From: Acidobacteriota bacterium | GTDB lineage: Bacteria > Acidobacteriota > UBA6911 > RPQK01 > CBDEGM01 | DNA: 64,000 nt | Assembly (NCBI GenBank): GCA_965237715.1 | Contig: CBDEGM010000002.1 | Location: 565,836 to 629,835, forward strand | Reading direction: 5' to 3' | Part shown: positions 1 to 64,000 of the stretch, in pieces | Layout: each line of letters begins with the position of its first letter | How positions within the stretch are numbered: position 1 is the stretch's first letter | Made by a program: the position numbers and the translations under genes | The notes under the pieces: model-generated | The model's database searches: none | What the model was told of the DNA's origin: nothing | What the model saw: the letters and a program-made list of their open reading frames with translations, nothing else

Positions 1-336
1 CAAACCTCCTACCAGAAGCTCCAGCCTCTATTTTTGCCATCGCAGCGCGGCGGCTAATCAACCAAAACGGCAAAAACTTCAAAAGCCCTTTGACCGTCCT
101 TTAGGCTTGAAGGGACTTGCTCTTCCCAAGTATGCTTCCTTTAAGAAAAAACTTGCGAAGTTTCACAACCCTTCAAGAGCTTTCTGAGAGTCGCGGCGAC
201 AAGACACCGAGGAGAAAAAGGCTGTTCCTTGTCTGGCGTGTCCCAATGGTGGTAGCTCGACCTTTCCCGATAACTAATATTTGCAATCCCCGTAAACCAC
301 ATGCTAGCTTGGTCACCACTCACGTAAGAGATTGGG

Positions 337-356
337 TTTTCCACACCTGTGGAAAT
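337..356. promoter_or_regulatory. Inverted pair of DnaA boxes upstream of dnaA
   Basis: TTTTCCACA at 337-345 and TGTGGAAAT at 348-356, near the TTATCCACA consensus, about 70 bp before dnaA. Confidence 0.7.
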
Positions 357-424
357 AAGCGCGGACTCCAGGTTGGAGCGGCTGGCACTGCTTGCCGTAA
401 GTTGCCTCCTAAGCAGGGTAAGTT

Positions 425-1756
425 ATGGAGTTGTGGGATAGGATTCTCTCCTCGATTCAAACGCGTATCAGCAACCAAAACTTCGACATCTGGTTCCGCC
501 CAACCTCACTCCGAAAGCACGACCTTCAGAAACAGCGGCTCTTTGTGCGGGTTCCAAACAACCATTTTAAGCACTGGATCGCCGACAATTACAGCCGTGT
601 GATTGCTGATGCGCAGAAGGAACTCCACCTAGAAAATATTCAGATCATCTTCCAGGTTGAGGAAGGTGCCAGTGAGACCCGGGGAGCGAATGGAAAGCGC
701 GGAACCGACACAAGCGGGACAATCCCGTGTGCCCAGGCTGCGCTGTGTAATCTCAACCCGAAATACAACTTTACCAGCTTTGTGGTCGGTCTCTCCAATC
801 AACTGGCTCATGCCGCCTCACTAGCCGTGGCAGAACAGCCCTCTCGGGCCTATAATCCACTGTTTATTTACGGCGGGGTGGGGCTGGGAAAGACACACCT
901 AATGCATGCAATAGGACATTACATCAAAAAACGTTCGCCGGATAGCCGTTTGGTTTATATGTCTTCAGAACAATTCATGAATGAGCTGATCAACTCGATC
1001 CGCTATGACAAGACACTTCAGTTCCGCCGGAAATACCGCCACATCGATGTCCTTCTTGTGGATGATATCCAGTTCCTGGCGGGAAAGGAACGCACTCAAG
1101 AAGAGTTTTTTCATACCTTTAACGCCCTCTATGACACTCAAAAACAGATTGTTATTTCCAGCGATTCTCCACCAAAACAAATTCCCACGCTTGAAGAACG
1201 CTTACATAGCCGATTTGAGTGGGGGCTTATCGCTGACATCCAACCGCCGGATTTGGAAACCAAGATTGCTATCTTGTGTAAAAAGGCGGATTTGGAAAAT
1301 ATCTCCTTACCAGAAGAGGTCAGCCTCTTTATCGCTAAGAACATTAAATCGAACGTACGAGAGCTTGAGGGAGCGCTGATTCGCCTAGTGGCCTACAGTA
1401 GCCTCATTGGACAAGAGATCTCTTTACCCTTGGCACAACGGGTCCTGAGAAACCTTCTAGAAGAAAGCGCCCGGATTGTTTCGATTGGTTCGATCCAGGA
1501 GGTCGTAGCTCGCCATTATTCTTTGAGGGTTTTGGAATTAAAAGCAAAAGATAATTCGCGGCGTATTGCTGAACCGCGGCAAATCGCGATGTTCCTTTGC
1601 AAGGAGCTGACAGATAACTCCCTCCCAAAAATTGGTAGGGAGTTTGGTGGTAAGCACCACACAACAGTGCTGCATGCAGTCCGTAAAATTAGGCGTTTAC
1701 GCACTGTAGATCCAAAAATCCACAGCGCTTTAAAGAAGCTAACTGACTGTATTTAG
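425..1756 (+). CDS. dnaA: Chromosomal replication initiator protein DnaA
   Basis: Walker A GGVGLGKT, LLVDDIQF, RSRFEWGL, C-terminal domain IV (GREFGGKHHTTVLHA). Confidence 0.99.
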   Translation: MELWDRILSSIQTRISNQNFDIWFRPTSLRKHDLQKQRLFVRVPNNHFKHWIADNYSRVIADAQKELHLENIQIIFQVEEGASETRGANGKRGTDTSGTIPCAQAALCNLNPKYNFTSFVVGLSNQLAHAASLAVAEQPSRAYNPLFIYGGVGLGKTHLMHAIGHYIKKRSPDSRLVYMSSEQFMNELINSIRYDKTLQFRRKYRHIDVLLVDDIQFLAGKERTQEEFFHTFNALYDTQKQIVISSDSPPKQIPTLEERLHSRFEWGLIADIQPPDLETKIAILCKKADLENISLPEEVSLFIAKNIKSNVRELEGALIRLVAYSSLIGQEISLPLAQRVLRNLLEESARIVSIGSIQEVVARHYSLRVLELKAKDNSRRIAEPRQIAMFLCKELTDNSLPKIGREFGGKHHTTVLHAVRKIRRLRTVDPKIHSALKKLTDCI

Positions 1757-1997
1757 TCGCGTTGCGGTTTTCCTGCAGTTGGATGGTTGTGTATGAAAAG
1801 ATCTACTCCGGAAACCAGCCGGATTCGAGCCGTAATCATCAGTGCCTCACGGTTGGGTTCACAGATCCTCAGCCTATTTACCAATACAAAATTAAAGACT
1901 TAGAGATCTTTTCCACAAACTACACAAGAACTACTACTAAAACTAAAATATCTAATTGAGTTATTTAGTTCCAATTCTAAGAAACAGGTAGAAAATA
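1757..1997. other. Probable oriC unwinding region (DnaA box, DnaA-trio-like repeats, AT-rich tract)
   Basis: TTTTCCACA at 1909-1917, a degenerate second box, then ACTACTACTAAAACTAAAATA at 1930-1950 in the AT-rich dnaA-dnaN spacer. Confidence 0.75.
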
Positions 1998-3104
1998 ATG
2001 CGTTTTGTGATAAAGCAGAGCGATTTCCTAAAAGAGCTGCAATATACACAGGGAGTCATTGAGCGTAAGAACACGGTTCCTATTCTCTCGCATGTTTTGA
2101 TAGAAGCATCGGGGAAAAACCTACTTATCGCAGCAACTGATTTAGATGTGAGCATCCAATGCGCCAGCCCCGCAGACATACAAACCAGCGGCGCGGCGGC
2201 AGTATCGGCCCGAAAGCTTTTCGAGATTGTTAGATTGCTACCAAACGAGGATATCTCCATCAAAGCATTGGATCGCGGCTGGATCCAAATCATCTGTGGA
2301 AATTCTAGGTTTAAGGTGGCGGCGCTGGAGAAAGAGAGCTTCCCCAAGATACCAGCTCTGGATGGGACGACGATTTCTCTACCCGCTCCGACTCTCCGGG
2401 GTATGATCGGGCGCTGCATCTTCGCCATTGCCGAGGAAGAATCGCGCTATATGCTCAATGGGGCGTTGATGCTTCTAAAGTCCGGTGTTCTGACGTTAGT
2501 GGCTACTGATGGGCATCGTCTGGCGCTGATTAGCCGTGAGGAAAAAGGAATTGATCTGGAGGAAGAGAGGAGAGTCCTTGTTCCAAAAAAGACGCTTGTA
2601 GAGCTAGGTAAGCTTGTTTCTAGTGAGGAGGCCAATGTAGAATTCGCTGGCGATGAGAACCATCTCTTTTTTAAGGTGGGACACCGGGTTTTGGTTTCAC
2701 GCACCCTCGCCGGCCAATTCCCGAACTATGAGCTGGTGATCCCTCGAGAGAACGATAAGAAGATTGTGATGAATGCGGCGGCGCTTACAGTGGGGTTGAG
2801 GCGTGCGGCGATTTTGGCCGATGAGCAATCTCGCGCAGTACATCTATCTTTTAAAGAGGACCAGTTGCACATTTCGGCAACCAGCGCCGATATAGGTGAG
2901 GCCAGAGAGTCGGTGGCGGTGGAGTATCAGGGGGAACCACTTGAAATAGGGTTCAACGCCCAGTATCTACTGGATTTTCTCGCCAACCTCGAAAGTGAAG
3001 AGGTTGTTCTTGAAGCACGCGACTCGGAAACACAAGGGCTACTAAAGCCGAAGCCAGAACCGGACTACGCGTACAACTATGTAGTCATGCCCATGAAGTT
3101 GTAG
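1998..3104 (+). CDS. dnaN: DNA polymerase III beta sliding clamp
   Basis: ATDL, VATDGHRL, GQFPNY, IGFNAQYLLD, terminal VVMPMKL; follows dnaA. Confidence 0.99.
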   Translation: MRFVIKQSDFLKELQYTQGVIERKNTVPILSHVLIEASGKNLLIAATDLDVSIQCASPADIQTSGAAAVSARKLFEIVRLLPNEDISIKALDRGWIQIICGNSRFKVAALEKESFPKIPALDGTTISLPAPTLRGMIGRCIFAIAEEESRYMLNGALMLLKSGVLTLVATDGHRLALISREEKGIDLEEERRVLVPKKTLVELGKLVSSEEANVEFAGDENHLFFKVGHRVLVSRTLAGQFPNYELVIPRENDKKIVMNAAALTVGLRRAAILADEQSRAVHLSFKEDQLHISATSADIGEARESVAVEYQGEPLEIGFNAQYLLDFLANLESEEVVLEARDSETQGLLKPKPEPDYAYNYVVMPMKL

Positions 3105-3238
3105 AAGCGGCACCTAAACCTAAGCCTTACCCCACAATACAGTGTATATATAATTACAATGCTACTATATATTCCACTCACCGGTTTTAAAACCGGAGGG
3201 TTAGTGATATATAATACAGAGGTTTTATCTGCGCTTGA

Positions 3239-5850
<2,612 letters not shown>

Positions 5851-5853
5851 CGC

Positions 5854-8307
5854 ATGCCTGAAGATGTGATTCGGGAGCTACCCGTCAACATCGAAGAGGA
5901 AATGAAGAGGTCCTACCTGGACTACGCCATGTCGGTTATTATCGGGCGGGCTTTGCCCGATGTACGGGATGGTTTAAAACCGGTTCATCGCCGGGTTCTC
6001 TATGCGATGAACGAACTAAACAACAATTACAATCGCCCTTATAAGAAGTCGGCGCGCGTGGTAGGTGATGTTATTGGAAAGTACCACCCTCACGGAGAGA
6101 CCGCGGTCTACGATGCGATCGTGCGCATGGCTCAGGATTTTTCGATGCGCGAACCCCTTGTCGATGGGCAGGGAAACTTTGGGTCTATCGACGGCGATTC
6201 GGCGGCGGCGATGCGTTACACAGAGGTTCGCCTGGCCCGCATTGCCGAAGAGCTCTTAGCGGATATCGACAAGGACACAGTCGATTTTCAGCCGAACTAC
6301 GACGATTCGCTAATGGAGCCGCTGGTGTTTCCTGCGAAGATTCCCAACCTTATTATAACCGGAGCGTCGGGCATTGCCGTAGGTATGGCGACGAACATCC
6401 CACCGCATAATCTGGGGGAGGTTATTAACGCCACGTTACTCTTGCTGGACCGGGCCGATGCCTCTTTGGCCGAGCTGATGGAACTGGTGCCGGGTCCGGA
6501 CTTCCCCACAAGGGCTTTTATCTATGGCCGCTCGGGAATTCGGCAGGGCTACGAAACGGGGCGGGGCGTGATCCAGATGCGAGCGCGAGCGGCGATTGAG
6601 AAGATCGGCAAGGAGCGCGAGGCGATTATTGTTCATGAGATTCCCTATCAGGTCAACAAGGCAAAACTGATTGAGAAGATCGCGGATTTGGTGCGAGCGA
6701 AGAGGCTCGACGGGATCAGCGACCTACGCGATGAGTCGGATCGCCAGGGAATGCGCATTGTCATCGAGTTAAAAAAGGGCGAGCAACCCCAAATTGTCCT
6801 CAATCAGCTTTATAAGTTGACCCCCATGCAGTGCTCATTCGGGATGAATGTTCTGGCGATCGTCAATGGGGAGCCGCAAACGCTGAGCTTAATTCAGATC
6901 CTCCGCCTTTTTCTGGATCACCGCAAGGAGGTTGTGCTGCGGCGAACCGGGTTCGATCTGGGTAGAACTGAAGATCGAACCCACATTCTGGAGGGATTGA
7001 AAAAGGCACTGGATCATTTGGATGCAACGATTACCCTGATCCGGAATTCAAAATCCCCTGCTCAGGCCAAGGAACAGTTGATTTCTAAGTTCGATTTTAC
7101 AGAGAAACAGGCCCAAGCCATTTTGGAGATGAGGTTGCAGCGCTTGACGGGGCTGGAGCGAGACAAGATTGTGGAGGAGTATGAAGCAGTAATCAGGAAA
7201 ATTGCTGAGCTTAAGGAAATCCTCAGGAATGAGAAGGCTCTGAAGGAAGTCATCAGGGAGGAGCTGATCGAAGTTCAAAAACAGTATCAAAATCCCCGCC
7301 GCACGGTGATCGTGGATGAGGCAGTCGAACTGACAATGGAAGACCTGATCGCGGATGAGCAAGTCGTTATTACTGCCACCCGCGGCGGGTATATCAAGAG
7401 AACCAACCTCCATATTTATAAGAGCCAGCGGCGCGGCGGGAAGGGACGGGTTGGGATGTCCACCAAGACCGAAGAAGATGTGATCAGCTATCTCTTCATC
7501 GCTTCTACTCACAGCTACATCCTGATTTTCACCGACAGGGGAAGAATCTACTGGCTGAAGGTTTACGAAATTCCGGATGTGGGGGCCGCAGGCAAGGGTA
7601 AGGCCATCGTCAGTCTGATCAATCTGGAGTCGAACGAGGCGATTGCTGACATGGTTGCTGTTCAGGACTTTTCTCAAGGCGGCTATGTGGTGATGTGCTC
7701 GCGTCATGGATACATCAAGAAAACAGAGCTGGAGGCGTTTTCCAACCCCCGGGTTAACGGAATCATCGCCTGTTTGGTGGAGGAGGAAGATGAACTGATC
7801 GCCTCTGCCCTGAGTGAGGGCGATAGCGACATTATCCTCTGCACCAATGGAGGCAAGTCGATCCGTTTTTCCGAACAGGAAGTTCGGGATATGGGCCGCA
7901 CCGCCCGCGGGGTAAAGGGAATCGTTCTCAGGCGGGACGATCAGGTTGTGAGCATGGATGTCCTGCGAGATGAAGAGGGAGATATACTTGGGGTCACGAA
8001 GAATGGTTTCGGGAAGCGGACCCCGGTCAAGGAGTACAGGCGTCAGGGTCGAGGCGGAGCGGGGGTCATCAACATCAAAACAACGAGCCGGAATGGCAGG
8101 GTGGTGAGTGCCCGACATGTGCGCGAGGATTCAGAAGTGATCATCATTACAAAGGGGGGCAAGATCATCCGGCTGGAAGCGGTCCGAATCCGCCAAACCT
8201 TGTCTCGGAGTGCTCAAGGCGTGAAGCTAATCGAGCTGGGAAATGAGGACAAGGTGGCCGATCTTACCCTCGTTCCGCGAGAAGAGGAAGCTGATGAAGA
8301 AGTTTGA
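5854..8307 (+). CDS. gyrA: DNA gyrase subunit A
   Basis: [15 protein letters not shown] catalytic Tyr, GyrA-box QRRGGKG, C-terminal pinwheel repeats. Confidence 0.99.
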
Positions 8308-9109
8308 CCTCGTCCTTTTCCTCCCCTTTGCCATTTTTGCGATAGGCGTTTTCCTCTATGTTGGAACCCAGAATGAGGCTCGTGTGCAATTTCTCCGAGC
8401 GCAAGATCAGTGGCGCAGCGGGCAGTATGGCGAAGCGATACATCTCTACGAGGGTGTCTTCAGGGACTATCCGAAAGGCCGGTATGCCGACCATGCGCTT
8501 TGGGAAATGGGCACCATTCACTACGTCAACTCCCACCATGTCGACCGGGCCGTTGTGTGCCTCCAAAAGCTTCTGCGCCTTTACCCCAAGAGTCCCCTAG
8601 CAAGGGACGCCGAACTTAGACTAGCTGAAATTCATGAGGCGGAATTGGGCAACATGGCTCAAGCCATATCCTATTGGCAGCAAGTTCTTGGCCGAGATTC
8701 GTCTCCTGCTCTGGGCCGCCGAGTTCGCTTCAAGATGGCCAGCGCCCATTTCAAAATAAGCCAGTTTCAAGTAGCCCGAAAGCAGTTCCAGCGTGTCGTT
8801 AATGCTGGCCCCAATGATCACCTGTCGGAACAATCAGAGATCCGCGTAGGAACCATTTTGCAGATCCAGAAGGATTACCCCGGCTCGACAGAGTGCTTCA
8901 GGCGGGTACTGGCCAGCACTGAGTGTGACGATTGCCGGATACAAGCTCAGCTAGGGCTCATCGAAAGCTATGAGTTCATGGAGGAACTGGGAAGGGCGAT
9001 TGAAACGGCACAGGCGATTCGCCATGAGGGTCACCTGCTGCCGATGAAGGAAGGGTTGCTTGAGCGTTTGAGGGAAAAAGGGAGGTATTACGAGGCACAA
9101 CACAGGTAG
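8294..9109 (+). CDS. Membrane-anchored tetratricopeptide-repeat protein
   Basis: N-terminal hydrophobic helix, repeated YPKG/YPKS TPR-type helices; overlaps the gyrA stop. Confidence 0.8.
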
Positions 9110-9133
9110 CCCCCCCCCCCCCCCCCCCCCCCC
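9110..9133. repeat. Poly-C homopolymer (24 nt)
   Basis: Uninterrupted C run directly after the TPR gene stop. Confidence 0.9.
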
Positions 9134-9245
9134 AAGGCAGTGTCGCTGTGTGTGCCCAGCAGACCCGGCCGAATTCCTTGACACCACAAACCGGCCCGGA
9201 TAGGATCTAAAAAGGCTTTATTTTAGGGTGAAAGGAGTGTGAAGC

Positions 9246-9446
9246 TTGGCTATCGTCATTGTTCAAGAAGGCGAATCACTGGAAAGCGCGTTGCGCAGAT
9301 TCAAGAGGAAGGTGCAGCAAGAGGAGATCATTAAGGATGCGAAAAGGCACTCCTATTATCTGAAACCCGGGGAGAAGCGCCGAGTAAAACAGGCGTTGGC
9401 CCGCAAGCGCAACCAGAAAAAGGCTCGCCTAAGAAGCTTTCATTAG
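9246..9446 (+). CDS. rpsU: 30S ribosomal protein S21
   Basis: ESLESALRRFKRKV...YYLKPGEKRR; AAGGAG RBS before a TTG start. Confidence 0.97.
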   Translation: MAIVIVQEGESLESALRRFKRKVQQEEIIKDAKRHSYYLKPGEKRRVKQALARKRNQKKARLRSFH

Positions 9447-9519
9447 GCCGTTGCTCTGGGTGTTGTCTCTGTCGTGGAAAGCTTCCACGATCAGGAGACG
9501 AAGGCCGATCGGCTCCCGA

Positions 9520-10137
9520 CTATCCAGGGTTAATGCAACGTACCACCTTCCAGTGGCCCAGGACGTCAATCTTTTCCATTGTCTCGATTCTCAGCCCGCA
9601 TTCTTGCATCATATTCCGGAGGCGCAGATCGGTGCGGAAGCCGATTCGATAGAACAGCGGTGACAGGAGCCGCTCAATCCAACCCAAAACCGGATATTCA
9701 TACTGGAAATGATTCAAGAACACCAGGTACCCTCCTGGCTTGCACACTCGTTTCATCTCAAGAATCACTCGAACCGGATCCGGCACCGCCGAAATGAAAT
9801 AGGCGGCTAGTACCCGGTCAAAGCCGTTGTCCGGGAACTGCAGCTTCGCCGCATCCATCTTGACCAGGCAGATGTTTTTCAGTTCAAGCTCACGGATTCG
9901 TTTTTCGGCCCGCTCAAGCATTTTCTGAGACAAATCGATAGCACTGATCGTGATGTGTCTGGGAAGCATGGGGATGGACAGCCCCGTTCCCACCCCCACT
10001 TCCAGCAAGCGCGCTCCGGCGAATAAGTCGAGCAGCTCTAATGCTGCTTCCCTACCGCCGTGAAACAGCCTTCCGAAGATCAGGTCGTAGACAGGAGAGT
10101 AGCGGTTGTAGAGTTTCTCAACATACTCGACGGTCAC
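9520..10137 (-). CDS. Class I SAM-dependent methyltransferase (PmtA-like phospholipid N-methyltransferase)
   Basis: YSPVYDLIFG, LEVGVGTG, EMKRVCKPGG; GTG start chosen by homology. Confidence 0.8.
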   Translation of the reverse strand: MTVEYVEKLYNRYSPVYDLIFGRLFHGGREAALELLDLFAGARLLEVGVGTGLSIPMLPRHITISAIDLSQKMLERAEKRIRELELKNICLVKMDAAKLQFPDNGFDRVLAAYFISAVPDPVRVILEMKRVCKPGGYLVFLNHFQYEYPVLGWIERLLSPLFYRIGFRTDLRLRNMMQECGLRIETMEKIDVLGHWKVVRCINPG

Positions 10138-10287
10138 TGCTAGAATCCCCTTCTTGAAAAGATCGAGGCATTGTAACACTTCAGGCAGCGACCCCAAAGG
10201 AATTTCTCTCCTCCTTCCCCGGGGTGGCATCTGCTAAGCTCGGATTATTCATAAAGTATCTGCTGCATCGAGGCATGCTCTGATGAA

Positions 10288-10370
10288 CACACCCGTCTGC
10301 CTGCGGCGGACACCCCTCTCAAGAGGGGACTACCCCGCCGCTTCGCGGCACCCCTCCGCAGGAGGGGACT
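10288..10370. repeat. Two tandem REP-like double-hairpin units
   Basis: ACCC..-hairpin-CACCCCTC-N-GAGGGGACT unit present twice. Confidence 0.7.
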
Positions 10371-10378
10371 ACCTTCCG

Positions 10379-10470
10379 ATGCGTTGCGCTTCCTCGGCCT
10401 CCTCGACGTAGTGCACGAGTACGCCTCTGCAGGGCGACGCCTGGTCAGGCCGGTGCTTTCGCCGCCACGG
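10379..10470 (+). repeat. Partial copy of the MITE core found at 26902-27117
   Basis: GCGTTGCGCTTC.TCGGCCTCCTCGACGTA.TGCACGAGTACGCCT shared with about 26980-27026. Confidence 0.75.
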
Positions 10471-10477
10471 CAACGAT

Positions 10478-11895
10478 TCAGCCCTTTACCAGGTGCAGCT
10501 TCATCAAGCTGGCGTGGCCCCGCTCGACAAGGGGAGCTCCGGTGAGGATGATGAGATTGTCGTTCTTCCTGACTAGCTTGTGGCGCAGTAGAATTCTTTC
10601 TGCAGCCGGAATCAAATCGTCTACGCTGTGGATCTCAGCCATGAGAATGGGCCTGGTGCCCCAAAAGAGGCTCATCCGACTGGCAATACGCGGGTGGGGC
10701 GTAAAGGCAAAGATATCGGTAGCGGGTCGATATTTGGAAATAAGACGGGCAGTGTCGCCGGATTGGGTGAAAGCAATCACGGCTGTGGCGCTGGTGGTTT
10801 GCGAGGCACGATAGGCAGTGTCGCATATGGTCTTTGGGAAGGAGAGCCCTCGCGCAGTCATGGTCGCCCGATGTCCAAAATCTAGACCTAAACTTTCCGC
10901 CTCACAGATAATTTTGGCCATCATCTTCACGGACTCGACGGGAAAATTCCCTTTGGCGGTTTCTCCGGAGAGCATCACGGCATCGCTTCCATCGAAAACC
11001 GCATTGGCGACATCCGAAGCCTCTGCCCGCGTTGGCAGTGGATGTGCCATCATCGACTCCAGCATCTGGGTTGCGGTAATCACCAGCTTTCTCTTTCTAT
11101 TTGCTTCTCTTATGATGACCTTTTGGATGACGGGGACCTTTCCGGGCGACATTTCCACTCCGAGATCTCCCCGGGCTATCATCACTCCCTCGCACACTTC
11201 CATGATCTGATCCAGATTCTCAATCGCCTGCGGCTTTTCCAATTTCGCAATCACCGGGATGCCTGACCTTTTTCTTGCCAGTCTTCGTTTCAAGACCAAC
11301 ACGTCGTGGGCTGAGCGGACGAAAGAAAGAGCAATGTAGTCAACTTGTTGGTTATGCCGAATTCCAGATCCCGCAGATCCTTTCTTGTTAGTGCGGGCGC
11401 CGAGGTCACCACACCGGGGATGTTGATCCCCTGGTTTTGAGCCAGATCGCCTCCTCTGACTATCCCGCAGCGAATCTCGGTGCGGGAAGTGGAAATCACC
11501 CTCAGTTTGATCAGTCCATCGGAGAGAAGGATTGAGTCTCCAGCTTTGACGTCCGAGGGAAGAGCCGCATAGGAGGTAGAGATTGCTCTGTGATCTCCGG
11601 CGATCGGTCGTGTCGTGATGGTCAGGGACCTTCCGGCCTTGAGCTGGACCGGGCCACCATTCTTCAGTTGTCCTGTCCGAACCTTTGGGCCTTGCAAGTC
11701 CTGGAGAATGGCCACAGGTTTGCCAAGCTTGCATGAAAGGCGGCGAACTTCTCGAATCACTCGGTGATAGGTTTCATGGCAGCCATGGGAAAAATTAAGC
11801 CTCACTACATCGACGCCTGCTCGGATCAGCTGGCGGAGCTTGACCGGGGACTCCGTGGCCGGGCCAATCGTAGCAACGATCTTTGCTTTTCGCAT
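10478..11895 (-). CDS. pyk: Pyruvate kinase (one frameshift near 11350)
   Basis: N-half KIVATIGPA, RLNFSHG, DLQGPKVRTG; C-half IAKLEK, MIARGDLGVE, ATQMLESM in another frame. Confidence 0.93.
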
Positions 11896-12033
11896 CGCTG
11901 TTTTTCTGTCCGAACCTGCAATCTGCCCAGAGACCGGCAGCGGTTGCAACTTTCTCTCTGCTCAGGAAACCGCACACAAGAACTCGCGGTATGATAATCT
12001 AAAGTACCAAGCTTTAACCATGGACCGTTGAGA

Positions 12034-12603
12034 GTGCCAACCCTCCTCCAGGCCGCCAGGATATTACTGAACGAGCACACCAGGAGCGAAAGCCTTATCA
12101 AACATGCCCTGGCAGTGGAGGCTGCCATGAAGGCCTATGCCCGCAAACTAGGAGAGGATGAAGAGAAGTGGGGCATTGTTGGGCTGATGCACGACCTTGA
12201 CTATGAACAGCATCCGAATCCGGAAGAACATCCACTGGTGGGATCGTTGATTCTTAAGGAACAAGGCTACCCTGAAGATGTAATCTATGCCATTAAGTCG
12301 CACGCGCAGTACCTGGGGTTGCCCAGGAAGGGCTTTATGGATAAGACTCTCTTTGCGATCGATGAATTGTGCGGCTTCATAACGGCAGTTACGTTGGTCA
12401 GACCTGGAAAGAAAGTCGCAGAGGTTCCCGTCCGGTCGGTCAAAAAAGAAGCTAAAGGACAGGGCTTTCGCTAGGGGGTCAACCGAGAAGAGATCCGTCA
12501 AGGAGCAGCTGACCTGGGAGTAGAACTGGATGAGCACATAGGATTTGTTATCGAGGCTATGGCTACCTGCGCGGAAGAACTGGGCTTGGCTGGCTCCGGT
12601 TGA
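12034..12603 (+). CDS. HD-domain (HDIG-type) phosphohydrolase (frameshift in the A-run near 12445)
   Basis: KHALAVEAAM, GLMHDLDYE, AIDELCGF; C-terminus KDRAFARGVNREEI continues in the shifted frame to TGA at 12603. Confidence 0.85.
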
Positions 12604-12757
12604 ATTTTTCCTGCCTCCGGGGAAGGTGTCGTCACCACCGGTTGACCTGGAGAAAGAAGAGCCGGTATGATCGACCCCAGGCGGCGAACAGAAAGCTCAA
12701 TAGAACCCGGCCTTTGGGGTTCGACCATTCCCCAACCCTAGGTGAGGACGGTGGGCT

Positions 12758-14851
12758 ATGACTCAAAAAGGAACTAGTGGGACCAGTGAGGCTCAAATTG
12801 CCGTTCATTGGAAGGAGGAAGAATATATTCGCCCGCCGACACAGTTTGTCGCTCAGGCTAACATGACCGACTCTGGCATTTATGAGCGCTTTCGCCTGGA
12901 TCGCTTCCCGGAGTGTTTTAAAGAGTACGCCGATCTGCTCTGCTGGTATCAGTACTGGCACACGACACTGGATACGAGCGACGCGCCCTGCTGGAAGTGG
13001 TTTGTGGGCGGGAAGATCAATGCTTCCTACAACTGCGTGGATCGGCACTTGGCGAAGCACAAGAATAAAGCTGCAATTCTTTATGTGCCTGAACCCGAGG
13101 AAGAAGCAGAGGAAACGATCACGTATCAGGAGCTGTACGTCAGGGTCAACGAGGTGGCTGCCCTCCTTTCGGATTTTTCTGGACTCAAAGTAGGGGATCG
13201 AGTGACGATCCACATGCCCATGGTTCCGGAGCTCCCCATCACCATGCTTGCCTGTGCTCGACTGGGAGTCATCCACTCTGTGGTGTTTGGAGGCTTCAGC
13301 GGAAGATCGTGCGGAGAACGGATCGCAGATTCTGGGAGTCGAGTCTTGGTGACCATGGACGGGTATTACCGATCGGGTAAGCTCCTTAACCACAAGGAGA
13401 AAGCGGATACGGCCGTTGAGGTAGCCAAGGAAGAGGGCCAGGTGGTCGATAAGGTCTTGGTCTGGAGGCGCTACCGCGGGAAGTATAGTTCGGAAACGCC
13501 CATGGTGGAAGGACGCGATCACTTTGTGGATGAGGTGCTTAAGGACTATACGGGTAGAAGGGTAGAGCCGGTTCCCATGCCGGCGGAGGCTCCCCTGTTT
13601 CTGATGTACACAAGCGGCACCACGGGCAGGCCAAAAGGTTGTCAGCATGGCACAGGTGGCTATCTGGCTTATGTGGCGGGAACTTCTAGGTATGTGCAGG
13701 ACATTCACCCCGAAGATGTCTACTGGTGCATGGCCGATATCGGCTGGATCACCGGGCATTCGTATATTGTCTATGGTCCCATGTCACTGGCCGCCACAGG
13801 CGTAATCTATGAAGGTGTTCCGACTTATCCGGACTCAGGGCGACCCTGGAGAATCGCCCAGCAGCTGGATGTCAACATATTCCATACAGCACCGACTACG
13901 ATCCGCATGTTGAGAAAGGCCGGTCCCGATGAGCCCCAAAAGTACCACTACCATTTTAAGCACATGACGACGGTGGGAGAGCCCATCGAACCGGAGGTCT
14001 GGCGGTGGTACCACGAAGTCGTCGGAAAGAGGGAGGCGGTCATTGTGGATACATGGTGGCAGACGGAAACGGGTGGCTTTCTCTGCAGCACGATGCCCGG
14101 CCTCCAAGGCATGAAGCCCGGAAGTGCTGGCCCGGCAATGCCGGGCGTTCATCCCGTGATCTACGACGAGAAGGGCATGGAAGTGGAGGCGGGATCCGGC
14201 AGGGCGGGAAACATCTGCATTCGCAATCCCTGGCCGGGGATATTCCAGACAATTTGGGGGGATCGAGAGCGGTTCGTTTCGACTTACTTTGCCAAATACT
14301 GCAAGAACAAGAAGAGCAAGGACTGGCGTGACTGGCCCTACTTTACCGGCGACGGAGCTATGCAGGCTGAAGACGGCTACTATCGGATCTTGGGTCGGGT
14401 GGATGACGTGATCAATGTGGCAGGCCATCGTTTGGGCACGAAAGAGCTGGAATCCGCCAGTCTTACAGTCGAGGAAGTTGCAGAATCCGCCGCCGTGCCC
14501 GTGGCGGATGAGATCAAAGGCCGGGTCCCGGACCTCTATGTTGCTCTCAAGCCCGGTTATCAGACCAGCAAAGATGTGGAGCAAAAGGTGACGAAAGCGA
14601 TCGAGACCATGATTGGCAAAATAGCAAGACCAAAGCATGTCTATATCGTCCCGGATATGCCCAAGACCCGTTCCGGTAAAATCGTGCGCCGCGTCCTGGC
14701 AGCAGTCTCCAACGCTTTGGATATAGGTGATGTTACGACATTAGCGAATCCGGAAGTGGTGGAGGAGATTCGCAAGATGGTTCAGGCCGAGGGGGTTGTC
14801 GTGACGAAAGAGGGCCCGGAAGATATGAAGCGTTTCGGCGAGGAACGCTGA
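12758..14851 (+). CDS. acs: Acetate--CoA ligase
   Basis: YTSGTTGRPKG, ADIGWITGHSY, DTWWQTETGG, PKTRSGK. Confidence 0.96.
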   Translation: MTQKGTSGTSEAQIAVHWKEEEYIRPPTQFVAQANMTDSGIYERFRLDRFPECFKEYADLLCWYQYWHTTLDTSDAPCWKWFVGGKINASYNCVDRHLAKHKNKAAILYVPEPEEEAEETITYQELYVRVNEVAALLSDFSGLKVGDRVTIHMPMVPELPITMLACARLGVIHSVVFGGFSGRSCGERIADSGSRVLVTMDGYYRSGKLLNHKEKADTAVEVAKEEGQVVDKVLVWRRYRGKYSSETPMVEGRDHFVDEVLKDYTGRRVEPVPMPAEAPLFLMYTSGTTGRPKGCQHGTGGYLAYVAGTSRYVQDIHPEDVYWCMADIGWITGHSYIVYGPMSLAATGVIYEGVPTYPDSGRPWRIAQQLDVNIFHTAPTTIRMLRKAGPDEPQKYHYHFKHMTTVGEPIEPEVWRWYHEVVGKREAVIVDTWWQTETGGFLCSTMPGLQGMKPGSAGPAMPGVHPVIYDEKGMEVEAGSGRAGNICIRNPWPGIFQTIWGDRERFVSTYFAKYCKNKKSKDWRDWPYFTGDGAMQAEDGYYRILGRVDDVINVAGHRLGTKELESASLTVEEVAESAAVPVADEIKGRVPDLYVALKPGYQTSKDVEQKVTKAIETMIGKIARPKHVYIVPDMPKTRSGKIVRRVLAAVSNALDIGDVTTLANPEVVEEIRKMVQAEGVVVTKEGPEDMKRFGEER

Positions 14852-14911
14852 TGAAAGATCCCTGGCGTCTTCAGACCGTTTCAGGTTCCGGGATTTTGAA
14901 CTCGGGTGTTT

Positions 14912-16081
14912 CTACTCGAATGCTGGGATCCCGGTGATGCTCTCTCCCAAGATCAAGGTATGAATGTCATGGGTGCCCTCGTAGGTGTAGACGGATTCCA
15001 AATTGGCCATATGGCGAAATACCGGATATTCGCTGAGAATCCCGTTGGCTCCTAGAATATCCCGGGCCAGGCGTGCGATTTGGAGGGACACGGCGACATT
15101 GTTGCGCTTGGCCATGGAGATCTGTTGGGGCCGGGTTTTCCCTTCATCTTTGAGCCGTCCCAGCTGGTAAGCAAGCAACTGACCCTTGGTGATCTCGGTG
15201 AGCATAAAAACGAGCTTTTCCTGCACCAGCTGGTGGGAAGCTATGGGCCGATTGGCAAATTGTTTTCGCTCCAGTGCCCACCACCACGCCGTATCGTAAC
15301 AGGCCATGGCGCTTCCCATGACTCCCCAGGCGATGCCGTAACGGGCCTGATCCAGACACATGAGTGCATTCTTGAGTCCTTCGGTCTTGGGAAGCAGGTT
15401 GGCTTCGGGGATGTGGCAATCGTCAAAGACCAGCTCAGAAGTGACCGAGGCACGCAAGGAATGCTTGTTGCGGTATTCCTTGCTCTGGAAACCTTTCCTT
15501 TCTTTCTCTACCAGGAAGCCGCGAATTCGGTCGTTGTCGCAGCGGGCCCACACTACGGCGATGTCGGCAAGACTACCGTTGGTGATCCACGCCTTGGTCC
15601 CGTTGAGAACGAAGCTCTTGCCCTGTTTCCGGGCTCGGGTCTGCAGGGCTGCCGGATTGGAGCCCGAATCCGGCTCCGTCAGGCCGAAGCACCCGATTGC
15701 CGATCCAGACCGCAGCCGGGGCAGCCACTCTTCTTTCTGAGCCTCGCTTCCAAACGTCAGGATGGGATACATGACCAGCGAGCTCTGCACGGAGACGAAG
15801 CTGCGAAGTGAGCTGTCGCCCCGCTCCAGCTCTTGCATCATAAGACCGCAGGCTACGCTGTTGAGGCTGGCGCAGCCATAGCCGTCGAGATTGGCTCCCA
15901 GATAGCCGAGTCGGCCCATGGGTTCGACGAGATGCGCCGTAAAGGTTCCTTCCGCGTAGTGCTTCTCGATAATGGAAACAACATTGTCCTCCACAAAGGA
16001 ACGCACACTCTCGCGCACCAGCTTTTCGTCATCACTGAGGAGCCGATCAATCTCCATGAAATCAACACCTTGAAAAGGCAT
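14912..16081 (-). CDS. Acyl-CoA dehydrogenase, glutaryl-CoA dehydrogenase-like
   Basis: GCFGLTEPDSGS, LNGTKAWITN, YTYEGTHDIH. Confidence 0.9.
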   Translation of the reverse strand: MPFQGVDFMEIDRLLSDDEKLVRESVRSFVEDNVVSIIEKHYAEGTFTAHLVEPMGRLGYLGANLDGYGCASLNSVACGLMMQELERGDSSLRSFVSVQSSLVMYPILTFGSEAQKEEWLPRLRSGSAIGCFGLTEPDSGSNPAALQTRARKQGKSFVLNGTKAWITNGSLADIAVVWARCDNDRIRGFLVEKERKGFQSKEYRNKHSLRASVTSELVFDDCHIPEANLLPKTEGLKNALMCLDQARYGIAWGVMGSAMACYDTAWWWALERKQFANRPIASHQLVQEKLVFMLTEITKGQLLAYQLGRLKDEGKTRPQQISMAKRNNVAVSLQIARLARDILGANGILSEYPVFRHMANLESVYTYEGTHDIHTLILGESITGIPAFE

Positions 16082-16215
16082 GCTGCGGAATATAGCACCC
16101 GGGTAGTTGGTGGGCAAGCGCACTCAGGAGCAGCTTGCAGACCTGCGGGAGGGCCTGTTATGCTTCCCAACACGAGCGCAGTCTGAAATGGAGGGGGGGG
16201 GGTTGCTAATCGGCT

Positions 16216-17217
16216 GTGATCATCGGTCTCAGTGGGAGGAATGCTTCCGGAAAGGGGGTTGTAGCGGAGCTCCTCAAGTCGAGGGGATTCTACTTTTTCT
16301 CACTCTCGGATGTCATTCGCGAAGAAGTCAGGAAACGGGGAGGAGAGGTTACCCGTCGGCGTTTGATCGAGGTTGGAAATGAGCTGAGGTCAGAGCATGG
16401 GACGGATTACCTGGCTCGCCAGATCCTTGCCCGCCTTCAGGAAGACAAGAACTATGTCGTGGATTCGTTCCGTCATCCTGATGAGGTGGAGGTTTTTCGG
16501 GACCGGGCGGATTTTTACCTCCTGGTCACGGAGGCTGATCCGGAAACTCGCTTCGCTCGGATCAAAGCACGAGGGCGAGAAAGCGACCCCGATCGCCTGG
16601 AAGAATTTTTGGCTCTGGAGAAGCGTGAAGAGGCCAGCGCTCACGCTGAGCGCCAGCAGCTCGCTGCCAGTGAGCAACTCGCGGATTTTCGGCTGCTGAA
16701 TAATGGTTCGATTCCAGAATTTAAGCAGAAGGTTTGCCAGCTCCTGGAGAAACTGATGCCAAATCTGCAGCGGCCCGACTGGGACGAGTACTTCATAATG
16801 TTGGCCAAGGTGGCGGCGCTTCGCAGCAACTGTGTGAAGCGTAAGGTGGCAGCCATTATTGTGCGCGACCGAAGGGTGATCTCGACAGGATACAACGGCA
16901 CTCCCCGAGGGACGCGAAATTGTTACGAGGGGGGTTGCCCACGCTGTAATAGTCTGGCGGAGAGCGGCACGCAGTTGGAAGAATGCCTCTGTTCACACGG
17001 CGAGGAAAACGCCATCACTCAGGCAGCCTATCATGGCGTGAGCGTTAAAGAGAGTACGCTTTATAGTACCTTTGCACCCTGCCTGATGTGTGCGAAGATG
17101 ATCATCAATGCGGGAATCCGAGAGGTAGTCTACAACCTAGACTATCCATTGAATGAAACCTCCTTCAAACTACTTCAGGAAGCAAGAATTCTCTGCCGCC
17201 AGCACCGGGTGGAGTGA
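16216..17217 (+). CDS. P-loop kinase fused to dCMP/dCTP-type deaminase
   Basis: N-terminal GLSGRNASGKG Walker A; C-terminal RPDWDEYF, TGYNG, HGEENA, PCLMC zinc motifs. Confidence 0.9.
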   Translation: MIIGLSGRNASGKGVVAELLKSRGFYFFSLSDVIREEVRKRGGEVTRRRLIEVGNELRSEHGTDYLARQILARLQEDKNYVVDSFRHPDEVEVFRDRADFYLLVTEADPETRFARIKARGRESDPDRLEEFLALEKREEASAHAERQQLAASEQLADFRLLNNGSIPEFKQKVCQLLEKLMPNLQRPDWDEYFIMLAKVAALRSNCVKRKVAAIIVRDRRVISTGYNGTPRGTRNCYEGGCPRCNSLAESGTQLEECLCSHGEENAITQAAYHGVSVKESTLYSTFAPCLMCAKMIINAGIREVVYNLDYPLNETSFKLLQEARILCRQHRVE

Positions 17218-17219
17218 TC

Positions 17220-17292
17220 TTTGTGCCCTTGGTGCCTTCGTGTCTTGGCGATTCAGTTTTTCACCACAAAGACACGAAGATCGCCCAGGGCA
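17220..17292. terminator. Imperfect inverted repeat between convergent genes (possible bidirectional terminator)
   Basis: TGCCCT-GG..CTTCGTGTCTT pairs with AAGACACGAAG..CCAGGGCA. Confidence 0.5.
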
Positions 17293-18663
17293 TTAAGACG
17301 TCCGCGAGAACTCGTCCAGAAAGTAAGCAGCGCTCCTGATCCCTCCGTAAAAATTACCCAGATCCAGCTTCTCGTTAGGGGCGTGTGCGTTTTCATCGGG
17401 GAGCCCGATGCCCATCAGGACGGTCGGGATGTTCAGGAGCTCAGAAAAGGTGGCTACCACGGGGATCGATCCTCCCTCACGCTGGAAAACAGGCCGTCGA
17501 CCAAAACCCTTTTCAAGGGCATTGGAGGCGGCGACCAAGGCGGGATGGTCCAAAGAGGCCACCCAGGGTTTGCCTCCGTGCATCCTGGTCACCTTTATTT
17601 CGACGGATCGTGGGGCAATCGCTTCCAGATGCTTCTCGACGAGATCTTCAATCTTTAGCGGGTCCTGATCGGGGACCAGCCTCATGCTGACCTTGGCCAT
17701 GGCCCTGGAGGGCAAGACGGTTTTTGCTCCCTCGCCGGTAAAACCGCTCAGTAGCCCATTGACTTCGAAGGTGGGCCGCGCCCACACCCTCTCCAGCGGG
17801 GAAAACCCCTCCTCGCCTGCCAACTCGTCAACGCCTAAATCCGCCTTGTAGGCACTCTCGTCGAACGGAAGAGAAGCGAACTCCTTTCGCTCCCGCTCGG
17901 TCAGATCACGAACATCGTCGTAAAAATGCGGGATGGCAATGCGGCCTTTGTCGTTCTTCATTGAGGCCAGCATGCGAGAGAGCTCAAAGGCTGGATTGGC
18001 AACTGTCCCACCAAAAGAACCGGAATGAAGGTCCTGGCTTGGACCCCTCATGTCAATTTGCAGGTACACCAACCCTCGCAGGCCGTAGCCGATGGAGGGG
18101 ACGCCCCGCGCGAACATCGTCGAGTCGGAAACCATCACCACGTCAGCTTTCACGAGATCCTGGTGGGATTCGATGAATTGATCAAGATGGGGACTTCCGA
18201 CTTCTTCTTCGCCCTCGATTAGATACTTCAGATTGAGAGGGAGCTGCTGCCGTGTCTCGGTGTAGGCTTCGGCGCTCTTGAAGTGGATGAAAATCTGCCC
18301 TTTGTCGTCGGCCGCTCCCCGCGCGTACAACTCGCCGTCACGTATGGTGGGTTGGAAAGGCGCCGATTCCCAAAGCTCGATGGGATCGACTGGCTGGACA
18401 TCGTAGTGGCCGTAAACCAGCACGGTCGGTTTCTCTTCATCCTCTATGCGCTGCCCGTAAACAAGAGGATGTCCTGGAGTTTGAAATATTTCGATTTTCT
18501 GCATTCCTGCTTTGCCGAGTTGATCGGCTACGAAGTCGGCCGCTCTTCCTACCTCTTCCTTCTTTTCCGTGTCGGTGCTGATGCTGGGTATTCGAAGAAA
18601 GTCTTTCAGCTCATCGAGAAAACGATTTTGGTTTTTTTCGATGTATTTGATGACATCATTCAT
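17293..18663 (-). CDS. M20 family metallo-dipeptidase
   Basis: YGHYDVQP, ARGAADDKGQ, EGEEEVGS, HAPNEK; GGAGG RBS. Confidence 0.93.
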   Translation of the reverse strand: MNDVIKYIEKNQNRFLDELKDFLRIPSISTDTEKKEEVGRAADFVADQLGKAGMQKIEIFQTPGHPLVYGQRIEDEEKPTVLVYGHYDVQPVDPIELWESAPFQPTIRDGELYARGAADDKGQIFIHFKSAEAYTETRQQLPLNLKYLIEGEEEVGSPHLDQFIESHQDLVKADVVMVSDSTMFARGVPSIGYGLRGLVYLQIDMRGPSQDLHSGSFGGTVANPAFELSRMLASMKNDKGRIAIPHFYDDVRDLTERERKEFASLPFDESAYKADLGVDELAGEEGFSPLERVWARPTFEVNGLLSGFTGEGAKTVLPSRAMAKVSMRLVPDQDPLKIEDLVEKHLEAIAPRSVEIKVTRMHGGKPWVASLDHPALVAASNALEKGFGRRPVFQREGGSIPVVATFSELLNIPTVLMGIGLPDENAHAPNEKLDLGNFYGGIRSAAYFLDEFSRTS

Positions 18664-18687
18664 GACAACCTCCTACCCAATTCTACT

Positions 18688-18729
18688 CTGAGTACTCCCT
18701 TTCATAAATACATTACCGTATTTATGAAA
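18688..18729. repeat. Left part of a perfect palindrome interrupted by IS1595 (right part 21810-21829)
   Basis: The empty site reconstructs to CTGAGTACTCCCTTTCATAAATAC-ATTACC-GTATTTATGAAAGGGAGTACTCAG. Confidence 0.85.
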
Positions 18730-18782
18730 GGGGAATATAAGACCTACTTGACGTACATGGTAACGAGGTGTAGTTTGTTTGG

Positions 18783-19382
18783 GTGCGTTGGCAAAAATGG
18801 TCCAGATGGATTGGAGCGAAGCCAGTATCAAGGATTGCAATTATTGCGCTGGTGCCAGGGATTGTCGGTGCGATTGGCGGAGGAATCTGGGAGTACATCA
18901 TGACTAGGGGACTATCAGGCTGGGTTCCGCTCTATGCAGGTCTGATTTCTGGGTTGATTTCGGGAATCGGAACCCTATTGTTTTCGTGGTATCTGGCGAC
19001 GGCTCACCCTTTGGACCTGAACCACTGAGAATTCTCACCTCGTAAGCCATCTGAGTTGGTGGCAGAAATTAACGGCCTTACCGGCATAGCCAGGCAATCC
19101 GTCATAGACCGACACGCCAACAAATGGTTGCGTGTAGCTGGAACTGTGTACGATGTTTTCGACAAAAACCAGCTAGTAATTGTGTGTTTGGATGGTAGCG
19201 ATATTGGACCTAACTACTGGTTAGAATTCGACGCTTCCGACTGGCGAGACTCGCTAAAAACACTTAATGTCGGCGGCCAAATCAGGGCGACCGGGAAAAT
19301 AAAATCGTTCAACTCTCTGTATATTGTCCTTGCTCAGTGCGAGAAGGAGCAGGGGTTACACAATCTGAGCGCAATACAATGA
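18783..19382 (+). CDS. Passenger hypothetical protein: two TM helices plus a probable OB-fold domain (ORFs 18783-19028 and 19056-19382, probably one frameshifted gene)
   Basis: Hydrophobic Gly-rich helices, then a beta-rich KWLRVAGTVYDV...GQIRATGKI...LAQCE pattern. Confidence 0.5.
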
Positions 19383-20733
19383 GCGCGCCCAACTGGGCCA
19401 ACCAGACCATCTGGACCGGGGATAACCTGCCGATCATGCGGGGCATGAACTCGGAGTCGGTAGACCTTATCTACTTAGACCCCCCCCCTTCAACAGCAAT
19501 ACGAACTACGCTGCTCCCATTGGCAGCAAGGCTGCTGGAGCCGAGTTCAAGGATACCTGGACTCTCACGGACATCAACGTCGAGTGGGTGAACCTGATCG
19601 AGGCCAAGCACCCGGCACTCTACCGAGTTCTGCTGGCGGCCATGACGGACAGCGACAAGTCCTATCTGATCTACATGGCCGCTCGACTTCTCGAAATCAG
19701 GAGGATTCTCAAGCCCAAAGGCTCGATCTACCTGCACTGTGACCCGACCATGAGCCACTACCTCAAACTGCTCATGGACGCGGTTTTCGGTAAACGTAAC
19801 TTCAGAAACGAAATCATCTGGAAGCGCAACTCATCACATAACGACTCGAAGGCATTTGGCCGCGTGGTCGACTCGCTCCTATTCTACGGCCCGCCAATAA
19901 GGACCGATTCCGTCCGTGTCCCGCTAAGCACAGATTACACTGAGAAGTTTTACCGTCACCGGGACCACCGAGGACTGTATCGACACGACAACATTATTCG
20001 ATCCGCATCGATGGGCGAACGGCCTAACCTGACCTATGAGTACAAAGGCTTTACGCCACCCTTTGGGTGGCGAATGACCAAAGACAAGATAACGGCGCTG
20101 GACGCGGAAAACCGAATAGCTTGGTCTGCATCTGGGCGACCCTATCTGAAACGCTATTTGAGTGAGAACAAGGGGCAGGTTCCGTCGGCGATCTGGACCG
20201 ATATTTCGCCAATTTCAGGCCATGCCAAGGAACGAGTCGGCTATCCGACGCAGAAACCTGTCGCGCTACTGGCTCGCATCATCCAAGCAAGCTCCAACAC
20301 GGGTGATATGGTTCTGGACCCGTTCTGCGGATGCGCCACGGCCTCCATTACGGCTCAGGGTTTACACAGGCAGTGGGTAGGAATCGATATCTCTCCCAAG
20401 GCCGCCGATCTAGTTCAACAGAGAATGCATGACGAACTGGGCCTATTTTCCAAGGTCATCCACCGCACGGATACTCCCAAACGCACGGACCTAGGAACGC
20501 TCCCTAGGTACAACTCCGATGCCAATCGAAAGGAGATCTGCGGCGATCAGGAAGGTCACTGCAACGGATGTCGGATCCACTTCGAGCTACGCAACTTGGA
20601 GGTAGGCCACATCATCTCCAAGGGCAAAGGCGGGACCGATCACATTGGAAACCTGCAACTTCTTTGTGGGAACTGTAATCGGATCAAAGGAGACCGTGGC
20701 ATGGAGTACCTGAAAGCGAAGCTACAGATATGA
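19379..20733 (+). CDS. Beta-class N4/N6 DNA methyltransferase fused to a C-terminal HNH domain (frameshift in the C-run at 19480-19488)
   Basis: DLIYLDPP(F), YPTQKP, VLDPFCGCAT; C-terminal CNGC...HIISKGKGGTDHIGNLQLLCGNCN. Confidence 0.88.
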
Positions 20734-21756
20734 GAAAACGACCTGACTATGGAAACGCAACCCCGGAAGACTTGGTGAGAGCTCTTCTGCGCGTGCACCG
20801 GAAGACAGCCCGTTATCGGCAATCAGTTCCTGGTACATCAGTTGTTTCCCAGCCAAGCCCCGCACAACCCGTCTCATCTGGTGCAGAGTGTCCAGCTGGC
20901 GAAGGTTGTGCTTCCCAGCGAACTCACGAACATAGCGATCCAGATGTTTAGGACTGATCTTGTGAAAGACTCCCGTATGCGCCCTTTTGAGCATAGACCA
21001 GAAGCTCTCGACGCCATTGGTATACGCTTTCCCTCGCACATACTCACCAATCGAGTGCTTAACCGTCTCATGATTCGGAAGGGTGTGGTAGGTCAAAGCG
21101 TCATCGGTGTAGATTTTGGTTCCCAGCTTGACGTGCTCCATAATGAAAAGGCTCATGGTCTCAGACTTGGTATTGCGGACAACTTGGGCGGAGACTTGAT
21201 TAGAGGATCGATCTTTGATCCCCGCTACAGCCATTTTGCCAGTCGGTCCACGACCACTCATCTGAGCTCTCTTGGTCTTGTTCATGTTCCTGCGCTTTCC
21301 TCCTATGTAGGTCTCATCGACTTCGACCGGGCCGGAGAAAGACGTTCCACCGTTTTTAGTTCTGGTCCAGGCTTCTCGAATTCTGTGGAGCATGAACCAT
21401 GCAGCGGGTTGACTGACCCCAATGTCGCTCGCCAACTTGGTGGAGGCGATGCTCTTCAAACTGGTCAGTTCCAGATAAATGGCCATAGCCCATTTGTGGA
21501 GCGAGAGGTTTGTTTTGGCAATGGGCGTCCCAGTGCGGACCGAGAAATACCGCTCGCAATCTCGGCACCGATACGGCATGGGCTTTCGGTTGGGCACGGT
21601 GTAGGTATTGGTGGACCCGCAATGCCCACAACACCTTTCCTCTGGCCACAGTGTCTTTTCAAACCACTCCTCAGCTGCTTTTTCGTTGGGGAACATGTCC
21701 ATCAAGTGGATAATGTTGAGTTTCCTGCGTTGCCGGTTTCTTGTTTGTTTTCCCAT
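20722..21756 (-). CDS. IS1595-family DDE transposase with N-terminal zinc ribbon
   Basis: CGHC..CRDC, VEVDETYIGG, IYTDD, TNGVESFWSMLKR. Confidence 0.95.
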   Translation of the reverse strand: MGKQTRNRQRRKLNIIHLMDMFPNEKAAEEWFEKTLWPEERCCGHCGSTNTYTVPNRKPMPYRCRDCERYFSVRTGTPIAKTNLSLHKWAMAIYLELTSLKSIASTKLASDIGVSQPAAWFMLHRIREAWTRTKNGGTSFSGPVEVDETYIGGKRRNMNKTKRAQMSGRGPTGKMAVAGIKDRSSNQVSAQVVRNTKSETMSLFIMEHVKLGTKIYTDDALTYHTLPNHETVKHSIGEYVRGKAYTNGVESFWSMLKRAHTGVFHKISPKHLDRYVREFAGKHNLRQLDTLHQMRRVVRGLAGKQLMYQELIADNGLSSGARAEELSPSLPGLRFHSQVVFSYL

Positions 21757-21851
21757 AGGAGTATTATATGTCAGGAGAAGGGAAAAGTCAAGTAGGTCTT
21801 ATAATCCCATTATGAAAGGGAGTACTCAGCAGATGCATCAGGTGTAGCTGT

Positions 21852-23210
21852 TCAGGCGTGCTGTCTGACCAGCTTCTCCTGAAGGTCCAGTAAACCTTGA
21901 CTGTATCGCACGGGGTATTCTTCTCTGCTGTGTAAGTGTTTCAGCGATGTGGGAAGCTGGGAAAGTTGCTGTTGGGCCCGCTCTCTGATCTGAAGAAGAT
22001 TTGGTGGCTCCATTATCAGCCGGCCTTTCTCAATGTACTTTTGGAGGAGAGGCTTCCCTGGGTGGACTTCATCCCATTTGCTGATGACATCTCCCGCCAA
22101 CTCACCGTTCTCGATTTGACGAAACACCTGTTTACGATGGGGGAAGCTGATCTTTCCCTCGCTCGCCTTGATGCACGGCTGGACTCTCCCGTTTCGAATT
22201 GTCTCCACCAGCTTGTACACCAAATCACAGGTAGGGGCATCAGTCGACACGACTAAATCGGTTCCGACGCCGTAGGCATCGATGGGCGCGGCGGCGAGGA
22301 CAAGAGAGCGAATCCTTTCTTCATCCAGATTCCCACTGGCCAGGATTTGGACCTCTTTCCTGCCCGCCCTGTCCAGCAAATCCCGAGTTTTAAAGGCGAG
22401 CTGTACCAGGTCACCGCTGTCCAGGCGCACGGCCCGAATTTTCCCCTTCATGCGAAGAGCCTTTTTAACGCCTTCCAAAGGGTTGTACGTGTCCACGAGT
22501 AGAATGTTGTTCGCCGGGAAGACTCTCTGGAAATGCTGGAAAGCCTCCAGATCGTCGCCAAAGAACTGGATGTAGGAATGAGCCATAGTTCCGTAAACTG
22601 GGATGCCCATTTCGTATCCCGCCAAGACATTGCTGGTCCCGTCGCACCCTCCGATGAAGGACGCTCGGGCGGCCAGCAGGCCAGCCTGAATGCCGTGGGC
22701 GCGGCGAGTGCCGAAGTCGACGATGTGTTTGTCCCCTCCCGCCAGGTGGAGGCGAGCCGCCTTGGAGGCGACCATGCTTTGGAAGTTAATCGTATTGATG
22801 AGAAAGGTTTCAAGAATCTGCGCCTCAATCACCGGGCCACTTACCTGGACGATCGGCTCCTTGGCGAAAACGATTGTGCCCTCTGGAAGGGCGTAGACAT
22901 CCCCGCTGAAGCGGAAGCCTTTCAGATAATCGAAGAAGGCGTCATCGACGTGGCGGAAGGTTTCCTGCGCGCGCAGGTACTTGAGCGACTCTTCAGAAAA
23001 ATGGATGTTTTGAATGTAGTGTAGAGCCTGTTCCAGACCTGCAGCAAAGAGGAAACCTCTCGATTTGGGTAAGGTCCGGGTGAAAAGTTCGAAGGTGGCC
23101 CCGTCTTCTTTGACGCTGGCTTCGAAGTAGGCGGCGGCCATGGTCAACTCGTAAAGATCCGTGTTGATTCCGAGGGTGTCCTCAGTCGGGAAAAGGGGAT
23201 TCAATCTCAT
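21852..23210 (-). CDS. pncB: Nicotinate phosphoribosyltransferase
   Basis: TDLYELTM, DFGTRRAHG, GTMAHS, LVDTYN, VRLDSGD. Confidence 0.95.
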   Translation of the reverse strand: MRLNPLFPTEDTLGINTDLYELTMAAAYFEASVKEDGATFELFTRTLPKSRGFLFAAGLEQALHYIQNIHFSEESLKYLRAQETFRHVDDAFFDYLKGFRFSGDVYALPEGTIVFAKEPIVQVSGPVIEAQILETFLINTINFQSMVASKAARLHLAGGDKHIVDFGTRRAHGIQAGLLAARASFIGGCDGTSNVLAGYEMGIPVYGTMAHSYIQFFGDDLEAFQHFQRVFPANNILLVDTYNPLEGVKKALRMKGKIRAVRLDSGDLVQLAFKTRDLLDRAGRKEVQILASGNLDEERIRSLVLAAAPIDAYGVGTDLVVSTDAPTCDLVYKLVETIRNGRVQPCIKASEGKISFPHRKQVFRQIENGELAGDVISKWDEVHPGKPLLQKYIEKGRLIMEPPNLLQIRERAQQQLSQLPTSLKHLHSREEYPVRYSQGLLDLQEKLVRQHA

Positions 23211-24505
23211 GGTGAGCCGAAAACGCGATCGAATACGAGTTCCACATGCCTCAGCTTGCAGTCGAGGTCAAAGATTTTCCGGATCTCCTTCTTAGACAGG
23301 CGGCCCTGAATGTCCACGTCTTTCGAAACCAGGGTCCGGAAGTCCGCCTTCTCTTCCCAGACCTTTTTGGCGTTGCGCTGTATCCACTGGTAGGCCTGTT
23401 CGCGCAGCGTTCCCTTCCGTACTAACTCCAACAACAGTGTCCCCGAAAAAATCATGCCTCCCATGGACTCCAGGTTTTTCTTCATGCGGGCCTCGTCCAC
23501 CACCACGTTCCCGATGATGCGGTTCAGCTGAATCGTTAGGTAGTGAACCAAAGTCGTGCTGTCGGGAACGATGATGCGTTCGGCGGAAGAATGGGAGATG
23601 TCGCGCTCATGCCAGAGGGGCATATTCTCAAGCGCAACCAATGCGTTGGCTCGCAGGATGCGCGCCAGCCCGCTGATCTGCTCGCAGCTGACCGGATTGC
23701 GCTTGTGGGGCATCGCGGAACTACCCTTTTGTCCTGAGCCAAAGGGTTCCTGGGCTTCTTGAACTTCGGTGCGCTGGAGATGCCGAATCTCAGTGGCCAT
23801 CTTGTCATAGCTCGACCCCACGATCGCCAGCACGCATAGGTAGCCCGCATGCCGGTCCCGCTGCAGTGTCTGCGTTGAGGCACGGGCAAAGCCTATCCCC
23901 AACTTTGTGCACACCTTTTCTTCCAGCTCTGGAGAGAGGTAGGAGAAGGCACCCACGGGGCCGCTGATTTTTCCCACTTCCAAGTCGCGGCGAGCTAGGC
24001 GAAAACGCTCCAGATTGCGCCCCATCTCCGAGTACCAGACGGCGAGTTTCAAGCCAAAGGTGATTGGTTCGGCGTGCACCCCGTGCGTGCGCCCGATCAT
24101 GGGAGTGTCCTTATAGCGAAACGCTTTCTCCCTTAGCGTGGACAGAAAAGAAGTCAGTTCGGTTTCTATGAGGTCCGAAGCGTCCTTGATCTGAAGAGCT
24201 TGAGCCGTGTCCACCACATCGGTTGAAGTCAGCCCCAGGTGGATAAAGCGAGACTCCGGTCCGATTTTCTCGGCAACTGCTGTGGTAAAGGCAACCACGT
24301 CATGACGGGTGACTTTCTCAATCTCCGCGATTCTTTCCAAAGAGAAGTCTGCCTTGTCCCTGATTGTGCTCACCGCTTCAGCCGGTATTTCCCCGAGATC
24401 TGCCAGTGCTTCGCATACGGCAATCTCCACTTCGAGCCATTTCCGGAACTTGTTGTCATCGCACCAGACGCGGCTCATTTCCGGTCGGCTGTAGCGGGCA
24501 ATCAT
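23207..24505 (-). CDS. purB: Adenylosuccinate lyase
   Basis: HLGLTSTD, GRTHGVHAEP, GSSAMPHKRNP. Confidence 0.97.
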   Translation of the reverse strand: MIARYSRPEMSRVWCDDNKFRKWLEVEIAVCEALADLGEIPAEAVSTIRDKADFSLERIAEIEKVTRHDVVAFTTAVAEKIGPESRFIHLGLTSTDVVDTAQALQIKDASDLIETELTSFLSTLREKAFRYKDTPMIGRTHGVHAEPITFGLKLAVWYSEMGRNLERFRLARRDLEVGKISGPVGAFSYLSPELEEKVCTKLGIGFARASTQTLQRDRHAGYLCVLAIVGSSYDKMATEIRHLQRTEVQEAQEPFGSGQKGSSAMPHKRNPVSCEQISGLARILRANALVALENMPLWHERDISHSSAERIIVPDSTTLVHYLTIQLNRIIGNVVVDEARMKKNLESMGGMIFSGTLLLELVRKGTLREQAYQWIQRNAKKVWEEKADFRTLVSKDVDIQGRLSKKEIRKIFDLDCKLRHVELVFDRVFGSP

Positions 24506-25278
24506 AGCTCTAAAACTATGGAAGGTTTACTCTGGTGGGTCAAGTGAAGTTTCCACGGCTTTCTGCGTGTTCGGCAGGCGAGCGCGCGCGAAGCAGCCTG
24601 CAAGGCGATCCGAGGGTGGTTGTTGCGCTGACTGAGATGGGCCAGAAAGATGTCGGTGGCCTGACCGTCGAAGTGATGGCTGAGAAATCGGGCGAGCTCC
24701 TTGTTGGAAAGGTGCCCGGTGTGGCCCAAAAGGCGCTGCTTCAAGAGCCAGGGATAGGGCCCGATCTTGACCATGTCTTCATCATGGTTGGACTCCAGAA
24801 TGAGCCAGTCACATCCATTGAGACTGTTCACCACCGAGTCGCCGACTTCTCCAAGATCAGTAGCCAGAGCCCCGCAGGATCCTTGTGTTAGGAAACGAAA
24901 ACCGACCGGATCGGCTGCGTCATGAGAGATTGCAAAGGGTTCGATGTGAAGATCACCGATCGCAAAAGGTGAGTCGGTGACGAAGGTTTCCCATCTCGAA
25001 ATCGACTGGAGTTCTGGAACCTCGTTTCGTGTCCCTTCGTTCATGTAGACCGGAACGTCCTGTTCACTCACAAAGGCCAGCACGCCTCTGATGTGATCGG
25101 TATGTCCGTGTGTGAGCAGCACCGCGTCGACTCTTTGATGTGAGAGGCCGGCTTGTTGAAGGCGGGCCTTGAGGTTGCGTTTTCCGAAGCCTACGTCGAT
25201 CAGGACGCAGGCCCGGCTGGTGGCTACGACGGTACAGTTCCCCTCGCTGCCACTGCCTAAAATACAAACGCGAAACAC
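24502..25278 (-). CDS. MBL-fold metallo-hydrolase (YycJ/WalJ-like)
   Basis: LGSGSEGN, THGHTDH, SHDAADP, ESNHD, HLSQRNN. Confidence 0.88.
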   Translation of the reverse strand: MFRVCILGSGSEGNCTVVATSRACVLIDVGFGKRNLKARLQQAGLSHQRVDAVLLTHGHTDHIRGVLAFVSEQDVPVYMNEGTRNEVPELQSISRWETFVTDSPFAIGDLHIEPFAISHDAADPVGFRFLTQGSCGALATDLGEVGDSVVNSLNGCDWLILESNHDEDMVKIGPYPWLLKQRLLGHTGHLSNKELARFLSHHFDGQATDIFLAHLSQRNNHPRIALQAASRALACRTRRKPWKLHLTHQSKPSIVLEL

Positions 25279-25508
25279 CCGTACCCTCCTAGTACGAAGC
25301 AGAGTGGACTTGCGGCGCCCTCCTTGCCCTTGTTGTAGAATGTACCATTTAGGGGTGAAAAAGAAGACCCGAAAAACAGAGCCCTCAGGGAGCGTTGGGC
25401 AGACAGCCGCTCCTTCTCAGTTGCAGCTCGGCTTCAACCTCGGGAGCTCTTCTGTAACCGGCTGGTAAAGTTTTTTTGGGTGACGGCATGTTTTCCTGCA
25501 AGACTTGA

Positions 25509-26845
25509 ATGGCCCGATCGGAAAAGAAATTTTTCATATCCACCTTTGGTTGCCGTACCAATCAAGCGGACAGTGCCGCAATCCGGGAGGATTTTGTCAA
25601 CGGCCGGTACCAGGAAACGCGGCGGTAGTCGGAGGCGGATGTCATTGTTGTGAACTCATGCACGGTAACGCACCGTTCCGATCAGCAAGTCCGCCAGTTG
25701 ACCCGGCGACTCAGGCGTGAAAACCCCCGGGCTCGAATTGTTCTCACAGGATGCTATGCGCAACGAGATCCTGAAGCTCTGGCAAGCTTGCTTGCCGTTG
25801 ATCTGGTCGTAGGCAACAGCAGGAAAAAGGACATTTTTGACCTTGTCGGCGCGCAAAACTCAGGTTCAGCTGCAAGAGTGGACTTGCCCGGAGTGCGGGA
25901 GCTGACGGCCATTTATGGAATGATTTCAGCAAAACTCGTAGTATGGATCCCACACCCGCCACAGAGCTGGGAGGGAAAACCAGACCTTTCGTCAAGATCC
26001 AGGATGGATGTGACGCCAAGTGCGCCTATTGCATCATCCCTTTGGCCCGAGGACCCAGTCGCAGTGTCCCCGCTGAGAAGCTTCTGACGCAAGTACGTGA
26101 TTTGGTTGCTCGCGGTTTTAAAGAAGTGGTGCTGACCGGTATCCATATCGGCACCTACGGAATGCATTCTCGACCCCGTTTCCCGCTGCATCGGTTGGTG
26201 GAAGAAATCATCCGTGTGACGGGTCTCGAACGCCTTCGAATCAGCTCCATTGAGCCCATGGAGCTCTCAGGACGGATTATTGATCTGGCGTCTCAGAGCG
26301 ACAAGATCGCCCCGCACTTCCATATTTGTTTGCAGAGTGGAAGCGACCGGCTCTTGAAAAGGATGCTGAGACCTTACAATACGAGTCGTTTTGCCGGTAT
26401 TGTGGAACGAATCCGGGAGCGAATCCCCCATGCAGGTATTGGCACCGACGTAATCGTGGGTTTCCCGGGAGAGACCGAAGAAGATCACCTCAAGACGCTG
26501 GACTTTGTGCAGCAAATGCCTTTTACCTATCTTCATGTGTTTCCCTACAGTGATCGCAGTGGAACAGGGGCCGCACAGATGGAAGAAAAGGTGGATGCTG
26601 AGGTAATCAGACGGCGCAGCAGGCAGGTACGACGCCTTTGTGAGCAAAAGAGCCGCTCTTTCCGCAGATCGTTTCTGGGACGAACCCTTTCTGTGCTCAC
26701 CTTGAGTGACGAAGAAAAAGGAATGCGGGCTGCCGTGTCGGGGAACTATGTGAAAACCAGGGTCCACAGCTCGGTTCCACCGAATCGAATTGTGGAGGGC
26801 GAAGTTGTGGCGGAAGATGGGGACAGTGTGGTGTTAAGGTGCTAA
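25509..26845 (+). pseudogene. mtaB: tRNA t6A37 methylthiotransferase MtaB (in-frame TAG at 25626-25628 and a frameshift near 25940)
   Basis: TFGCRTNQADS, VNSCTVT, TGCYAQ, radical SAM KIQDGCDAKCAYC, C-terminal TRAM-like region; the lesions may be read errors. Confidence 0.8.
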
Positions 26846-26901
26846 TTGCCGCACTGAGCGGCTTCTACCTTCCTCCATCCCACAAGGTAGGAGCAGCCTT
26901 A

Positions 26902-27117
26902 GCCTGCATTTCTCATCACCCCTCTACTGCATCGGCGTCGCCTTCACCTGAGCGAAGTGAAGAAATGATCCGTCCTGACTGCGTTGCGCTTCTTCGGCCT
27001 CCTCGACGTACTGCACGAGTACGCCTGCGGGGGGCCTCGGTCGCGCGCCTTGTCAGACCGGCCCTTCCGCCGCTTGACACGAGTGTCTTCGTGACGAGCA
27101 GTGATGAGAAATGCAGC
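26902..27117 (+). mobile_element. MITE (about 215 bp), intact copy
   Basis: TIRs CTGCATTTCTCATCAC / GTGATGAGAAATGCAG; near-identical inverted copy at 37901-37965 plus 39654-39827. Confidence 0.88.
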
Positions 27118-27139
27118 CTTAGCGCCGCGAACGACCCGC

Positions 27140-27514
27140 CTAGTTCTCCAGAATCACTACTGCCACAGCGTATTCCTGAGCGTGAGTAATGGAGAGTTGT
27201 GCCCGTCGCGACCCCGATTCCTGGAAGATCTTTTTTGCCTTGCCATGAAAAGTCAGTTGGGGTTTTCCCAGCTCATTGGAGCTGACTTCGACGTCCTTCC
27301 AGGCGATTCCCCGCTGCCAGCCCGTTCCCAAGGCTTTCAGTGCCGCTTCCTTCGCTGCAAAGCGGCCGGCAAAGTGCTGGAACCGATTCTTGCGGCCTAA
27401 GCAGTAGCGAATTTCTCCAGCAGTGAAGACTCGATTCACCATCCTGTTGGCATTTTTCAGGGCGGAGCGGATCCGTCCCACCTCGACGATGTCGACTCCC
27501 AAACCAAGAATCAT
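27140..27514 (-). CDS. acpS: Holo-ACP synthase
   Basis: GLGVDIVE, AGRFAAKEAALKALGTG, LSITH. Confidence 0.96.
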   Translation of the reverse strand: MILGLGVDIVEVGRIRSALKNANRMVNRVFTAGEIRYCLGRKNRFQHFAGRFAAKEAALKALGTGWQRGIAWKDVEVSSNELGKPQLTFHGKAKKIFQESGSRRAQLSITHAQEYAVAVVILEN

Positions 27515-27664
27515 GTCGTGACGGCCTGTTTGCTCAGAACGCATCGTTGTGGACTTCGCCGCTGTGGTAACCTCTGACTGCGATGTTTCTTGAAAGGCAT
27601 GCAGGTGAGAGTAGCTCTTTGTCTTCCCTGAGCTTGAGAAATCCCGGGTCTGGCTCACGCGTTT

Positions 27665-28177
27665 CTAAATCTCGATTTTCTCAATCGCCTGGCGCATCTT
27701 TCTCCGGTGTTCTTTCAGCCTTCTCCGTAATGCAGGATCACTCCGGCTTAGGATCTGGATGGCCAGAAGAGCCGCATTCCTGGCTCCGGCTTTGCCGATG
27801 GCCATTGTGGCAACCGGGATCCCGGAGGGCATCTGAACTGTGGCCAGCAGTGCGTCCAACCCGTTTAAGGAAGAAGAGCCTATGGGCACACCGATGATGG
27901 GCAGGATCGTATTCGCGGCCAACACCCCGGCCAGGTGAGCTGCGGCTCCGGCTCCCGCAATAACTACCTGAAGTCCGCGCTTTTCGGCCTCCACAGCGTA
28001 TTCGGAAGTCCTCTTTGGGGTGCGGTGAGCGGAGAGAACCCGCATCTCATGAGGAACAGCGAATTCCTCGAGGATCCGGGTAGCCTCAGCCATAACTTCG
28101 AGGTCTGACTTGCTACCCATCAGAATGGCTATTTTCGGGCTGACCGCGGATCTTTTTCGCCCCTTCTGCTGTTTCAT
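27665..28177 (-). CDS. purE: N5-CAIR mutase
   Basis: ILMGSKSD, SAHRTP, AGAGAAAHL, QMPSGIPVAT. Confidence 0.97.
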   Translation of the reverse strand: MKQQKGRKRSAVSPKIAILMGSKSDLEVMAEATRILEEFAVPHEMRVLSAHRTPKRTSEYAVEAEKRGLQVVIAGAGAAAHLAGVLAANTILPIIGVPIGSSSLNGLDALLATVQMPSGIPVATMAIGKAGARNAALLAIQILSRSDPALRRRLKEHRRKMRQAIEKIEI

Positions 28178-29451
28178 TTGCGTAATCCTTTGGCGGCGAT
28201 GTCTCGCCGATAATACATTCCGTCAAAGTGGATTTTGTTGACGCCTTCGTAGGCCTGTACGATTGCCGCGTCCAGCGATGCACTCAGGGCGGAGACTCCG
28301 AGCACCCGACCCCCGCTGCTGACAATCCTCTCGTTGTTGAGCGTCGTTCCGGCATGAAACACCAGTGTATCGTCTACCTCATTGGCCATTTCCAGTCCCG
28401 TGATCTCTTTGCCCTTCTCGTAAGAGCCGGGGTAGCCACCGGAGGCAAGAACAACACAGACGGCAGCCTTGTTGTTCCATTCTATGTCGATGTCCTGAAG
28501 ACTTCCCGCGGCTACGGCACTGAGAATGCGCAAAAGATCGCTTTCCATTCGGGGCAGCACTACTTGGGTTTCGGGGTCGCCAAAGCGGACGTTAAACTCC
28601 AGCACGCGGGGCCCCTTCGGAGTCAGCATTAATCCGGCATACAGGATGCCCCGATACTCCCTCCCCTCCTGAGCCATGGCGCGGATCGTAGGATGAATGA
28701 TCTCTTTGATGACTCTCTCTCGTAAGGAATCTGAGAGAAGGGTGCCCGTCGAATAGGCACCCATTCCACCTGTGTTCGGTCCGCAGTCTCCTTCAGAGAT
28801 TGCCTTATGGTCTTGGGAGGGGACCATGGGAAGCAAATGGGTACCGTCAGAGAATACCATGAAGGAGGCCTCTTCGCCTTCCAGAAAATCTTCGATTACG
28901 AGCACCTTTCCTGCCTCGCCCAGTTTCTTCTCACGCATCACCCCATCAACAATGTGTAAGCTCTCCTGTAGATTGTGACAGATAAAGACACCCTTGCCGG
29001 CTGCCAGTCCATCCGCTTTCAGAACTACCGGGAAAGCAAATGCGTCACTTCTCAGTGTTGCCTCGGCCTCATCGGCCCGATGGAAGACTTTGTGGTCTGC
29101 TGTAGGGATGCCGTATTTCTCCAGAAAGTGTTTGGCAAAGGCTTTGCTTCCCTCCAAAAGGGCTGCTTTACGGGAGGGACCCACAATAGGGTGCCCTGTC
29201 TCCTGGAAGCGATTGACAATTCCAGCCACCAGGGGAGCTTCCGGTCCTACTACGGTGAGGTCGACTTGGTTGCTGCGGGCGAATTGGCAGAGGCCTTCAA
29301 CATCCTCCGCGGAGATCGGGACATTTTGGGCGGTCTGAGCGGTTCCCGCGTTACCGGGAGCGCAGTAGAGCTGGTCTAGTTTTGAACTCTGGGCTAGCTT
29401 CCATATGATGGCATGTTCTCTGCCCCCGGACCCGATGACCAAGACTTTCAC
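28174..29451 (-). CDS. purD: Phosphoribosylamine--glycine ligase
   Basis: GSGGREHA, KADGLAAGKGV, GPNTGGMG, RFGDPETQ. Confidence 0.97.
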   Translation of the reverse strand: MKVLVIGSGGREHAIIWKLAQSSKLDQLYCAPGNAGTAQTAQNVPISAEDVEGLCQFARSNQVDLTVVGPEAPLVAGIVNRFQETGHPIVGPSRKAALLEGSKAFAKHFLEKYGIPTADHKVFHRADEAEATLRSDAFAFPVVLKADGLAAGKGVFICHNLQESLHIVDGVMREKKLGEAGKVLVIEDFLEGEEASFMVFSDGTHLLPMVPSQDHKAISEGDCGPNTGGMGAYSTGTLLSDSLRERVIKEIIHPTIRAMAQEGREYRGILYAGLMLTPKGPRVLEFNVRFGDPETQVVLPRMESDLLRILSAVAAGSLQDIDIEWNNKAAVCVVLASGGYPGSYEKGKEITGLEMANEVDDTLVFHAGTTLNNERIVSSGGRVLGVSALSASLDAAIVQAYEGVNKIHFDGMYYRRDIAAKGLRK

Positions 29452-29492
29452 GGCGTTAACGCACTCGTAGGGTAACGGTAAGTGTAGCAACC

Positions 29493-29804
29493 TTACTTAG
29501 AGGTGCTGTTCTTCGCTTTGCCCTTGGCAGAGGCATCTTTGGCGGGGGCACTGGAGTCGGCTTTGTTCTCCTTTTCCTTTGAGGATGGAGCATCATCTCC
29601 GGAGGCAGTGTGGCCGCTACCGTTCTTGCGCCCGTAATCACTGACATACCAGCCTGACCCCTTGAACTGTATGGAGGGAGCGGAGAGCAGGCGTTGTAAT
29701 TCTCCCCCGCAATCGGTGCATTGGGTCAAGGGAGCGTCGGAAAACTTCTGGATGACTTCCAGCGTATTTCCACATTCTTGGCACCGATACTCATAAAGAG
29801 GCAT
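29493..29804 (-). CDS. FmdB-family zinc-ribbon protein
   Basis: MPLYEYRCQEC...CTDCGG...FKGSGWY with a low-complexity tail. Confidence 0.9.
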   Translation of the reverse strand: MPLYEYRCQECGNTLEVIQKFSDAPLTQCTDCGGELQRLLSAPSIQFKGSGWYVSDYGRKNGSGHTASGDDAPSSKEKENKADSSAPAKDASAKGKAKNSTSK

Positions 29805-29923
29805 GAAGGACCTTCGGTAGATTCTCGTTCAAAATATAAGGTGCGGGCCGGTCATTGTCAAGGCGGGCACCCGATGACCGAAGGGTAAATCCGTGTTATT
29901 ATTGCCTTTTTCAGGAGGGGTGG

Positions 29924-30805
29924 ATGAAGTCTGTCCGAAAGGCGGTGATTCCCGTAGCGGGGAGGGGAACCCGTTTTCTTCCTGCTACCAAGACCATTCC
30001 CAAGGAGATGTTACCGATTGTTGATAAGCCGGTAATACAGTACGTGGTGGAGGAAGCGGTTCAATCGGGATTCGAGAATATCATTTTTGTCACCGGCCAG
30101 GGAAAGAATGCTATAGAAGACCACTTTGATCGTGATTACCAACTGGAAGAGGTGCTTAAGGGTCAAGAGGGAAAGAAAGGGCTATGGGAAATTGTCTCCG
30201 ATCTTTCACGAATCATTCGAATTTGCTCTGTTCGCCAGAAGAAACCACTGGGATTGGGCCATGCCGTTCTGGAGACCGAGCCCTTCATTGGAAATGAGCC
30301 TTTTGGGGTCTTTCTTGGTGACGATATCATTGACCATGAAACTCCCTGCATGAAGCAGCTCCTTGAGGTTCACAATAGCTATCAGGCTAGTGTCGTGGCT
30401 GTGCAGCAGGTGGCGCCCAACAACATTTCCCGCTACGGGGTTATCGCCGCCGAACCCCTGGATGGGGGTGGGGAAGGCCGTCTCTTCAGAATCAATGACA
30501 TGGTGGAAAAACCTTTACCGGAAGCGGCCCCTTCCGACCTGGCGGTGATCGGCCGCTACGTCCTGACTCCCCGAATTTTCGAAGTATTGGAAGCCACTCA
30601 GCCCGGTGCTGGAGGTGAGATCCAGCTCACCGACGGCATACGCGGCTTGCTTAAGCATGAGGCGGTTTATGCTTACCGCTTCAAAGGCCACCGATACGAT
30701 GCTGGAGACAAGTTGGAATATTTGATTGCTACAGTTGATCTTGCCTTGCGCCGTCCGGACCTGGGGAAGCGGTTTCGGGAGTATTTAAAAACACTGGAGC
30801 TGTAG
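29924..30805 (+). CDS. galU: UTP--glucose-1-phosphate uridylyltransferase
   Basis: KAVIPVAGRGTRFLPATK, LGLGHAV, VEKP, GEIQLTD. Confidence 0.96.
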   Translation: MKSVRKAVIPVAGRGTRFLPATKTIPKEMLPIVDKPVIQYVVEEAVQSGFENIIFVTGQGKNAIEDHFDRDYQLEEVLKGQEGKKGLWEIVSDLSRIIRICSVRQKKPLGLGHAVLETEPFIGNEPFGVFLGDDIIDHETPCMKQLLEVHNSYQASVVAVQQVAPNNISRYGVIAAEPLDGGGEGRLFRINDMVEKPLPEAAPSDLAVIGRYVLTPRIFEVLEATQPGAGGEIQLTDGIRGLLKHEAVYAYRFKGHRYDAGDKLEYLIATVDLALRRPDLGKRFREYLKTLEL

Positions 30806-30820
30806 AAGGGACGAACGGCC

Positions 30821-30860
30821 CTAGTGTCTGGGACAGGACACTAGTACTCCCTTTCATAAA
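30821..30860. repeat. Collapsed CTAG-anchored palindrome abutting a half-copy of the 18688 palindrome
   Basis: CTAGTGTCTGGGACAGGACACTAG (30821-30844) then AGTACTCCCTTTCATAAA (30843-30860). Confidence 0.7.
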
Positions 30861-30871
30861 GACGGTAACGT

Positions 30872-32149
30872 ATGCTAGAGAGGGCTTTCATTCGAGAGAA
30901 CCTTGACCTGGTCGAGAAGAGCCTGAAGGGGAAAGACTTTGCCTTCGACCGGGAGCGTTTCCTGAAGCTCGATGAGCAGGAAAGGGGAGTACGCGGTGAG
31001 TGGGAAGAGCTCCGAGCACTGCGCAACCGAGCTAACGATGAGATCACGCGGCTCAGGAAGGAAGGTCGAGAGGCGGCGGCAGAAATCGAAGAGATGAAAC
31101 GGGTCTCAGCCCGCATTAAGACACTGAACGGGGAAATCGTGGAGCGGGAATCACGGATGAGAGATTTCCTTGCCACAGTTCCCAATCTTCCCCATGAGAG
31201 CGTGCCCCCGGGCGTCGATCCTTCCTTTAACGTGGTCATCAGAGAGATCGGGACTCCTCCCCGCTTCGATTTCTCCTACAAAGATCATGTGGATCTCGGT
31301 GTCAGTCTTGGCATTTTGGATCTGGAGCGGGCGGCGAAGATTGCCGGAGCGCGGTTTGCCAACTATTATGGGGCCGGAGCCTTGCTGGAACGAGCCCTGA
31401 TCAATTTCATGCTCGATGTTCACACACGCGAGCACAAATATCAGGAGATCCTCCCCCCCTTTTTGGCCAATCGCACCAGCTTCTTTGGGACGGGAAACCT
31501 TCCCAAGTTTGAAGCAGACCTGTTTCGGGTGCAGGGCACGGAATACTTCCTGGTGCCCACTGCAGAAGTACCCGTCACCAATCTTTTCGCGGGCGAGATA
31601 CTGGAGCGGGAGAAGCTTCCTATCAGTTTCGCTGCCTACACTCCCTGCTTCCGCAGCGAAGCGGGTTCCTATGGGAAGGATACACGAGGACTGGTTCGTC
31701 AACACCAGTTCAACAAGGTGGAGCTTGTGAAGTTCTCCACTCCGGAGGATTCCTACCAGCAGCTTGAGCTATTAACGCGGCACGCCGAGGAGATCCTCCG
31801 CCGTCTGGAGCTCCCCTATCGGGTGGTCACACTCTGCGGCGGCGACATCGGCTTTTCGGCAGCCAAGACCTATGATCTCGAGGTTTGGGTTCCCAGTCAG
31901 AATACCTTTCGCGAGATTTCCTCCTGCAGCAATTTTGAAGACTTTCAGGCACGCCGCGCCAATATTCGCTGCAAGCCGGCCACCGGAAAGGGAACCCATT
32001 TTGTGCACACGCTCAATGGCTCCGGGCTGGCTGTAGGACGCACCTGGGTAGCGATTGTGGAGAACTTCCAGAAGGCGGATGGCAGCGTGAGCATTCCAAA
32101 AGTGTTGTGGCCCTATTTGAACGGCATGGAACGCATAACGAGTGAGTGA
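30872..32149 (+). CDS. serS: Serine--tRNA ligase
   Basis: [38 protein letters not shown]. Confidence 0.98.
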
Positions 32150-32150
32150 A

Positions 32151-33098
32151 ATGATCAAGTTCAACCTGGATAAGAAGGTCAAGCTTTCCTTTTATGAGCA
32201 GATCAAGGGACAGCTCTTTTCCGCCATCTACTGTGGCAAGATCAAGGAAGGCGAACGCCTTCCTTCCATGAGGGAGCTTTCAGAAAGTCTTGACGTTAAC
32301 TACAAGACCATCCGCAAAATCTACGTCCGCCTGGTCCAGGAGAACTATCTTGAGGTCGTCAAGGGGAGCGGAGCCTTTCTCAAGGAGAGGGGCGGGGGGG
32401 ATGATTACGAGCAGATGCGCCGGCGGGCCATTTTCAAGCTGCTGGGCGAGGCCTCAGAAAAGGCCCGCAGCCTGGGTGTTCCGCCAGACAAGTTTGTGAG
32501 ACTTCTAGCCAACTATTCGACAGGAAACAATTTGAAAAGGATTCGTCTTGCTGTGGTGGACCACGAAGAAGAGGCATTCATATTTTCGCGTGAGTTGAGG
32601 ATGCGCCTACGTGCCGATGTCTTTCCGGTTTCCCTTTCTCAGATCGAAAACGAGGATTATGCGGGACAGCTTGCCAAGAGCGACTATATCTTGACCACCA
32701 GCTGGCATAGAGAGGAGGTTGAAGAGCTAGCGCGCCGATATCATAAGGAAGTGATTGAGATAAAGCCCAGCCATGAAATCTATACTGAGATTCTGAGCGA
32801 AGCCCGGCACCGAAACATTGCCATCGTCATCCAGGATGAGCGAACTCTGCATGCCTCCTGGGACATCTTCATGAATATCTACCATCCTTCTACCGACAAG
32901 AAATTTTGGATCACCCCGATTCATCGAGCGGATCTCATCGACAAGATCATTCGAGAAGCCGATCTAATCTTCGTTTCACCCATGTGCTGGGATGAAATGC
33001 GGAAGCGAACCCCTAGCGACAAGGAACTGAAGACCTACCAGAATTTCATTTCCGACGAGACGATTGACTCTCTCAAGGAGCTTCAGTTGCTCGGGTGA
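32151..33098 (+). CDS. GntR-family transcriptional regulator (YtrA-like wHTH plus a C-terminal domain)
   Basis: YEQIK...GERLPSMRELS..LDVNYKTIRK..GSGAF. Confidence 0.85.
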   Translation: MIKFNLDKKVKLSFYEQIKGQLFSAIYCGKIKEGERLPSMRELSESLDVNYKTIRKIYVRLVQENYLEVVKGSGAFLKERGGGDDYEQMRRRAIFKLLGEASEKARSLGVPPDKFVRLLANYSTGNNLKRIRLAVVDHEEEAFIFSRELRMRLRADVFPVSLSQIENEDYAGQLAKSDYILTTSWHREEVEELARRYHKEVIEIKPSHEIYTEILSEARHRNIAIVIQDERTLHASWDIFMNIYHPSTDKKFWITPIHRADLIDKIIREADLIFVSPMCWDEMRKRTPSDKELKTYQNFISDETIDSLKELQLLG

Positions 33099-33110
33099 CG
33101 GAGGTGGCTC

Positions 33111-34145
33111 ATGGGAACCCTCTCCGAAAACTACATTCGCTCCCTCCCCAAAGCTGAACTGCACGTGCATCTGGAAGGATCTGTCAGTAGAGAGCTGTTC
33201 TTGGAGTTAAGCCGGAAATATCAGACCGAGTATCAGAAACTGAGTGTTCGGCAGGTGGGGGAGGAGCTTTTTCGGTATCGGGATTTCTCTGCTTTCCTTC
33301 AAATCTACAAAGTGGTTTGCGAGCACCTTCGCGAGCCTGATGACTGTGTTCGAGTTCTTGATTCTCTGGCCGAATCTTTTGCAGCGCAGAATATCCGCTA
33401 CGCAGAAATCATCTACACTCCTTCCATCCCTTGGAAGCTGGGGAAAGATGCGGAGAGGATGCTGACAGGGCTTTTGGACCGCAGCCAGGAGATCGAAATG
33501 AGCAAGGGAACCAAAATCAGATGGATCCTGGATTGTGTTCGGCAGTGGGGGACGGGACCGGCCCAGTGGACTGCTGAGCTGGCCTACAATTTCCGGTCTC
33601 GCGGGATCATCGGCCTGAGCCTCGGTGGCGACGAAAACTCCCTTCCAATGGAGGTGTACAAGGATGTTTTTTCCTGGGCTAAGGCCCACCAGCTTCACGT
33701 GCATGTCCATGCCGGTGAAATTGGAGAACCTGAGCAGGTGTGGGACGCGGTGCGCGTCCTTGGGGCAAATCGCATTGGCCATGGAATCCATGCCGCGCGG
33801 GACCCCAATGCAATGAAATATCTTCGCGAACATGCCATAACGCTGGATGTCTGTTTGACCAGTAATGTGGAAACCCATGCCTGGCGGCGTATATCGAGAC
33901 ATCCGTTTCAGCTTCTCTATAAAAGAGGAGTTCCGGTCACCCTCAATACCGATGATCCGGGACTCTTTCAAACTTCTCTCAGCGCTGAGTATATGAAGGC
34001 AGTGCGGTTCCTGGGTTTGGGACGAGAAGATGTCCACCGCGTGATCCTTCAAGGTGTCCAGTCCTCGTTTCTTCCTCATCAGGACAAGATGGCTTTGATG
34101 CAGCAGTTTCAGGACGAGATCCACCGGGTGAGCCGTGCAGGCTAG
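33111..34145 (+). CDS. add: Adenosine/adenine deaminase
   Basis: LPKAELHVHLEGS, HAGE, RIGHG, LNTDDP. Confidence 0.9.
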   Translation: MGTLSENYIRSLPKAELHVHLEGSVSRELFLELSRKYQTEYQKLSVRQVGEELFRYRDFSAFLQIYKVVCEHLREPDDCVRVLDSLAESFAAQNIRYAEIIYTPSIPWKLGKDAERMLTGLLDRSQEIEMSKGTKIRWILDCVRQWGTGPAQWTAELAYNFRSRGIIGLSLGGDENSLPMEVYKDVFSWAKAHQLHVHVHAGEIGEPEQVWDAVRVLGANRIGHGIHAARDPNAMKYLREHAITLDVCLTSNVETHAWRRISRHPFQLLYKRGVPVTLNTDDPGLFQTSLSAEYMKAVRFLGLGREDVHRVILQGVQSSFLPHQDKMALMQQFQDEIHRVSRAG

Positions 34146-34241
34146 GCAAGAACAGAGCCGTGGCTATGTCCTGCTGCCGCGCTTGGGTCCATCAGCGGCA
34201 GCTTGATCCTCCGCAAATGGTTGTGACAAGATTGGTCTCGC

Positions 34242-35951
34242 ATGGACTTGTCGAAGCACGACGTTCTCATTGTGGGAGGTGGGGCAGCGGGTCTGCGTGC
34301 GGCAATCGCAGCCGCTGAGGCAAGCTCTAGCCTGGACATCGCGATAGTTTCCAAAGTGTATCCCATGCGCAGTCACACCGTGTCCGCGGAAGGAGGAACG
34401 GCCGCTGTCTTGCGGGAATACGACAATCTGGATCTGCACGCGTTTGATACCGTCCGTGGGAGCGATTACCTCGCTGATCAGGATGCAGTGGAGCTTTTTG
34501 TAGAAAAGTCACCCTCGGAGATCATACAGCTTGAACACTGGGGTTGCCCCTGGAGTCGCGACGTGGATGGCAAAATCGATGTGCGGGCATTCGGTGGAAT
34601 GAGTGTAAAGAGAACGATCTTTGCCGCCGACAAGACTGGTTTTCACATGCTGCACACCCTCTTTCAAACCTCCCTGAGGTATCCTCGAATCAAGCGTTAC
34701 GACGAATGGTTCGTCACCTCGCTGCTGGTTGAAGAGGGAGCCTGCTCGGGCGTGACGGTCCTGGATCTTCACAGCGGCCAGGTGTCAGCCATTCTCGCCA
34801 AAGCTGTTTTGCTCTGTACCGGAGGTTGCGGCCGAATCTTCCCCTTTACCACCAACGGCAGCATCAAGACGGGAGATGGGATGGGCATGGCCTTTCGAGC
34901 GGGCGCGGCGTTGAAAGATATGGAGTTTGTCCAGTACCACCCGACTGGACTGCCGGGCACGGGAATCCTCATCACCGAGGCCTCGCGTGGAGAGGGTGGA
35001 CACCTGGTCAACAAGGAAGGGGAGCGATTTCTGCAGCGGTATATTCCCGGCAAGATGGAACTTGGACCGCGCGACATCCTCTCTCGCGCCATCATTACAG
35101 AGATAGAGAAAGGCCGCGCTTTTGAGGGGCCCTATGGAAGCTATGTTCATCTGGACCTGAGGCATCTGGGAGAAAGGTTGATTGATGAGAAACTCCCCTT
35201 CGTGCGAGAGCTTTCGATAAAGTATGTCGGAATCGATCCGGTTCGTGAACCCATTCCGGTGCGGCCGGTTGAGCATTACATGATGGGCGGTGTGAGCACG
35301 GACACCCGTGGTCAGACGCTTCTTCCGGGACTGTTTGCAGCGGGTGAAACCGCTTGCGTTACCATCAACGGAGCCAATCGCCTGGGCTCGAATTCCTTGA
35401 GCGAGTGTCTGGTTTTCGGTTGCCTGAGTGGGCATGCCGCGGCACAGTACGCCCTGGAGCAGGAATCGGCAGCCTCCAACCCACTGCAGCTTTTGGCGGA
35501 GGAAGAGCAAAAGCGGATCGACAGGGATTTCTTGAAAAAGGAAAAGGGTACGGAGCGAGTCAGCAAACTTTATGAAGAGATGACCTCGGCCATGGAGAAT
35601 GGGTGTGGGGTCTATCGGACAGGGAAAGGTCTGGAGGAGACCCGCGAAGCTCTGAGAGAGCTACGGGAGCGCTTTTCCAACCTTCTGATTGATGACCGAA
35701 CCCGGGTGTTCAATACTGAGCTGACAGCCGCCCTGGAGCTTGACTTTATGTTGGAGCTGGCGCTGTGTATCGCTACCAGCGCGCTGGCCCGAAGGGAGTC
35801 GCGAGGGTCTCAGGCTCGCCGGGATTTCCCCGAGCGTGACGACGATCAGTTTCTTCACCACACGCTAGTCTACACTGCGCCGGGAGAACCTCGCCTTGAG
35901 CAACAACCGGTAAGCATCACGCGCTGGCCGCCGCAGGAAAGGAAGTACTGA
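34242..35951 (+). CDS. frdA: Fumarate reductase/succinate dehydrogenase flavoprotein
   Basis: [16 protein letters not shown] covalent-FAD motif, [16 protein letters not shown]. Confidence 0.9.
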
Positions 35952-36025
35952 ATGGACTGGCCACCTGTAAAGGCAGCGAGCACGACCGGCAACCAGTGAC
36001 CAGTGACCACCTTGAGGAGAAGTTG

Positions 36026-36766
36026 ATGGATGAAGTGACCATCACCGTGGTGCGCTACAACCCGGAACGGAGTTCTAGTCCCTATCCCCAAACCTACACC
36101 ATCCCCTATCGGGAGGACATGGTGGTGCTGGAAGCCCTCAACCATATCAAGAACCATATTGACGGGAGCTTGACCTTCCGCTGGTCCTGTCGCATGGGCG
36201 TGTGCGGGAGCTGCGGCATGATGGTCAATGGTGTACCCAAACTGACGTGTGCCACCTTTCTGCGTGACTACCATCCAAAGCCCGTCGAAGTGGCTCCGCT
36301 TGCCCATTTCCCGGTGATTCGTGATCTGGTCATTGATATGACTGATTTCCTGCAAAAGCTCCAGTCCATGAAGCCATGGATCATCCGCGGAGAAGAGAAG
36401 CCGATTTCCGAGGGAGAATTCTTGCAAACGCCGGCTCAGCTCAGTGAGTTCCGGCAATTCAGCATGTGCATCAACTGCATGCTGTGCTACTCGGCCTGTC
36501 CCGTTTATGGGCACGACCCCAGTTTTATTGGGCCAGCCGCCATCGCTTTGGGGCACCGATTCAACATGGACTCGAGGGATGAAGGAAGCAGCGAGCGAAG
36601 GGAGGTTATGGGCAGCCACGAAGGAATCTGGGAATGTACGTTTGTTGGAGAGTGCTCGGTAGTCTGCCCCAAGAATGTCGATCCAGCCGCCGCGATTCAG
36701 CGCTCAAAAGTAAGTTTAACCAAGGAATATATGCTTTCCATGCTCTGGCCTTGGGGGAAGAGATGA
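36026..36766 (+). CDS. frdB: Fumarate reductase iron-sulfur subunit
   Basis: SCRMGVCGSC, CINCMLCYSAC, CTFVGECSVVCPK. Confidence 0.9.
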   Translation: MDEVTITVVRYNPERSSSPYPQTYTIPYREDMVVLEALNHIKNHIDGSLTFRWSCRMGVCGSCGMMVNGVPKLTCATFLRDYHPKPVEVAPLAHFPVIRDLVIDMTDFLQKLQSMKPWIIRGEEKPISEGEFLQTPAQLSEFRQFSMCINCMLCYSACPVYGHDPSFIGPAAIALGHRFNMDSRDEGSSERREVMGSHEGIWECTFVGECSVVCPKNVDPAAAIQRSKVSLTKEYMLSMLWPWGKR

Positions 36767-37170
36767 GTTTTCAGCAAGGCAGAGCTTCCCGGGTGTACAG
36801 ACCTCGTCTCCCTGCCACCTGGTGGTTGAGGAACTGGAAATACTTTCTGTTTATGCTGCGAGAGGTCTCCAGTGTGTTCATTGCTGTTCTTGTGGTCATT
36901 TACATGGTGGGAATTTACCGATTCACCCAGGGTCGGAACAGCTATGAAGCCTATCTGGATACTCTTCAGACTCCCCTGTCTGGAACGCTGTTTGTCGTGA
37001 TTTTTCTCTTTTCTCTCTATCACTCCTTCACCTGGTTTCAATCGGCTGGCAAGGTTATGGTGGTGCGCCTGGGTGGCCGTACCGTACCTTCCCTCCTGGT
37101 GCTGCTCGCCAACTGTTTGGCATGGGCTCTAGTTTCCGGGGCAATATTTTATTTGATGGTGGCTGTCTAA
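36763..37170 (+). CDS. frdC: Fumarate reductase membrane anchor C
   Basis: ATWWL...FMLREVSS, HSFTWF, three TM helices. Confidence 0.85.
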   Translation: MSFQQGRASRVYRPRLPATWWLRNWKYFLFMLREVSSVFIAVLVVIYMVGIYRFTQGRNSYEAYLDTLQTPLSGTLFVVIFLFSLYHSFTWFQSAGKVMVVRLGGRTVPSLLVLLANCLAWALVSGAIFYLMVAV

Positions 37171-37172
37171 GA

Positions 37173-37523
37173 GTGAAGACAACCGATCCCTTTTGGTGGG
37201 CCCTCTTTTCGGCTGGAGGAACCGTGGCCGCTTTTGTGGTTCCCATTCTCGTGTTGATCACAGGCGTAGGAGTGGGCTTTGGATGGATTTCCTCAGAGGT
37301 GATCAGTTATGAGAGAACAGCCAGGTGGCTACAGAATCCGATGGCCAGACTTGCTCTTTTTGCTTTTATTTCTCTCTCCCTGTTTCACTGGGCTCATCGA
37401 TTCCGCTATGTGGTGGTGGACATGGGCTTGAGACCCTTGAAGGGGCCGGTTGCCCTGATTTGTTATGGAGCAGCTGTTGCGGGGACGGCGTTTACGGCAT
37501 TCCTGCTAGTTGCCTGCTTCTAG
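37173..37523 (+). CDS. frdD: Fumarate reductase membrane anchor D
   Basis: PFWWALFSAGG, HWAHRFR, ICYG. Confidence 0.85.
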   Translation: MKTTDPFWWALFSAGGTVAAFVVPILVLITGVGVGFGWISSEVISYERTARWLQNPMARLALFAFISLSLFHWAHRFRYVVVDMGLRPLKGPVALICYGAAVAGTAFTAFLLVACF

Positions 37524-37570
37524 TGTCCTGTCTCGGGGATAACATACCATTTGTTGGGACAGGACACTAG
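37520..37570. repeat. 51-bp CTAG-anchored miniature inverted repeat
   Basis: CTAGTGTCCTGTC ... GACAGGACACTAG, overlapping the frdD TAG stop. Confidence 0.8.
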
Positions 37571-37573
37571 CAC

Positions 37574-37900
37574 GTGGCGGCTTCCCGTGCGCCCAACTTC
37601 CTTTACCTCACGACAACGGGCCGCACCAGCGGTCAACCCGTGAAATCGAAATCTGGTTCACCCGGCATCGAGATAGGTTTTATGTAATCTCCTATTTGTA
37701 TGATCGGGCCGACTGGGTGAGGAATATCCAGAAAGACTCTCGGGTCCACTTCCGGGTGGGTGAGCAGAGCTTTGATGGTCACGGTCGCATCCTCGACTCC
37801 TCACGAGACCTCGATCTTTGTGGTGAGATTGAGCAACTTTCCGACGCGAAATATGGTTGGAGTGACGGCTTGATCGTGGAGCTGGCTCCGCAAGTGGCTA
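37574..37900 (+). pseudogene. Deazaflavin (F420)-dependent nitroreductase-family protein, frameshifted near 37638, 3' end running into a MITE
   Basis: LYLTTTGRTSGQP/(R)EIEIWF...ADWVRNI...KYG. Confidence 0.65.
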
Positions 37901-39827
37901 GCCTGCATTTCTCATCACTGCTCGTCACGAAGACACTCGTGTCAAGCGGCGGAAGGGCCGGCCTGGCAGCGTGAGCGGCGCCTTCGAGATCGGTGCGAAT
38001 CAACCAACGCTGTCCATCCCAATCCATTTGCACGGAACGTACTTGGGAGAGCTCGTGCATGAGCGTGGGCCAGGAAACCTGGACCTTTTTTCCGATCCAG
38101 ACACCGTTGCAAATCCACCTCCAGACGCAGGGCCAGAAAACAGGGCACAATGTGGCCCAGACTCGTATCATCCCGCTGGTGGAAGATGGGCCGCACTTCC
38201 AGGGTGGATTTCTCCTCCCGGAAGGTTCTCTCCACTCGCCACAGCGATTTGTAACTTTGGGCCACCTCCTCGGCCGACAATCCAGTGCTCGTCTTTAAAA
38301 CGAACTTCCCATCGAGCCGAGTATCGGCCTGGATCGCCTCCGGATCGATCTGAGCAGCTCCTTTTTCCATGCGAAGAAAACGAGCAAAGCCTCGATTGCC
38401 AAGGATCGCCTTGGGTCCCCGAGCCAAGGTCTCCTCCAGTTTTTCCACCAGCGCTTGCCGAGCCGCCGCATCCCTGCGGGCCTCCTCCGCATTGCGGCAC
38501 ACGATATAGCGTCGGTCCTCGACCCTCACCTCTTTGACCTCCAGGTTGCCGGCTACTTTGTGATAGCGTCCTGCGCGAGCGAGCACCTCCTGGGAGACTT
38601 CCTTCTGCCTTCGCATCCGACAACCCACAATGTAGTCAAACGGGGCTTTACGGTCCTCGGTGAGAAAGTCCAAAATCTTTGCAGAGATCATCCCCCGGTC
38701 CGCCACGATGATGACCCGGCGCACTTTCAAACGGGAGCGCAAAGCGCTGACGATTTTCAGCAAGGCCTTCGTATCGGCCGTATTGCCGGGAAAGAGCTCC
38801 CAGGCCACGGGCCAGCCTTGCCGGTCGACCGCCACGCACAGCACCATCTGGGGCAAGTCCGGGCGCCGCTCCCGGGAATAGCCCCGTCGCCGCAGCGCCG
38901 TCTCCCTCTCCCGATAGACGTAAAACGAGGTGGTATCTACAAAGAGCACATCCAATTGCTGGCCAAAAAGATCCCGGTCGCGGTCAAAAAGGGCCTTCTC
39001 CAAGCGCTCGCGCTCCTCGGCCAGCCATTGAACCGTTCGATACAGGTGTTGCAGCTCGATGGGCTCCAAGCCCGGGGATTGCACCGTCTTCACCCACTGG
39101 GAACCGAAAAGATCCGAGCCCGGGTGACAGAGCCGTTGCAAGGCCAAAGCAAAGACGACTCGCTCCACATCAAACTGAAATTGCCTTCCCTCGGCCAGTT
39201 GCCCCAGGATTTCCGGCAATCCCTGTCGCTGCCAGAGTCGACCGAAGACCAACGGCGGTCCCCACAGGCGCGTCTGGCAAGAATCGACTCGAGGAGCCTG
39301 AGCCGCAGAAAGGACGCGCAGGTTTTCCGAGAAGCGAGCCAGACTTCGCACGAGGCGATCCACTTGACCGTCGGCCGTGAGCAGACCCAAACGGCCCAGG
39401 TTGGCGATGACGCGATGTTTGGGTTTGCCCTGCTCTCGATAAGACTCTACGACCTGGAGATAATCATGGGGATGTTTCTTGTTGCCGCCACGCTTAATCC
39501 TAACAAAAATCGGGACATTATAAAACACATCCCCGACAATAAATCGCCTTTGTATGGCACTACAATTTCAACAAAAACGACCCGAAATCCACACAACTTA
39601 TTGATTTTACTCGACTTAATCTTTTGAATGCCCTTGAAACTGTCGAAGATCAGTCAAGCGGCGGAAGGGCCGGCCTGACAAGGCGCGCGACCGAGGCCCC
39701 CGCAGGCGTACTCGTGCAGTACGTCGAGGAGGCTGACGGAGCGCAACGCAGTCAGGACGGATGATTTCTTCACTTCGCTCAGGTGAAGGCGACGCCGATG
39801 CAGTAGAGCGGTGATGAGAAATGCAGG
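37901..39827 (-). mobile_element. Second MITE copy (inverted) split by IS1634
   Basis: 37901-37965 and 39654-39827 together match the reverse complement of 26902-27117. Confidence 0.88.
37966..39653 (-). mobile_element. IS1634-family element; transposase about 39528-37966, frameshifted near 38090 and 3'-truncated
   Basis: YLQVVESYR, FVDTTS, RRGYSRERRPDLPQ, VADRGM, DGKFVL, YKSLWRVERTFR; probable terminus CTGATCTTCGACA at 39653. Confidence 0.9.
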
Positions 39828-41024
39828 TTAGACCCCAAGTATGAGCTGCAGGCTGTCCTTCCAGGACAAAGAGAAGGTCGGCCGGAGGTCGGTTGCTACC
39901 CGTAGCGCTTTTGTGGCAAGACTGCGGTTTGAGGAAAGTGATCGAAGAACCCGACGCGCCAGAAAAGGATGACGAAAAGTCAAAAGGAGTGCCTCGGCAA
40001 GTTCATAAGAAGGCTGGAAGTAACGATTGCGCCGCTCGGTATAGACTCTGAGTTGCTCTTCCGACAATTGGTCTGCTCTAAGCCGATGCTCCAGCACTTC
40101 AGTAGCCAGCTCGGCGTCCTTTAGAGCAAGCGTTATGCCCTGCCCCGTTACTGGATCCACGGCGCCCCCAGCGTCGCCCACGAAGAGCAACCGGTCACCA
40201 TGGCAACGAAATAGACGGGATGCGAGCGGGCCGGTGGCCTGAATGGGCTTCCTGGGGGTCGGGTCCTGGAGCCGCTTCCGAAGCTGAGGGAAATGTTTCA
40301 AGCTCTCGAAGTATAGGTCGAAGAGAGAGGTCTGGACAGGAGGAGGCATAAAGAGAAGGAGCGTGATCAGCACTTGGTTTTCCCCCAGGGGCGCGACGTA
40401 GGCCTCCCCAATGGGGGAAGAATGGACTTCAACGACAGGGTGGCAGTCACGCAAATGAGGATAGTGGGTACGTAGCGCGAAGCGCCGAAAGCGAGGGGGT
40501 CTCCGCTGAATCCTAAACTGGCGCTGAAGTCTGGAACGGATTCCGTCAGCCGCGATAAGTACGCGGGCGCTGTATCGGTGAGGTCGATGGGAGCCATGCC
40601 CCTCGACCTCTACCCGGCCGGGGCCGACTTTGGCGCTGCTCACCCTAAAGGCTTCGCGAAGAATCACCCCCGAGAGCTTGCCAGCGTGCCTTGCCAGCAG
40701 CGAATCCAGTTTCAAGCGGGGAAGGATTACCCCTCGAGTGGTCGCCGAGACCTGGTTAAAGTCGAGTTCGAGCGCCTGACCGTCCCTTAAGTAGAATCGG
40801 ATGCCTGAGAAGGGTTGCGCTCCCTCTTCTTGGAGCTGAGGTAGCACGCCCAGCCGGTCGAGGAAGCGGACCCCGGCCGGCATCAACCCTTCTCCGCACA
40901 CCTTGCCGCGTGGGAATGTGGCTTTCTCCAACAAGAGCACGTGGTAACCACTCTTACCCAGCCAGGCAGCAGTGCTTGCCCCTGCCACACTGGCTCCTAC
41001 GATAATGGCGTCAAAATCAGTCAT
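39828..41024 (-). CDS. FAD-dependent oxidoreductase (geranylgeranyl reductase-like)
   Basis: IIVGASVAG, FPRGKVCGEG, IAADG, VGDAGGAVDPVTGQGI. Confidence 0.88.
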   Translation of the reverse strand: MTDFDAIIVGASVAGASTAAWLGKSGYHVLLLEKATFPRGKVCGEGLMPAGVRFLDRLGVLPQLQEEGAQPFSGIRFYLRDGQALELDFNQVSATTRGVILPRLKLDSLLARHAGKLSGVILREAFRVSSAKVGPGRVEVEGHGSHRPHRYSARVLIAADGIRSRLQRQFRIQRRPPRFRRFALRTHYPHLRDCHPVVEVHSSPIGEAYVAPLGENQVLITLLLFMPPPVQTSLFDLYFESLKHFPQLRKRLQDPTPRKPIQATGPLASRLFRCHGDRLLFVGDAGGAVDPVTGQGITLALKDAELATEVLEHRLRADQLSEEQLRVYTERRNRYFQPSYELAEALLLTFRHPFLARRVLRSLSSNRSLATKALRVATDLRPTFSLSWKDSLQLILGV

Positions 41025-41226
41025 GCTTGGTGACACGCTCGTAATTCGGTCTCTGGTGCCGGAAAACATAGGGTGAAAGAGTGGACCTGGCACCTAATTC
41101 GTCCACTCGGGAACACGCAAACCTCTCGGTATGCGTTTGTTGCTACTTCGTCTTGCCGAGTTGTTGGAGATCTCTTCTTTGAGGGAGTCCGACGATATTC
41201 CGATGATTGAGGCGACGAGCTGCGGA

Positions 41227-42108
41227 TCATGACGAAGGATAGATGATACGTGAATTCCGCGGGATGATTAGTGGCCGAGCACCATCTTCCGGGAATTGCG
41301 CTGCCCATTGGTCCGGATCGTAGTCCCTCTTGACAAAGCAAGCACGGTGAGAGGGCACGACATGTTTCAGCCCAATCCGTGTGGTCATCTTAACGCAGCC
41401 GTCAAAGAAGGGAAATTCTCCCTCTGTAGGATGATTGGTGAGAAATCCTATGTCCGGATTGTGTACGGCAACCCCACGGACAAGCTCAGTGTGCTCCGCA
41501 AAAGTGTTCATCGGATCACCGGAAAAGTAGAGAGTGGGCCCCTCAGTTTTGATGACATAGCCAAGATGTGTCACGTCAGGCGGAGCTATGTCTGCCTGAG
41601 GGTCGCCGCCGGGTAGTTTGGCATAGACGGCGTGCGCCGTAAGGCTCTTGAGGGGCATGGGTTCTCCCGCCTGAATCATCACTCTGTGATTGGCCCCAAC
41701 ACCGGTTTCTGAGCCGATCTGCCGGACGCTTTCTATAGGGCCAACAAAGTAAGCGTTGGGTGAAGTCTGCCAGATTCGATTGATGGACTCAGGACAGGTG
41801 TGATCTCGATGTGCGTGCGTCAATAGGACGTAGTCTGTGGGGAGTTGTGATTCATCCAGCGGCGGCTCTGTGTGGATAAACCTGTCCTCTGGACGTTGAC
41901 GTGGATAGTACGGATCGATTTGGATGATCGTCCCTTGCGAGTCTTTCACTGCAAAGGAGCTTTGCTCAAACCAGTGGATAGCCACTGCACCTTCTGGAAC
42001 AGCTAGACTTGCGAGTGGATGCACGGGAAGCCTCCTAATTTGTTCGACTATGACAAGCCATTCAACCAACGCATAGCGACAGGTTTGTCTGCATCCCAAC
42101 TGAGCCAA
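41227..42108 (-). CDS. MBL-fold metallo-hydrolase (UlaG-like); start uncertain
   Basis: WFEQSSF, IDPY, THAHRDH, YFSGD, VVPSH. Confidence 0.8.
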   Translation of the reverse strand: MAQLGCRQTCRYALVEWLVIVEQIRRLPVHPLASLAVPEGAVAIHWFEQSSFAVKDSQGTIIQIDPYYPRQRPEDRFIHTEPPLDESQLPTDYVLLTHAHRDHTCPESINRIWQTSPNAYFVGPIESVRQIGSETGVGANHRVMIQAGEPMPLKSLTAHAVYAKLPGGDPQADIAPPDVTHLGYVIKTEGPTLYFSGDPMNTFAEHTELVRGVAVHNPDIGFLTNHPTEGEFPFFDGCVKMTTRIGLKHVVPSHRACFVKRDYDPDQWAAQFPEDGARPLIIPRNSRIIYPSS

Positions 42109-42220
42109 TTAGGTGCCAGACTGACTCCTTAAGTCAACATTTACGGGCACGAGAGCGCAAATGCGAGCGTGTCACCTTTTTGCCGATTGCGCTAAACTGT
42201 AGGGCGAGGTTCGTTGGCGC

Positions 42221-42310
42221 GGAGGAGTGGCCGAGTGGCTGAAGGCGGCGGTCTTGAAAACCGCTGTACCGGCAACGGTACCGTGGGTTCGAATCCTACC
42301 TCCTCCGCCA
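42221..42310 (+). tRNA. tRNA-Ser(UGA)
   Basis: GGAGGAG/CCTCC acceptor stem, anticodon loop CTTGAAA, long variable arm, GTTCGAATC, encoded CCA. Confidence 0.97.
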
Positions 42311-42570
42311 CCCACTTATCTCGTTGATATTACTGCGTTATTCTCAATTCTCTAACCAGATTTGTCTTCAATTTTCAGGCGTTTACGGGCACTTTGGCAA
42401 TGGACCTCCATTGAAAGAGACGCGTCGTTGCGGTGTGGCGCGCCGTTTCTGCGCCATCGTCTCCCGAGCCCTTTTCAGTGGTCCGTCTTTTCGACGTCCA
42501 AAACGGTTGACGCAGCTCTCTACGACCTGCATCCAGCGACAGAACCGGCCGGCTTACGATGGATCAGAGG

Positions 42571-44322
42571 TCAAGCGTGCTTGAACCCAAGCCGCTTTCG
42601 CTGGGCTTCCCACCTGAACGGCAGGCGGGTGTTCTTCATGAGCGTGTTCGCGGTCAGCCCAGGCGGTTGCCGACCGTCGATGATTGCCGTGACGATGTCC
42701 GGGGCAAGGTAGGCAAGCCGCAGCAACCGGGTGACATAGGAGGGTGAGACGCCTTCGGCCTCGGCGATCCGCTGCAGGGCGAGATCGGGGTCTTGCTCCA
42801 ATCGATCCTGGATGGCGAAGGCGCGCAGCAGCAGCCGGATCAGGCCCGGGGCGCACTTGGCATTGTTGCGGGCGCCGGGGACGACTAGTTTCATGCCCGT
42901 GCCAGCGCGCTCAAGGGCGCTTGGAATATCCAGGATGATCGGATGTTTGGCTGGCTGAGCGTCCTGCCTCGATCTTTTTATTGAGACGGCGTCCGGTCCT
43001 GCCAGGAGGGTGGCCAGGGCCCGCTCGCCGTCGATCTCGATCACGACGCGGGCGGACTCGACGATCACCCGCCGGAGAAGCGCATTGAGATAGGCCTTGG
43101 CCTGGTGCGGTTTCAGCTCAGGCCACCGGTCCGCGAGCGATTGCGCCTGGGTGATCAAGCTGGCATGAGCCGATGCCTCTCGAGGGTCTCCATCGATGAC
43201 AGCGCTGATCGCGGCCGCATCAGCGAGCCAGTCCCTGAGATGGACGGTAACGAGGCCTTCGAGATCCGCCGCCGGGAGGCGCCACCCCTTGCGGCCGGCT
43301 CGCTTGCCCTCGAGGATGAGATGGCGGGAGACGTAGTAGCGGTAGCGCCGTCCCTTCTTGACGGCATGGCTGGGTGAGAGGCCCTCGCCCTGCTCGTCAA
43401 CGGCAAGCCCCGTCAGCAGGCTCGGTTGCCGGGTCCCTTCCCGGCGCTCGCCGTTCGTGTTGGCGGCCAGGGTGGCTTGAACCTCATCCCACAGCGCTTC
43501 ATCGACAATGGCCTCATGCTGGCCGGGATAGGCCTTGTCCTTGTGGACCATCTCGCCCCGGTAGAGGCGATTGTGGAGCAGGTGATAAAGCGCCCCGCGG
43601 TTGATGGGTTTGCCGCCGGCAATACTGCCGTCGCGCCTCACTCGCCGCTTGCTGGCGACGCCTTCGGCGGCGAGCCGGCCGCGCAGTTCACGCACGGATT
43701 CGATCTCCCGGTACTGGCGGAAGATAGACCGGACCGTTTCGGCCCCGGCCTCGTTGACGATGAGCTCTTTGTCCTTCACATCGTAGCCCAAGGGCGGGTT
43801 GCCGCCCATCCACATCCCCTTCCTCTTCGAGGCGGCGATCTTGTCGCGGATGCGTTCGCCCGTGACCTCGCGCTCGAACTGGGCGAAGGAGAGCAGGACG
43901 TTCAAGGTCAGACGCCCCATCGAGGTGGTGGTGTTGAACTGCTGGGTGACGGAGACGAAGGAGACCGCTTTTCGATCAAAAATCTCCACAAGCCGGGCAA
44001 AATCCGACAGCGTCCGGGTCAGCCGGTCGACCTTGTAGACGACGATCGTGTCGATCCGCCCGGCCTCGACATCGGCGAGCAGGCGTTGCAACGCCGGCCG
44101 CTCCAGGGTGGCGCCGGAGACGCCGCCATCGTCGTAAAAAGTGGGCAGCACGATCCAGCCCTCGTGCTTCTGGCTCGCGATATAGGCCTCGCAGGCCTCC
44201 CGCTGCGCCTGCAGCGAGTTGAAGTCCTGCTCGAGGCCTTCTTCGGAGGATTTGCGGGTGTAGATGGCGCAGCGCACCGTGGCCAGACTCCTCGCCCGTG
44301 GTGATTTCCGATGCTCAGTCAT
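42571..44322 (-). CDS. Large serine recombinase
   Basis: CAIYTRKSS catalytic Ser, ERPALQRLL, VYKVDRLTR, recombinase and zinc-ribbon-like regions, C-terminal HTH. Confidence 0.93.
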   Translation of the reverse strand: MTEHRKSPRARSLATVRCAIYTRKSSEEGLEQDFNSLQAQREACEAYIASQKHEGWIVLPTFYDDGGVSGATLERPALQRLLADVEAGRIDTIVVYKVDRLTRTLSDFARLVEIFDRKAVSFVSVTQQFNTTTSMGRLTLNVLLSFAQFEREVTGERIRDKIAASKRKGMWMGGNPPLGYDVKDKELIVNEAGAETVRSIFRQYREIESVRELRGRLAAEGVASKRRVRRDGSIAGGKPINRGALYHLLHNRLYRGEMVHKDKAYPGQHEAIVDEALWDEVQATLAANTNGERREGTRQPSLLTGLAVDEQGEGLSPSHAVKKGRRYRYYVSRHLILEGKRAGRKGWRLPAADLEGLVTVHLRDWLADAAAISAVIDGDPREASAHASLITQAQSLADRWPELKPHQAKAYLNALLRRVIVESARVVIEIDGERALATLLAGPDAVSIKRSRQDAQPAKHPIILDIPSALERAGTGMKLVVPGARNNAKCAPGLIRLLLRAFAIQDRLEQDPDLALQRIAEAEGVSPSYVTRLLRLAYLAPDIVTAIIDGRQPPGLTANTLMKNTRLPFRWEAQRKRLGFKHA

Positions 44323-44806
44323 GCTCCGCCGCCGATGCGCTCTCGCCTGAAGGCCGCAGGCCGAAGAAGCGGGGACCGGACCAGTGCGCGCCCGTGATGC
44401 GTTGGGCGATAGCGGTCAAGGAACCATAGGCCTCCCCGTCGTAATCGAAGCCGCTTTCGGTCGCGGTGACGACATGGGTGCGGCCTCGCCATTCGCGCAC
44501 CAGCCGTGTGCCGGGGCACACCTTGGTGCCGTTGCCGGGGGCGACCCGGCCGGTCTCGGCGAAGGCCTGGGCCAGGGCCCGAAGCCGCCGCCGCGCCGCC
44601 TTGGAGAGCCCTCCGTGGACCTGTTCCTGGAGCTTATAGGCGATGCCGCGCATCAGCAGGTCACGGCTGAGCCGCCGGGGCGGGGGCGCCCGGTAATGGC
44701 GCCGCCATGCATCGCGCAGCGATGGCAGGTCCATCTCCTGGATCTCGGTCATCCGGGTCTCGATCGCCGGCACCTCGTGGCCTCCTCCGGGCAGGCTCGT
44801 CATCAA
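44315..44806 (-). CDS. DUF2924-family protein
   Basis: AYKLQEQVHGGL, PGTRLVREWRG, SLTAIAQRITGAHWSGPRFFGL. Confidence 0.85.
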   Translation of the reverse strand: MMTSLPGGGHEVPAIETRMTEIQEMDLPSLRDAWRRHYRAPPPRRLSRDLLMRGIAYKLQEQVHGGLSKAARRRLRALAQAFAETGRVAPGNGTKVCPGTRLVREWRGRTHVVTATESGFDYDGEAYGSLTAIAQRITGAHWSGPRFFGLRPSGESASAAEHD

Positions 44807-44995
44807 TGATTGCCGCCCGGGTCACCTCCATTGACGCTCCGTTGCCCGGTGGAAGTCCAGTCCGAAAGTGAAGATCGATCGTGCTGGGGGAGGATGGACG
44901 ACCGGACCAACACGTCTGAGGCGAACTCCCTCCCCCGGACCGCCGCCTCAACACGCTCATCGTCGTCAGAAACAGCGGGTTTCAGAACGTTGGAG

Positions 44996-46429
44996 TCAAC
45001 CCTCCATGGGTACCAGGATGGGAGCCACGGTGGAGATCCGGCGGTGCCTGCGTTGCCGGCCCCGCTGCCAACCGAGAAACTGCGTGACGCTGTCGACCTG
45101 ATCGTCGTGCCGGCTGTTGGGAAAGGCGAGCAGCTCGTTGAGAAACTCGCCCAGCCAGGGCGCGTGCCTGGGAAGGATGACTCGTCCCGACTCGAAATCC
45201 GTCAATTGAGCCTCGGTGCGCGACAGCTTGTCGCCCTCCGGCTGAATGCCGATGGGAGCCGGCACACACGCGTCGCCGTTGTGGCGCAGCTCCTGAACCA
45301 AGTGCAGCCCCGGCCCCGCCTTTTCGATCAGGATCGTGTTTACGCGTTGAGCCAGGGCCCGCTGGACGATGGCGCGCTTGACGCCCGGATAACCCAGCTG
45401 GCTGCGCCACACCTCGACCAGGTAGCAGGTTTGCCGGTGCACCGCCCAGGTCGTGCACACAGAGTAATCGCTGCTCTTGTTGACCGTCGTGGCCACGTCC
45501 CAGCTTTGCACGATCTGCCAGCCGGTGTCCCGCTCCGGTAGCTGGTCGTAGTACTTCAGCCATTCTCTTTTGATCAGATTGCCCTCATGGGGCACGGGTC
45601 TTTGCTGGTATTGCGCGGAAAAGGTGAGACTACCGACTTCCTCCTTGATGCGCATCAGCGTCTGAAGCGATTCCCGCCCGGGATGGAGCACATCGCCGCG
45701 CTTGCGATCGCGGGTATGTTCCGGCCCCAGGGCGATCGATTGGTCCTCCTCGGCGATGGCCGGAAGATTCAAATGATGCCGATCGCCGCTTTGAAGCAAA
45801 TGGCCGGCGAGATCGTCCTCGTGCAGCCGCTGCACGAGGACGATCATCACATCGCGCGCCTTGTCGTTGAGGCGGGAGACCAGGGCCGTCGTATACCATT
45901 CGTTGACATCGTCGCGGACGGTCTTGGAGCTGGCGTCCCCGGCCTTGAGCGGATCGTCGACAATAATCATGTCCGCGCCCCGTCCGGTCAGGGTGCCGCC
46001 GATGGAGGTCGCCAGGCGGCCCCCGCCCGCGGTGGTCACGCACTCGGTCCCTGCGTCTTTGCTAAGCCGCGTGCCCGGAAAAAGGGCGCGGTACCAGCCG
46101 CTGTTGACGACCTGCCGGAATTGCCGGGCCAGCGCGGCCGCCAGGGCGTCGGAATAGCTCACGCAGATGAAGCGCAGCTTGGGGTTGCGGCCCAAGGCCC
46201 AGGCCACGAAAGCGACGGATGCGCAGATCGATTTCAGGGAGCGGGGCGGTTGCGTGATGATCAGGCGCCGGCACTGGCGATCCGAGCAACGGCCCAATTG
46301 ATAGGCGATGGCTTCAATGTGCCAGTTGTGCCGGTATCTGTCCTCCGGCGAGACCGTCTGGAACGCTTTCTGGATGAACGCCGCCAGATCCGACCGCATC
46401 GCGGCCGCCAGGACGCTCGCGTCAGGCAT
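44996..46429 (-). CDS. Phage terminase large subunit-like protein
   Basis: IITQPPRSLKS Walker A variant, IIVDDP Walker B, nuclease QSWDVA..SDYS and HDDQVDS. Confidence 0.88.
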   Translation of the reverse strand: MPDASVLAAAMRSDLAAFIQKAFQTVSPEDRYRHNWHIEAIAYQLGRCSDRQCRRLIITQPPRSLKSICASVAFVAWALGRNPKLRFICVSYSDALAAALARQFRQVVNSGWYRALFPGTRLSKDAGTECVTTAGGGRLATSIGGTLTGRGADMIIVDDPLKAGDASSKTVRDDVNEWYTTALVSRLNDKARDVMIVLVQRLHEDDLAGHLLQSGDRHHLNLPAIAEEDQSIALGPEHTRDRKRGDVLHPGRESLQTLMRIKEEVGSLTFSAQYQQRPVPHEGNLIKREWLKYYDQLPERDTGWQIVQSWDVATTVNKSSDYSVCTTWAVHRQTCYLVEVWRSQLGYPGVKRAIVQRALAQRVNTILIEKAGPGLHLVQELRHNGDACVPAPIGIQPEGDKLSRTEAQLTDFESGRVILPRHAPWLGEFLNELLAFPNSRHDDQVDSVTQFLGWQRGRQRRHRRISTVAPILVPMEG

Positions 46430-46835
46430 CGCCGGGCTGCTCCGGTTCGTTCGCTTCAGCATTTGTCCCCTGACGCAAAACCCGCTCTCGGTAGTTTTCG
46501 AGAATCTCTTGATCCGGCGCGCCCAATACGCCGGCGGCGGCCGTGGCCAGCTCTTCCGCGTTGTAGGTTTGCGCGAGCGTCACCACGAGATCCAGCGATC
46601 GGGCATCCCCCTTGAGCGCCTTCTCACGCAAGCGCAGGAGCACCCCTTCTTGGGTCGACACGGTCTGCGGCTTGCCATCCTTGACAAGCCGAATGGGGGT
46701 CTCAAGCGTCTTTTTCACGTCGCTCTTGAAGTTGCGCGCCTTGGCGGGACGGCCCTTGGGATTGCCCGATTGGCCGGGCTTGAACCGCGTTGTCTTGGGC
46801 GGTCTGCGGTAGCCGACTTCGTACTCTCCAGCCAT
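46422..46835 (-). CDS. DUF5681-family protein (candidate small terminase)
   Basis: YEVGYRRPP..TRFKPGQSGNPKGRP; overlaps the terL start. Confidence 0.82.
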   Translation of the reverse strand: MAGEYEVGYRRPPKTTRFKPGQSGNPKGRPAKARNFKSDVKKTLETPIRLVKDGKPQTVSTQEGVLLRLREKALKGDARSLDLVVTLAQTYNAEELATAAAGVLGAPDQEILENYRERVLRQGTNAEANEPEQPGDA

Positions 46836-46837
46836 CG

Positions 46838-48232
46838 TCATGAATCCGTTGCATTTTGTCGGGAGGTGTCGGCCGGCCGGCGGCTTGGCCGAATCTCGGC
46901 GAAGGCCGCCCCGCTGGCAGCGTGAACCACAGAGTGACCGGTCAGCCGCTCGTAGCGCTCGATGGCGACGTCGACGTGCTTTGGGTCCAGCTCGATGCCG
47001 AACCCGCGCCGCCCGGTGCGCTCGGCCGCGATCAACGTCGAGCCCGAGCCGGCGAAGCCATCCAGTACGATTCCGCCGCGTCTCGAGCAATCCCTGATCG
47101 CGTCGGCGATCATCGCCACCGGCTTGACCGTCGGATGCAGAGCGAGATCGTCCAGACGGTCCGGCCCCCACGCATTGACGCCCGCATACTCCCAAACGTT
47201 GGTCCGGTTCCGCCCGTGGCGGCCCAGCTCGACGTTGTTGATGTGGGGCGCCGCGCCATGCTTGAAAACGAAGACCAGTTCGTGCCGCGAACGGTAGAGC
47301 GAACCCATACCGCCGTTGGTCTTGCTCCAAACGCACAGATTCTTGAGCTCCGAATAGACCGATTGGCCGGCCGCGAGCACCTCGCCGAGATGACGCCAGT
47401 CCATGCACACATAGTGGATCGAGCCATCGCGGCTATGCTCGGCAAGGTTTCGAAACGTTTTCCCCAGAAAATCCGTATAGGCCCGCTCGGACATCTCGCC
47501 CGAGGCCATGACGAACTCTCCATGGCGCGCCTGGCCTCTGCCGCAGACGTTGCCGCGGATCGGCACGTTGTAGGGCGGGTCGGTGAAAACCAGCCCGGCC
47601 TTCTCCCCGCCCAGCAGCCGCTCGAACACAGAAGGATCCCTGGCGTCGGCGCACAGCAACCGGTGGGCCCCCAGGCGCCACAGGTCGCCGATGCGCGAAA
47701 CCGGCGGCTCGTCGTCGATAGCGGGCAGCTTGTCGGCCGGATCCGTCTCTTCGCCCGACCGCGCCTCATCGAGTAGGAGATCGATCTCGGCCGTCTCAAA
47801 ACCGGTGAGCGTGACGTCGAAACCCAGCGTCAGGTCCGTCAGGAACCGAAGCTCCTCGGTTAACAGCTCGCTGTCCCACCCGGCGTTCTCCGCCAGCTTG
47901 TTGTCCGCGATGACGTAAGCGCGCTTTTGCGCCTCGGTCAGGTCGCCAATGCGGATCGTGGGAACCTGACGGATGCCCAGCAACTTCGCCGCCTCCAGCC
48001 GCCCATGCCCGGCCATCACGCTTCCCTTCTCGTCGACCAAGATCGGGTTGGTGAAACCGAACGCGCGGATGCTGTCGGCGATCTGCCGGATCTGCCGTTT
48101 ACTATGGGTCCGCGGATTGCGCGCGTCAGGCTGGAGGGCCGATATCGCCTGAAAGGTGACCGTTGGCCGGCTGGGGGCGCAATCGGACGCCGGGCGCGTC
48201 GGGGCTCCCGCTTTCGCTGTTTCCTTCATCAA
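46838..48232 (-). CDS. ParB/Srx N-terminal domain fused to an N4/N6 DNA methyltransferase
   Basis: GFTNPILVD..AGHGRLEAA..IADNKL; FTDPPY; HPTVKP; LDGFAGSGST. Confidence 0.9.
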   Translation of the reverse strand: MMKETAKAGAPTRPASDCAPSRPTVTFQAISALQPDARNPRTHSKRQIRQIADSIRAFGFTNPILVDEKGSVMAGHGRLEAAKLLGIRQVPTIRIGDLTEAQKRAYVIADNKLAENAGWDSELLTEELRFLTDLTLGFDVTLTGFETAEIDLLLDEARSGEETDPADKLPAIDDEPPVSRIGDLWRLGAHRLLCADARDPSVFERLLGGEKAGLVFTDPPYNVPIRGNVCGRGQARHGEFVMASGEMSERAYTDFLGKTFRNLAEHSRDGSIHYVCMDWRHLGEVLAAGQSVYSELKNLCVWSKTNGGMGSLYRSRHELVFVFKHGAAPHINNVELGRHGRNRTNVWEYAGVNAWGPDRLDDLALHPTVKPVAMIADAIRDCSRRGGIVLDGFAGSGSTLIAAERTGRRGFGIELDPKHVDVAIERYERLTGHSVVHAASGAAFAEIRPSRRPADTSRQNATDS

Positions 48233-48380
48233 AAACCTCTATCGAGATCTATGAACACCCCGCCAGATCTTCCTACCTGCATTCATTGCTCTTCCTCCTA
48301 ATGGGTTCACGTCGTCGTTGCATCCTTAGCGGCCGCTAGAGTCCCGATGGACCGAGGCGGCCGCCCTTCTGATCGCATCC

Positions 48381-48421
48381 TCCATTATAACACGCCATAC
48401 CGCTGATCCGCTGTCTAGCGT
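48381..48421 (-). promoter_or_regulatory. Candidate promoter and operator for the MTase-terminase operon
   Basis: Extended -10 TGtTATAAT (hexamer 48384-48389, minus strand); GATCCGCTGtcTAGCGT at 48405-48421 matches 49509-49525. Confidence 0.5.
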
Positions 48422-48438
48422 ATTATCATGCCAAAAAA

Positions 48439-49140
48439 CTAAACGAACAAACCAGGAACCGCCGTCTTGACCAATATTCGCCGCTGTTCCAGTCGCACTC
48501 GTGCAGCCTCGAGGGACACGTGAAACGCCGCCGCGATGCGGTCGATCATGGCCTGCCCGGCCTCCGATCCGACGGCTATGTTGCTGTACATGAGGCCTTC
48601 GGTGGCACGGAACGCCCGGACAACCCGCACATGTTCGGTTCTTGGCATCAACAACGCCCCACAGGCGTACCCCGCCTGCCATTCCATCCAGTCGCTGCTG
48701 GGCGCGACGATCGCCTCTCTGTGACAGGTGTTGCGTGTTTTCCGCGGCTCGCCCGCGAACAACCTTCCGAGTCCGTCCTCCAGAGCGAACAGGAAGCCGT
48801 GCACAAGCACGTGGCCGCATTCGTGCGTGAGTGTCGCGCGAAGGCGATTTTCGTAATTGGGTGCCTGTAGACGACTGGCGATCTTGACGTGCGGCTTCCT
48901 TCGCGGGAAGAAATCCGTCAACCCGTCGACACCGTCCTCGAGCACGCAGCCATTGTCCAGATCGTCGACCTCCCGCTCAAGGAGGACCGTGAGGTCGTCA
49001 GTGCTGGCCGGGAAGGCCACCCTGCCGTGACGGTCCCACAGAAAGCGAGTCATCGTATCCTCACAGAGCTGTTCGAGCTCGTCGGGATGGTAGTGTGGTC
49101 GCTCTCGAAACCGCCCGGAGTTGTCACGCACCCATTTCAC
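48439..49140 (-). CDS. ImmA/IrrE-family metallopeptidase (anti-repressor)
   Basis: RLRATLTHECGH (HExxH), EWQA..ACGALLMP, FHVSLEAARVRL. Confidence 0.9.
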   Translation of the reverse strand: MKWVRDNSGRFRERPHYHPDELEQLCEDTMTRFLWDRHGRVAFPASTDDLTVLLEREVDDLDNGCVLEDGVDGLTDFFPRRKPHVKIASRLQAPNYENRLRATLTHECGHVLVHGFLFALEDGLGRLFAGEPRKTRNTCHREAIVAPSSDWMEWQAGYACGALLMPRTEHVRVVRAFRATEGLMYSNIAVGSEAGQAMIDRIAAAFHVSLEAARVRLEQRRILVKTAVPGLFV

Positions 49141-49164
49141 GGCGATACTCCTTTGATCTCGGAT

Positions 49165-49497
49165 TCATGTCTTGTCCTTGAGCACCTTCCGAAAAGCAGT
49201 GAAGGCCTTCTCGACTCGCTGCGGGTCAGACCCCGGGAGCTTCTCCCGCAGGTCCGTTGGCCAGAGACCCGCCGCGGCGATCAGATGCTCCTTCGAGAGC
49301 CCCAAATGTCCTGCGAGCTGCTCGATGATGTACTCCGACGGCGGATTTCGCCGGTCGTGTTCGATGTCGTTGAGATACTGCGGCGAGATCGCACCCCCGC
49401 CTCCTTTACGTGTTCTCGCCGCCAATTCCTTCTGGCTCATGCCGAGCGCCTTGCGCGCGTCCGCAATGATCCGGCCGAATGTGCTCAAGTGTCCCAT
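49165..49497 (-). CDS. XRE-family HTH repressor (ImmR-like)
   Basis: ARKALGMSQKELA...ISPQYLNDIEHDRRNP; directly upstream of the ImmA-like gene. Confidence 0.9.
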   Translation of the reverse strand: MGHLSTFGRIIADARKALGMSQKELAARTRKGGGGAISPQYLNDIEHDRRNPPSEYIIEQLAGHLGLSKEHLIAAAGLWPTDLREKLPGSDPQRVEKAFTAFRKVLKDKT

Positions 49498-49707
49498 GCC
49501 CCGCTGGCGATCCGCTGATTAGCGTGTAACGCTTGCGGCGCCCTGTCAAGTCCCCCTCGCACAACTCAAGCTGGGGTCTGGACCATTCAGCGAAGCGATG
49601 AGGACCTTTTTTGACATGAACGACGAGTACGTGTATCCGGAAACTGTACCGGCCCCAAAGTTCGAATACACACTTTTCCACAACCGCTACGGATTGGACT
49701 TCGAAGA

Positions 49708-50130
49708 CGCGTTGTTACATGGATCGGGGCGGAGATGAAATTCCCCCTTTCCCAAAGCCGTAGCGTCAGGCGATGCGTTTGAACACGTGCCGTCCGAGTG
49801 CGGTCATTGTGTTCAGGACTTTCTGGCCGACCTTGATCTCCGTGATTTGCCTGGAGAAGCTGCGGGATTTGAGCTTGGGGCCGTTGACGCTCTTCCAACA
49901 GCCGATGCTGCGTTTCTATCCGGCTGCGCTGGTTGTACCCTGTGGCCACTTGCCAGGCCATGCGGCCGTTGCTGCGGATCTGGGCAATGTGGCGATCCCG
50001 AACGGTCGGATCACTGCGCGCGGTATAACCACATCCAGGGTCTCCCCATACCCATGCCTTAGCATATCCCGTGTGGACGCTCCATCATAGGCGCCGTCAG
50101 CCAGAAAGCCCGTGACCGGGGCATCCAATC
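49708..50130 (-). pseudogene. Degenerate IS5-family (IS903-like) transposase 3' fragment with one terminal repeat
   Basis: ADGAYD, VIP, TGYNQRSRIET; end CGCGTTGTTACAT resembles the TIR at 57655. Confidence 0.7.
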
Positions 50131-50344
50131 TGTCAGGAAGAAAACTCTATAACCCTGGCCGGGATGTGTCTATCAATCCAAATGAGAACTCTATTCTGAC
50201 GCCTTAGCGCCCCGTCGCTGGGATGTTGGCCGTGTTTACGTGGTTCGCGCGGACATCCTGATGGCTCTTAGCGCACGAGTTTTTCCGTTTTGTGAGGTGG
50301 CCCCAAGTACGAGAAGCAGCGAGGACACCTGTGCCCTCTTCCGC

Positions 50345-52306
50345 CTATTCCCGATCCATCCTCTCTTTCACCGGCACTACCGGCAGTGTTGTAAAGAGCT
50401 GGTTGCTGGCATCGAGTTCCACGGCCACTCCGGTGAACATCCCCTCCCCTGGCGCGGTGCAGCGCACCGACCCCGCGAAATCGGACGTATCGGTGCGGGG
50501 GAACATCTGCTCGATGTACTGGGCGTCCTGCCCGTTGACCTCCAGCGGGATGGCCACCTCTTCGAGCACAATGCCCCCGCTCATCAACCGGTAACTCACC
50601 CCCAGGGCTTCCTCTCCCAGGTTGTGGATCGCCGCCGCGGTGCTGATTCCCCCCACCTGGCGGCGGGTCGGGAAGATGGCGTCCCTTACGGGTTGGCTGG
50701 CTCCCACCCCGGCCACCCCGATGCCGGGCAGGCCGAAGCGCAGGACCCCGCCGATGGGACCGTCCGAGACCACCTTCACTGATCCGCTCACCACCTCCCC
50801 ACGGCCGTGGGTCGAAATCGTGAGTTCGCCTAACGGTTCCATGGCCGTCCGCACGCTCAGGGCACCGTCTTCCAGGATCTCCAGATCCGGTGTGACATCC
50901 ACCACCGACCGGACGGCAATGGGTTCGCCTTCCTGGTCGTAGAAGTGGAGGGCGGGCCGGATCGGATGGGGGGCTACATTCACGAGCACGATCCCGGAGG
51001 TGATGCCGGTCCCATTGGCGAAATGCGCAAAGTCCAGGGTGCGCTCGCGAAACGGGACCCCAACCGACCATACCTTGGCGCCTCCGGCTCCGAAGCTGGC
51101 GATCCGGGGATCGTCAGGCGAGAACACGATGCCGCTGCCGCGCCCGCCGCCGCCTGGGAGAATCGTCAGCAAATCGCCGGTCAGGGCATCCCACATCCAG
51201 GTTGTCCCGTCTGGACTCACACCTGCCAGGCGCAGCCCATCCTGGGAGAATGCAGCATAGGAGAAAGGTGCTCTATGTCCTTCCAGCGTGAGCAGTTCCC
51301 CACCGGTACGGGCGTCCCAGACGCGCAACACGCGGTTGCGGCCGTCGTACGTCACCACTCGTCTGCCGTCCGGGGAGAATCTTGCGCCGCCCCGTCTACC
51401 GGCTGTCTCCAGGTCGGCAAGCTCCGCGCCTGTTTTTGCGTTCCACACCTAGACCCTGCGTTCGGGAAACTGTCCGTCAATGGTGAGCAGCAACGAGCCA
51501 TCGGGGGATTCTTCCACGTAGACGACGCCCTTTTCAAAAGTCAGGGAGTGCAGGATTTCGCCCGACACCCAATCTAAAACTGTTGCCCCGTTGTTCGAAG
51601 CAATCAGCAAGCGTACTCCGTCGTAGGACCAGGACACATGCCTGTACTCCGTGTACTCCGCTCTGTCCGGATCAAGTTCCAACGGCTCCGAGGCGATATT
51701 GTCAAGGTTCCAAACCGTGATGAAAGAGCTCACCGCGGCGAGGCGCCGGCCATCCGGAGACCAGGCCGGCGGAACGGACTTGGCTGTCGAGCGTAATCCC
51801 GGTTCCGCCCTGTGTTGCATGGTCCCAGAGTTCGAGTACATTGAAGGACTGCGAATCCGAGATCGTAAGAAAGCGGTCTCCACGGGGGGGGAATACGACA
51901 CATGTTCGACGGGGCGTCTGGGCGGCCTCAAGCGAGAAACCGGTTCAACGCGTTCCGGCAACTCGTAGAGTTGAACGCCCGTCTCTGCGTCCCAGACCCT
52001 GACAGAGCCGTCTCTACCCGAAGTGACGATGTGGGTCCCATCGGGCGAGTAATCCAGCGAGAGCACTGTTCCGCGTTGGTGGCCCTCGAAGCGGGCCACT
52101 TCCCGGCCTGTGGCTCTCTCCCAGACGATTGCCCTGCCGTCAGCACCGGCAGTCGCGAATTGGCTCCCGTCCCAGGACCAATCCACGGTCAAGACGTAGT
52201 TGAGAAAGATGTCGATATCCAGCAACTGCATTCCCGTTTCGACGTCCCAGACCTTCGCAGTTCGGTCCAGTCCCACGCTGGCGAGGTAGCGCCCTTCCGG
52301 CGAAAA
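50345..52306 (-). pseudogene. WD40-repeat protein with the conserved ~230-aa C-terminal domain; in-frame TAG at 51449-51451; 5' end truncated by a MITE
   Basis: Repeated SPDG...VWDAETG blades; ORFs 51449-52276 and 50345-51448 share a frame; C-terminus LDFAHFANG...FTTLPVVPV. Confidence 0.8.
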
Positions 52307-52436
52307 GGTACTGTCAAGTTAAGTGGAATTCTCGGGTTTTGGAGGCGAAATCGGTCGTCGGTCGAACGTAGAATCAACAACTTAGGGACTTGCCAAGGCG
52401 CTGATTAGGCACCAAATCGGTTAACTTGACAGTACC
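52307..52436. mobile_element. 130-bp MITE with 16-bp perfect TIRs
   Basis: GGTACTGTCAAGTTAA ... TTAACTTGACAGTACC; no target duplication. Confidence 0.88.
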
Positions 52437-53025
52437 GCTCGTCGGGCTTTCGCTCGTTCCACCAAAATGCGGCACGGTCGGCCACTAGCGAACTTACGCG
52501 GGCTTCGCCGTGCTTATCCTCATAAATCATTGAGACGGTGCAACCGAACAGCCGACGCATTTGGTTGCGGAGCCGGGTGCGAACACCCGTCGCCCCGCCG
52601 CTGTCGCTGCTAAGGATACCGAGCGTCCGCATGAACTCAGAGAGCGAACGGCCCAGGACGAGCTCGCGGCTTCCCGTCCGTACCACTTCGGTACAGAGCC
52701 AGGCCAGGAGCAGCCGGGGGAAGTTGCCGTAGGGGAGTTTGTAGCCTGGACCTGACTGCATATAGAGCGTGAAGGGGCCGTTGACGCGCTTGTATTCTTT
52801 CCGGTTGCCAGGGTTGGTGCGCGGGAGGTTGCACAACACTATCATCCGCGCCATGAAGCCGAGATTGGGGTCCGCTTCGCTGGCCCCGACAAGCTGGTGC
52901 ACCTGATCGGCAAGGGTGAAGTGGTGCAACGCCTGGGGCGAGGCTTCGCGGAGCGCCTGGACTTGGCCGGGTAGATCGCCGAAGGCTTCCCCGATCGGAA
53001 CCAAGCCGTCTCGTTTGCTCTGCAT
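52437..53025 (-). pseudogene. Plasmid-type replication protein RepA (RepA_C-like), C-terminally truncated
   Basis: LGFMAR..LP.TNP, LPYGNFPRLLLAWL.TE, LGRSLSEFMR.LG, RLRNQMRRLF; cut at the MITE. Confidence 0.8.
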
Positions 53026-53067
53026 GGCTTATTCTCCCACAGCCCTCAGACAAGACAGGGACCCCCG

Positions 53068-56000
53068 TTATTCCTGGGACGGCATCTCTGGAACCGGCAC
53101 CACCGGCAAGGTCGTGAAGATGCGGTTGGCGGCATCCAGCTCCACGGCCACTCCGGTGAACATCCCTTCCCCTGGCGCGGTGCAGCGCACCGACCCCGCA
53201 AAATCGGACGTATCGGCCCCGGTGAACACCTCGTCGATGAACCAGGACGACTGCCCATTGGCCGCAAGGGGAATGCTCTCGGCTTCGAGCACGGTACCCC
53301 CTTGCATCAATTCGCACGTCACCTCCACCGCTTCTTCGCCCGGGTTGTGGATCGCCACCCCGGTGTTGATTCCCCCCGCCTGGCGGCGCACCGGGAAGAG
53401 GGCGTCGTGGACGGGTGAGCTGGCTCCCACCCCGGCCACCCCGACGCCGGGCAGGTCAAAGCGCAGGACCCCGCCGATGGGCTCGTCCGCGATCACCCGC
53501 ACCGATCCGCTCACCAGCGCCCCGCGCCCGTGGGTCGAAATCGTGAGTTCGCCCAGGGGCTCCATTTCCGTCTGGACCGTCAGCCCGCCGTCCTCGGTGA
53601 TCTCCAGATCCCCGGTGATATCCACCACCGATTCGGCGGACACGAGCGCGCCCTCGGTGTCGTAGAAATAAAGAGCGGGGCGCGCCGGAAGGATGTCCGA
53701 ATGAAAGGGGGTGGGCGCGGGACGGCTCCGCTCGGTGGATAGGTTCAGGAACACCAGATCGGAGGTAAGGCCCGCCCCATTGGCGAAATGCGCGAAGTTC
53801 AGCTCCGCCGCCCGGCCTCCGGCGCGCCGCGTCGGAAACACCGGCAGGGTGGTGAAGATGCGGCGGGCGGCATCCAGCTCCAGGGCCACGGCTGTGAACA
53901 TCCCCGGACCCGCTGCATCGCAATGCACCGACCCCGCGAAATCGGACGTATCGGCGGCGGGGAACGCCGCGTCGATGAACCAGGATGACTGCCCGTTGGC
54001 CGCTAGAGGGAGACTCACGGCGTCGTGCAGCACGCCCTCTCGCATCAATTCGCAGCGCACGATTTCCGGGCTCGATTCCAGGTTGTGGATCGCCACCCCG
54101 GTGTTGATTTCCCCCGCCTGGCGGCGCACCGGGAAGAGGGCGTCCCTCACGGGTGAGCTGGCTCCCACCCCGGCCACCCCGATATCCGGGAGATCAAAGC
54201 GCAGGACTCCGCCGATGGCCCCGAACGCGACCACCCGCGCCGATCCACTCACCAGCTCCCCTTGGCCGTGGGTCGAGATCGTGAGTTCTCCCAGCGGCTC
54301 CATCGCCGTCTGGATGCTCAGGCTGCCGTCCTCTTGGATCTCCAGATCGCCCGTGATGTCCACCACCGATTCGGCGGCAATGAGATTCCCCTCTTTATCG
54401 TAGAAGTAGAGGGCGGGACGGATCGGCTGGGTCCCCACATTTAGGAACACCAGATCGGAGGTAAGGCCATCGCCGTTGGCGAAATGCGCAAAGTCCAGGG
54501 TAAACACTTCCGGCTTAGCCTCGCCCCGGTTGGAAGAGGCACTCCCGCCCGCCGCGTTGACCGCCCGCACCTCGAAGACGTAGACCGTGCCATTGACGAG
54601 TCCGGTAACCGTATGGGTGGTTTGGGTGGAACCGGTGGAGATCCAGGGATCACTCCTGTTGATCCGGTATTCGTAATCCGTGATCTCCGCCCCGCCGTCG
54701 CTCGCCGGAGCGTCCCAACTCAGCACGACCTCACCGTTCCCGCCCACCACCGTCAGGTTCGTCGGCGCGCCGGGCACGGACGTTGTCGGTACGCCACCAC
54801 CGCCTGGAGGTCCGGGTGGTGGAGGTGGCGGAGAGGGCGGGTCAGGCGGTGGTGGATCAGGAGGAGGAGGCGGGGGCGGGGTGACCGTCTCAGTGGCACC
54901 CCCGAAGACCCAGGGGCGGGCCTGCTTGATCGCCAGGATGTCGGCACTCGTGATCTTGAACTCGATCTCCATGGCGAACGGCTCATCAGGGGCGGGGTTG
55001 TACAGCCCTTCGAAGTGGGCATGGATCACCTCAAGATGCGCTCTCAACTGGCGCAGTTGGTCGTCGCTCATGAGGAGCTGCCCCGGCTCCACCAGGTTGG
55101 AGGTCGCCAGGATGGTGTAATTACCTACCGATCTCAACAAGAGTTCCTCCGGCACCGAGTACTCTTCGGGATTGGTGACCAGATCCTCGCCGAGTTGCGT
55201 GTTGACGTAGTAGATCCCGTCACTGCCGTAGATGGGGTCAAAGCTGACGCCCACGCCGTTGGCCAACTCGTCCGAGTAGTTGGGATGCACCAGCACCCCC
55301 ATCGCCGCCGCCAGGTGATCGATCCGATAGAAGTCCCGTTCGGTGAAAGCCCGGAAGGTCCACAGGCTGGCCCACACCCCTTTGATGGATTTGTCGATGC
55401 CATCCTCCTCGGTCTCGTCGGGATGCTGGGTCTTGGAGTCGTACAGGCCCGCCCCGTTGAACCCCGGCAGGTCTTCGTTGTTGGTGCTGGACCGGTAGCG
55501 CAGCGAGGTCCCCTCGGGAAACATCGCGTGCATGGCGGTCAGCGCCTCGATGATCCAGGCGGGCGTCTCCGCGTCCTTGATGGCGTCGCGGAGATCATCG
55601 AGCCTGTCATCCTGGGTTTCGAAGTCCGTCTGGAAATCTTCGTCGGCCAGCATCTCCTTGACGTCGTCATAGAATCCGTGGGCCTTCATGAACTCGTCGT
55701 AGAAATAGAACGGGATCGCAAATCCGTCGGGGACGGTCCCCTCCGGAAAACCCAGCGTCCCCAGCACGGCCAGGTTGGCCGCCTTGACCCCGAACGTCTT
55801 CCAGTCCTCGAAACCGATCTGACTGAGGGGGGTGATCGACGTGACCGAGAGGTTCCGTTGCGGTGTCTGTTCTTCGGTGGGCCGGGAGGACTCGTAGTGC
55901 GCGTCCACTTCCTCGGGTGTGGCCATGCGCAGCGACCAGCCCGCAGCGGTCACCTCGTAGCGGACGTACCCGCCGATTAGAGGCGCGATATCCGGGTCGT

Positions 56001-57597
56001 CGAGGGCATCGCGGATGAAGGCGTTGGGGATGCCGTCCTGGACGGCGCGCAGGTTGACGTGCGACAGCGGGGTTTGGGGCACGGCGGAGATGATGCCGGC
56101 GACGCGGGGCAATTCGTTGGGTAGCGCCTCGTAGAGCACGATGTCGCGCGGGTGGGGCCGGTCGTCCGGCTCCAGGGCCTGCAGCCGGCCGTACCCTTCC
56201 CCCGGGTTCAACGCCAGGAAGTTGAATTCGCCGTAAATGTCGACATTGAACACGAGGTCGATCCGGGACTCCCTGAGCAACGGCAACTCGGGCTGTAAAT
56301 CAGGAAGCTGATAGTTTGTGATATGGAAAGTCAGGTTGTCATCGAGAAGCGGCATGCTGGCAGCAAGCAGCGTATAGACGCGGTCCACCAAGACGAAGGA
56401 GGGATTTGCCGTCACCCCAAAATGGAAGATCTGTTCGCTGCCGACCGAGCGATAACTGATCAGGCCGAGAAGAGCCTGATTTCGTTCAATACCCCTGTCA
56501 TCCAGGAAGGTCTGATGGTACGGGTGCTGTTTGGCGTTGATGAAGTAGAGACTCGGCCGGTCGGTGTCCCAGCCCAGCAGAATGAATTTGAAGGTTCTGT
56601 ATATGGCCAGTGTGTCGTATGTCTGCTTGTCGGGAACAGCTAGGGCACCGTCGCTGAGATCGACCGGGGCGGCGGGATTCACCGGGTTCATGCTCACTGG
56701 GTCCCCCAGTTCGGTGATGTCGTCGATGCAGTCGCCGTCGCCGTCGGCCGGGTCGGTGATCTGGTACTTCTCCACCCGATAACGCTCTTTCGGCAGCGCC
56801 TCCACGTTCTCGGATAGCGTGGTCGTACCCGCTTCCCCCAGGGTCACCGCGACCGGCAGTTTCACCTCCGTGCGATACAAATCGTGCTGCACATAGAGCA
56901 CGAAGTACTCCTCAGTCGTCGACTGGACCACTATGGGAACGGCCGTCACCGCCGCCACCACCACCGTCGGGTTATAGCCGCCTCCTTCACACGGCTCTTC
57001 AGGGTCGCCGCCCTGGGCGAGGGCGTTTCCGCTCGACAAAAAGACAAGGGAAGCGAGGGCGAAGACGGCGCGCTTGCGCCCGTGGTGGGGGTGGAGCGGG
57101 TTCTGGAAAGCCGCGAAGATGGACCGCAGGACCGCTGGCAACACGGCGAGAAGGACAAGGAGGGTCCGTCCGCACGATAGACATACGGCGGAAGCGGACG
57201 GCGCGCTCGTACGGGCGGGTAGGCTTAGGTCAGAGGTGTAGCGTGGCTCTTGGCTCTTGGCTCTTGGCTCTTGGCTCTTGGCTCTTGGCTCTTGGCTCTT
57301 GGCTCTTGGCTCTTGGCTCTTGGCTCTTGGCTCTTGGCTCTTGGCTCTTGGCTCTTGGCTCTTGGCTCTTGGCTCTTGGCTCTTGGCTCTTGGCTCTTGG
57401 CTCTTGGCTCTTGGCTCTTGGCTCTTGGCTCTTGGCTCTTGGCTCTTGGCTCTTGGCTCTTGGCTCTTGGCTCTTGGCTCTTGGCTCTTGGCTCTTGGCT
57501 CTTGGCTCTTGGCTCTTGGCTCTTGGCTCTTGGCTCTTGGCTCTTGGCTCTTGGCTCTTGGCTCTTGGCTCTTGGCTCTTATGATTTTGTGCGCCAC
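53068..57597 (-). CDS. Large secreted multidomain protein: repeat leader, signal-like segment, phospho-His-like and PEP/pyruvate-binding (PPDK-N) domains, Pro linker, FN3, two copies of the ~230-aa C-terminal domain
   Basis: TPLSHVNLRA; FGVKAANL, VPDGFAIP, RSSTNNEDLPGFNGAGLYDS, IKQARP; LSWDAPASDGG...YVFEVRAVN; true start uncertain. Confidence 0.82.
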   Translation of the reverse strand: MAHKIIRAKSQEPRAKSQEPRAKSQEPRAKSQEPRAKSQEPRAKSQEPRAKSQEPRAKSQEPRAKSQEPRAKSQEPRAKSQEPRAKSQEPRAKSQEPRAKSQEPRAKSQEPRAKSQEPRYTSDLSLPARTSAPSASAVCLSCGRTLLVLLAVLPAVLRSIFAAFQNPLHPHHGRKRAVFALASLVFLSSGNALAQGGDPEEPCEGGGYNPTVVVAAVTAVPIVVQSTTEEYFVLYVQHDLYRTEVKLPVAVTLGEAGTTTLSENVEALPKERYRVEKYQITDPADGDGDCIDDITELGDPVSMNPVNPAAPVDLSDGALAVPDKQTYDTLAIYRTFKFILLGWDTDRPSLYFINAKQHPYHQTFLDDRGIERNQALLGLISYRSVGSEQIFHFGVTANPSFVLVDRVYTLLAASMPLLDDNLTFHITNYQLPDLQPELPLLRESRIDLVFNVDIYGEFNFLALNPGEGYGRLQALEPDDRPHPRDIVLYEALPNELPRVAGIISAVPQTPLSHVNLRAVQDGIPNAFIRDALDDPDIAPLIGGYVRYEVTAAGWSLRMATPEEVDAHYESSRPTEEQTPQRNLSVTSITPLSQIGFEDWKTFGVKAANLAVLGTLGFPEGTVPDGFAIPFYFYDEFMKAHGFYDDVKEMLADEDFQTDFETQDDRLDDLRDAIKDAETPAWIIEALTAMHAMFPEGTSLRYRSSTNNEDLPGFNGAGLYDSKTQHPDETEEDGIDKSIKGVWASLWTFRAFTERDFYRIDHLAAAMGVLVHPNYSDELANGVGVSFDPIYGSDGIYYVNTQLGEDLVTNPEEYSVPEELLLRSVGNYTILATSNLVEPGQLLMSDDQLRQLRAHLEVIHAHFEGLYNPAPDEPFAMEIEFKITSADILAIKQARPWVFGGATETVTPPPPPPPDPPPPDPPSPPPPPPGPPGGGGVPTTSVPGAPTNLTVVGGNGEVVLSWDAPASDGGAEITDYEYRINRSDPWISTGSTQTTHTVTGLVNGTVYVFEVRAVNAAGGSASSNRGEAKPEVFTLDFAHFANGDGLTSDLVFLNVGTQPIRPALYFYDKEGNLIAAESVVDITGDLEIQEDGSLSIQTAMEPLGELTISTHGQGELVSGSARVVAFGAIGGVLRFDLPDIGVAGVGASSPVRDALFPVRRQAGEINTGVAIHNLESSPEIVRCELMREGVLHDAVSLPLAANGQSSWFIDAAFPAADTSDFAGSVHCDAAGPGMFTAVALELDAARRIFTTLPVFPTRRAGGRAAELNFAHFANGAGLTSDLVFLNLSTERSRPAPTPFHSDILPARPALYFYDTEGALVSAESVVDITGDLEITEDGGLTVQTEMEPLGELTISTHGRGALVSGSVRVIADEPIGGVLRFDLPGVGVAGVGASSPVHDALFPVRRQAGGINTGVAIHNPGEEAVEVTCELMQGGTVLEAESIPLAANGQSSWFIDEVFTGADTSDFAGSVRCTAPGEGMFTGVAVELDAANRIFTTLPVVPVPEMPSQE
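57245..57580. repeat. Perfect tandem heptamer (GGCTCTT)x48, 336 bp
   Basis: Counted directly; reads SQEPRAK on the minus strand. Confidence 0.98.
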
Positions 57598-57654
57598 TTC
57601 GCCTTCCCATTGTCAAGCCCTTAATTCGATATTCTACCTTGTTTTCCGAGGGCA

Positions 57655-58729
57655 CGCGTTGTTGCACAAATCGCTTCGGCACGTCCGCTTGTCTCCGATG
57701 GGCCAGGGTGCCAGCATGAGGAATGACGCCGAATCAATACACGTTCCGGTACCGAGTACGCAACTGGTCAGACTACAATCGGGCGCTGATCGCCAGGGGG
57801 CGTCTGACCTTTTGGTTCGATGAGGACGCCGTTGCCGCCTGGCGGAACGCCGACCCGCCCAAGGGCCCCGGCGCTCCGAAGGTTTACTCCGACACGGCCA
57901 TTCAGTGTGCGCTGATATTGAAGTCGGTGTTTCATCTTAGCCTTCGGTCGACGCAGGGCTTCGTTTCTTCGCTCCTGGAGTTGCTCAGACTCGATCTGCC
58001 AGTTCCAGACTACAGCACTCTCAGTAGACGACAGAGTTCCTTGGCGACGTTCTTGACTGTTAGCCCAAGCAGTCGGCCTCGGCACGTGGTTGTGGATGCG
58101 ACGGGCCTGAGAGTGTACGGCTCGGGTGAAGGGCACGTCCGAAAGCATCGACATGGTCGGCGCAGAGCCTGGCGCAAGCTGCACCCGGGTGTCGATGAGA
58201 GGACGAAAGAGATTGTGGCGGTGGAGGTTACACCGAGCCGGGTTCCACGACTGTCGTCTGTTGCCGGCCCTGCTGGATCAGATTCCGGGTCGCATCGTTC
58301 AAGTCTCGGGCGACGGGGCCTATGACACGAGGGCCTGTTATCAATCGATACTCGAGCGGGAGGCTGTCGCCACCATCCCTCCGCGACGCAGTGCGCGGCT
58401 GAGTGAAAGTGTGGACCCGCCTGCCTGGCGGGCAATGCGGGATGCCCATCTACGAGAAATAAGGAGAGACTCGGTCGATATGAATGGCGCATCTCCAGTG
58501 GTTGCACCAGGCAAAGCCTTGCAGAGAATGCGATGTCGAGGTTCAAGACGTTGTTTGGGCCTAAGCTGTCGGCCCGACGATTCGACAATCAACGGGTCGA
58601 GGCCATCATCAAATGTGAGGTGCTGAATCGTATGTCAAGCCGGGGCATGCCTGAGTCAGTGCGAATTCGATAGCATTCAAACAGGACTGGGATCGGTCCG
58701 TGACCCGACCGGATTTGTGCAACAACGCG
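57655..58729 (+). mobile_element. IS5-family (IS903-like) element; transposase 57723-58673 with two frameshifts
   Basis: TIR CGCGTTGTTGCACAAATC at both ends; NWSDYNRAL..RG, PDYSTLSRR, VDATGL, GDGAYD. Confidence 0.92.
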
Positions 58730-59156
58730 AGAACAAGTAGTAGGAGCGACGAGTCTGTGGATAAATCAACCGGAACAAAAAAAGATTACAGAAGGAAATC
58801 ACCATCGGGAGACCTTACGCGCCGACCCGAAGCCGCCCTCCCCTTCCGAACGCCCGAACATTCCTGTTGCGAACTCATCTGCGGGACGGCGCTGGCTTGA
58901 CCTGGTCCATGCCTGCTTTATCCGAGTACCTCCGGGTCATATAATCGTTCGTGTGAAGACTAACGGCCCAGGGCTTTTCAGGAAGATCACGTCCGCCGGG
59001 CTTGTGTCGTTGCTGTTTTTTCCATTTTGCCAGGCAGGTATATGAGTACTTACCCGACAACCAACGTATCCAACGCGGTTCCAACCTGTTGTTGATGCCC
59101 GACGACACGCGTCGGGAATGAAGTGACCACGACTACACCTGAAACGAGCTGAAATA

Positions 59157-59810
59157 ATGGATTTCGAAACCTCTTTGGGTCTCTTGACCGCCATAGTCAC
59201 CATAGTCGCCCTGGGAATAGCTGCGTGGGCCGCGTGGACAGCACAGCAGACTCTCAAGCGCAATGCGGCTCCCCAGCTTGAGTGCTTCCTCCGCCCACGT
59301 CCATCAAATACGGTTTTCGACTTTGTGATCATTAACACAGGCTCGGGAAGCGCCTACAACGTCGGGTGGAAGATCGACGCAGATGAACAGGACTTCAAGG
59401 CGCACGTTTTAAATCCAGGCATGCCGCTCTCAAAGGAAGTACCGTTCAGCGTCATCGAACCCGGCGGATGCCGGACGACTTTGTTCGGGTTTGGTCCGTC
59501 GCTCCTTAATACAAGTGGGTCGCAAGATGGTGTCGCCATAAAGCCGTTCACGGTCACGGTCACGTTCGAGTGGAAACTCCCTTGGGCGAAGAATCTCAGT
59601 AAGGAATGTAAGACTGTTGAAATAAACGTGCGTCAGTTCAGTGACATCATACCGGACTGGGAGAAAGAGAAAGACAGTAAGAACTTGGAGACTATTGGTA
59701 AGCACCTGAAGGAGATACAGAACGAGATCATCAAGATTACTCGCTATTCCGATACACGGGTGAAACGTCAATTGACAGGCGCGAGATCTGAGGTAGAAGA
59801 CGTCGATTAG
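59157..59810 (+). CDS. Hypothetical protein with an N-terminal membrane anchor
   Basis: Hydrophobic N-terminal helix, beta-rich body with INTGSGSAYNV, coiled-coil-like tail. Confidence 0.7.
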   Translation: MDFETSLGLLTAIVTIVALGIAAWAAWTAQQTLKRNAAPQLECFLRPRPSNTVFDFVIINTGSGSAYNVGWKIDADEQDFKAHVLNPGMPLSKEVPFSVIEPGGCRTTLFGFGPSLLNTSGSQDGVAIKPFTVTVTFEWKLPWAKNLSKECKTVEINVRQFSDIIPDWEKEKDSKNLETIGKHLKEIQNEIIKITRYSDTRVKRQLTGARSEVEDVD

Positions 59811-59945
59811 TGGAACGGGGGTTCAGAACCGGCCAGTGGACAGCTTGCACAAAGGAGCGGTTCTGCAACCCTCCGGCCCCGGACGGGCTTTCAAGGGTTT
59901 AGGCGTTGCGAAACGGTATTGCAGGCCTTTGTGCGTGGACGGAAA

Positions 59946-60425
59946 TTATACAAAAATTCCGACCAATCCGATGCCAAATCCGGCGAGGAAAAAGAGCCTC
60001 TCTCGTTTCACGGATTTTCTTGCTTTCTCGGTTACTTCTTTCTCCGCCCTATCTAGCTTGTCCGTGAGGTTGGCCATTTCTTCCTTGAACGTTGACACCG
60101 TCAGCGGCTTACTTCTTTCAGAATCTTCTATGCCCTGGGTAACATCTTTGCCGGTTTTATTTCTGTCGTCGCGCAGGCCGACCATCCACAAGTAGTGCAA
60201 AAGAAAAGCGGACTTGGAGCCAGCGGCGTTCTGCTTGGCATCCTTCATCGACGGGAAGGAGTCGCCTCGTATGTATCCTTTGTTGGTGCCGAACACGTCA
60301 CGTGTGTCCTTAAGCCAAAGGACGTACTCGTTTGAGCCCTGGTCGTACTTCACATGCCCCAGTTCTTCGACGTTACCTCCGACTTTTTGAATTAGGTTGT
60401 CTTTGTCCCAAACTACCGAACTCAT
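59946..60425 (-). CDS. Hypothetical protein with a coiled coil and C-terminal TM helix
   Basis: AAGGA RBS before MSSVVWDK; terminal LFFLAGFGIGLVGIFV. Confidence 0.6.
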   Translation of the reverse strand: MSSVVWDKDNLIQKVGGNVEELGHVKYDQGSNEYVLWLKDTRDVFGTNKGYIRGDSFPSMKDAKQNAAGSKSAFLLHYLWMVGLRDDRNKTGKDVTQGIEDSERSKPLTVSTFKEEMANLTDKLDRAEKEVTEKARKSVKRERLFFLAGFGIGLVGIFV

Positions 60426-60612
60426 CGCATTTTCCTTTCCTTTGAATATCCTGGGGTTCCTCGAAGTCACCCCACATATCCTCGAACAGGTCCCGGAATC
60501 CCCCTTGCTCCGGCTTCTTCGGTTTCGGCCCCGGCGCATCGTTGCGCTTGATCGGCTCAGTTTCTTCTCTCACAATTTTCTTCGCGTCGTCTTCTTGTTT
60601 GTCTTTACTCAT
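60373..60612 (-). CDS. Small charged hypothetical protein
   Basis: AAGGAG RBS before the ATG; overlaps the downstream ORF. Confidence 0.45.
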   Translation of the reverse strand: MSKDKQEDDAKKIVREETEPIKRNDAPGPKPKKPEQGGFRDLFEDMWGDFEEPQDIQRKGKCDEFGSLGQRQPNSKSRR

Positions 60613-60923
60613 GGGTTCTCCTTGCTGAGATTAACAAGTCTGCGGGGAACTTGCTCAACCTGACAGGAACAGGCTCAAGGTGTCGATGGACGCCCGGAGT
60701 CGGTGACGATGACCTGCTCGCTGCCACGGTCCAGGACCGGGCCGGGATCATCCAGGGAGAGGGAAAAGGGGACACCCGAACCGAAGCGCGGCGGCGCTCC
60801 CGATCTGTCCGGTTTCCGAGCCTTCCCGCAGGGATAAATACCGACGATAGCGACCCCCTAAGAGCCACGAGTAGGCGTGCCACACTGCACGCCTACTCGT
60901 GGCCGCAAGTAACCCCGTTTTCT

Positions 60924-60948
60924 GGGGGGGGGGGGGGGGGGGGGGGGG
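60924..60948. repeat. Poly-G homopolymer (25 nt)
   Basis: Uninterrupted G run in intergenic DNA. Confidence 0.9.
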
Positions 60949-61201
60949 CTATCGTCTCCTCGGATTTTTCTCTATCGGCGATATGGAAACCGAATAGTAG
61001 TGGGCAACACCATGAAAAAAAAGAGTTCAAGGAAAGTTGGGATGTTACACCCAAACGCTTTTTCATGTTACACTCCCCCCTTTGTGTCTGTGGCTCAAAA
61101 TAAGCGGTCATTTGTGGCAAGAAAAACCCCTCAATTTAACCTCCACGTCCACCCCTTCTCGCGGTGTATTTCTTTATATATCATTTGATATGTATAGCCC
61201 C

Positions 61202-62131
61202 TCATACCGGGTCCGCAAACCGGGTTGCCCGGTACGTCGAAAATTCGTCAATCTTAACCCCATCCTCAAGGTTCGCCTCCGGGAGTTTGTGAAGCTCCAC
61301 GTACCGCTGTCCGGCCTCGCCCATCCCTCCATACGTCGCCAAAAATTCCCGGTCCCTCCGGTGGATTGCATCCTTAATCGCCGCCATCTCCTGCTTCACC
61401 GTGGGGCCGGTTGCATCCTTCCCTGGTGCCGCCGCCCATGCCTGTAGCACCCGATCCGCCCGCAAAACCGTATCCAGTTCCGCGCCGATGGCGACTACCT
61501 CCACCCGTATCCCCTTGGCACGGATCGCATCCCAAAGCGGAACATGCGCGGATCCCCATGTGTTGAGTTCGCCGGTGCTCTCCCGGCCTGGATCGACGTA
61601 GGCAAAGGTGACGGTATCAACTCCCCCGGCGATGGGGAGCTTGAGCGCAAAGTAGCGTTTCTTCGCGCCCTCGTCTCCGTAGTAAATCCGGCGGGGAACC
61701 AAGCGGGAACGAATACCGAGCCCTTCAAAAAACTCGACCTTCTCCGGCTCGGTGGGAAGCCAGTTCAACCCCGGATGTTCCAGAACAAAATCGAGCGACA
61801 TAAGCCGCCGCATCAGAACAGAGTTCCGGGCCTTCCTCCGGTGGCGGATGTTCTCGACACCAAGCGCCCGATAGATCGCCATGCTCGAAATCCGGCACAA
61901 TCGAGCGCCGCCGAGAAACATCATCGAATCCCCTTCGATGGCCGCCCGCCGCTCCACCAATGCCCTGACAACCCGAAGCGCCTGTTTTCGATCCGTCTCG
62001 AAGTAGTCACAGAATTGAGGCCGGATAAAGACGCCGCTGTGGAGACAGACAAGCGCAATCCATTCCGCCTCCCGTCCGGTCCAGCCGAGAGGTTCCAGTG
62101 CTCTCTCTCGTCCGCGCAAGTGCTCGATCAT
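61202..62131 (-). CDS. Hypothetical protein with a winged-helix-like N-terminus (possibly replication-relaxation-like)
   Basis: GWTGREAEWIALVCLHSGVF..QF..ALVER; globular composition; function inferred only. Confidence 0.65.
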   Translation of the reverse strand: MIEHLRGRERALEPLGWTGREAEWIALVCLHSGVFIRPQFCDYFETDRKQALRVVRALVERRAAIEGDSMMFLGGARLCRISSMAIYRALGVENIRHRRKARNSVLMRRLMSLDFVLEHPGLNWLPTEPEKVEFFEGLGIRSRLVPRRIYYGDEGAKKRYFALKLPIAGGVDTVTFAYVDPGRESTGELNTWGSAHVPLWDAIRAKGIRVEVVAIGAELDTVLRADRVLQAWAAAPGKDATGPTVKQEMAAIKDAIHRRDREFLATYGGMGEAGQRYVELHKLPEANLEDGVKIDEFSTYRATRFADPV

Positions 62132-62205
62132 GGCTCGCCCAATGGTCCCCTTTCCCCTCGCCTTCGATTCTGCCAGATCGGTCCTCGCCGTCAAAGGTCC
62201 AGTGT

Positions 62206-62251
62206 GGACTATAGTCCGTTGTTGGTTTCACCTGAAGACAATAGTCTTCAG
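62206..62251. promoter_or_regulatory. Two C-box-like operator palindromes upstream of the HTH-endonuclease gene
   Basis: GGACTATAGTCC (62206-62217) and CTGAAGACAATAGTCTTCAG (62232-62251). Confidence 0.75.
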
Positions 62252-62254
62252 TTC

Positions 62255-63244
62255 ATGTCTATAGCACAGATCTTTCCCGGAACTCTCAAGCACTACCGCG
62301 AACTAGTTGGAATGAGTCAAGAGGAACTGGCAGCGGAAGCCAATCTGGATCGGACCTACATCAGCCAACTTGAACGCGGACTCAAGAGCCCGACGCTCAA
62401 TACGCTTGAGAAGCTGTCGACGTGCCTCGGGGTTCAAGCACAGTATTTGCTTCGTGATCCGCGTGGAGGCACCGCACCGCAGTTTCCTGGCAGCTACGTC
62501 GTGCGCGACAAAGACCACATTACCGTCTCTCGCGGCGAAGAGCGTGTGCCACTTCGAGCCGCCTTTCTCACCTCTGCGATCAATGTAGCTCATGAGCTAA
62601 TTGACGACCTGTACGCAACCGACTTGGACATTGCAGCCATTCTGGGCCTGCGTAATCTCAGCGCTTTCATTGGCGAATTGGTTGCCGCAGCCGTGGTCAA
62701 GACGGGGAATGGCCAGCTTGTGGCTAACCCACATCAAGATGGATACCCCGATCTGCTCCTGATGGATGAAATGGGCCGAGCGGAGTTTCGCCGCCTGCGG
62801 GAGCGAATGAACGAGAAAGGCCCCTTCAGCCCATTTGCCGGGGGAGGCATTGAAGTCAAAGCAACATGCGGAAGTGTTCCCACACCCGCGGTCTGCCGTC
62901 GCCGGGGAATTGATCGGCCTGCTATTGGAGATACACGAATCAACTGCATGACGGGGTATGACTGGAAAGCGCACCACCGCGAAACCAACAATCTCGTCGG
63001 CATTATCTGGGACTTCATCGACAGACGCCCACGGATCGTTGCGATGTTCTACTGCGATGACCTTGAAGAATATGCCTGGGGAAACATAGTTCAACCAAGG
63101 ACGGGTGGTGGGAGAACCACGAGCGTTTCGATCATGAGTCGGGCTGGCATCAGGAAGATGTATGCAGGCTGGCTCTGCGTCCTTTCCGGTGAGGCTTATC
63201 GCGAATTCGTGAATCGGCGCAATAGGGGTAACTTGATACCGTAG
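62255..63244 (+). CDS. Controller-type XRE HTH fused to a probable PD-(D/E)xK restriction endonuclease
   Basis: GMSQEELA..NLDRTYISQLERGLKSPTL; DGYPDLLL...GIEVKAT; upstream of a C5 MTase. Confidence 0.8.
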   Translation: MSIAQIFPGTLKHYRELVGMSQEELAAEANLDRTYISQLERGLKSPTLNTLEKLSTCLGVQAQYLLRDPRGGTAPQFPGSYVVRDKDHITVSRGEERVPLRAAFLTSAINVAHELIDDLYATDLDIAAILGLRNLSAFIGELVAAAVVKTGNGQLVANPHQDGYPDLLLMDEMGRAEFRRLRERMNEKGPFSPFAGGGIEVKATCGSVPTPAVCRRRGIDRPAIGDTRINCMTGYDWKAHHRETNNLVGIIWDFIDRRPRIVAMFYCDDLEEYAWGNIVQPRTGGGRTTSVSIMSRAGIRKMYAGWLCVLSGEAYREFVNRRNRGNLIP

Positions 63245-63311
63245 CCAAACTGGAGCGCTACGATTGCCAGATCTCCGTGCGACAATCTGGAGCTGTAGGA
63301 CTACCCCAAAG

Positions 63312-63347
63312 TTGACAACCAACATTAATGAGGACTATAGTCTTCAT
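63312..63347 (+). promoter_or_regulatory. MTase promoter with an overlapping operator palindrome
   Basis: TTGACA 63312-63317, TATAGT 63336-63341 lying inside ATGAGGACTATAGTCTTCAT (63328-63347). Confidence 0.72.
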
Positions 63348-63348
63348 A

Positions 63349-64000
63349 ATGACTAGACCACCGATGACAGCAATCAGTCTTTTCACCTCTGGCGGCATTG
63401 GTGACCTTGCTGTACGGCAGGCGGGCTTCGACATCCTCGTATCAAACGAAAAGCTCGAAGATCGGCATGCAATTTTCGGCTTCAACTTTCCGAAGACAAT
63501 CTCGATCACCGGTGATGTCTGGGAAAAGGTTGACTTGCTGGAGCACGAAACCCGCAGGCAGTTGGGCGAACGCGGCTTGACGCTATTTTACGCGACACCA
63601 CCCTGTCAGGGAATGTCAAAGAACGGTCGTGGTAAACTCCTCGCCGCGATTCGGGCCGGAGAGAAGCCAGACCTCGACGAGCGCAATCGGCTCATCATCC
63701 CGGCTATGGGCTTGGCGCGCCGCCTACGGCCTGAGATCATTCTGTTCGAAAACGTGCCGGAAATGTCGAATACGTTGATCCTGGACGAGCAGGGCTCACC
63801 GATCCAAATCGTCGAGTTTGTGGAGAGGGAGCTGGGGTCTGACTACGTCGGACGTGCCGAGGTCGTTGAGTTCGCGGACTACGGCGTGCCGCAATGTCGG
63901 CAACGACTAATCACCGTTTTCTCTCGCAATCCACGCCTCATTGGCTGGCTCTCGAAGTACGGGACGTTCATGCCGTCCCGAACGCATACATCTGATGGAC
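63349..64000 (+). CDS. DNA (cytosine-5)-methyltransferase, runs off the window (absent from the ORF track)
   Basis: Translated by hand: SLFTSGGIG, ATPPCQGMS, FENV, DYGVPQCRQR. Confidence 0.93.
   Translation, partial: MTRPPMTAISLFTSGGIGDLAVRQAGFDILVSNEKLEDRHAIFGFNFPKTISITGDVWEKVDLLEHETRRQLGERGLTLFYATPPCQGMSKNGRGKLLAAIRAGEKPDLDERNRLIIPAMGLARRLRPEIILFENVPEMSNTLILDEQGSPIQIVEFVERELGSDYVGRAEVVEFADYGVPQCRQRLITVFSRNPRLIGWLSKYGTFMPSRTHTSDG

Follow-up and report, generated by a model that had tools for sequence, protein, structure and literature searches.

The locus described here, from an acidobacterial genome, combines a complete large terminase gene (terL) with a large serine recombinase and lies beside a tRNA-Ser gene. 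The window, which is the whole 64,000-nucleotide stretch of DNA that was analysed, has dnaA, dnaN, gyrB, gyrA and housekeeping genes at 1-39.5 kb. From 42.5 to about 58 kb its G+C content is 0.60-0.67, compared with about 0.54 elsewhere. Between 42571 and 49525 lie seven genes, all on the minus strand and with internal stops in none of the seven, in line with the earlier observation of seven co-directional genes free of visible lesions. The features of the locus are:

42221-42310, plus strand: tRNA-Ser(TGA) gene (ARAGORN); left arm of the attachment site, its 3' end rebuilt by the element
42302-42311, no strand: crossover zone, the stretch C-CGCCA-C common to all junction types
42311-42570, no strand: non-coding element arm from the crossover to the recombinase stop codon, kept in all copies, with two sequence subtypes
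42571-44322, minus strand: large serine recombinase, 583 aa (Pfam Resolvase E 2.1e-39, Recombinase E 2.3e-13)
44315-44806, minus strand: DUF2924 protein, 163 aa (Pfam E 6.9e-47)
44996-46462, minus strand: TerL, 488 aa (Terminase_6C E 1.3e-11; PHROG 38 E 1.3e-104, residues 13-471)
46422-46841, minus strand: DUF5681 protein, 139 aa (Pfam E 8.2e-19)
46838-48232, minus strand: ParB_N + N6_N4 DNA methyltransferase, 464 aa (Pfam; PADLOC type II MTase E 4.1e-92)
48439-49140, minus strand: M78 (ImmA/IrrE-like) metallopeptidase (Pfam E 3.8e-5; HEXXH in the translation)
49165-49497, minus strand: XRE-family HTH regulator (Pfam HTH_3 E 8.2e-10)
49498-49708, no strand: leader upstream of the XRE gene, the last stretch restricted to element copies
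49709-50125, minus strand: IS5-like terminal fragment at the provisional right limit of the element, with a 33-nt end motif at five places whose left contexts differ
52405-53025, minus strand: RepA_C plasmid-replication homologue (Pfam E 1.5e-15), 2.9 kb away from the unit

Based on the coordinates, the genes for the recombinase and DUF2924 overlap by 8 nt, terL and the DUF5681 gene by 41 nt, and the DUF5681 and methylase genes by 4 nt (ATGA); the remaining intergenic gaps in the seven-gene set are 189, 206 and 24 nt. The true start of the DUF5681 gene is the ATG at 46841, not 47408. A Pfam scan of 53 window ORFs (19 + 34) gave no match to portal, capsid, tail, primase or conjugation families, in agreement with what had been noted earlier. 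No replication gene, and likewise no primase-replicase, was identified inside the 7.4-kb unit. RepA_C homologues adjoin the DUF2924 and recombinase genes in two further copies (C2:465k and C4:2526k), and the homologue at 52405-53025 may be part of a wider island. This gene, the IS5-like fragment (from 49709) and the repetition of the unit in the genome had all been overlooked earlier.

The recombinase has both Resolvase and Recombinase domains, its translation includes the serine motif YTRKSS, and it matches the PHROG 95 integrase family (E 6.9e-101). Matches to CcrB and XisF are weak, and all NCBIfam matches lie far under the cut-offs, so the protein falls outside the CcrB/XisF equivalogs. 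No Zn-ribbon domain was detected in it; a Zn_ribbon_recom domain was found in a second recombinase at locus L130. DUF2924 is the constant partner of the recombinase; the two genes are neighbours in 27/80 genome loci and on 23 of 30 small IMG/VR contigs. In a Wolbachia WO region, as described in PMC10299305, a DUF2924 gene is also directly upstream of a recombinase. In the predicted model of DUF2924 (pLDDT 81) the N-terminal domain is helical and the C-terminal one is a small beta domain; a fold search with this model returned no significant match.

Homology between the window element and other copies sets in at 42302, a position within the 3' strand of the tRNA-Ser acceptor. We identified 17 left ends in the same genome, 14 of which adjoin a 368-bp repeat and three of which adjoin tRNA-Ser genes. 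Altogether there are nine tRNA-Ser junctions in five genomes (three in this genome, five in relatives and one in L028), involving the anticodons TGA, GGA and GCT, and these support the predicted integration at tRNA-Ser. Family-wide, 31 recombinase loci extend 700 nt or more past the stop codon, and 14 of these face a tRNA gene. The junctions show that the recombinase inserts the element at the tRNA-Ser 3' end or at a tRNA-like mimic and rebuilds the end of the tRNA. The family supplies a set of large serine recombinases aimed at the 3' ends of tRNAs (Ser, Ala, Val, Met, Gln), which is of interest in the search for genome-engineering tools. The 368-bp repeat was at first taken for the second half of the element's attachment site, a reading that was rejected: its solo copies stop precisely at CCACCGCCA, beyond which they differ, tRNA-linked copies in genome G015 have no repeat, and neither does the window. 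The repeat has a tRNA-like end and more probably serves as a secondary target that resembles a tRNA; an Rfam search with it gave no match.

On the right side, homology stops at 49741 (with C4:1725k), at 50062 (with G011) or at about 48262, depending on the partner compared. Neither 12 related loci nor 43 kb of the contig itself showed a direct repeat of the tRNA 3' end on that side, and direct terminal repeats occur in 0/80 IMG/VR loci. Words from the element occur in 20 sequencing runs among those listed, from 11 studies. The read evidence consists of contigs of four public runs (two DNA, two RNA) that cover the element, and contigs cannot show transcription; no circle junction (right end to left end) or empty-site joint was present in them.

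The genome contains three full copies of terL (97-100% identity), five partial matches of 47-283 residues and three of 27 residues. One copy of the element extends over 7441 bp at 99.2% identity, there are about 16 recombinase loci, and many copies have lost terL, which is deleted or truncated in several. Among 40 relatives, four carry TerL at 95-97% identity; they represent four other families of the same order, and the copies in these four genomes share 96-97.5% DNA identity over 4.5-7.8 kb. Some copies are broken, with a frameshifted terL in L028 and stops in the recombinase in G039. In at least six copies the homology of the recombinase/DUF2924 part breaks at about 44870-44885. The element has multiplied in its own genome and has recently moved between families, a case of recent gene flow between acidobacterial families; the nearest relatives outside this group are Alphaproteobacteria. 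The element, earlier treated as a single-copy 7-kb island, belongs to a modular family with multiple copies, and it does not have its right boundary at 49525.

The methylase, DUF5681 and TerL form the core of the unit. By motifs and profiles, TerL has the N-terminal ATPase (Walker A/B) and C-terminal RNase-H-like nuclease of a large terminase subunit, and the columns TQPPRSLKS, GAD-IIVDDP, SWD and HDDQVD are invariant in an alignment of 26 TerL homologues. The Walker A motif is deviant, with LKS at the position of GKS in the solved TerL 8dgc. A perfect 35-nt palindrome in terL (45811-45845) was discarded as a signal, being mostly a by-product of the codons for IVLVQRLHEDD; 16 of 17 positions pair in close copies and 6-13 of 17 in relatives. 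DUF5681 is encoded directly upstream of terL in 71/80 genome loci and, by position alone, is a candidate small terminase subunit. Its model (pLDDT 85) had no significant fold match (Foldseek best E 0.47), the best small-terminase match being the NV1 small terminase (Z 3.4, rank 14), and a protein-atlas search returned DUF5681 clusters only.

The methylase gene is upstream of terL in 68/80 genome loci, and all three genes occur together in 66/80. A ParB-fused methylase upstream of terminase genes has been described as the phage 'ParB-Tls locus' (PMC6536676), and IMG/VR phage contigs with TerL identity of 29-35% have the ParB-methylase upstream as well. The trio is a phage-derived packaging module, and the whole unit, which has no virion genes, is an integrative mobile element with a length of about 6-7.5 kb. 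We found no match to a restriction-enzyme family in the unit, in which the TerL nuclease is the sole nuclease apart from the ParB_N domain.

Does this arrangement hold beyond the window? Among 59 large ORFs that follow terL in the 80 genome loci, a single one had a portal-like match, compared with 13 of 16 control phage contigs, so the homologous modules are not in full prophages and the capsid-less character predicted for the element extends to its relatives. No portal or capsid cluster was found among the clusters of 1489 ORFs from these loci, and no virion gene among the 31 ORFs around the G011 copy. The unit has neither the portal, major capsid and tail genes beside the terminase of a tailed-phage prophage nor the capsid, portal and head-tail connector of a cfPICI. 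In a few relatives Erf, RecE or YqaJ genes are nearby. All 30 IMG/VR contigs with TerL identity of at least 39% measure 4.1-12.8 kb, and the recombinase is present on 24 of them; these small contigs are copies of the element family. In the genome itself, a search of limited reach with 18 query proteins gave no portal or head homologue; the corresponding Pfam search for portal and capsid genes also gave zero and is unreliable, as it returned zero for Terminase_6C although the window TerL matches that family. The five-gene set of recombinase, DUF2924, TerL, DUF5681 and ParB-methylase recurs across phyla without virion genes. Literature searches found no published description of the element, and this widespread family is apparently undescribed.

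The genes are maintained. The methylase, TerL, DUF2924 and the recombinase give omega values of 0.37-0.53 (p < 0.01 in each case), with estimates of about 0.53 for terL (binomial p 0.0065) and about 0.46 for the recombinase, and the synonymous excess is significant in four of the five genes tested. DUF5681 has 21 non-synonymous and 3 synonymous changes in recent copies. terL is under purifying selection, and the relaxed selection that would have marked a decayed prophage was not observed. The TerL clade of 101 rows has a support of 99. TerL distances correlate with those of the methylase (Mantel r 0.70) and of the recombinase (0.45), and 0/999 permutations were as high. In 32/80 genome loci the 10-kb surroundings include a large serine recombinase. 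Surveyed isolates with recombinase matches include Pseudohoeflea coraliihabitans DP4N28-3 and Sphingomonas sp. CD22, and isolates with the trio only include Parvibaculum indicum DSM 25305 and Bosea thiooxidans DSM 9653. Loci with and without the recombinase are interspersed in the TerL tree (at least 15 changes), which fits repeated loss of the recombinase and not a separate host-adopted lineage.

The XRE/M78 pair behaves differently. In ImmR/ImmA switches, such as that of ICEBs1, an XRE repressor is cleaved by the adjacent M78 peptidase on a damage signal. Like these, the XRE repressor of the window adjoins an M78 peptidase with HEXXH; unlike them, the pair heads the same operon as the genes that it presumably controls and is missing from sister copies. 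The M78 peptidase is present only in the window copy, C4:1725k and G011, and the region is replaced by other sequence in C4:1919k and G015. Homologues of the pair were found in 0/80 genome loci and 0/80 IMG/VR loci, and its PADLOC matches, to CapP/CapH, are weak. The switch is specific to one variant, and the claim of a protease-inducible switch does not hold for the family, the pair being found in none of the 160 surveyed loci.

We rank first the reading that this is a satellite-like, self-packaging integrative element, with a probability of roughly 0.45. In this variant, a stress or phage signal would cause the M78 peptidase to inactivate the XRE repressor, and one operon, from the XRE gene through the recombinase gene, would then be expressed. 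The recombinase, with help from DUF2924, would excise the element and the methylase would mark its DNA. DUF5681, acting as small terminase subunit, would recruit TerL to a pac site, and TerL would pump the element DNA into the procapsids of a helper phage. This reading, in which excision, self-methylation and packaging into helper capsids are inferred steps, amounts to a phage satellite equipped with a complete terminase of its own. It is a more tentative proposition that capsid-less satellites of this five-gene type are widespread, unrecognised and spreading across families and phyla in the heads of unrelated helper phages; if true, this would also account for the thousands of 'orphan' terminase genes scored viral by virus-detection tools. 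Several observations count against self-packaging. No particle, circle or helper was observed, a replication gene is missing from the 7.4-kb unit, and many copies in the genome have no terL. In addition, DUF5681 shows the excess of non-synonymous changes noted above and no small-terminase fold match, and the TerL Walker A motif deviates.

A different division of roles, which we consider rather unlikely although it is the strongest competitor, would make the recombinase and DUF2924 the mobile part and the trio a paying cargo, namely an addiction module or a defence based on R-M-like activity or packaging interference. As a defence, the methylase would mark self, and the DUF5681-guided TerL ATPase-nuclease would attack or mis-package invading phage DNA. 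No serine recombinase lies within 10 kb in 48/80 loci, for example on a Sphingobium replicon amid ordinary genes, yet the terL match is uninterrupted there, so the trio may confer some advantage other than its own transfer. In other copies, different cargo such as RepA_C accompanies the recombinase and DUF2924, whose homology breaks at about 44870-44885, and the methylase is tightly co-inherited with TerL. Defence genes are frequent neighbours as well: G011 has a DUF499/DUF1156/SNF2 system, MazF and a DUF4011 helicase-nuclease, L107 a type I R-M system and L132 a KAP NTPase. However, TerL, DUF5681, DUF2924 and the recombinase match none of 5027 PADLOC models, the interspersed TerL tree speaks against this division, and the same trio layout is a packaging module in true phages, so there is no need to invoke a new function.

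Two further readings are weaker still. The terminase could act on chromosomal DNA in place, either by beginning headful packaging at the integrated element, with lateral or GTA-like transduction of the host DNA beside it, or by processing concatemers of replicated element DNA, without packaging an excised monomer. Phages and PICIs are reported to carry out lateral transduction (PMC12829572), and the missing replication gene, a unit far smaller than the usual head and the lack of direct terminal repeats would all be compatible with it. We regard it as improbable: the limited search of the genome found no capsid genes, and a unit that is nearly identical over its whole length in different families is more likely to be what moves. 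Least probable, and largely refuted, is a decayed prophage remnant made of the last genes of a full phage. The broken copies, the Erf, RecE or YqaJ genes near a few relatives and omega values of 0.4-0.5, which reflect moderate constraint only, would suit a remnant, but the recurrence of the five-gene set without virion genes across phyla, the multiple and recently transferred copies, the control that detects portals where they are present and the synonymous excess do not.

The first-ranked reading, a satellite that packages itself with its own terminase, can be placed among known systems. Among the four best-described satellite families treated in PMC10085698, cfPICIs are the sole carriers of terL; they encode a capsid, portal, protease and head-tail connector, and their models list a primase-replicase. 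The satellite models given there comprise an integrase, a regulator and a replication gene, with helper-dependent packaging (PMC10085698). Measured against them, our unit has the integrase and regulator, with no primase-replicase in the unit and RepA_C 2.9 kb away. Like cfPICIs, it is a small integrative element with a large terminase, a candidate small terminase, a regulator and presumed helper dependence; unlike them, it has no capsid, portal, protease or connector, and its serine recombinase and tRNA-Ser target are its own. The satellite AH14b is without a terminase.

As in the phage ParB-Tls locus, the gene order and the ParB-methylase fusion are the same, but in phage loci terL is followed by the portal gene and in the element by DUF2924 and the recombinase. 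The recombinase shares its Resolvase and Recombinase domains with SCCmec Ccr, XisF and the phage WO module, and differs from them in its tRNA 3' target and in having no detected Zn-ribbon. Classical PICIs/SaPIs and PLEs are capsid-less islands that redirect helper packaging under repressor-controlled induction. To our knowledge they have at most a small terminase or redirecting factor and rely on the helper TerL; the element, in contrast, has a complete TerL of its own, in which the ATPase and nuclease motifs are conserved. As far as we know, satellites either borrow the TerL of their helper or bring a whole head, and an element bringing only the motor would, if this reading is true, represent a new solution to genome hijacking.

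The minus strand carries seven co-directional, intact genes at 42571-49497, identified with Pfam and PHROGs. In coordinate order they are:

large serine recombinase, minus strand
DUF2924 protein, minus strand
TerL, minus strand
DUF5681 protein, 46422-46841, minus strand
ParB_N-fused N6/N4 DNA methylase, minus strand
M78 peptidase (ImmA-like), minus strand
XRE regulator, minus strand

The PHROG terminase large subunit family covers nearly the whole TerL (E 1.3e-104). DUF5681 starts at 46841 rather than at the longest-ORF start, so that its start codon and the methylase stop share a 4-nt overlap. The gene for tRNA-Ser(TGA) ends at 42310, 260 nt past the recombinase stop, and G+C rises from ~0.54 to 0.60-0.67 across 42.5-58 kb. 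Families for virion, primase and conjugation proteins had no matches in the 53 window ORFs scanned.

The remainder of the window encodes dnaA, dnaN, gyrB, gyrA, housekeeping genes, IS elements, WD40 proteins, a RepA_C homologue (52405-53025) and a 1509-aa repeat protein (53068-57597, minus strand). The N-terminus of the latter holds 17 tandem copies of the 7-residue repeat KSQEPRA; then come PPDK_N and FN3 domains and, at the C-terminus, three copies of a domain that is also fused to a neighbouring WD40 protein (50345-51448). Other DNA-modification loci are an N6_N4 methylase fused to an HNH nuclease (19588-20733) and, at the window's end (61544-63999), an ORF with an XRE domain adjoining a C5 cytosine methylase.

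A survey of relatives shows that the packaging module is conserved and comes without virion genes. The TerL profile search of one-genome-per-species contigs returned at least 461 loci, the best 80 of which have TerL proteins 43-97% identical and come mostly from Alphaproteobacteria, also from Acidobacteriota and a few others. Among these best 80, the methylase and DUF5681 both lie ahead of terL in 66, a homologous serine recombinase occurs within 10 kb of terL in 32, DUF2924 is found in 27, and homologues of the window XRE or M78 genes in none. All-against-all clustering of 1489 ORFs gave conserved clusters of TerL (75), methylase (61), DUF5681 (49), recombinase (27), DUF2924 (22), ABC ATPases (12) and DUF3489 (11). 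Among the 59 large ORFs that lie on the terL strand no more than 4.5 kb downstream of the gene, only one, itself truncated, matched a portal family; the identical procedure recovered a portal in 13 of 16 phage-like IMG/VR loci used as a control (TerL 29-35% identity). The 30 IMG/VR contigs with TerL at ≥39% identity are all 4.1-12.8 kb long and have two layouts, co-directional or divergent; the trio of methylase, DUF5681 and TerL is present in 28 and the recombinase in 24. The ParB-methylase-terminase gene order is already described for phages (PMC6536676).

The element has multiplied and was recently transferred. The window's own genome (4 contigs, 5.29 Mb) encodes three full-length terL copies (protein identity 100, 98 and 97%) plus fragments. 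Blastn recovered a 7441-bp copy, 99.2% identical (window 42302-49740), a 5879-bp copy, 97.7% identical (42302-48180), and many copies of the recombinase and DUF2924 alone (42302 to ~44870; 82-98%). Of ~16 recombinase loci mapped there, three retain the whole trio and several have a truncated or deleted terL. TerL at 95-97% identity occurs in 4 of 40 same-order relatives, each of a different family; over 4.5-7.8 kb their DNA matches the window at 96-97.5% identity. Derivative copies at C4:1646k, C4:2477k and C4:2427k (contig:position) and in relative G011 (locus L187) have a methylase 59-76% identical and a DUF5681 remnant, and of the lost terL keep only ~80 nt of the 3' end. The own genome is very repeat-rich and is crowded with unrelated IS copies, some families reaching 30-100; an IS5-family element (57655-58729) and a MITE-like repeat of ~130 bp (52307-52436) each recur dozens of times, and 37942-39528 is also listed among its repeats.

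Insertion is site-specific, at tRNA-Ser. Every copy starts at window 42302-42311, within the tRNA acceptor 3' strand and CCA. The own genome has 17 left ends: three lie at tRNA-Ser genes (one GGA and two TGA, of which one is truncated) and 14 at the end of a 368-bp repeat, which finishes in tRNA-like GGTTCG...CCACCGCCA. In relatives, each recombinase copy lacking this repeat adjoins tRNA-Ser: two in G011 (GGA, GCT), two in G015 (TGA, GGA) and one in G013 (GCT). The genome of locus L028 adds one (GGA), for nine junctions in five genomes, each with the tRNA left complete. Among more remote members of the family, 31 recombinase loci have sufficient flanking sequence, and 14 of these face a tRNA gene's 3' end at a distance of 30-470 nt (seven Ser; the rest Ala, Val, Met, Gln and Ile). 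Because solo copies of the 368-bp repeat terminate exactly at CCACCGCCA and diverge beyond, we read it as a probable secondary target that mimics tRNA. It had no match in Rfam and also holds five or more TTCCCTGTTC-like iterations (example, C4:1725603-1725970; G011 counterpart, L020:6959-7277). Recombinase elements occupy most copies; solo copies are found in the own genome, G011 and G013, and none in G015. On the right, the point where homology stops depends on the copy compared: 49741 for the 99% copy, 50062 for G011. From 49709 there is an IS5-like terminal fragment, and copies without XRE/ImmA, with another upstream region, diverge from the window at ~48262.

The main rival explanation casts the trio as cargo that serves in defence or addiction, and is supported by the numerous recombinase-less loci and by defence genes as neighbours. 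The setting of a G011 copy (L019/L020) is defence-island-like, with a HEPN-DUF499/DUF1156 methylase/SNF2-helicase cluster on one flank and MazF plus a giant DUF4011-AAA-nuclease protein on the other. TerL, DUF5681, DUF2924 and the recombinase have no match among the PADLOC models. In the FastTree phylogeny the family TerLs form a single clade (101 rows, support 99) apart from phage-like contigs, recombinase-bearing and recombinase-less loci are interspersed, and alphaproteobacterial rows surround the window's group. The distances of TerL and the methylase are correlated at r 0.70; for TerL and the recombinase the correlation is looser (r 0.45; 0 of 999 permutations as high).

Substitutions, each distinct change once, were counted among the window and its near-identical copies, of which six or seven were used. 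Omega is ~0.46 for the recombinase, ~0.47 for DUF2924, ~0.53 for TerL and ~0.37 for the methylase, with a significant synonymous excess in each. While these neighbouring genes are constrained, DUF5681 and its sister copies show 21 non-synonymous against 3 synonymous changes, which could reflect relaxed or diversifying selection on a putative DNA-recognition subunit. The TerL ATPase and nuclease motifs are invariant in 26 homologues at 55-80% identity; broken element copies exist elsewhere. A perfect 35-nt palindrome within terL (45811-45845), near which several truncated copies break, can mostly be put down to complementarity among the codons for the conserved peptide IVLVQRLHEDD.

We rate the element as integrative and satellite-like. 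In the window variant XRE/ImmA would drive induction, the recombinase and DUF2924 would excise the element, DUF5681 may perform recognition, and TerL would package it into helper capsids. A search of the own genome with portal and head proteins of related phage contigs (18 queries) had no match, and no helper was found; 706 phage ORFs matched only element copies there. No circle junction was seen in contigs of public runs.

We did not find a description of the five-gene element (trio, DUF2924 and recombinase) in the literature. DUF2924 is reported upstream of a recombinase in a Wolbachia WO region (PMC10299305), and reportedly overlaps the RAMA DNA-binding domain (PMC11342252). Of the satellite families, cfPICIs are the only one of the four best described to have terL, which they carry alongside head genes (PMC10085698).

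Follow-up and report, generated by a model that had tools for sequence, protein, structure and literature searches.

The window, by which we mean the whole stretch of 64,000 nucleotides that was analysed, raises the question of what a protein segment of about 230 residues does when it recurs three times at the C-terminal ends of otherwise unrelated proteins. An earlier note on this DNA had taken the segment for an uncharacterised modular domain that serves surface anchoring or secretion sorting. We describe below the fold of the segment, the genes that carry it, its spread and recombination, and what it may do.

Three copies and their predicted fold

All three copies were found at the places given in the earlier note, on the minus strand (Table 1). 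Their similarity is beyond chance. Copy A shares 67% protein identity with copy C and 62% with copy B over ~235 residues (range 62-67%), the mean DNA column identity of the three is 84%, and their protein alignment contains 131 invariant columns, which include the motifs that the note had quoted. No Pfam or NCBIfam model covered the copies at its cut-off, in searches with copies A, B and C and with the window proteins.

Table 1. Coordinates of the copies and of the features around them
Feature	Position	Strand	Basis
Copy A, single ASRAH-like dyad	50345..51052	-	Alignment and AlphaFold model; 3' end of ORF 50345-51448
WD40-plus-dyad gene remnant, pseudogene	50345..52308	-	DNA homology to L031, L032, L034
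In-frame TAG splitting the WD40 frame	51449..51451	-	Read directly; CAG in L031, L034
Truncated RepA_C ORF, mobile-element context, between the two dyad genes	52405..53025	-	Pfam RepA_C
Constant 3' module, fn3 and two dyads	53066..54805	-	DNA homology to genes with other cargo
Copy C, terminal dyad	53068..53808	-	Alignment
Longest ORF, PPDK_N-fn3-tetrad gene	53068..57597	-	ORF read, no internal stop
Copy B, inner dyad	53809..54510	-	Alignment
fn3 domain directly before the dyads	54526..54768	-	Pfam fn3, E 1e-12, residues 944-1024
PPDK_N cargo (ATP-grasp type nucleotide-binding domain of PEP-utilising enzymes)	54910..55794	-	Pfam PF01326
Probable GTG start at 57144 and Sec signal peptide (...GRKRAVFALASLVFLSSGNALA/QGG)	57016..57144	-	Read from sequence
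Microsatellite of 48 perfect 7-bp units, just upstream of the leader	57244..57580	.	Tandem Repeats Finder

AlphaFold modelled copy A with pLDDT 95.9 and pTM 0.90 (first half modelled alone, pLDDT 92.6). In the predicted model the second half matched TM1070 (1nc7_A, Z 13.1, rmsd 2.2 A, 104/116 residues) and ASRT (2ii7_A, Z 10.0; next chain 7.0). The first half matched the same two chains (1nc7_A, Z 10.5, rmsd 2.9 A, 98/116 residues; 2ii7_A, Z 8.0; next chain 6.7). According to these models, each copy of ~232 residues consists of two eight-stranded beta-sandwiches of the ASRT/TM1070 type in a row, here called a dyad, and belongs to the ASRAH superfamily. With the dyad module a known fold gains a new family; the domain itself is not of a new kind. 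The term uncharacterised was therefore only partly right, and so was the expectation that no well-characterised domain would be matched: the ASRAH fold has been solved structurally and was described in 2009, but the function of the superfamily has only been predicted.

The superfamily is marked by a nearly absolutely conserved Asn ending strand 2 and a well-conserved Trp starting strand 1 (De Souza, Iyer, Aravind 2009). We observed this Asn in both halves of the dyad. Strand 2 spans residues 17-25 and 136-144 of the model and is closed by N25, at least 90% conserved, and N144, invariant, among 62 sequences. There is no Trp at the start of strand 1; nearly invariant Phe residues (F8, F11) lie in strand 1 instead, and F127, also in strand 1, is invariant across the three window copies.

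At the sequence level, homology of the dyads to ASRT is marginal. The PF07100 (ASRT) model matched neither the three copies (E up to 10) nor the 62 members (E up to 1). Alignment of 9 ASRT sequences with the dyads by hhalign gave E values of 0.0049 and 0.0021 with a probability of 7-13% over 21 columns, from shallow alignments (Neff 2-4), and set the ASRT signature Asn on N25 (E 0.002-0.005). Strand 2 of the dyads reads TS.LVLVN and I.T.AAIHN, as against SHE..C.LN in true ASRT members, and the pocket residues of ASRT (H and C of SHEshChhN) are not conserved. Membership of PF07100 proper is ruled out, as both the model match and the SHEshChhN signature are missing. The closest Pfam model by sequence, and the sole Pfam family matched by more than one of the 62 members scanned, was DUF5719 (PF18986), with matches in 4/62 (E up to 1), always in the same register. 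A divergent paralog scored best (25.9 bits, E 6.6e-6) and window copy C scored 15.8 bits; as all scores stay under the gathering cut-off of 26.2 bits, the dyads do not count as members of DUF5719. Among the named ESM Atlas clusters, those nearest carry DUF5719; one of these combines DUF5719 (39%) with ASRT (13%).

In the predicted structure the two dyads of one chain lie face to face and make up a compact body of four sandwiches. The complex prediction for inner and terminal dyad, which pairs two homologous halves of one chain and whose score expresses model confidence, reached 0.87, compared with 0.36 for the best of 3 controls. The mark set for this score is reached by 116/157 solved complexes and 2/215 mismatched pairs, counts that are roughly valid here, where our own alignments were used. 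The runs shared at least 94% of contacts, with partner pLDDT of at least 89. The predicted interface between the dyads is built of the most conserved motifs and holds most of the strongly conserved ones, so their conservation may stem from packing and not from a ligand site. The motifs STHG, RRQ, NGQ and DTSD are also highly conserved and lie outside this interface.

A dead and an apparently intact gene

The earlier note placed one copy behind a WD40 propeller. WD40 repeats were indeed found upstream of copy A (Pfam), but the host gene is dead: it consists of two abutting ORFs, 51449-52276 and 50345-51448, with the TAG between them in frame. Comparison with L031 and L034 identified this codon as a nonsense change, CAG>TAG. 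The remnant is 94.7-95.7% identical in DNA to L031, L032 and L034 over ~1.95 kb, and this homology ends at 52308. Its counterparts, L031 (1240 codons) and L034 (1235 codons), both have WD40 repeats and two dyads; the ORF of L032 at the WD40 homology has 857 codons. Because of the in-frame TAG and the missing 5' part, we regard the WD40 gene as a pseudogene remnant, in which one dyad was also deleted by recombination. Over its first ~620 bp copy A matches the inner dyad of L031/L032 at 97-100% identity, and over its last ~100 bp it matches their terminal dyad at 98-100%. By these identities copy A is a hybrid of inner-type body and terminal-type tail, left by deletion of one unit. It is also the only one of 62 aligned dyads that keeps just one Cys of a conserved pair. 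In the truncated ORF between the two genes, the RepA_C match (E 1.5e-15) covers profile positions 2-111 of 181.

Copies B and C stand in tandem and close a 1509-codon ORF. The first sandwich of copy C carries a terminal-type insertion of 14 residues, which is also present in the consensus of 42 terminal dyads, and the DNA just downstream of the terminal dyad is also kept in L042, L044 and L053. This gene looks intact, with an intact tetrad. The PPDK_N (E 4.8e-24, residues 602-896) and fn3 domains lie upstream of the dyads, in agreement with the note, but the conserved module extends further 5' than the note had it and includes fn3. Over 1743 bp the module is 88.5% identical to that of L074, a Big_12/SWM/fn3 gene. 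The PPDK_N cargo is also present in P0124, P0152, L048, L068 and L069. The leader is probably a Sec signal peptide that starts at the GTG, and similar leaders occur in P0123, P0132, P0229 and others. The first ~128 codons of the ORF read through the 7-bp repeat (period 7, 48.1 copies, 100% matches). There is no second such tract anywhere in the genome; the same unit occurs at the same place in L077 (x12) and L067 (x2).

A large family with a constant C-terminal end

The family comprises 2298 clusters at 50% identity. Two full dyads were present in 107/148 best representatives and one in 39/148. The module ended within 20 residues of the C-terminus in 126/148, and the other 22 had 22-846 extra residues past the last dyad. 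Intact relatives thus usually have two dyads at the extreme C-terminus, mostly behind fn3, which we detected in 27/40 and 27/42 proteins scanned. The N-terminal cargo is variable and spans at least 12 domain types, among them LRR, cadherin, Calx-beta, CARDB, WD40, NHL, astacin, M14 and M64 peptidases and PPDK_N. This catalogue of partners bears out the idea of a modular C-terminal unit on unrelated N-terminal parts. With LRR, cadherin, WD40, NHL and fn3 the cargo is extracellular or eukaryote-like in kind, and Sec signal peptides are present in many complete members.

The tetrad module was found in 50/401 sampled genomes, including every sampled genome of the acidobacterial order to which the window belongs. 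PF07100 was found in 10/401, none of them of that order. Genomes of the order had 14-166 first-look candidates each; the genome of the window had 55 domain matches, 25 of which are full dyads. A strongly hydrophobic stretch lies within the first 70 residues of 70/148 representatives, many with an AxA-type cleavage site. The ORFs of L031 and L034 have a signal peptide, and the WD40 relatives L031, L033, L034 and L036 start with MRSKTRILL...LGAARP(L/I)SS/QEF. Both Cys of the second-sandwich pair were present in 52 of 62 dyads, neither in 9 and a single one in 1, and this pattern of keeping or losing the pair together is consistent with a disulfide in an exported protein. Judged by such sequence features, these acidobacterial proteins are exported and adhesin-like, and their family is very large. 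The earlier note had proposed to look for a co-occurring translocon; the loci examined showed neither a translocon nor another partner beside the family genes, and the neighbours that recur there are transposases, ArdC and RepA.

Recombination of the module

Another genome contains five paralogs whose cargoes are unrelated but whose 3' ends are 99.8-100% identical over ~1.75 kb (blocks of about 1747-1835 bp). This observation and the hybrid copy A confirm the prediction that DNA similarity between copies promotes recombination. Long stretches of almost identical DNA encode the module in many paralogs, and so it also serves as a recombination handle: it is kept uniform within a genome by gene conversion, and through unequal exchange cargo is swapped or dyad units are lost. 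That paralogs with unrelated cargo share an almost perfectly identical 3' module is a clear example from nature of concerted evolution and domain shuffling acting together.

Possible function

The results above show the fold, architecture, distribution, decay and recombination of the module. In intact family members the inner and terminal dyad, usually after an fn3 spacer, are the constant C-terminal part of multidomain proteins that are exported by Sec and have freely variable N-terminal cargo. Free ASRT proteins form homotetramers, and the other ASRAH members are dyads or tetrads that might form tetramer-like bodies (De Souza et al. 2009). The four-sandwich body would be a single-chain imitation of the free ASRT homotetramer. 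For the superfamily, a pocket on one sheet with the subunit interface as its wall was predicted to bind sugar or another small molecule (De Souza et al. 2009). From this prediction we infer that the body may be a non-catalytic glycan-binding foot, which would keep the cargo attached to a layer of polysaccharide, either that of the cell itself (envelope or exopolymer) or that of the matrix around it. The proteins would then cross the outer membrane, and the module would bind a ligand and act as an anchor. We consider this reading, in which ASRAH dyads or tetrads are the constant end of exported variable-cargo proteins and serve as a glycan-binding pseudo-tetrameric anchor and a recombination handle, slightly better than an even bet. 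The ligand idea goes back to a 2009 prediction for distant relatives. The marginal sequence homology to ASRT, the loss of the ASRT pocket residues and the 22/148 representatives that continue past the last dyad count against the anchor.

A strictly C-terminal position on many Sec-exported paralogs would suit a sorting tag as well. The tetrad could be an export or sorting tag like the type IX CTD, read after Sec export by a putative outer-membrane translocon or attachment enzyme, and maybe removed or used for covalent attachment. The terminal position in 126/148 representatives, the dozens of paralogs per genome with unrelated cargo (25 full dyads in the window's own genome), the common Sec signal peptides among relatives and the homogenisation to 99.8-100% in one genome, which would suit a single shared partner, all speak for such a tag. 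To our knowledge, however, the known sorting domains are all far smaller than this module of ~460 residues and four domains. Its fold is that of a predicted ligand-binding family, no secretion gene recurs beside family genes in the loci examined, and Por_Secre_tail (type IX CTD) and the NCBIfam sorting signals gave no significant match in the window proteins or, for Por_Secre_tail, in the isolated copies. We therefore regard the tag as unlikely, though with a real chance. The one related sorting-signal match was TIGR04200 (NCBIfam, E 0.019), in an N-terminal region. A PEP-CTERM/exosortase-type signal is ruled out, as the last strand (FTTLPVVPV...) is followed by just 5-8 polar residues and not by a motif, transmembrane helix and basic tail. 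How such large proteins would cross the outer membrane is left unexplained by the anchor reading.

The abundance of eukaryote-like repeats in the cargo (LRR, cadherin, WD40, NHL, fn3) and the sugar binding predicted for the superfamily (De Souza et al. 2009) would also fit a tetrad that is itself the adhesin, a lectin that recognises glycans on prey or on a eukaryotic host, in which the N-terminal repeats would play an accessory part in binding. This seems to us quite improbable, as the module is the constant part and uniform within a genome, whereas host-directed binding surfaces tend to diversify. Still less probable is a ligand-free tetrad, a rigid structural base or oligomerisation knob of stalk-like surface proteins. 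The concentration of conserved motifs in the predicted interface, the tetramers of free ASRT proteins and the loss of the ASRT pocket residues agree with it, but the conserved non-interface motifs do not, and it leaves the strictly terminal position unexplained. A bolder idea, to which we give little credence, is that one acidobacterial order could have a surface-display system of its own, so far unrecognised, in which fn3-(ASRAH)4 is the address label. In each genome one specific partner, be it a translocon, an attachment enzyme or an envelope glycan, would read this label, and therefore gene conversion would hold the module 99.8-100% uniform. Cargo cassettes, flanked by a common 5' leader and the constant 3' module, would be swapped and would travel on conjugative elements, and the hypervariable 7-bp tract at the 5' end would switch individual members on and off.

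The exported proteins that can be recognised by this module are very numerous, with dozens of module genes per genome in one acidobacterial order, and are at present annotated only in part. A fourfold ASRT-type body gives the family a testable common function, attachment via a glycan or small ligand, and extends the ASRAH superfamily, whose function is so far only predicted, to a context with straightforward binding assays. It also provides an easy marker with which the surface proteins and the 'eukaryote-like' repertoire of these bacteria can be catalogued.

Comparison with known systems

The type IX CTD, SLH and similar domains are constant, terminal, beta-rich modules on many Sec-exported paralogs with varied cargo. 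The likeness is a functional analogy without a match of the module in sequence or fold; the module described here is about four to five times larger, and no cognate machinery was found for it.

Closer are the Chloroflexi amidase-associated tetrads, the second ASRAH family of De Souza et al. (2009), compared here by description. They are secreted and have four ASRAH domains per chain beside another functional domain, but that partner is always an N-acetylmuramoyl-L-alanine amidase, whereas it varies here. The third family, the cell-surface lipoproteins of actinobacteria, probably corresponds to Pfam DUF5719. These proteins are likewise extracytoplasmic and built of dyads. They have their own N- and C-terminal extensions, are linked to WhiB, a glycosyltransferase and an inactive peptidase, and were predicted to have a polysaccharide-binding role at the surface (De Souza et al. 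2009). The window dyads, in contrast, have no lipobox context and are doubled, terminal and attached to variable cargo.

Stand-alone ASRT/TM1070 proteins (PF07100; PDB 2II7, 1NC7) are single-domain and cytoplasmic and carry SHEshChhN, whereas the window domains lack that H and C and are fused in fours to exported proteins; PF07100 and the tetrad module were found in different genomes among the 401 sampled. Both share the same eight-stranded beta-sandwich with an Asn closing strand 2, and both assemble four sandwiches, in the dyad family, as predicted, within one chain.

The three copies and their host genes

It had been claimed in the earlier note that three similar copies of a C-terminal unit of approximately 230 amino acids cap a WD40 gene and a dikinase/FN3 gene. 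Our analysis confirmed this. Protein identity among copies A, B and C was 62-67%, with 131 invariant columns, and the mean DNA column identity was 84%. Pfam detected WD40 repeats upstream of copy A, and PPDK_N together with fn3 upstream of copies B and C. The window family genes sit in a stretch of 60-65% G+C, compared with 56% for the genome; the mobile-element block and the split IS5-type transposase listed below belong to it too.

Features of the window related to the family genes
Feature	Coordinates	Strand	Remarks
Mobile-element block	42571-49497		large serine recombinase; DUF2924; Terminase_6C terminase-like gene; ParB-N6/N4 methylase fusion; IrrE-like peptidase with XRE regulator
Copy A	50345-51052	minus	closes ORF 50345-51448
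RepA_C ORF	52405-53025		ends at profile position 111/181; 43 bp downstream of terminal dyad
Copy C	53068-53808	minus	in tandem with copy B; end of 1509-codon ORF 53068-57597
Copy B	53809-54510	minus	in tandem with copy C at end of ORF 53068-57597
Cargo of intact gene	54910-56990		PPDK_N is the only recognised domain; ~400 unassigned residues before it
7-bp microsatellite	57244-57580		perfect, 48 copies; shortly before the PPDK_N gene's leader
IS5-type transposase	57723-58626		two overlapping ORFs, 57723-58325 and 58126-58626

No Pfam or NCBIfam model exceeded its cut-off on the copies; NCBIfam gave no match, and the sole Pfam signal was DUF5719 (PF18986) on copy C, below the cut-off (E 0.008). 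We aligned 62 of the units, from the own genome (assembly GCA_965237715.1) and related loci. DUF5719 was the only Pfam family matching more than one of them (4/62; top score 25.9 bits, cut-off 26.2), and the register was identical every time. The own genome contained two sub-threshold DUF5719 matches. The 14 control genomes were all silent and so supplied no true DUF5719 sequences for comparing profiles. The nearest named ESM Atlas clusters were one of DUF5719 and one acidobacterial cluster of DUF5719/ASRT. In PDB sequence searches neither the 3-sequence nor the 62-sequence profile rose above chance level (E at least 0.67), and tblastn of copy C against a plasmid collection gave no match.

Fold of the unit

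The same alignment was used for an AlphaFold2 model, which was all-beta (pLDDT 95.9, pTM 0.90). Foldseek against PDB returned only low-TM matches to proteins with tandem beta-sandwiches (TM at most 0.26, rmsd 15-20 Å). We dismissed these, among them transglutaminase C-terminal barrels, pilins and WxLIP, as generic. In an exhaustive structural search, residues 120-228 matched TM1070 (1nc7_A; Z 13.1, rmsd 2.2 Å, 104/116 residues), followed by the Anabaena sensory rhodopsin transducer (2ii7_A; Z 10.0), while the next chain reached 7.0. For the first half, modelled separately (pLDDT 92.6), these two chains again ranked highest, 1nc7_A with Z 10.5 (rmsd 2.9 Å, 98/116) and 2ii7_A with 8.0, ahead of 6.7 for the next one. 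Because both halves best match 1nc7_A and then 2ii7_A, every unit is, according to the models, a dyad of ASRT-type sandwiches. This two-sandwich reading is grounded in predicted structures; the repeat signal in the sequence is weak (hhalign between the two halves gave no better than E 0.0047, on 32 columns).

Further, the inner and terminal dyads were folded as two chains with our own alignments supplied. The packing score was 0.87 and the best of 3 controls reached 0.36; the mark is reached by 116/157 solved complexes and 2/215 mismatched pairs, and these numbers apply only approximately here because own alignments were used. At least 94% of contacts agreed between runs, and partner pLDDT was at least 89. 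The predicted interface consists of the most conserved motifs, namely strand 2 with its Asn, EPLGE, GGV.R, GVAGVG, FP, FAG and the terminal FTTLPV, so packing may account for much of the motif conservation. The models support, but do not show, that the inner and terminal dyads imitate the ASRT tetramer within a single chain.

Architecture, cargo and distribution

An exhaustive search yielded 2298 clusters at 50% identity with E at most 0.001, and 528 with E at most 1e-30. Among the best 148 representatives, two full dyads (a tetrad) were found in 107, one in 39 and none in 2. The C-terminus lay at most 20 residues past the dyads in 126 of these 148; the other 22 had 22-846 further residues. 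Terminal and inner dyads were distinct subtypes, the terminal ones carrying a conserved insertion of ~14 residues. A strongly hydrophobic N-terminal stretch was present in 70/148, and many of the others, whose starts fall within repeats, resemble truncated gene models.

The cargo, i.e. the variable N-terminal part, was diverse. In 40 representatives we observed fn3 (27), LRR (8), PPDK_N (2) and no Pfam family (5), with SWM repeats, cadherin, Calx-beta, PPC, astacin, M64 peptidase, GSDH with Spondin_N, He_PIG and BACON as further cargo. The 42 ORFs of related loci carried fn3 (27), LRR (11), WD40 (6), PPDK_N (3) or none (4), as well as CARDB, NHL, M14 peptidase, Big_12 and SusE-like domains. 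The instances of PPDK_N cargo outside the window were the database proteins P0124 and P0152 and the related loci L048, L068 and L069.

A search with close-relative patterns gave, as its best 80 matches in species-representative genomes, 70 distinct loci, all in Acidobacteriota MAGs. The module was matched (E at most 1e-10) in 50 of 401 sampled genomes of the phylum, a tally that counts the unpublished genome G049. These were the own genome, all 27 others of its order, 7/10 further ones in the class and 15 others. The own genome had 55 domain hits (25 full dyads, 30 partial). At G000:C4:1855689-1858557 of this genome the two halves of a dyad lie on separate ORFs with ~1.6 kb between them, suggestive of an insertion. 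A number of its further copies have in-frame stops or are fragments.

Decay of the WD40 gene

The WD40 gene survives only as a remnant, whose DNA was 94.7-95.7% identical over ~1.95 kb to that of the related loci L031, L032 and L034. The ORFs of L031 (1240 codons) and L034 (1235 codons) each encode a signal peptide, WD40 repeats and two dyads; that of L032 has 857 codons. The homology ends at 52308, beside the truncated RepA_C ORF. An in-frame TAG is present at 51449-51451, and the equivalent codon of L031 and L034 is CAG. We ruled out TAG as a sense codon, given the CAG of the relatives together with the truncation of the gene and its loss of one unit. The first ~620 bp of copy A were 97-100% identical to the inner dyad of the WD40 relatives and the last ~100 bp were 98-100% identical to their terminal dyad. 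By these identities copy A is a hybrid of the two; exchange between repeats therefore removed one whole unit. A conserved Cys pair was complete in 52 of the 62 dyads and absent from 9; copy A was the only one with a single Cys.

The intact gene and its 7-bp repeat

The ORF joining PPDK_N to the fn3-tetrad has no internal stops. Translation likely begins at a GTG (57144) and opens with a leader resembling a signal peptide (...GRKRAVFALASLVFLSSGNALA|QGG). The product is apparently an exported protein, which would place an ATP-grasp-type domain outside the cell. The start of the long ORF, with which (AKSQEPR)n would belong to the protein, is unlikely to be the right one: every frame of the 7-bp repeat is open, and at L077 a TTG after the tract leads to a normal signal peptide. 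The number of AKSQEPR units at the start of database homologs is 0, 1, 3 or at least 7. There is no other tract of the 7-bp unit in the own genome; in two other species the unit occupies the matching place ahead of family genes that carry different cargo (L077:3789-3872, 12 copies; L067:2837-2850, 2 copies). The tract, which would lie either in the 5' UTR or within the coding region, could be a hypervariable expression switch. Upstream of the gene, a promoter/terminator scan detected nothing promoter-like on the minus strand.

Recombination and mobile context

Five paralogs on one contig of another genome (L049, L052, L054, L055 and L056) shared a block of 99.8-100% identity. Before the stop codon it covers ~1747-1835 bp, comprising fn3 and both dyads, and after it another 51-600 bp; its upstream boundary is sharp. 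Their cargo was only 83-85% identical or had no detectable DNA similarity. A near-identical 3' block beside dissimilar cargo indicates concerted evolution or cassette exchange. In the window, homology to L074 placed the module boundary at 54805, the same boundary as in the five paralogs.

We clustered the ORFs flanking these 70 related loci. The recurrent neighbours were either unnamed ORFs or mobile-element genes, namely IS240- and IS5-type transposases, ArdC and RepA_C; genes for secretion or glycan synthesis were not among them. The IS5-type transposase of the window is either frameshifted or uses programmed frameshifting. Since DNA just 3' of the terminal dyad is conserved also in L042, L044 and L053, this remnant of a replication gene (RepA_C) may move together with the family gene.

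Possible function and relation to known families

Our results establish the fold, tetrad architecture, terminal position, export signals, lineage-specific expansion, decay of the WD40 copy and recombination. As to function, we lean towards the tetrad being a glycan-binding anchor: it would bind a glycan or a small ligand and thereby might tether the cargo to a polysaccharide layer. The module might instead be an export or sorting tag, a reading favoured by its place at or near the C-terminus of most representatives; we regard it as unlikely. Of the type IX machinery, SprA_N and Por_Secre_tail were both without a match in the own genome, which is 95.5% complete; the controls were equally silent, so the search speaks neither for nor against. 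A host-directed lectin seems rather improbable to us, and we give little credence to a ligand-free structural knob.

The literature on sponge-associated Acidobacteria, eukaryote-like proteins, ASRAH and DUF5719, at the level of titles apart from PMC2739507, yielded no paper on the module; the search on DUF5719 returned no relevant paper. The fold superfamily is already known. The family itself, the fn3-tetrad on varied exported cargo, the family size and the concerted evolution are beyond current models and absent from the papers retrieved.

The ASRAH superfamily was established by De Souza, Iyer and Aravind with ASRT/TM1070 as its basis (PMC2739507). They describe three families: stand-alone cytoplasmic proteins, Chloroflexi amidase-linked secreted tetrads, and dyads in actinobacterial surface lipoproteins. 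In their account, members other than ASRT are always dyads or tetrads, and a pocket for a sugar or small molecule is predicted, with the subunit interface forming part of its wall. True ASRT (PF07100) was found in 10 of 401 sampled genomes of the phylum, all of them outside the own order; the unpublished genome G024, which served only here, is part of that tally. In a profile-profile comparison of the dyad with nine true ASRT sequences the signature Asn was in register, with no better than E 0.002-0.005 and a probability of 7-13%. This Asn, which closes strand 2 in the ASRAH proteins as described there, is present in both halves of the dyad (N25 and N144). Their conserved Trp is absent, and Phe may take its place. 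The pocket residues H and C of the motif SHEshChhN, present in true ASRT members, are absent here. We class the domain as a new ASRAH-fold family, outside both PF07100 and PF18986.

Follow-up and report, generated by a model that had tools for sequence, protein, structure and literature searches.

Dikinases that combine an ATP-grasp domain with a phospho-histidine swivel domain are textbook intracellular enzymes, and ATP outside the cell is scarce. The question raised by a gene in the 64,000-nucleotide stretch of Acidobacteriota DNA analysed here (the window) is whether such an enzyme could be exported by a bacterium and, if so, what it might phosphorylate there. We know of no characterised extracellular dikinase.

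The gene and its genomic setting

As taken from the list of open reading frames, the whole gene occupies positions 53068..57144 of the minus strand and encodes 1358 amino acids, from a GTG start codon at 57144 to a stop codon at 53068-53070. The first-pass annotation had placed an apparently exported PEP-synthase-like enzyme at 54915..57165. All sequence elements listed there were located, on the minus strand, but the extent did not hold, as the fibronectin type III (fn3) domain and two more domains lie outside that range. The database gene call (P0002) begins at the same GTG codon, and in two relatives (P0025 and L030) the start lies at the corresponding place. Reading of the sequence revealed no in-frame ATG, GTG or TTG between 57144 and a perfect heptanucleotide array, (TGGCTCT)x48.1, located at 57244..57580 (TRF, 100% matches), 100 bp upstream of the start codon. 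It is only because this array is read through that the open frame extends upstream to 57597. All 45 genomic matches fall inside this single array. Residue numbers given below are those of the long open frame (P0001), and module numbers those of the 711-amino-acid dikinase-like module, His513 being module H318.

The gene sits in a GC-rich island adjoining a tRNA-Ser gene and a serine recombinase gene, a mobile-element setting that the first-pass annotation does not record. A second copy of the tRNA-Ser 3′ end, sought as the other end of the island, was found neither in the window nor in contig C3. Scans for promoters and terminators gave nothing above chance. The 5′ flank is rearranged, with the repeat array followed by an IS5 copy, and expression at this locus is therefore uncertain. 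Contigs of four runs yielded 3080-4642 short pieces per run at an identity of at least 90%, none of which spans the gene, and the 22 runs listed include no RNA data set. As judged from its sequence, the gene is real and intact-looking, and its predicted product is a putatively exported dikinase resembling glucan,water dikinase (GWD).

Catalytic domains and their known relatives

The PPDK_N-type ATP-grasp nucleotide-binding domain (module 389-707; 54892..55848, minus strand) is recognised both by Pfam and by fold. The match to PF01326 spans residues 602-896 (E 4.8e-24, 85.7 bits against a cut-off of 27), as the first reading had suggested, and PPDK_N was found in 35 of 35 family modules. In the AF2 models, for which the alignment was shallow (35 close homologues with identities of 56% or more), the fold matches rifampin phosphotransferase (RPH, 5hv1; Z 27.9, rmsd 2.5 A, 294 residues) and PpsA (2ols; Z 27.8). 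This is the best conserved part of the module (0.80, with 101 of 302 columns invariant). Its invariant motifs in the 35 sequences include GVKAxN, RYRSSTNNEDLP, GAGLY, ExE and QxRP, the roles of which we take to be nucleotide and Mg binding, and the segments RSSxxxEDLP and WASLW align with their counterparts in RPH and in PEP synthases of solved structure. An ordinary PPDK_N gene is also present elsewhere in the genome (C4:2153120).

A phospho-histidine swivel domain, assigned by fold match, precedes the ATP-grasp domain (module 262-371; 55900..56229, minus strand), which bears out the domain order proposed earlier. The segment TPLSHVNLRA, previously read as swivel-like, was located at residues 509-518 (56073-56044), with the candidate catalytic His513 at 56059-56061. 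Its predicted fold is indeed that of a phospho-histidine domain: the best seven of 48,161 PDB representatives are His-swivel domains throughout (RPH, PK C-domain, Enzyme I, PPDK, EI-Ntr; Z 10.5, 10.0, 9.7, 9.6, 8.7, 8.6 and 8.4), with values of 10.5 to 5hv1, 10.0 to 2e28, 9.7 to 2wqd and 8.7 to 2fm4. Alignment with residues 753-867 of RPH entry 5fbu using VIA-align gave Z 10.4 and an rmsd of 2.7 A over 97 residues. H318 opens helix 318-326 and is invariant in 35 modules, the mean conservation of the domain being 0.76. The Pfam model for PEP-utilizers (PF00391) matched none of the 35 modules at E up to 10, nor the whole protein at E up to 0.1. The sole His-domain model touching the family is GWD1_pHisD (PF22973), which matches two of 35 members (best E 0.0025) and is found on 15% of the members of one ESM Atlas neighbour cluster; it has no match in this protein, either whole (E up to 0.1) or as the 711-residue module (E up to 10).

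Across 35 modules, drawn from seven phyla, the positions H318, K410, R505/R507, E513/D514, E682/E684 and Q697/R699 do not vary. By predicted fold, by motifs and by the invariant His, the protein can be placed in the His-swivel dikinase superfamily. A pyruvate barrel had been noted as missing, and PEP/pyruvate-binding domains accordingly gave no match in the whole protein or in the 35 family modules.

Within this superfamily, GWD is the closest known architecture, the N-terminal part being unrelated. Alpha-glucan,water dikinase (GWD1) and phosphoglucan,water dikinase (PWD; EC 2.7.9.4 and 2.7.9.5, respectively) are enzymes of plants and algae. In the domain layout described in PMC13553574, their chains follow the same order as the module, with an acceptor-side domain, a short link, a His domain, a linker and a C-terminal ATP-binding domain. 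The corresponding positions in StGWD1 are 483-926 for the central domain, 931-1050 for the His domain and 1069-1387 for the ATP-binding domain (PMC13553574), compared with module 112-260, 262-371 and 389-707 here. The catalytic His likewise stands at the start of a short helix, and the layout given there is likewise without a PEP/pyruvate barrel (PMC13553574). Unlike GWD1 and PWD, however, the present protein has no CBM45 or CBM20 match in Pfam (module 1-260 at E up to 10; whole protein), and whereas the GWD1 central domain is alpha-helical, a beta-sandwich and an alpha/beta domain are predicted here. The GWD1 central-domain entries 9HA9 and 9QVI are absent among the fold matches listed for the N-terminal part. 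The GWD1 His domain has C1003 and C1007, whereas the His domain here is devoid of Cys. The putative export signal, a conserved Cys pair, fused fn3 and surface domains, prokaryotic occurrence and horizontal spread further set the present family apart. The likeness to GWD does not feature in the first-pass annotation.

RPH-Lm (5hv1, 5fbs-5fbu) is the best structural match for both catalytic domains (Z 27.9 and 10.4-10.5), and RPH and the related phenolic phosphate synthetase phosphorylate non-pyruvate acceptors via a swivelling His. The order of domains in RPH is reversed relative to that found here (ATP-grasp, substrate domain, C-terminal His), RPH is cytoplasmic, and the NCBIfam model RIF_Ptrans_rph (NF041857) scores 56.4 bits against a cut-off of 999. 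PpsA and PPDK also have homologous ATP-grasp and His-swivel domains, but in another order and with a C-terminal PEP/pyruvate TIM-barrel, while here a Pro/Gly linker and fn3 follow the ATP-grasp domain; NCBIfam PEP synthase models score 69.5 bits against 598 and 65.3 against 739.75. Searches of PDB sequences, whether by the protein or by the family profile, yielded just PEP synthases and RPH, over the ATP-grasp domain, and no glucan dikinase chain.

N-terminal part, export features and stalk

Two blocks and a loop make up the part of the module that precedes the swivel domain. A beta-sandwich (module 13-89; 56746..56976, minus strand), delimited by DSSP of the AF2 models with a block pLDDT of about 90, has a mean column identity of 0.74 and a top fold match of just Z 4.2. 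The Ca-binding-like loop DxDxDGDCxDDxxE (56704..56751, minus strand), recognised earlier from the string DGDGDCIDD (residues 285-293; 56745-56719), shows a conservation of 0.89, with D90, D92, D94 and D98 invariant in 35 sequences; it includes module C95, the second of the two conserved Cys, the other (module C8) being located at 56989-56991. An alpha/beta domain, also from DSSP (module 112-260; 56233..56679, minus strand), presumably forms the acceptor side. It is the least conserved part of the module (0.565, with 6 of 149 columns invariant), and its top fold match is Z 6.4 to 2okf over module 139-259. No Pfam family was found for module residues 1-260 at E up to 10, and fold searches of these 260 residues returned nothing convincing beyond the two Z values just given, the sole Foldseek match at E up to 0.001 being RPH, via the His domain. 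The acceptor site was not located because the presumed acceptor domain is both the least conserved one and without a match to a known fold.

A 44-residue signal-peptide-like leader (57013..57144, minus strand) consists of basic HHGRKR, hydrophobic AVFALASLVFLSS and then GNALA followed by QGG. The signal-peptide-like segment already pointed out, RKRAVFALASLVFLSSGNALAQ, is present at residues 174-195 (57078-57013), and a crude script detected an uncharged hydrophobic 12-mer in the leader. Such a 12-mer occurs just upstream of the module in 24 of the 26 family modules near an ORF start, compared with 156 of 377 control ORFs, although the background of these leader heuristics is high: of 377 long ORFs in this genome, 156 and 173 pass them as well. 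In relatives L075 and L076, other domains precede the module and the leader is found at the far N-terminus. The twin-arginine signal has the motif S/T-R-R-x-F-L; export by this route was set aside, the leader having RKR without a clear motif of this kind.

The 711-residue module of this protein contains exactly two Cys, C8 and C95. Both are kept in 70 of 73 modules, and both are lost together in one, a conserved pair of apparent disulfide type that fits an oxidising compartment. Several relatives bear envelope anchors: T9SS sorting domains in P0242 (TIGR04183, 33.9 bits against a cut-off of 23), P0252 (29.3 against 27) and P0251 (27.1 against 27), SLH in P0199 (55 bits) and CWB2 in P0248 (115.8 bits). 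According to precomputed annotations, the partner domains of relatives are mainly fn3; the other accessions are presumably those of cadherin, Calx-beta and LRR. Taken together, leader, Cys pair and the envelope anchors of relatives support putative export of this protein and its family.

Directly after the ATP-grasp domain, from residue 907, comes the Pro/Gly-rich linker (54778..54891, minus strand), followed by the fn3 domain (residues 944-1024; 54526..54768, minus strand; PF00041, E 1e-12, 48.5 bits against 25), both as the first reading had it. Two tandem domains of about 235 residues, each starting with FAHFANG and containing one Cys pair, complete the chain (53071..54510, minus strand); they had previously gone unmentioned. 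Between the two copies identity is 75%. Across the genome the domain is matched 29 times, and the C-terminus of the neighbouring WD40 ORF is 65% identical to it. No Pfam family matches it above cut-off, just DUF5719 and DUF5979 appearing below threshold at E up to 10, and the nearest ESM Atlas clusters are labelled "hypothetical protein" and are mostly from Acidobacteriota.

Spread of the family and possible roles

Horizontal spread of the module is evident at the level of its sequences: phyla are intermixed in the module tree, and identity remains at 56-74% across seven phyla, spanning bacteria and the archaeon Cenarchaeum. Because such identity is kept over this range, the module has the appearance of a traded adaptive gene. 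Candidatus Poriferisodalis and Cenarchaeum, both of which we take to be sponge symbionts, are among the lineages with the family, and its spread is probably tied to life in sponge tissue. The cross-phylum distribution was not part of the first-pass annotation. The family is represented by 3023 matches among 8000 scored candidates, by 1255 clusters at 50% identity (E up to 1e-30), and, in genomes representing species, by 518 confirmed stretches. When 605 ORFs flanking the module at 74 loci were clustered, no recurrent partner gene emerged, the flanks including an sCache_2 protein in seven loci, Xan_ur_permease in three and a LuxR-type protein in three. Word searches of the literature returned no paper on an exported dikinase family. 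The supplementary-figure legend of one preprint on giant proteins names PPDK_N just among the most frequent domains. The family has no name in the literature found, and its architecture is a variant of that of known dikinases.

We consider it rather probable that the product is a dikinase of the histidine-relay type, exported by the Sec route and mounted on a stalk. The mechanism that we propose follows by analogy those of glucan,water dikinase and rifampin phosphotransferase: ATP-Mg would be bound by the C-terminal ATP-grasp domain, and His513 would be carried by the swivel domain to the beta-phosphate, the products being AMP, orthophosphate and a phospho-histidine. The swivel domain would then swing to the part comprising beta-sandwich, Ca loop and alpha/beta domain, where the phosphate would pass to a bound acceptor or else to water, while the Pro/Gly linker, fn3 and the two C-terminal domains would hold or target this head at the cell surface. 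Catalysis, the use of ATP outside the cell and the identity of the acceptor are all points that we infer, and the same holds for the glycan, antibiotic or host molecule that the first-pass annotation had named as possible acceptors. Our guess is that the acceptor would come from the matrix of the animal host, either as a polymer or as a small molecule, plain removal of extracellular ATP being the next option.

Such removal would make the protein an exported enzyme that passes phosphate mainly to water, converting ATP to AMP and two orthophosphates, with an N-terminal part of structural or targeting function. Less extracellular ATP near the symbiont might, for example, blunt a host danger signal, or the phosphate might be harvested. 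GWD1 is described in the legend of figure 9 of PMC13553574 as able to hand phosphate to water instead of glucan. Conservation in the ATP-grasp (0.80) and His (0.76) domains far exceeds that in the alpha/beta domain (0.565), and neither an acceptor-type fold in the fold searches nor a partner gene in the 74 loci was found, all of which would suit ATP removal. A swivel relay is elaborate for plain hydrolysis, however, and the well-conserved beta-sandwich (0.74) and Ca loop (0.89) suggest that something is bound. We regard this explanation as unlikely. Still less likely is a host-directed effector, surface-borne or released, which once taken up would phosphorylate a host molecule where ATP is abundant, within cells of the host or in phagosomes. 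In its favour are the eukaryote-like adhesion type of the relatives' partner domains (fn3, presumably also cadherin and LRR) and the sharing of the family among lineages named like sponge symbionts, Candidatus Poriferisodalis and Cenarchaeum. Against it, neither the window nor the 74 loci showed a translocation device or signal, the anchors of relatives (T9SS, SLH, CWB2) speak for a protein kept on the producer's surface, and the Cys pair fits an oxidising compartment.

A location without precedent might also indicate a pseudo-enzyme, its fold kept as a module that binds nucleotide or polymer without phosphate transfer. Invariance of the His and of every ATP-grasp motif across seven phyla would be unexpected had catalysis been lost, making this highly improbable. 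That the protein is not exported at all, its leader being a membrane anchor or the result of a wrong start and its module cytoplasmic like other dikinases, would agree with the intracellular location of all characterised relatives and with the weakness of the leader heuristics. Yet positive charges stand before the hydrophobic stretch and an AxA-Q site after it, the pattern of the Cys pair points outside, fn3 and envelope-anchor domains occur on the same chains, and the leader keeps to the far N-terminus where other domains precede the module (L075, L076). The chance of a cytoplasmic protein thus appears very slim.

Going beyond the exported dikinase itself, we tentatively put forward, with somewhat less than even confidence, that this may be the first extracellular histidine-relay dikinase, a "symbiosis tool" traded among unrelated bacteria and an archaeon in sponge tissue. 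With extracellular ATP it would phosphorylate a matrix polymer or a metabolite of the host, in the way that starch is phosphorylated in plants and so made accessible to digestion, or it would silence a host alarm based on extracellular ATP. If this is true, a very large family with export signals and surface anchors would represent ATP-driven phosphorylation chemistry outside the cell. The acceptor, once found, could reveal a new way for symbionts to alter host material, to live on it or to deal with ATP outside cells, and would also yield a new enzyme for the phosphorylation of polymers or small molecules.

Gene limits, domain layout and upstream repeat array

The long open reading frame of this gene (P0001; 53068-57597, minus strand, 1509 codons in the ORF list) remains open at its 5′ end up to 57597 only because the frame crosses a perfect heptanucleotide array, (TGGCTCT)x48.1, detected by TRF at 57244-57580, 100 bp 5′ of the start codon. 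Reading of the sequence revealed no in-frame ATG, GTG or TTG downstream of the array until the GTG at 57144, which is also where P0002, the public gene call of 1358 aa, begins. Two relatives (P0025 and the protein of locus L030) begin at the corresponding point of a conserved leader. The gene was therefore delimited as 53068-57144. Residues are numbered here as in P0001, and "module" positions are counted from residue 196.

The leader (residues 152-195) consists of a basic HHGRKR stretch, the hydrophobic AVFALASLVFLSS and then GNALA-QGG. It is followed on the minus strand by a 711-residue module (residues 196-906), a Pro/Gly linker, an fn3 domain (residues 944-1024; Pfam E 1e-12) and two tandem domains of about 235 aa, each opening with FAHFANG (53071-54510). 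Besides fn3, only PPDK_N (residues 602-896; E 4.8e-24, 85.7 bits against a cut-off of 27) scored above the Pfam cut-off in the whole protein. The NCBIfam models for PEP synthase and rifampin phosphotransferase (RPH) covered the ATP-grasp only, at 69.5 (cut-off 598) and 56.4 (cut-off 999), respectively. AlphaFold models built from an alignment of 35 modules (mean pLDDT 85.9 and pTM 0.79 for the full module, 86.2 and 0.68 for its residues 1-385) resolve a beta-sandwich (13-89), an Asp-rich loop (88-103), an alpha/beta domain (112-260), a His-bearing domain (262-371) in which His318 begins a short helix, a linker, and the ATP-grasp (389-707).

The FAHFANG domain, which may serve in surface attachment or binding, is matched at 29 places in this genome, in most cases at the C-terminus of a protein, and contains one Cys pair. 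It weakly resembles DUF5719, and the clusters nearest to it in the Atlas are unnamed and come most often from Acidobacteriota. Two relatives, P0003 and P0007, carry two module copies, or a copy and a partial copy, in chains of about 2000 aa.

The (TGGCTCT) array is unique in the genome, with 45 of 45 genome matches inside 57244-57580, and sits between the dikinase gene and an IS5-family element. Through slippage it could alter promoter spacing or reading frame, and it might thus act as a phase-variation switch for a surface protein. Contigs from four metagenome runs yielded thousands of short pieces, none of them spanning the gene. The sole other short-period array found by TRF in this genome, (GTCAATG)x26.6 (contig C4, 1333163-1333348), is likewise a heptamer; it is intergenic and adjoins a UbiD-like ORF, named by eye from sequence, and unannotated ORFs.

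The predicted catalytic unit and known dikinases

The modelled ATP-grasp superimposes on those of RPH (5hv1; Z 27.9, rmsd 2.5 Å over 294 residues) and PEP synthase (2ols; Z 27.8), with a Foldseek E of 1.7e-14. The first-pass annotation had read a swivel-like His segment ahead of the ATP-grasp, and structure prediction combined with PDB comparison bears this out as a phospho-histidine swivel fold. Module residues 262-371 match the C-terminal His domain of RPH (5fbu 753-867; Z 10.4, rmsd 2.7 Å, 97 residues), and an unbiased comparison against 48,161 PDB representatives placed seven phospho-histidine swivel domains first (Z 10.5-8.4), namely RPH, the C-domain of Geobacillus pyruvate kinase, Enzyme I (two), PPDK (two) and EI-Ntr. 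Invariant in the 35-sequence alignment are His318, K410 of GVKAxN, RYRSSTNNEDLP (505-516), GAGLY (520-524), E682, E684, Q697 and R699, and the RSS..EDLP and WASLW stretches line up with their counterparts in solved PEP synthases and RPH. Mean column identity is 0.80 in the ATP-grasp (101 of 302 columns invariant), 0.76 in the His domain, 0.89 in the Asp loop and 0.74 in the beta-sandwich, and just 0.565 in the alpha/beta domain. None of the 35 modules matched Pfam PEP-utilizers, and two matched GWD1_pHisD (best E 0.0025), the module of the present protein not being one of them; at the level of sequence, these profile results argue against a simple family assignment.

In the potato glucan,water dikinase (GWD1), two CBM45 domains precede an alpha-helical central domain (483-926), which a link of only four residues joins to the His domain (931-1050, with His992); the ATP-binding domain (1069-1387) comes last. 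The authors of that study stress that this order is unlike that of PPDK and RPH (PMC13553574). The module has the identical order and a comparably short link (259 to 262), whereas its N-terminal part, unlike that of GWD1, is non-helical and lacks a CBM. This part gave no convincing match to a solved fold (best Z 6.4 for 139-259 and 4.2 for 13-89). The shared order and differing N-terminal part suggest that the module works like a GWD-type dikinase without being a member of the GWD family. Its acceptor cannot be read from homology.

Predicted export

Of 74 related loci, 26 have the module no more than 140 codons from the ORF start, and in 24 of these 26 an uncharged hydrophobic 12-mer sits directly upstream of it, mostly followed by AxA-Q. 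This feature is poorly controlled: among long ORFs of the same GC-rich genome, 156 of 377 show it too. A looser leader heuristic was passed by 64/74 related loci versus 173/377 control ORFs. The module contains exactly two cysteines, C8 and C95. Across 73 modules (that of L077, where the motif is absent, was left out), both are present in 70, C95 only in two, and neither in one, which is archaeal. The two C-terminal domains each contain a Cys pair of their own, with a spacing of 44 residues. Among relatives, T9SS sorting domains occur in P0242 (TIGR04183, 33.9 bits vs 23), P0252 (PF18962, 29.3 vs 27) and P0251 (27.1 vs 27), SLH in P0199 (55 bits vs 20.8) and CWB2 in P0248 (115.8 bits vs 24.9). 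Precomputed partner domains are mostly fn3; cadherin, Calx-beta, LRR, PPC and sulfatase accessions are found as well. Leader, cysteines, anchors and partner domains together make an extracytoplasmic location of the module likely.

The divergent P0242, P0251 and P0252 (47-52% identity) are made up of the module plus a signal peptide and a T9SS sorting domain; both module cysteines are missing and DGDG replaces DGDC. We read them as a putative Bacteroidota-type lineage of the family.

Spread of the family and local genomic setting

Of 8000 candidates scored in a word-indexed search, 3023 were matches, the 120 best being 58-100% identical, and an exhaustive search of 50%-identity representatives yielded 4748 proteins at E ≤0.001 and 1255 at E ≤1e-30. 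The module occurs at any position in the proteins that carry it, which reach 3769 aa. Among contigs taken from one genome per species, 518 of the 540 candidate stretches were confirmed; 74 loci were retained. By record title these belong to Chloroflexota (51), Acidimicrobiia (11, Candidatus Poriferisodalis among them), Latescibacterota (4), Acidobacteriota (4, with Candidatus Multivorans included after its assignment to that phylum in the tree analysis), Thermodesulfobacteriota (2), Binatia (1) and Cenarchaeum (1). A link of the family to sponges is presumed from organism names.

A quick maximum-likelihood tree of 35 aligned modules (75 available) requires 15 phylum-label changes (minimum 6; shuffled mean 17.2; 15 of 200 shuffles as low). 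Sister pairs unite Thermodesulfobacteriota with Terriglobia, Dehalococcoidia with Aldehydirespirator and Latescibacterota with Chloroflexi (SH-aLRT 100 each), and Dehalococcoidia with Cenarchaeum (SH-aLRT 95). By RpoB, this genome is nearest to the two Acidobacteriota genomes tested (73% and 71%; three other phyla gave 55-60%). Its module nevertheless shares 74% identity with the Thermodesulfobacteriota copy and 69-70% with the Dehalococcoidia and Latescibacterota copies. The module is present in 2 of 40 same-order genomes; the present genome has one copy, and an ordinary PPDK_N gene elsewhere.

The gene lies within a stretch (approx. 42-58 kb) of G+C 0.60-0.65, compared to 0.56 for the genome. 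This begins with tRNA-Ser(TGA) (42221-42310) and a serine recombinase (42571-44322), followed in order by DUF2924, a terminase large subunit, a ParB-methylase, an IrrE-type peptidase, a WD40 gene and a RepA_C protein (52405-53025). The island 42221-53025 has the look of an integrative or phage-like element in decay; a search of the window and of contig C3 for a second, att-like copy of the tRNA-Ser end found none. On the far side of the dikinase gene, 74 bp past the array, lies the IS5-family element (DDE_Tnp_1_5; 57655-58729, 1075 bp), its transposase split over two frames; the genome holds over 20 copies of it at 98-99% identity. Such surroundings fit acquisition of the gene on a mobile element. 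The WD40-repeat gene (50345-52276, minus strand) is interrupted by one in-frame TAG (51449-51451), and the 230 residues at its C-terminus share 65% identity with the dikinase protein's C-terminal domain.

No neighbouring gene recurs across the 74 loci, which suggests that the module needs no dedicated partner. A 560-aa sCache_2 and sCache_3_2 protein occurs no more than 6 kb from the module in seven of the 74 (six Chloroflexota and one archaeon; L067:2158-3840 and the Cenarchaeum locus L032 are examples), and a nucleobase-type permease (Xan_ur_permease) within the same distance at three loci from three phyla.

Literature searches, bioRxiv supplements aside, turned up no paper that describes an exported dikinase family. 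The gene is real and looks intact, and is predicted to encode an exported, stalk-mounted, GWD-like histidine-relay dikinase. The family to which it belongs is undescribed and horizontally traded, and the chief interest of the dikinase lies in its location and in the question of its substrate.
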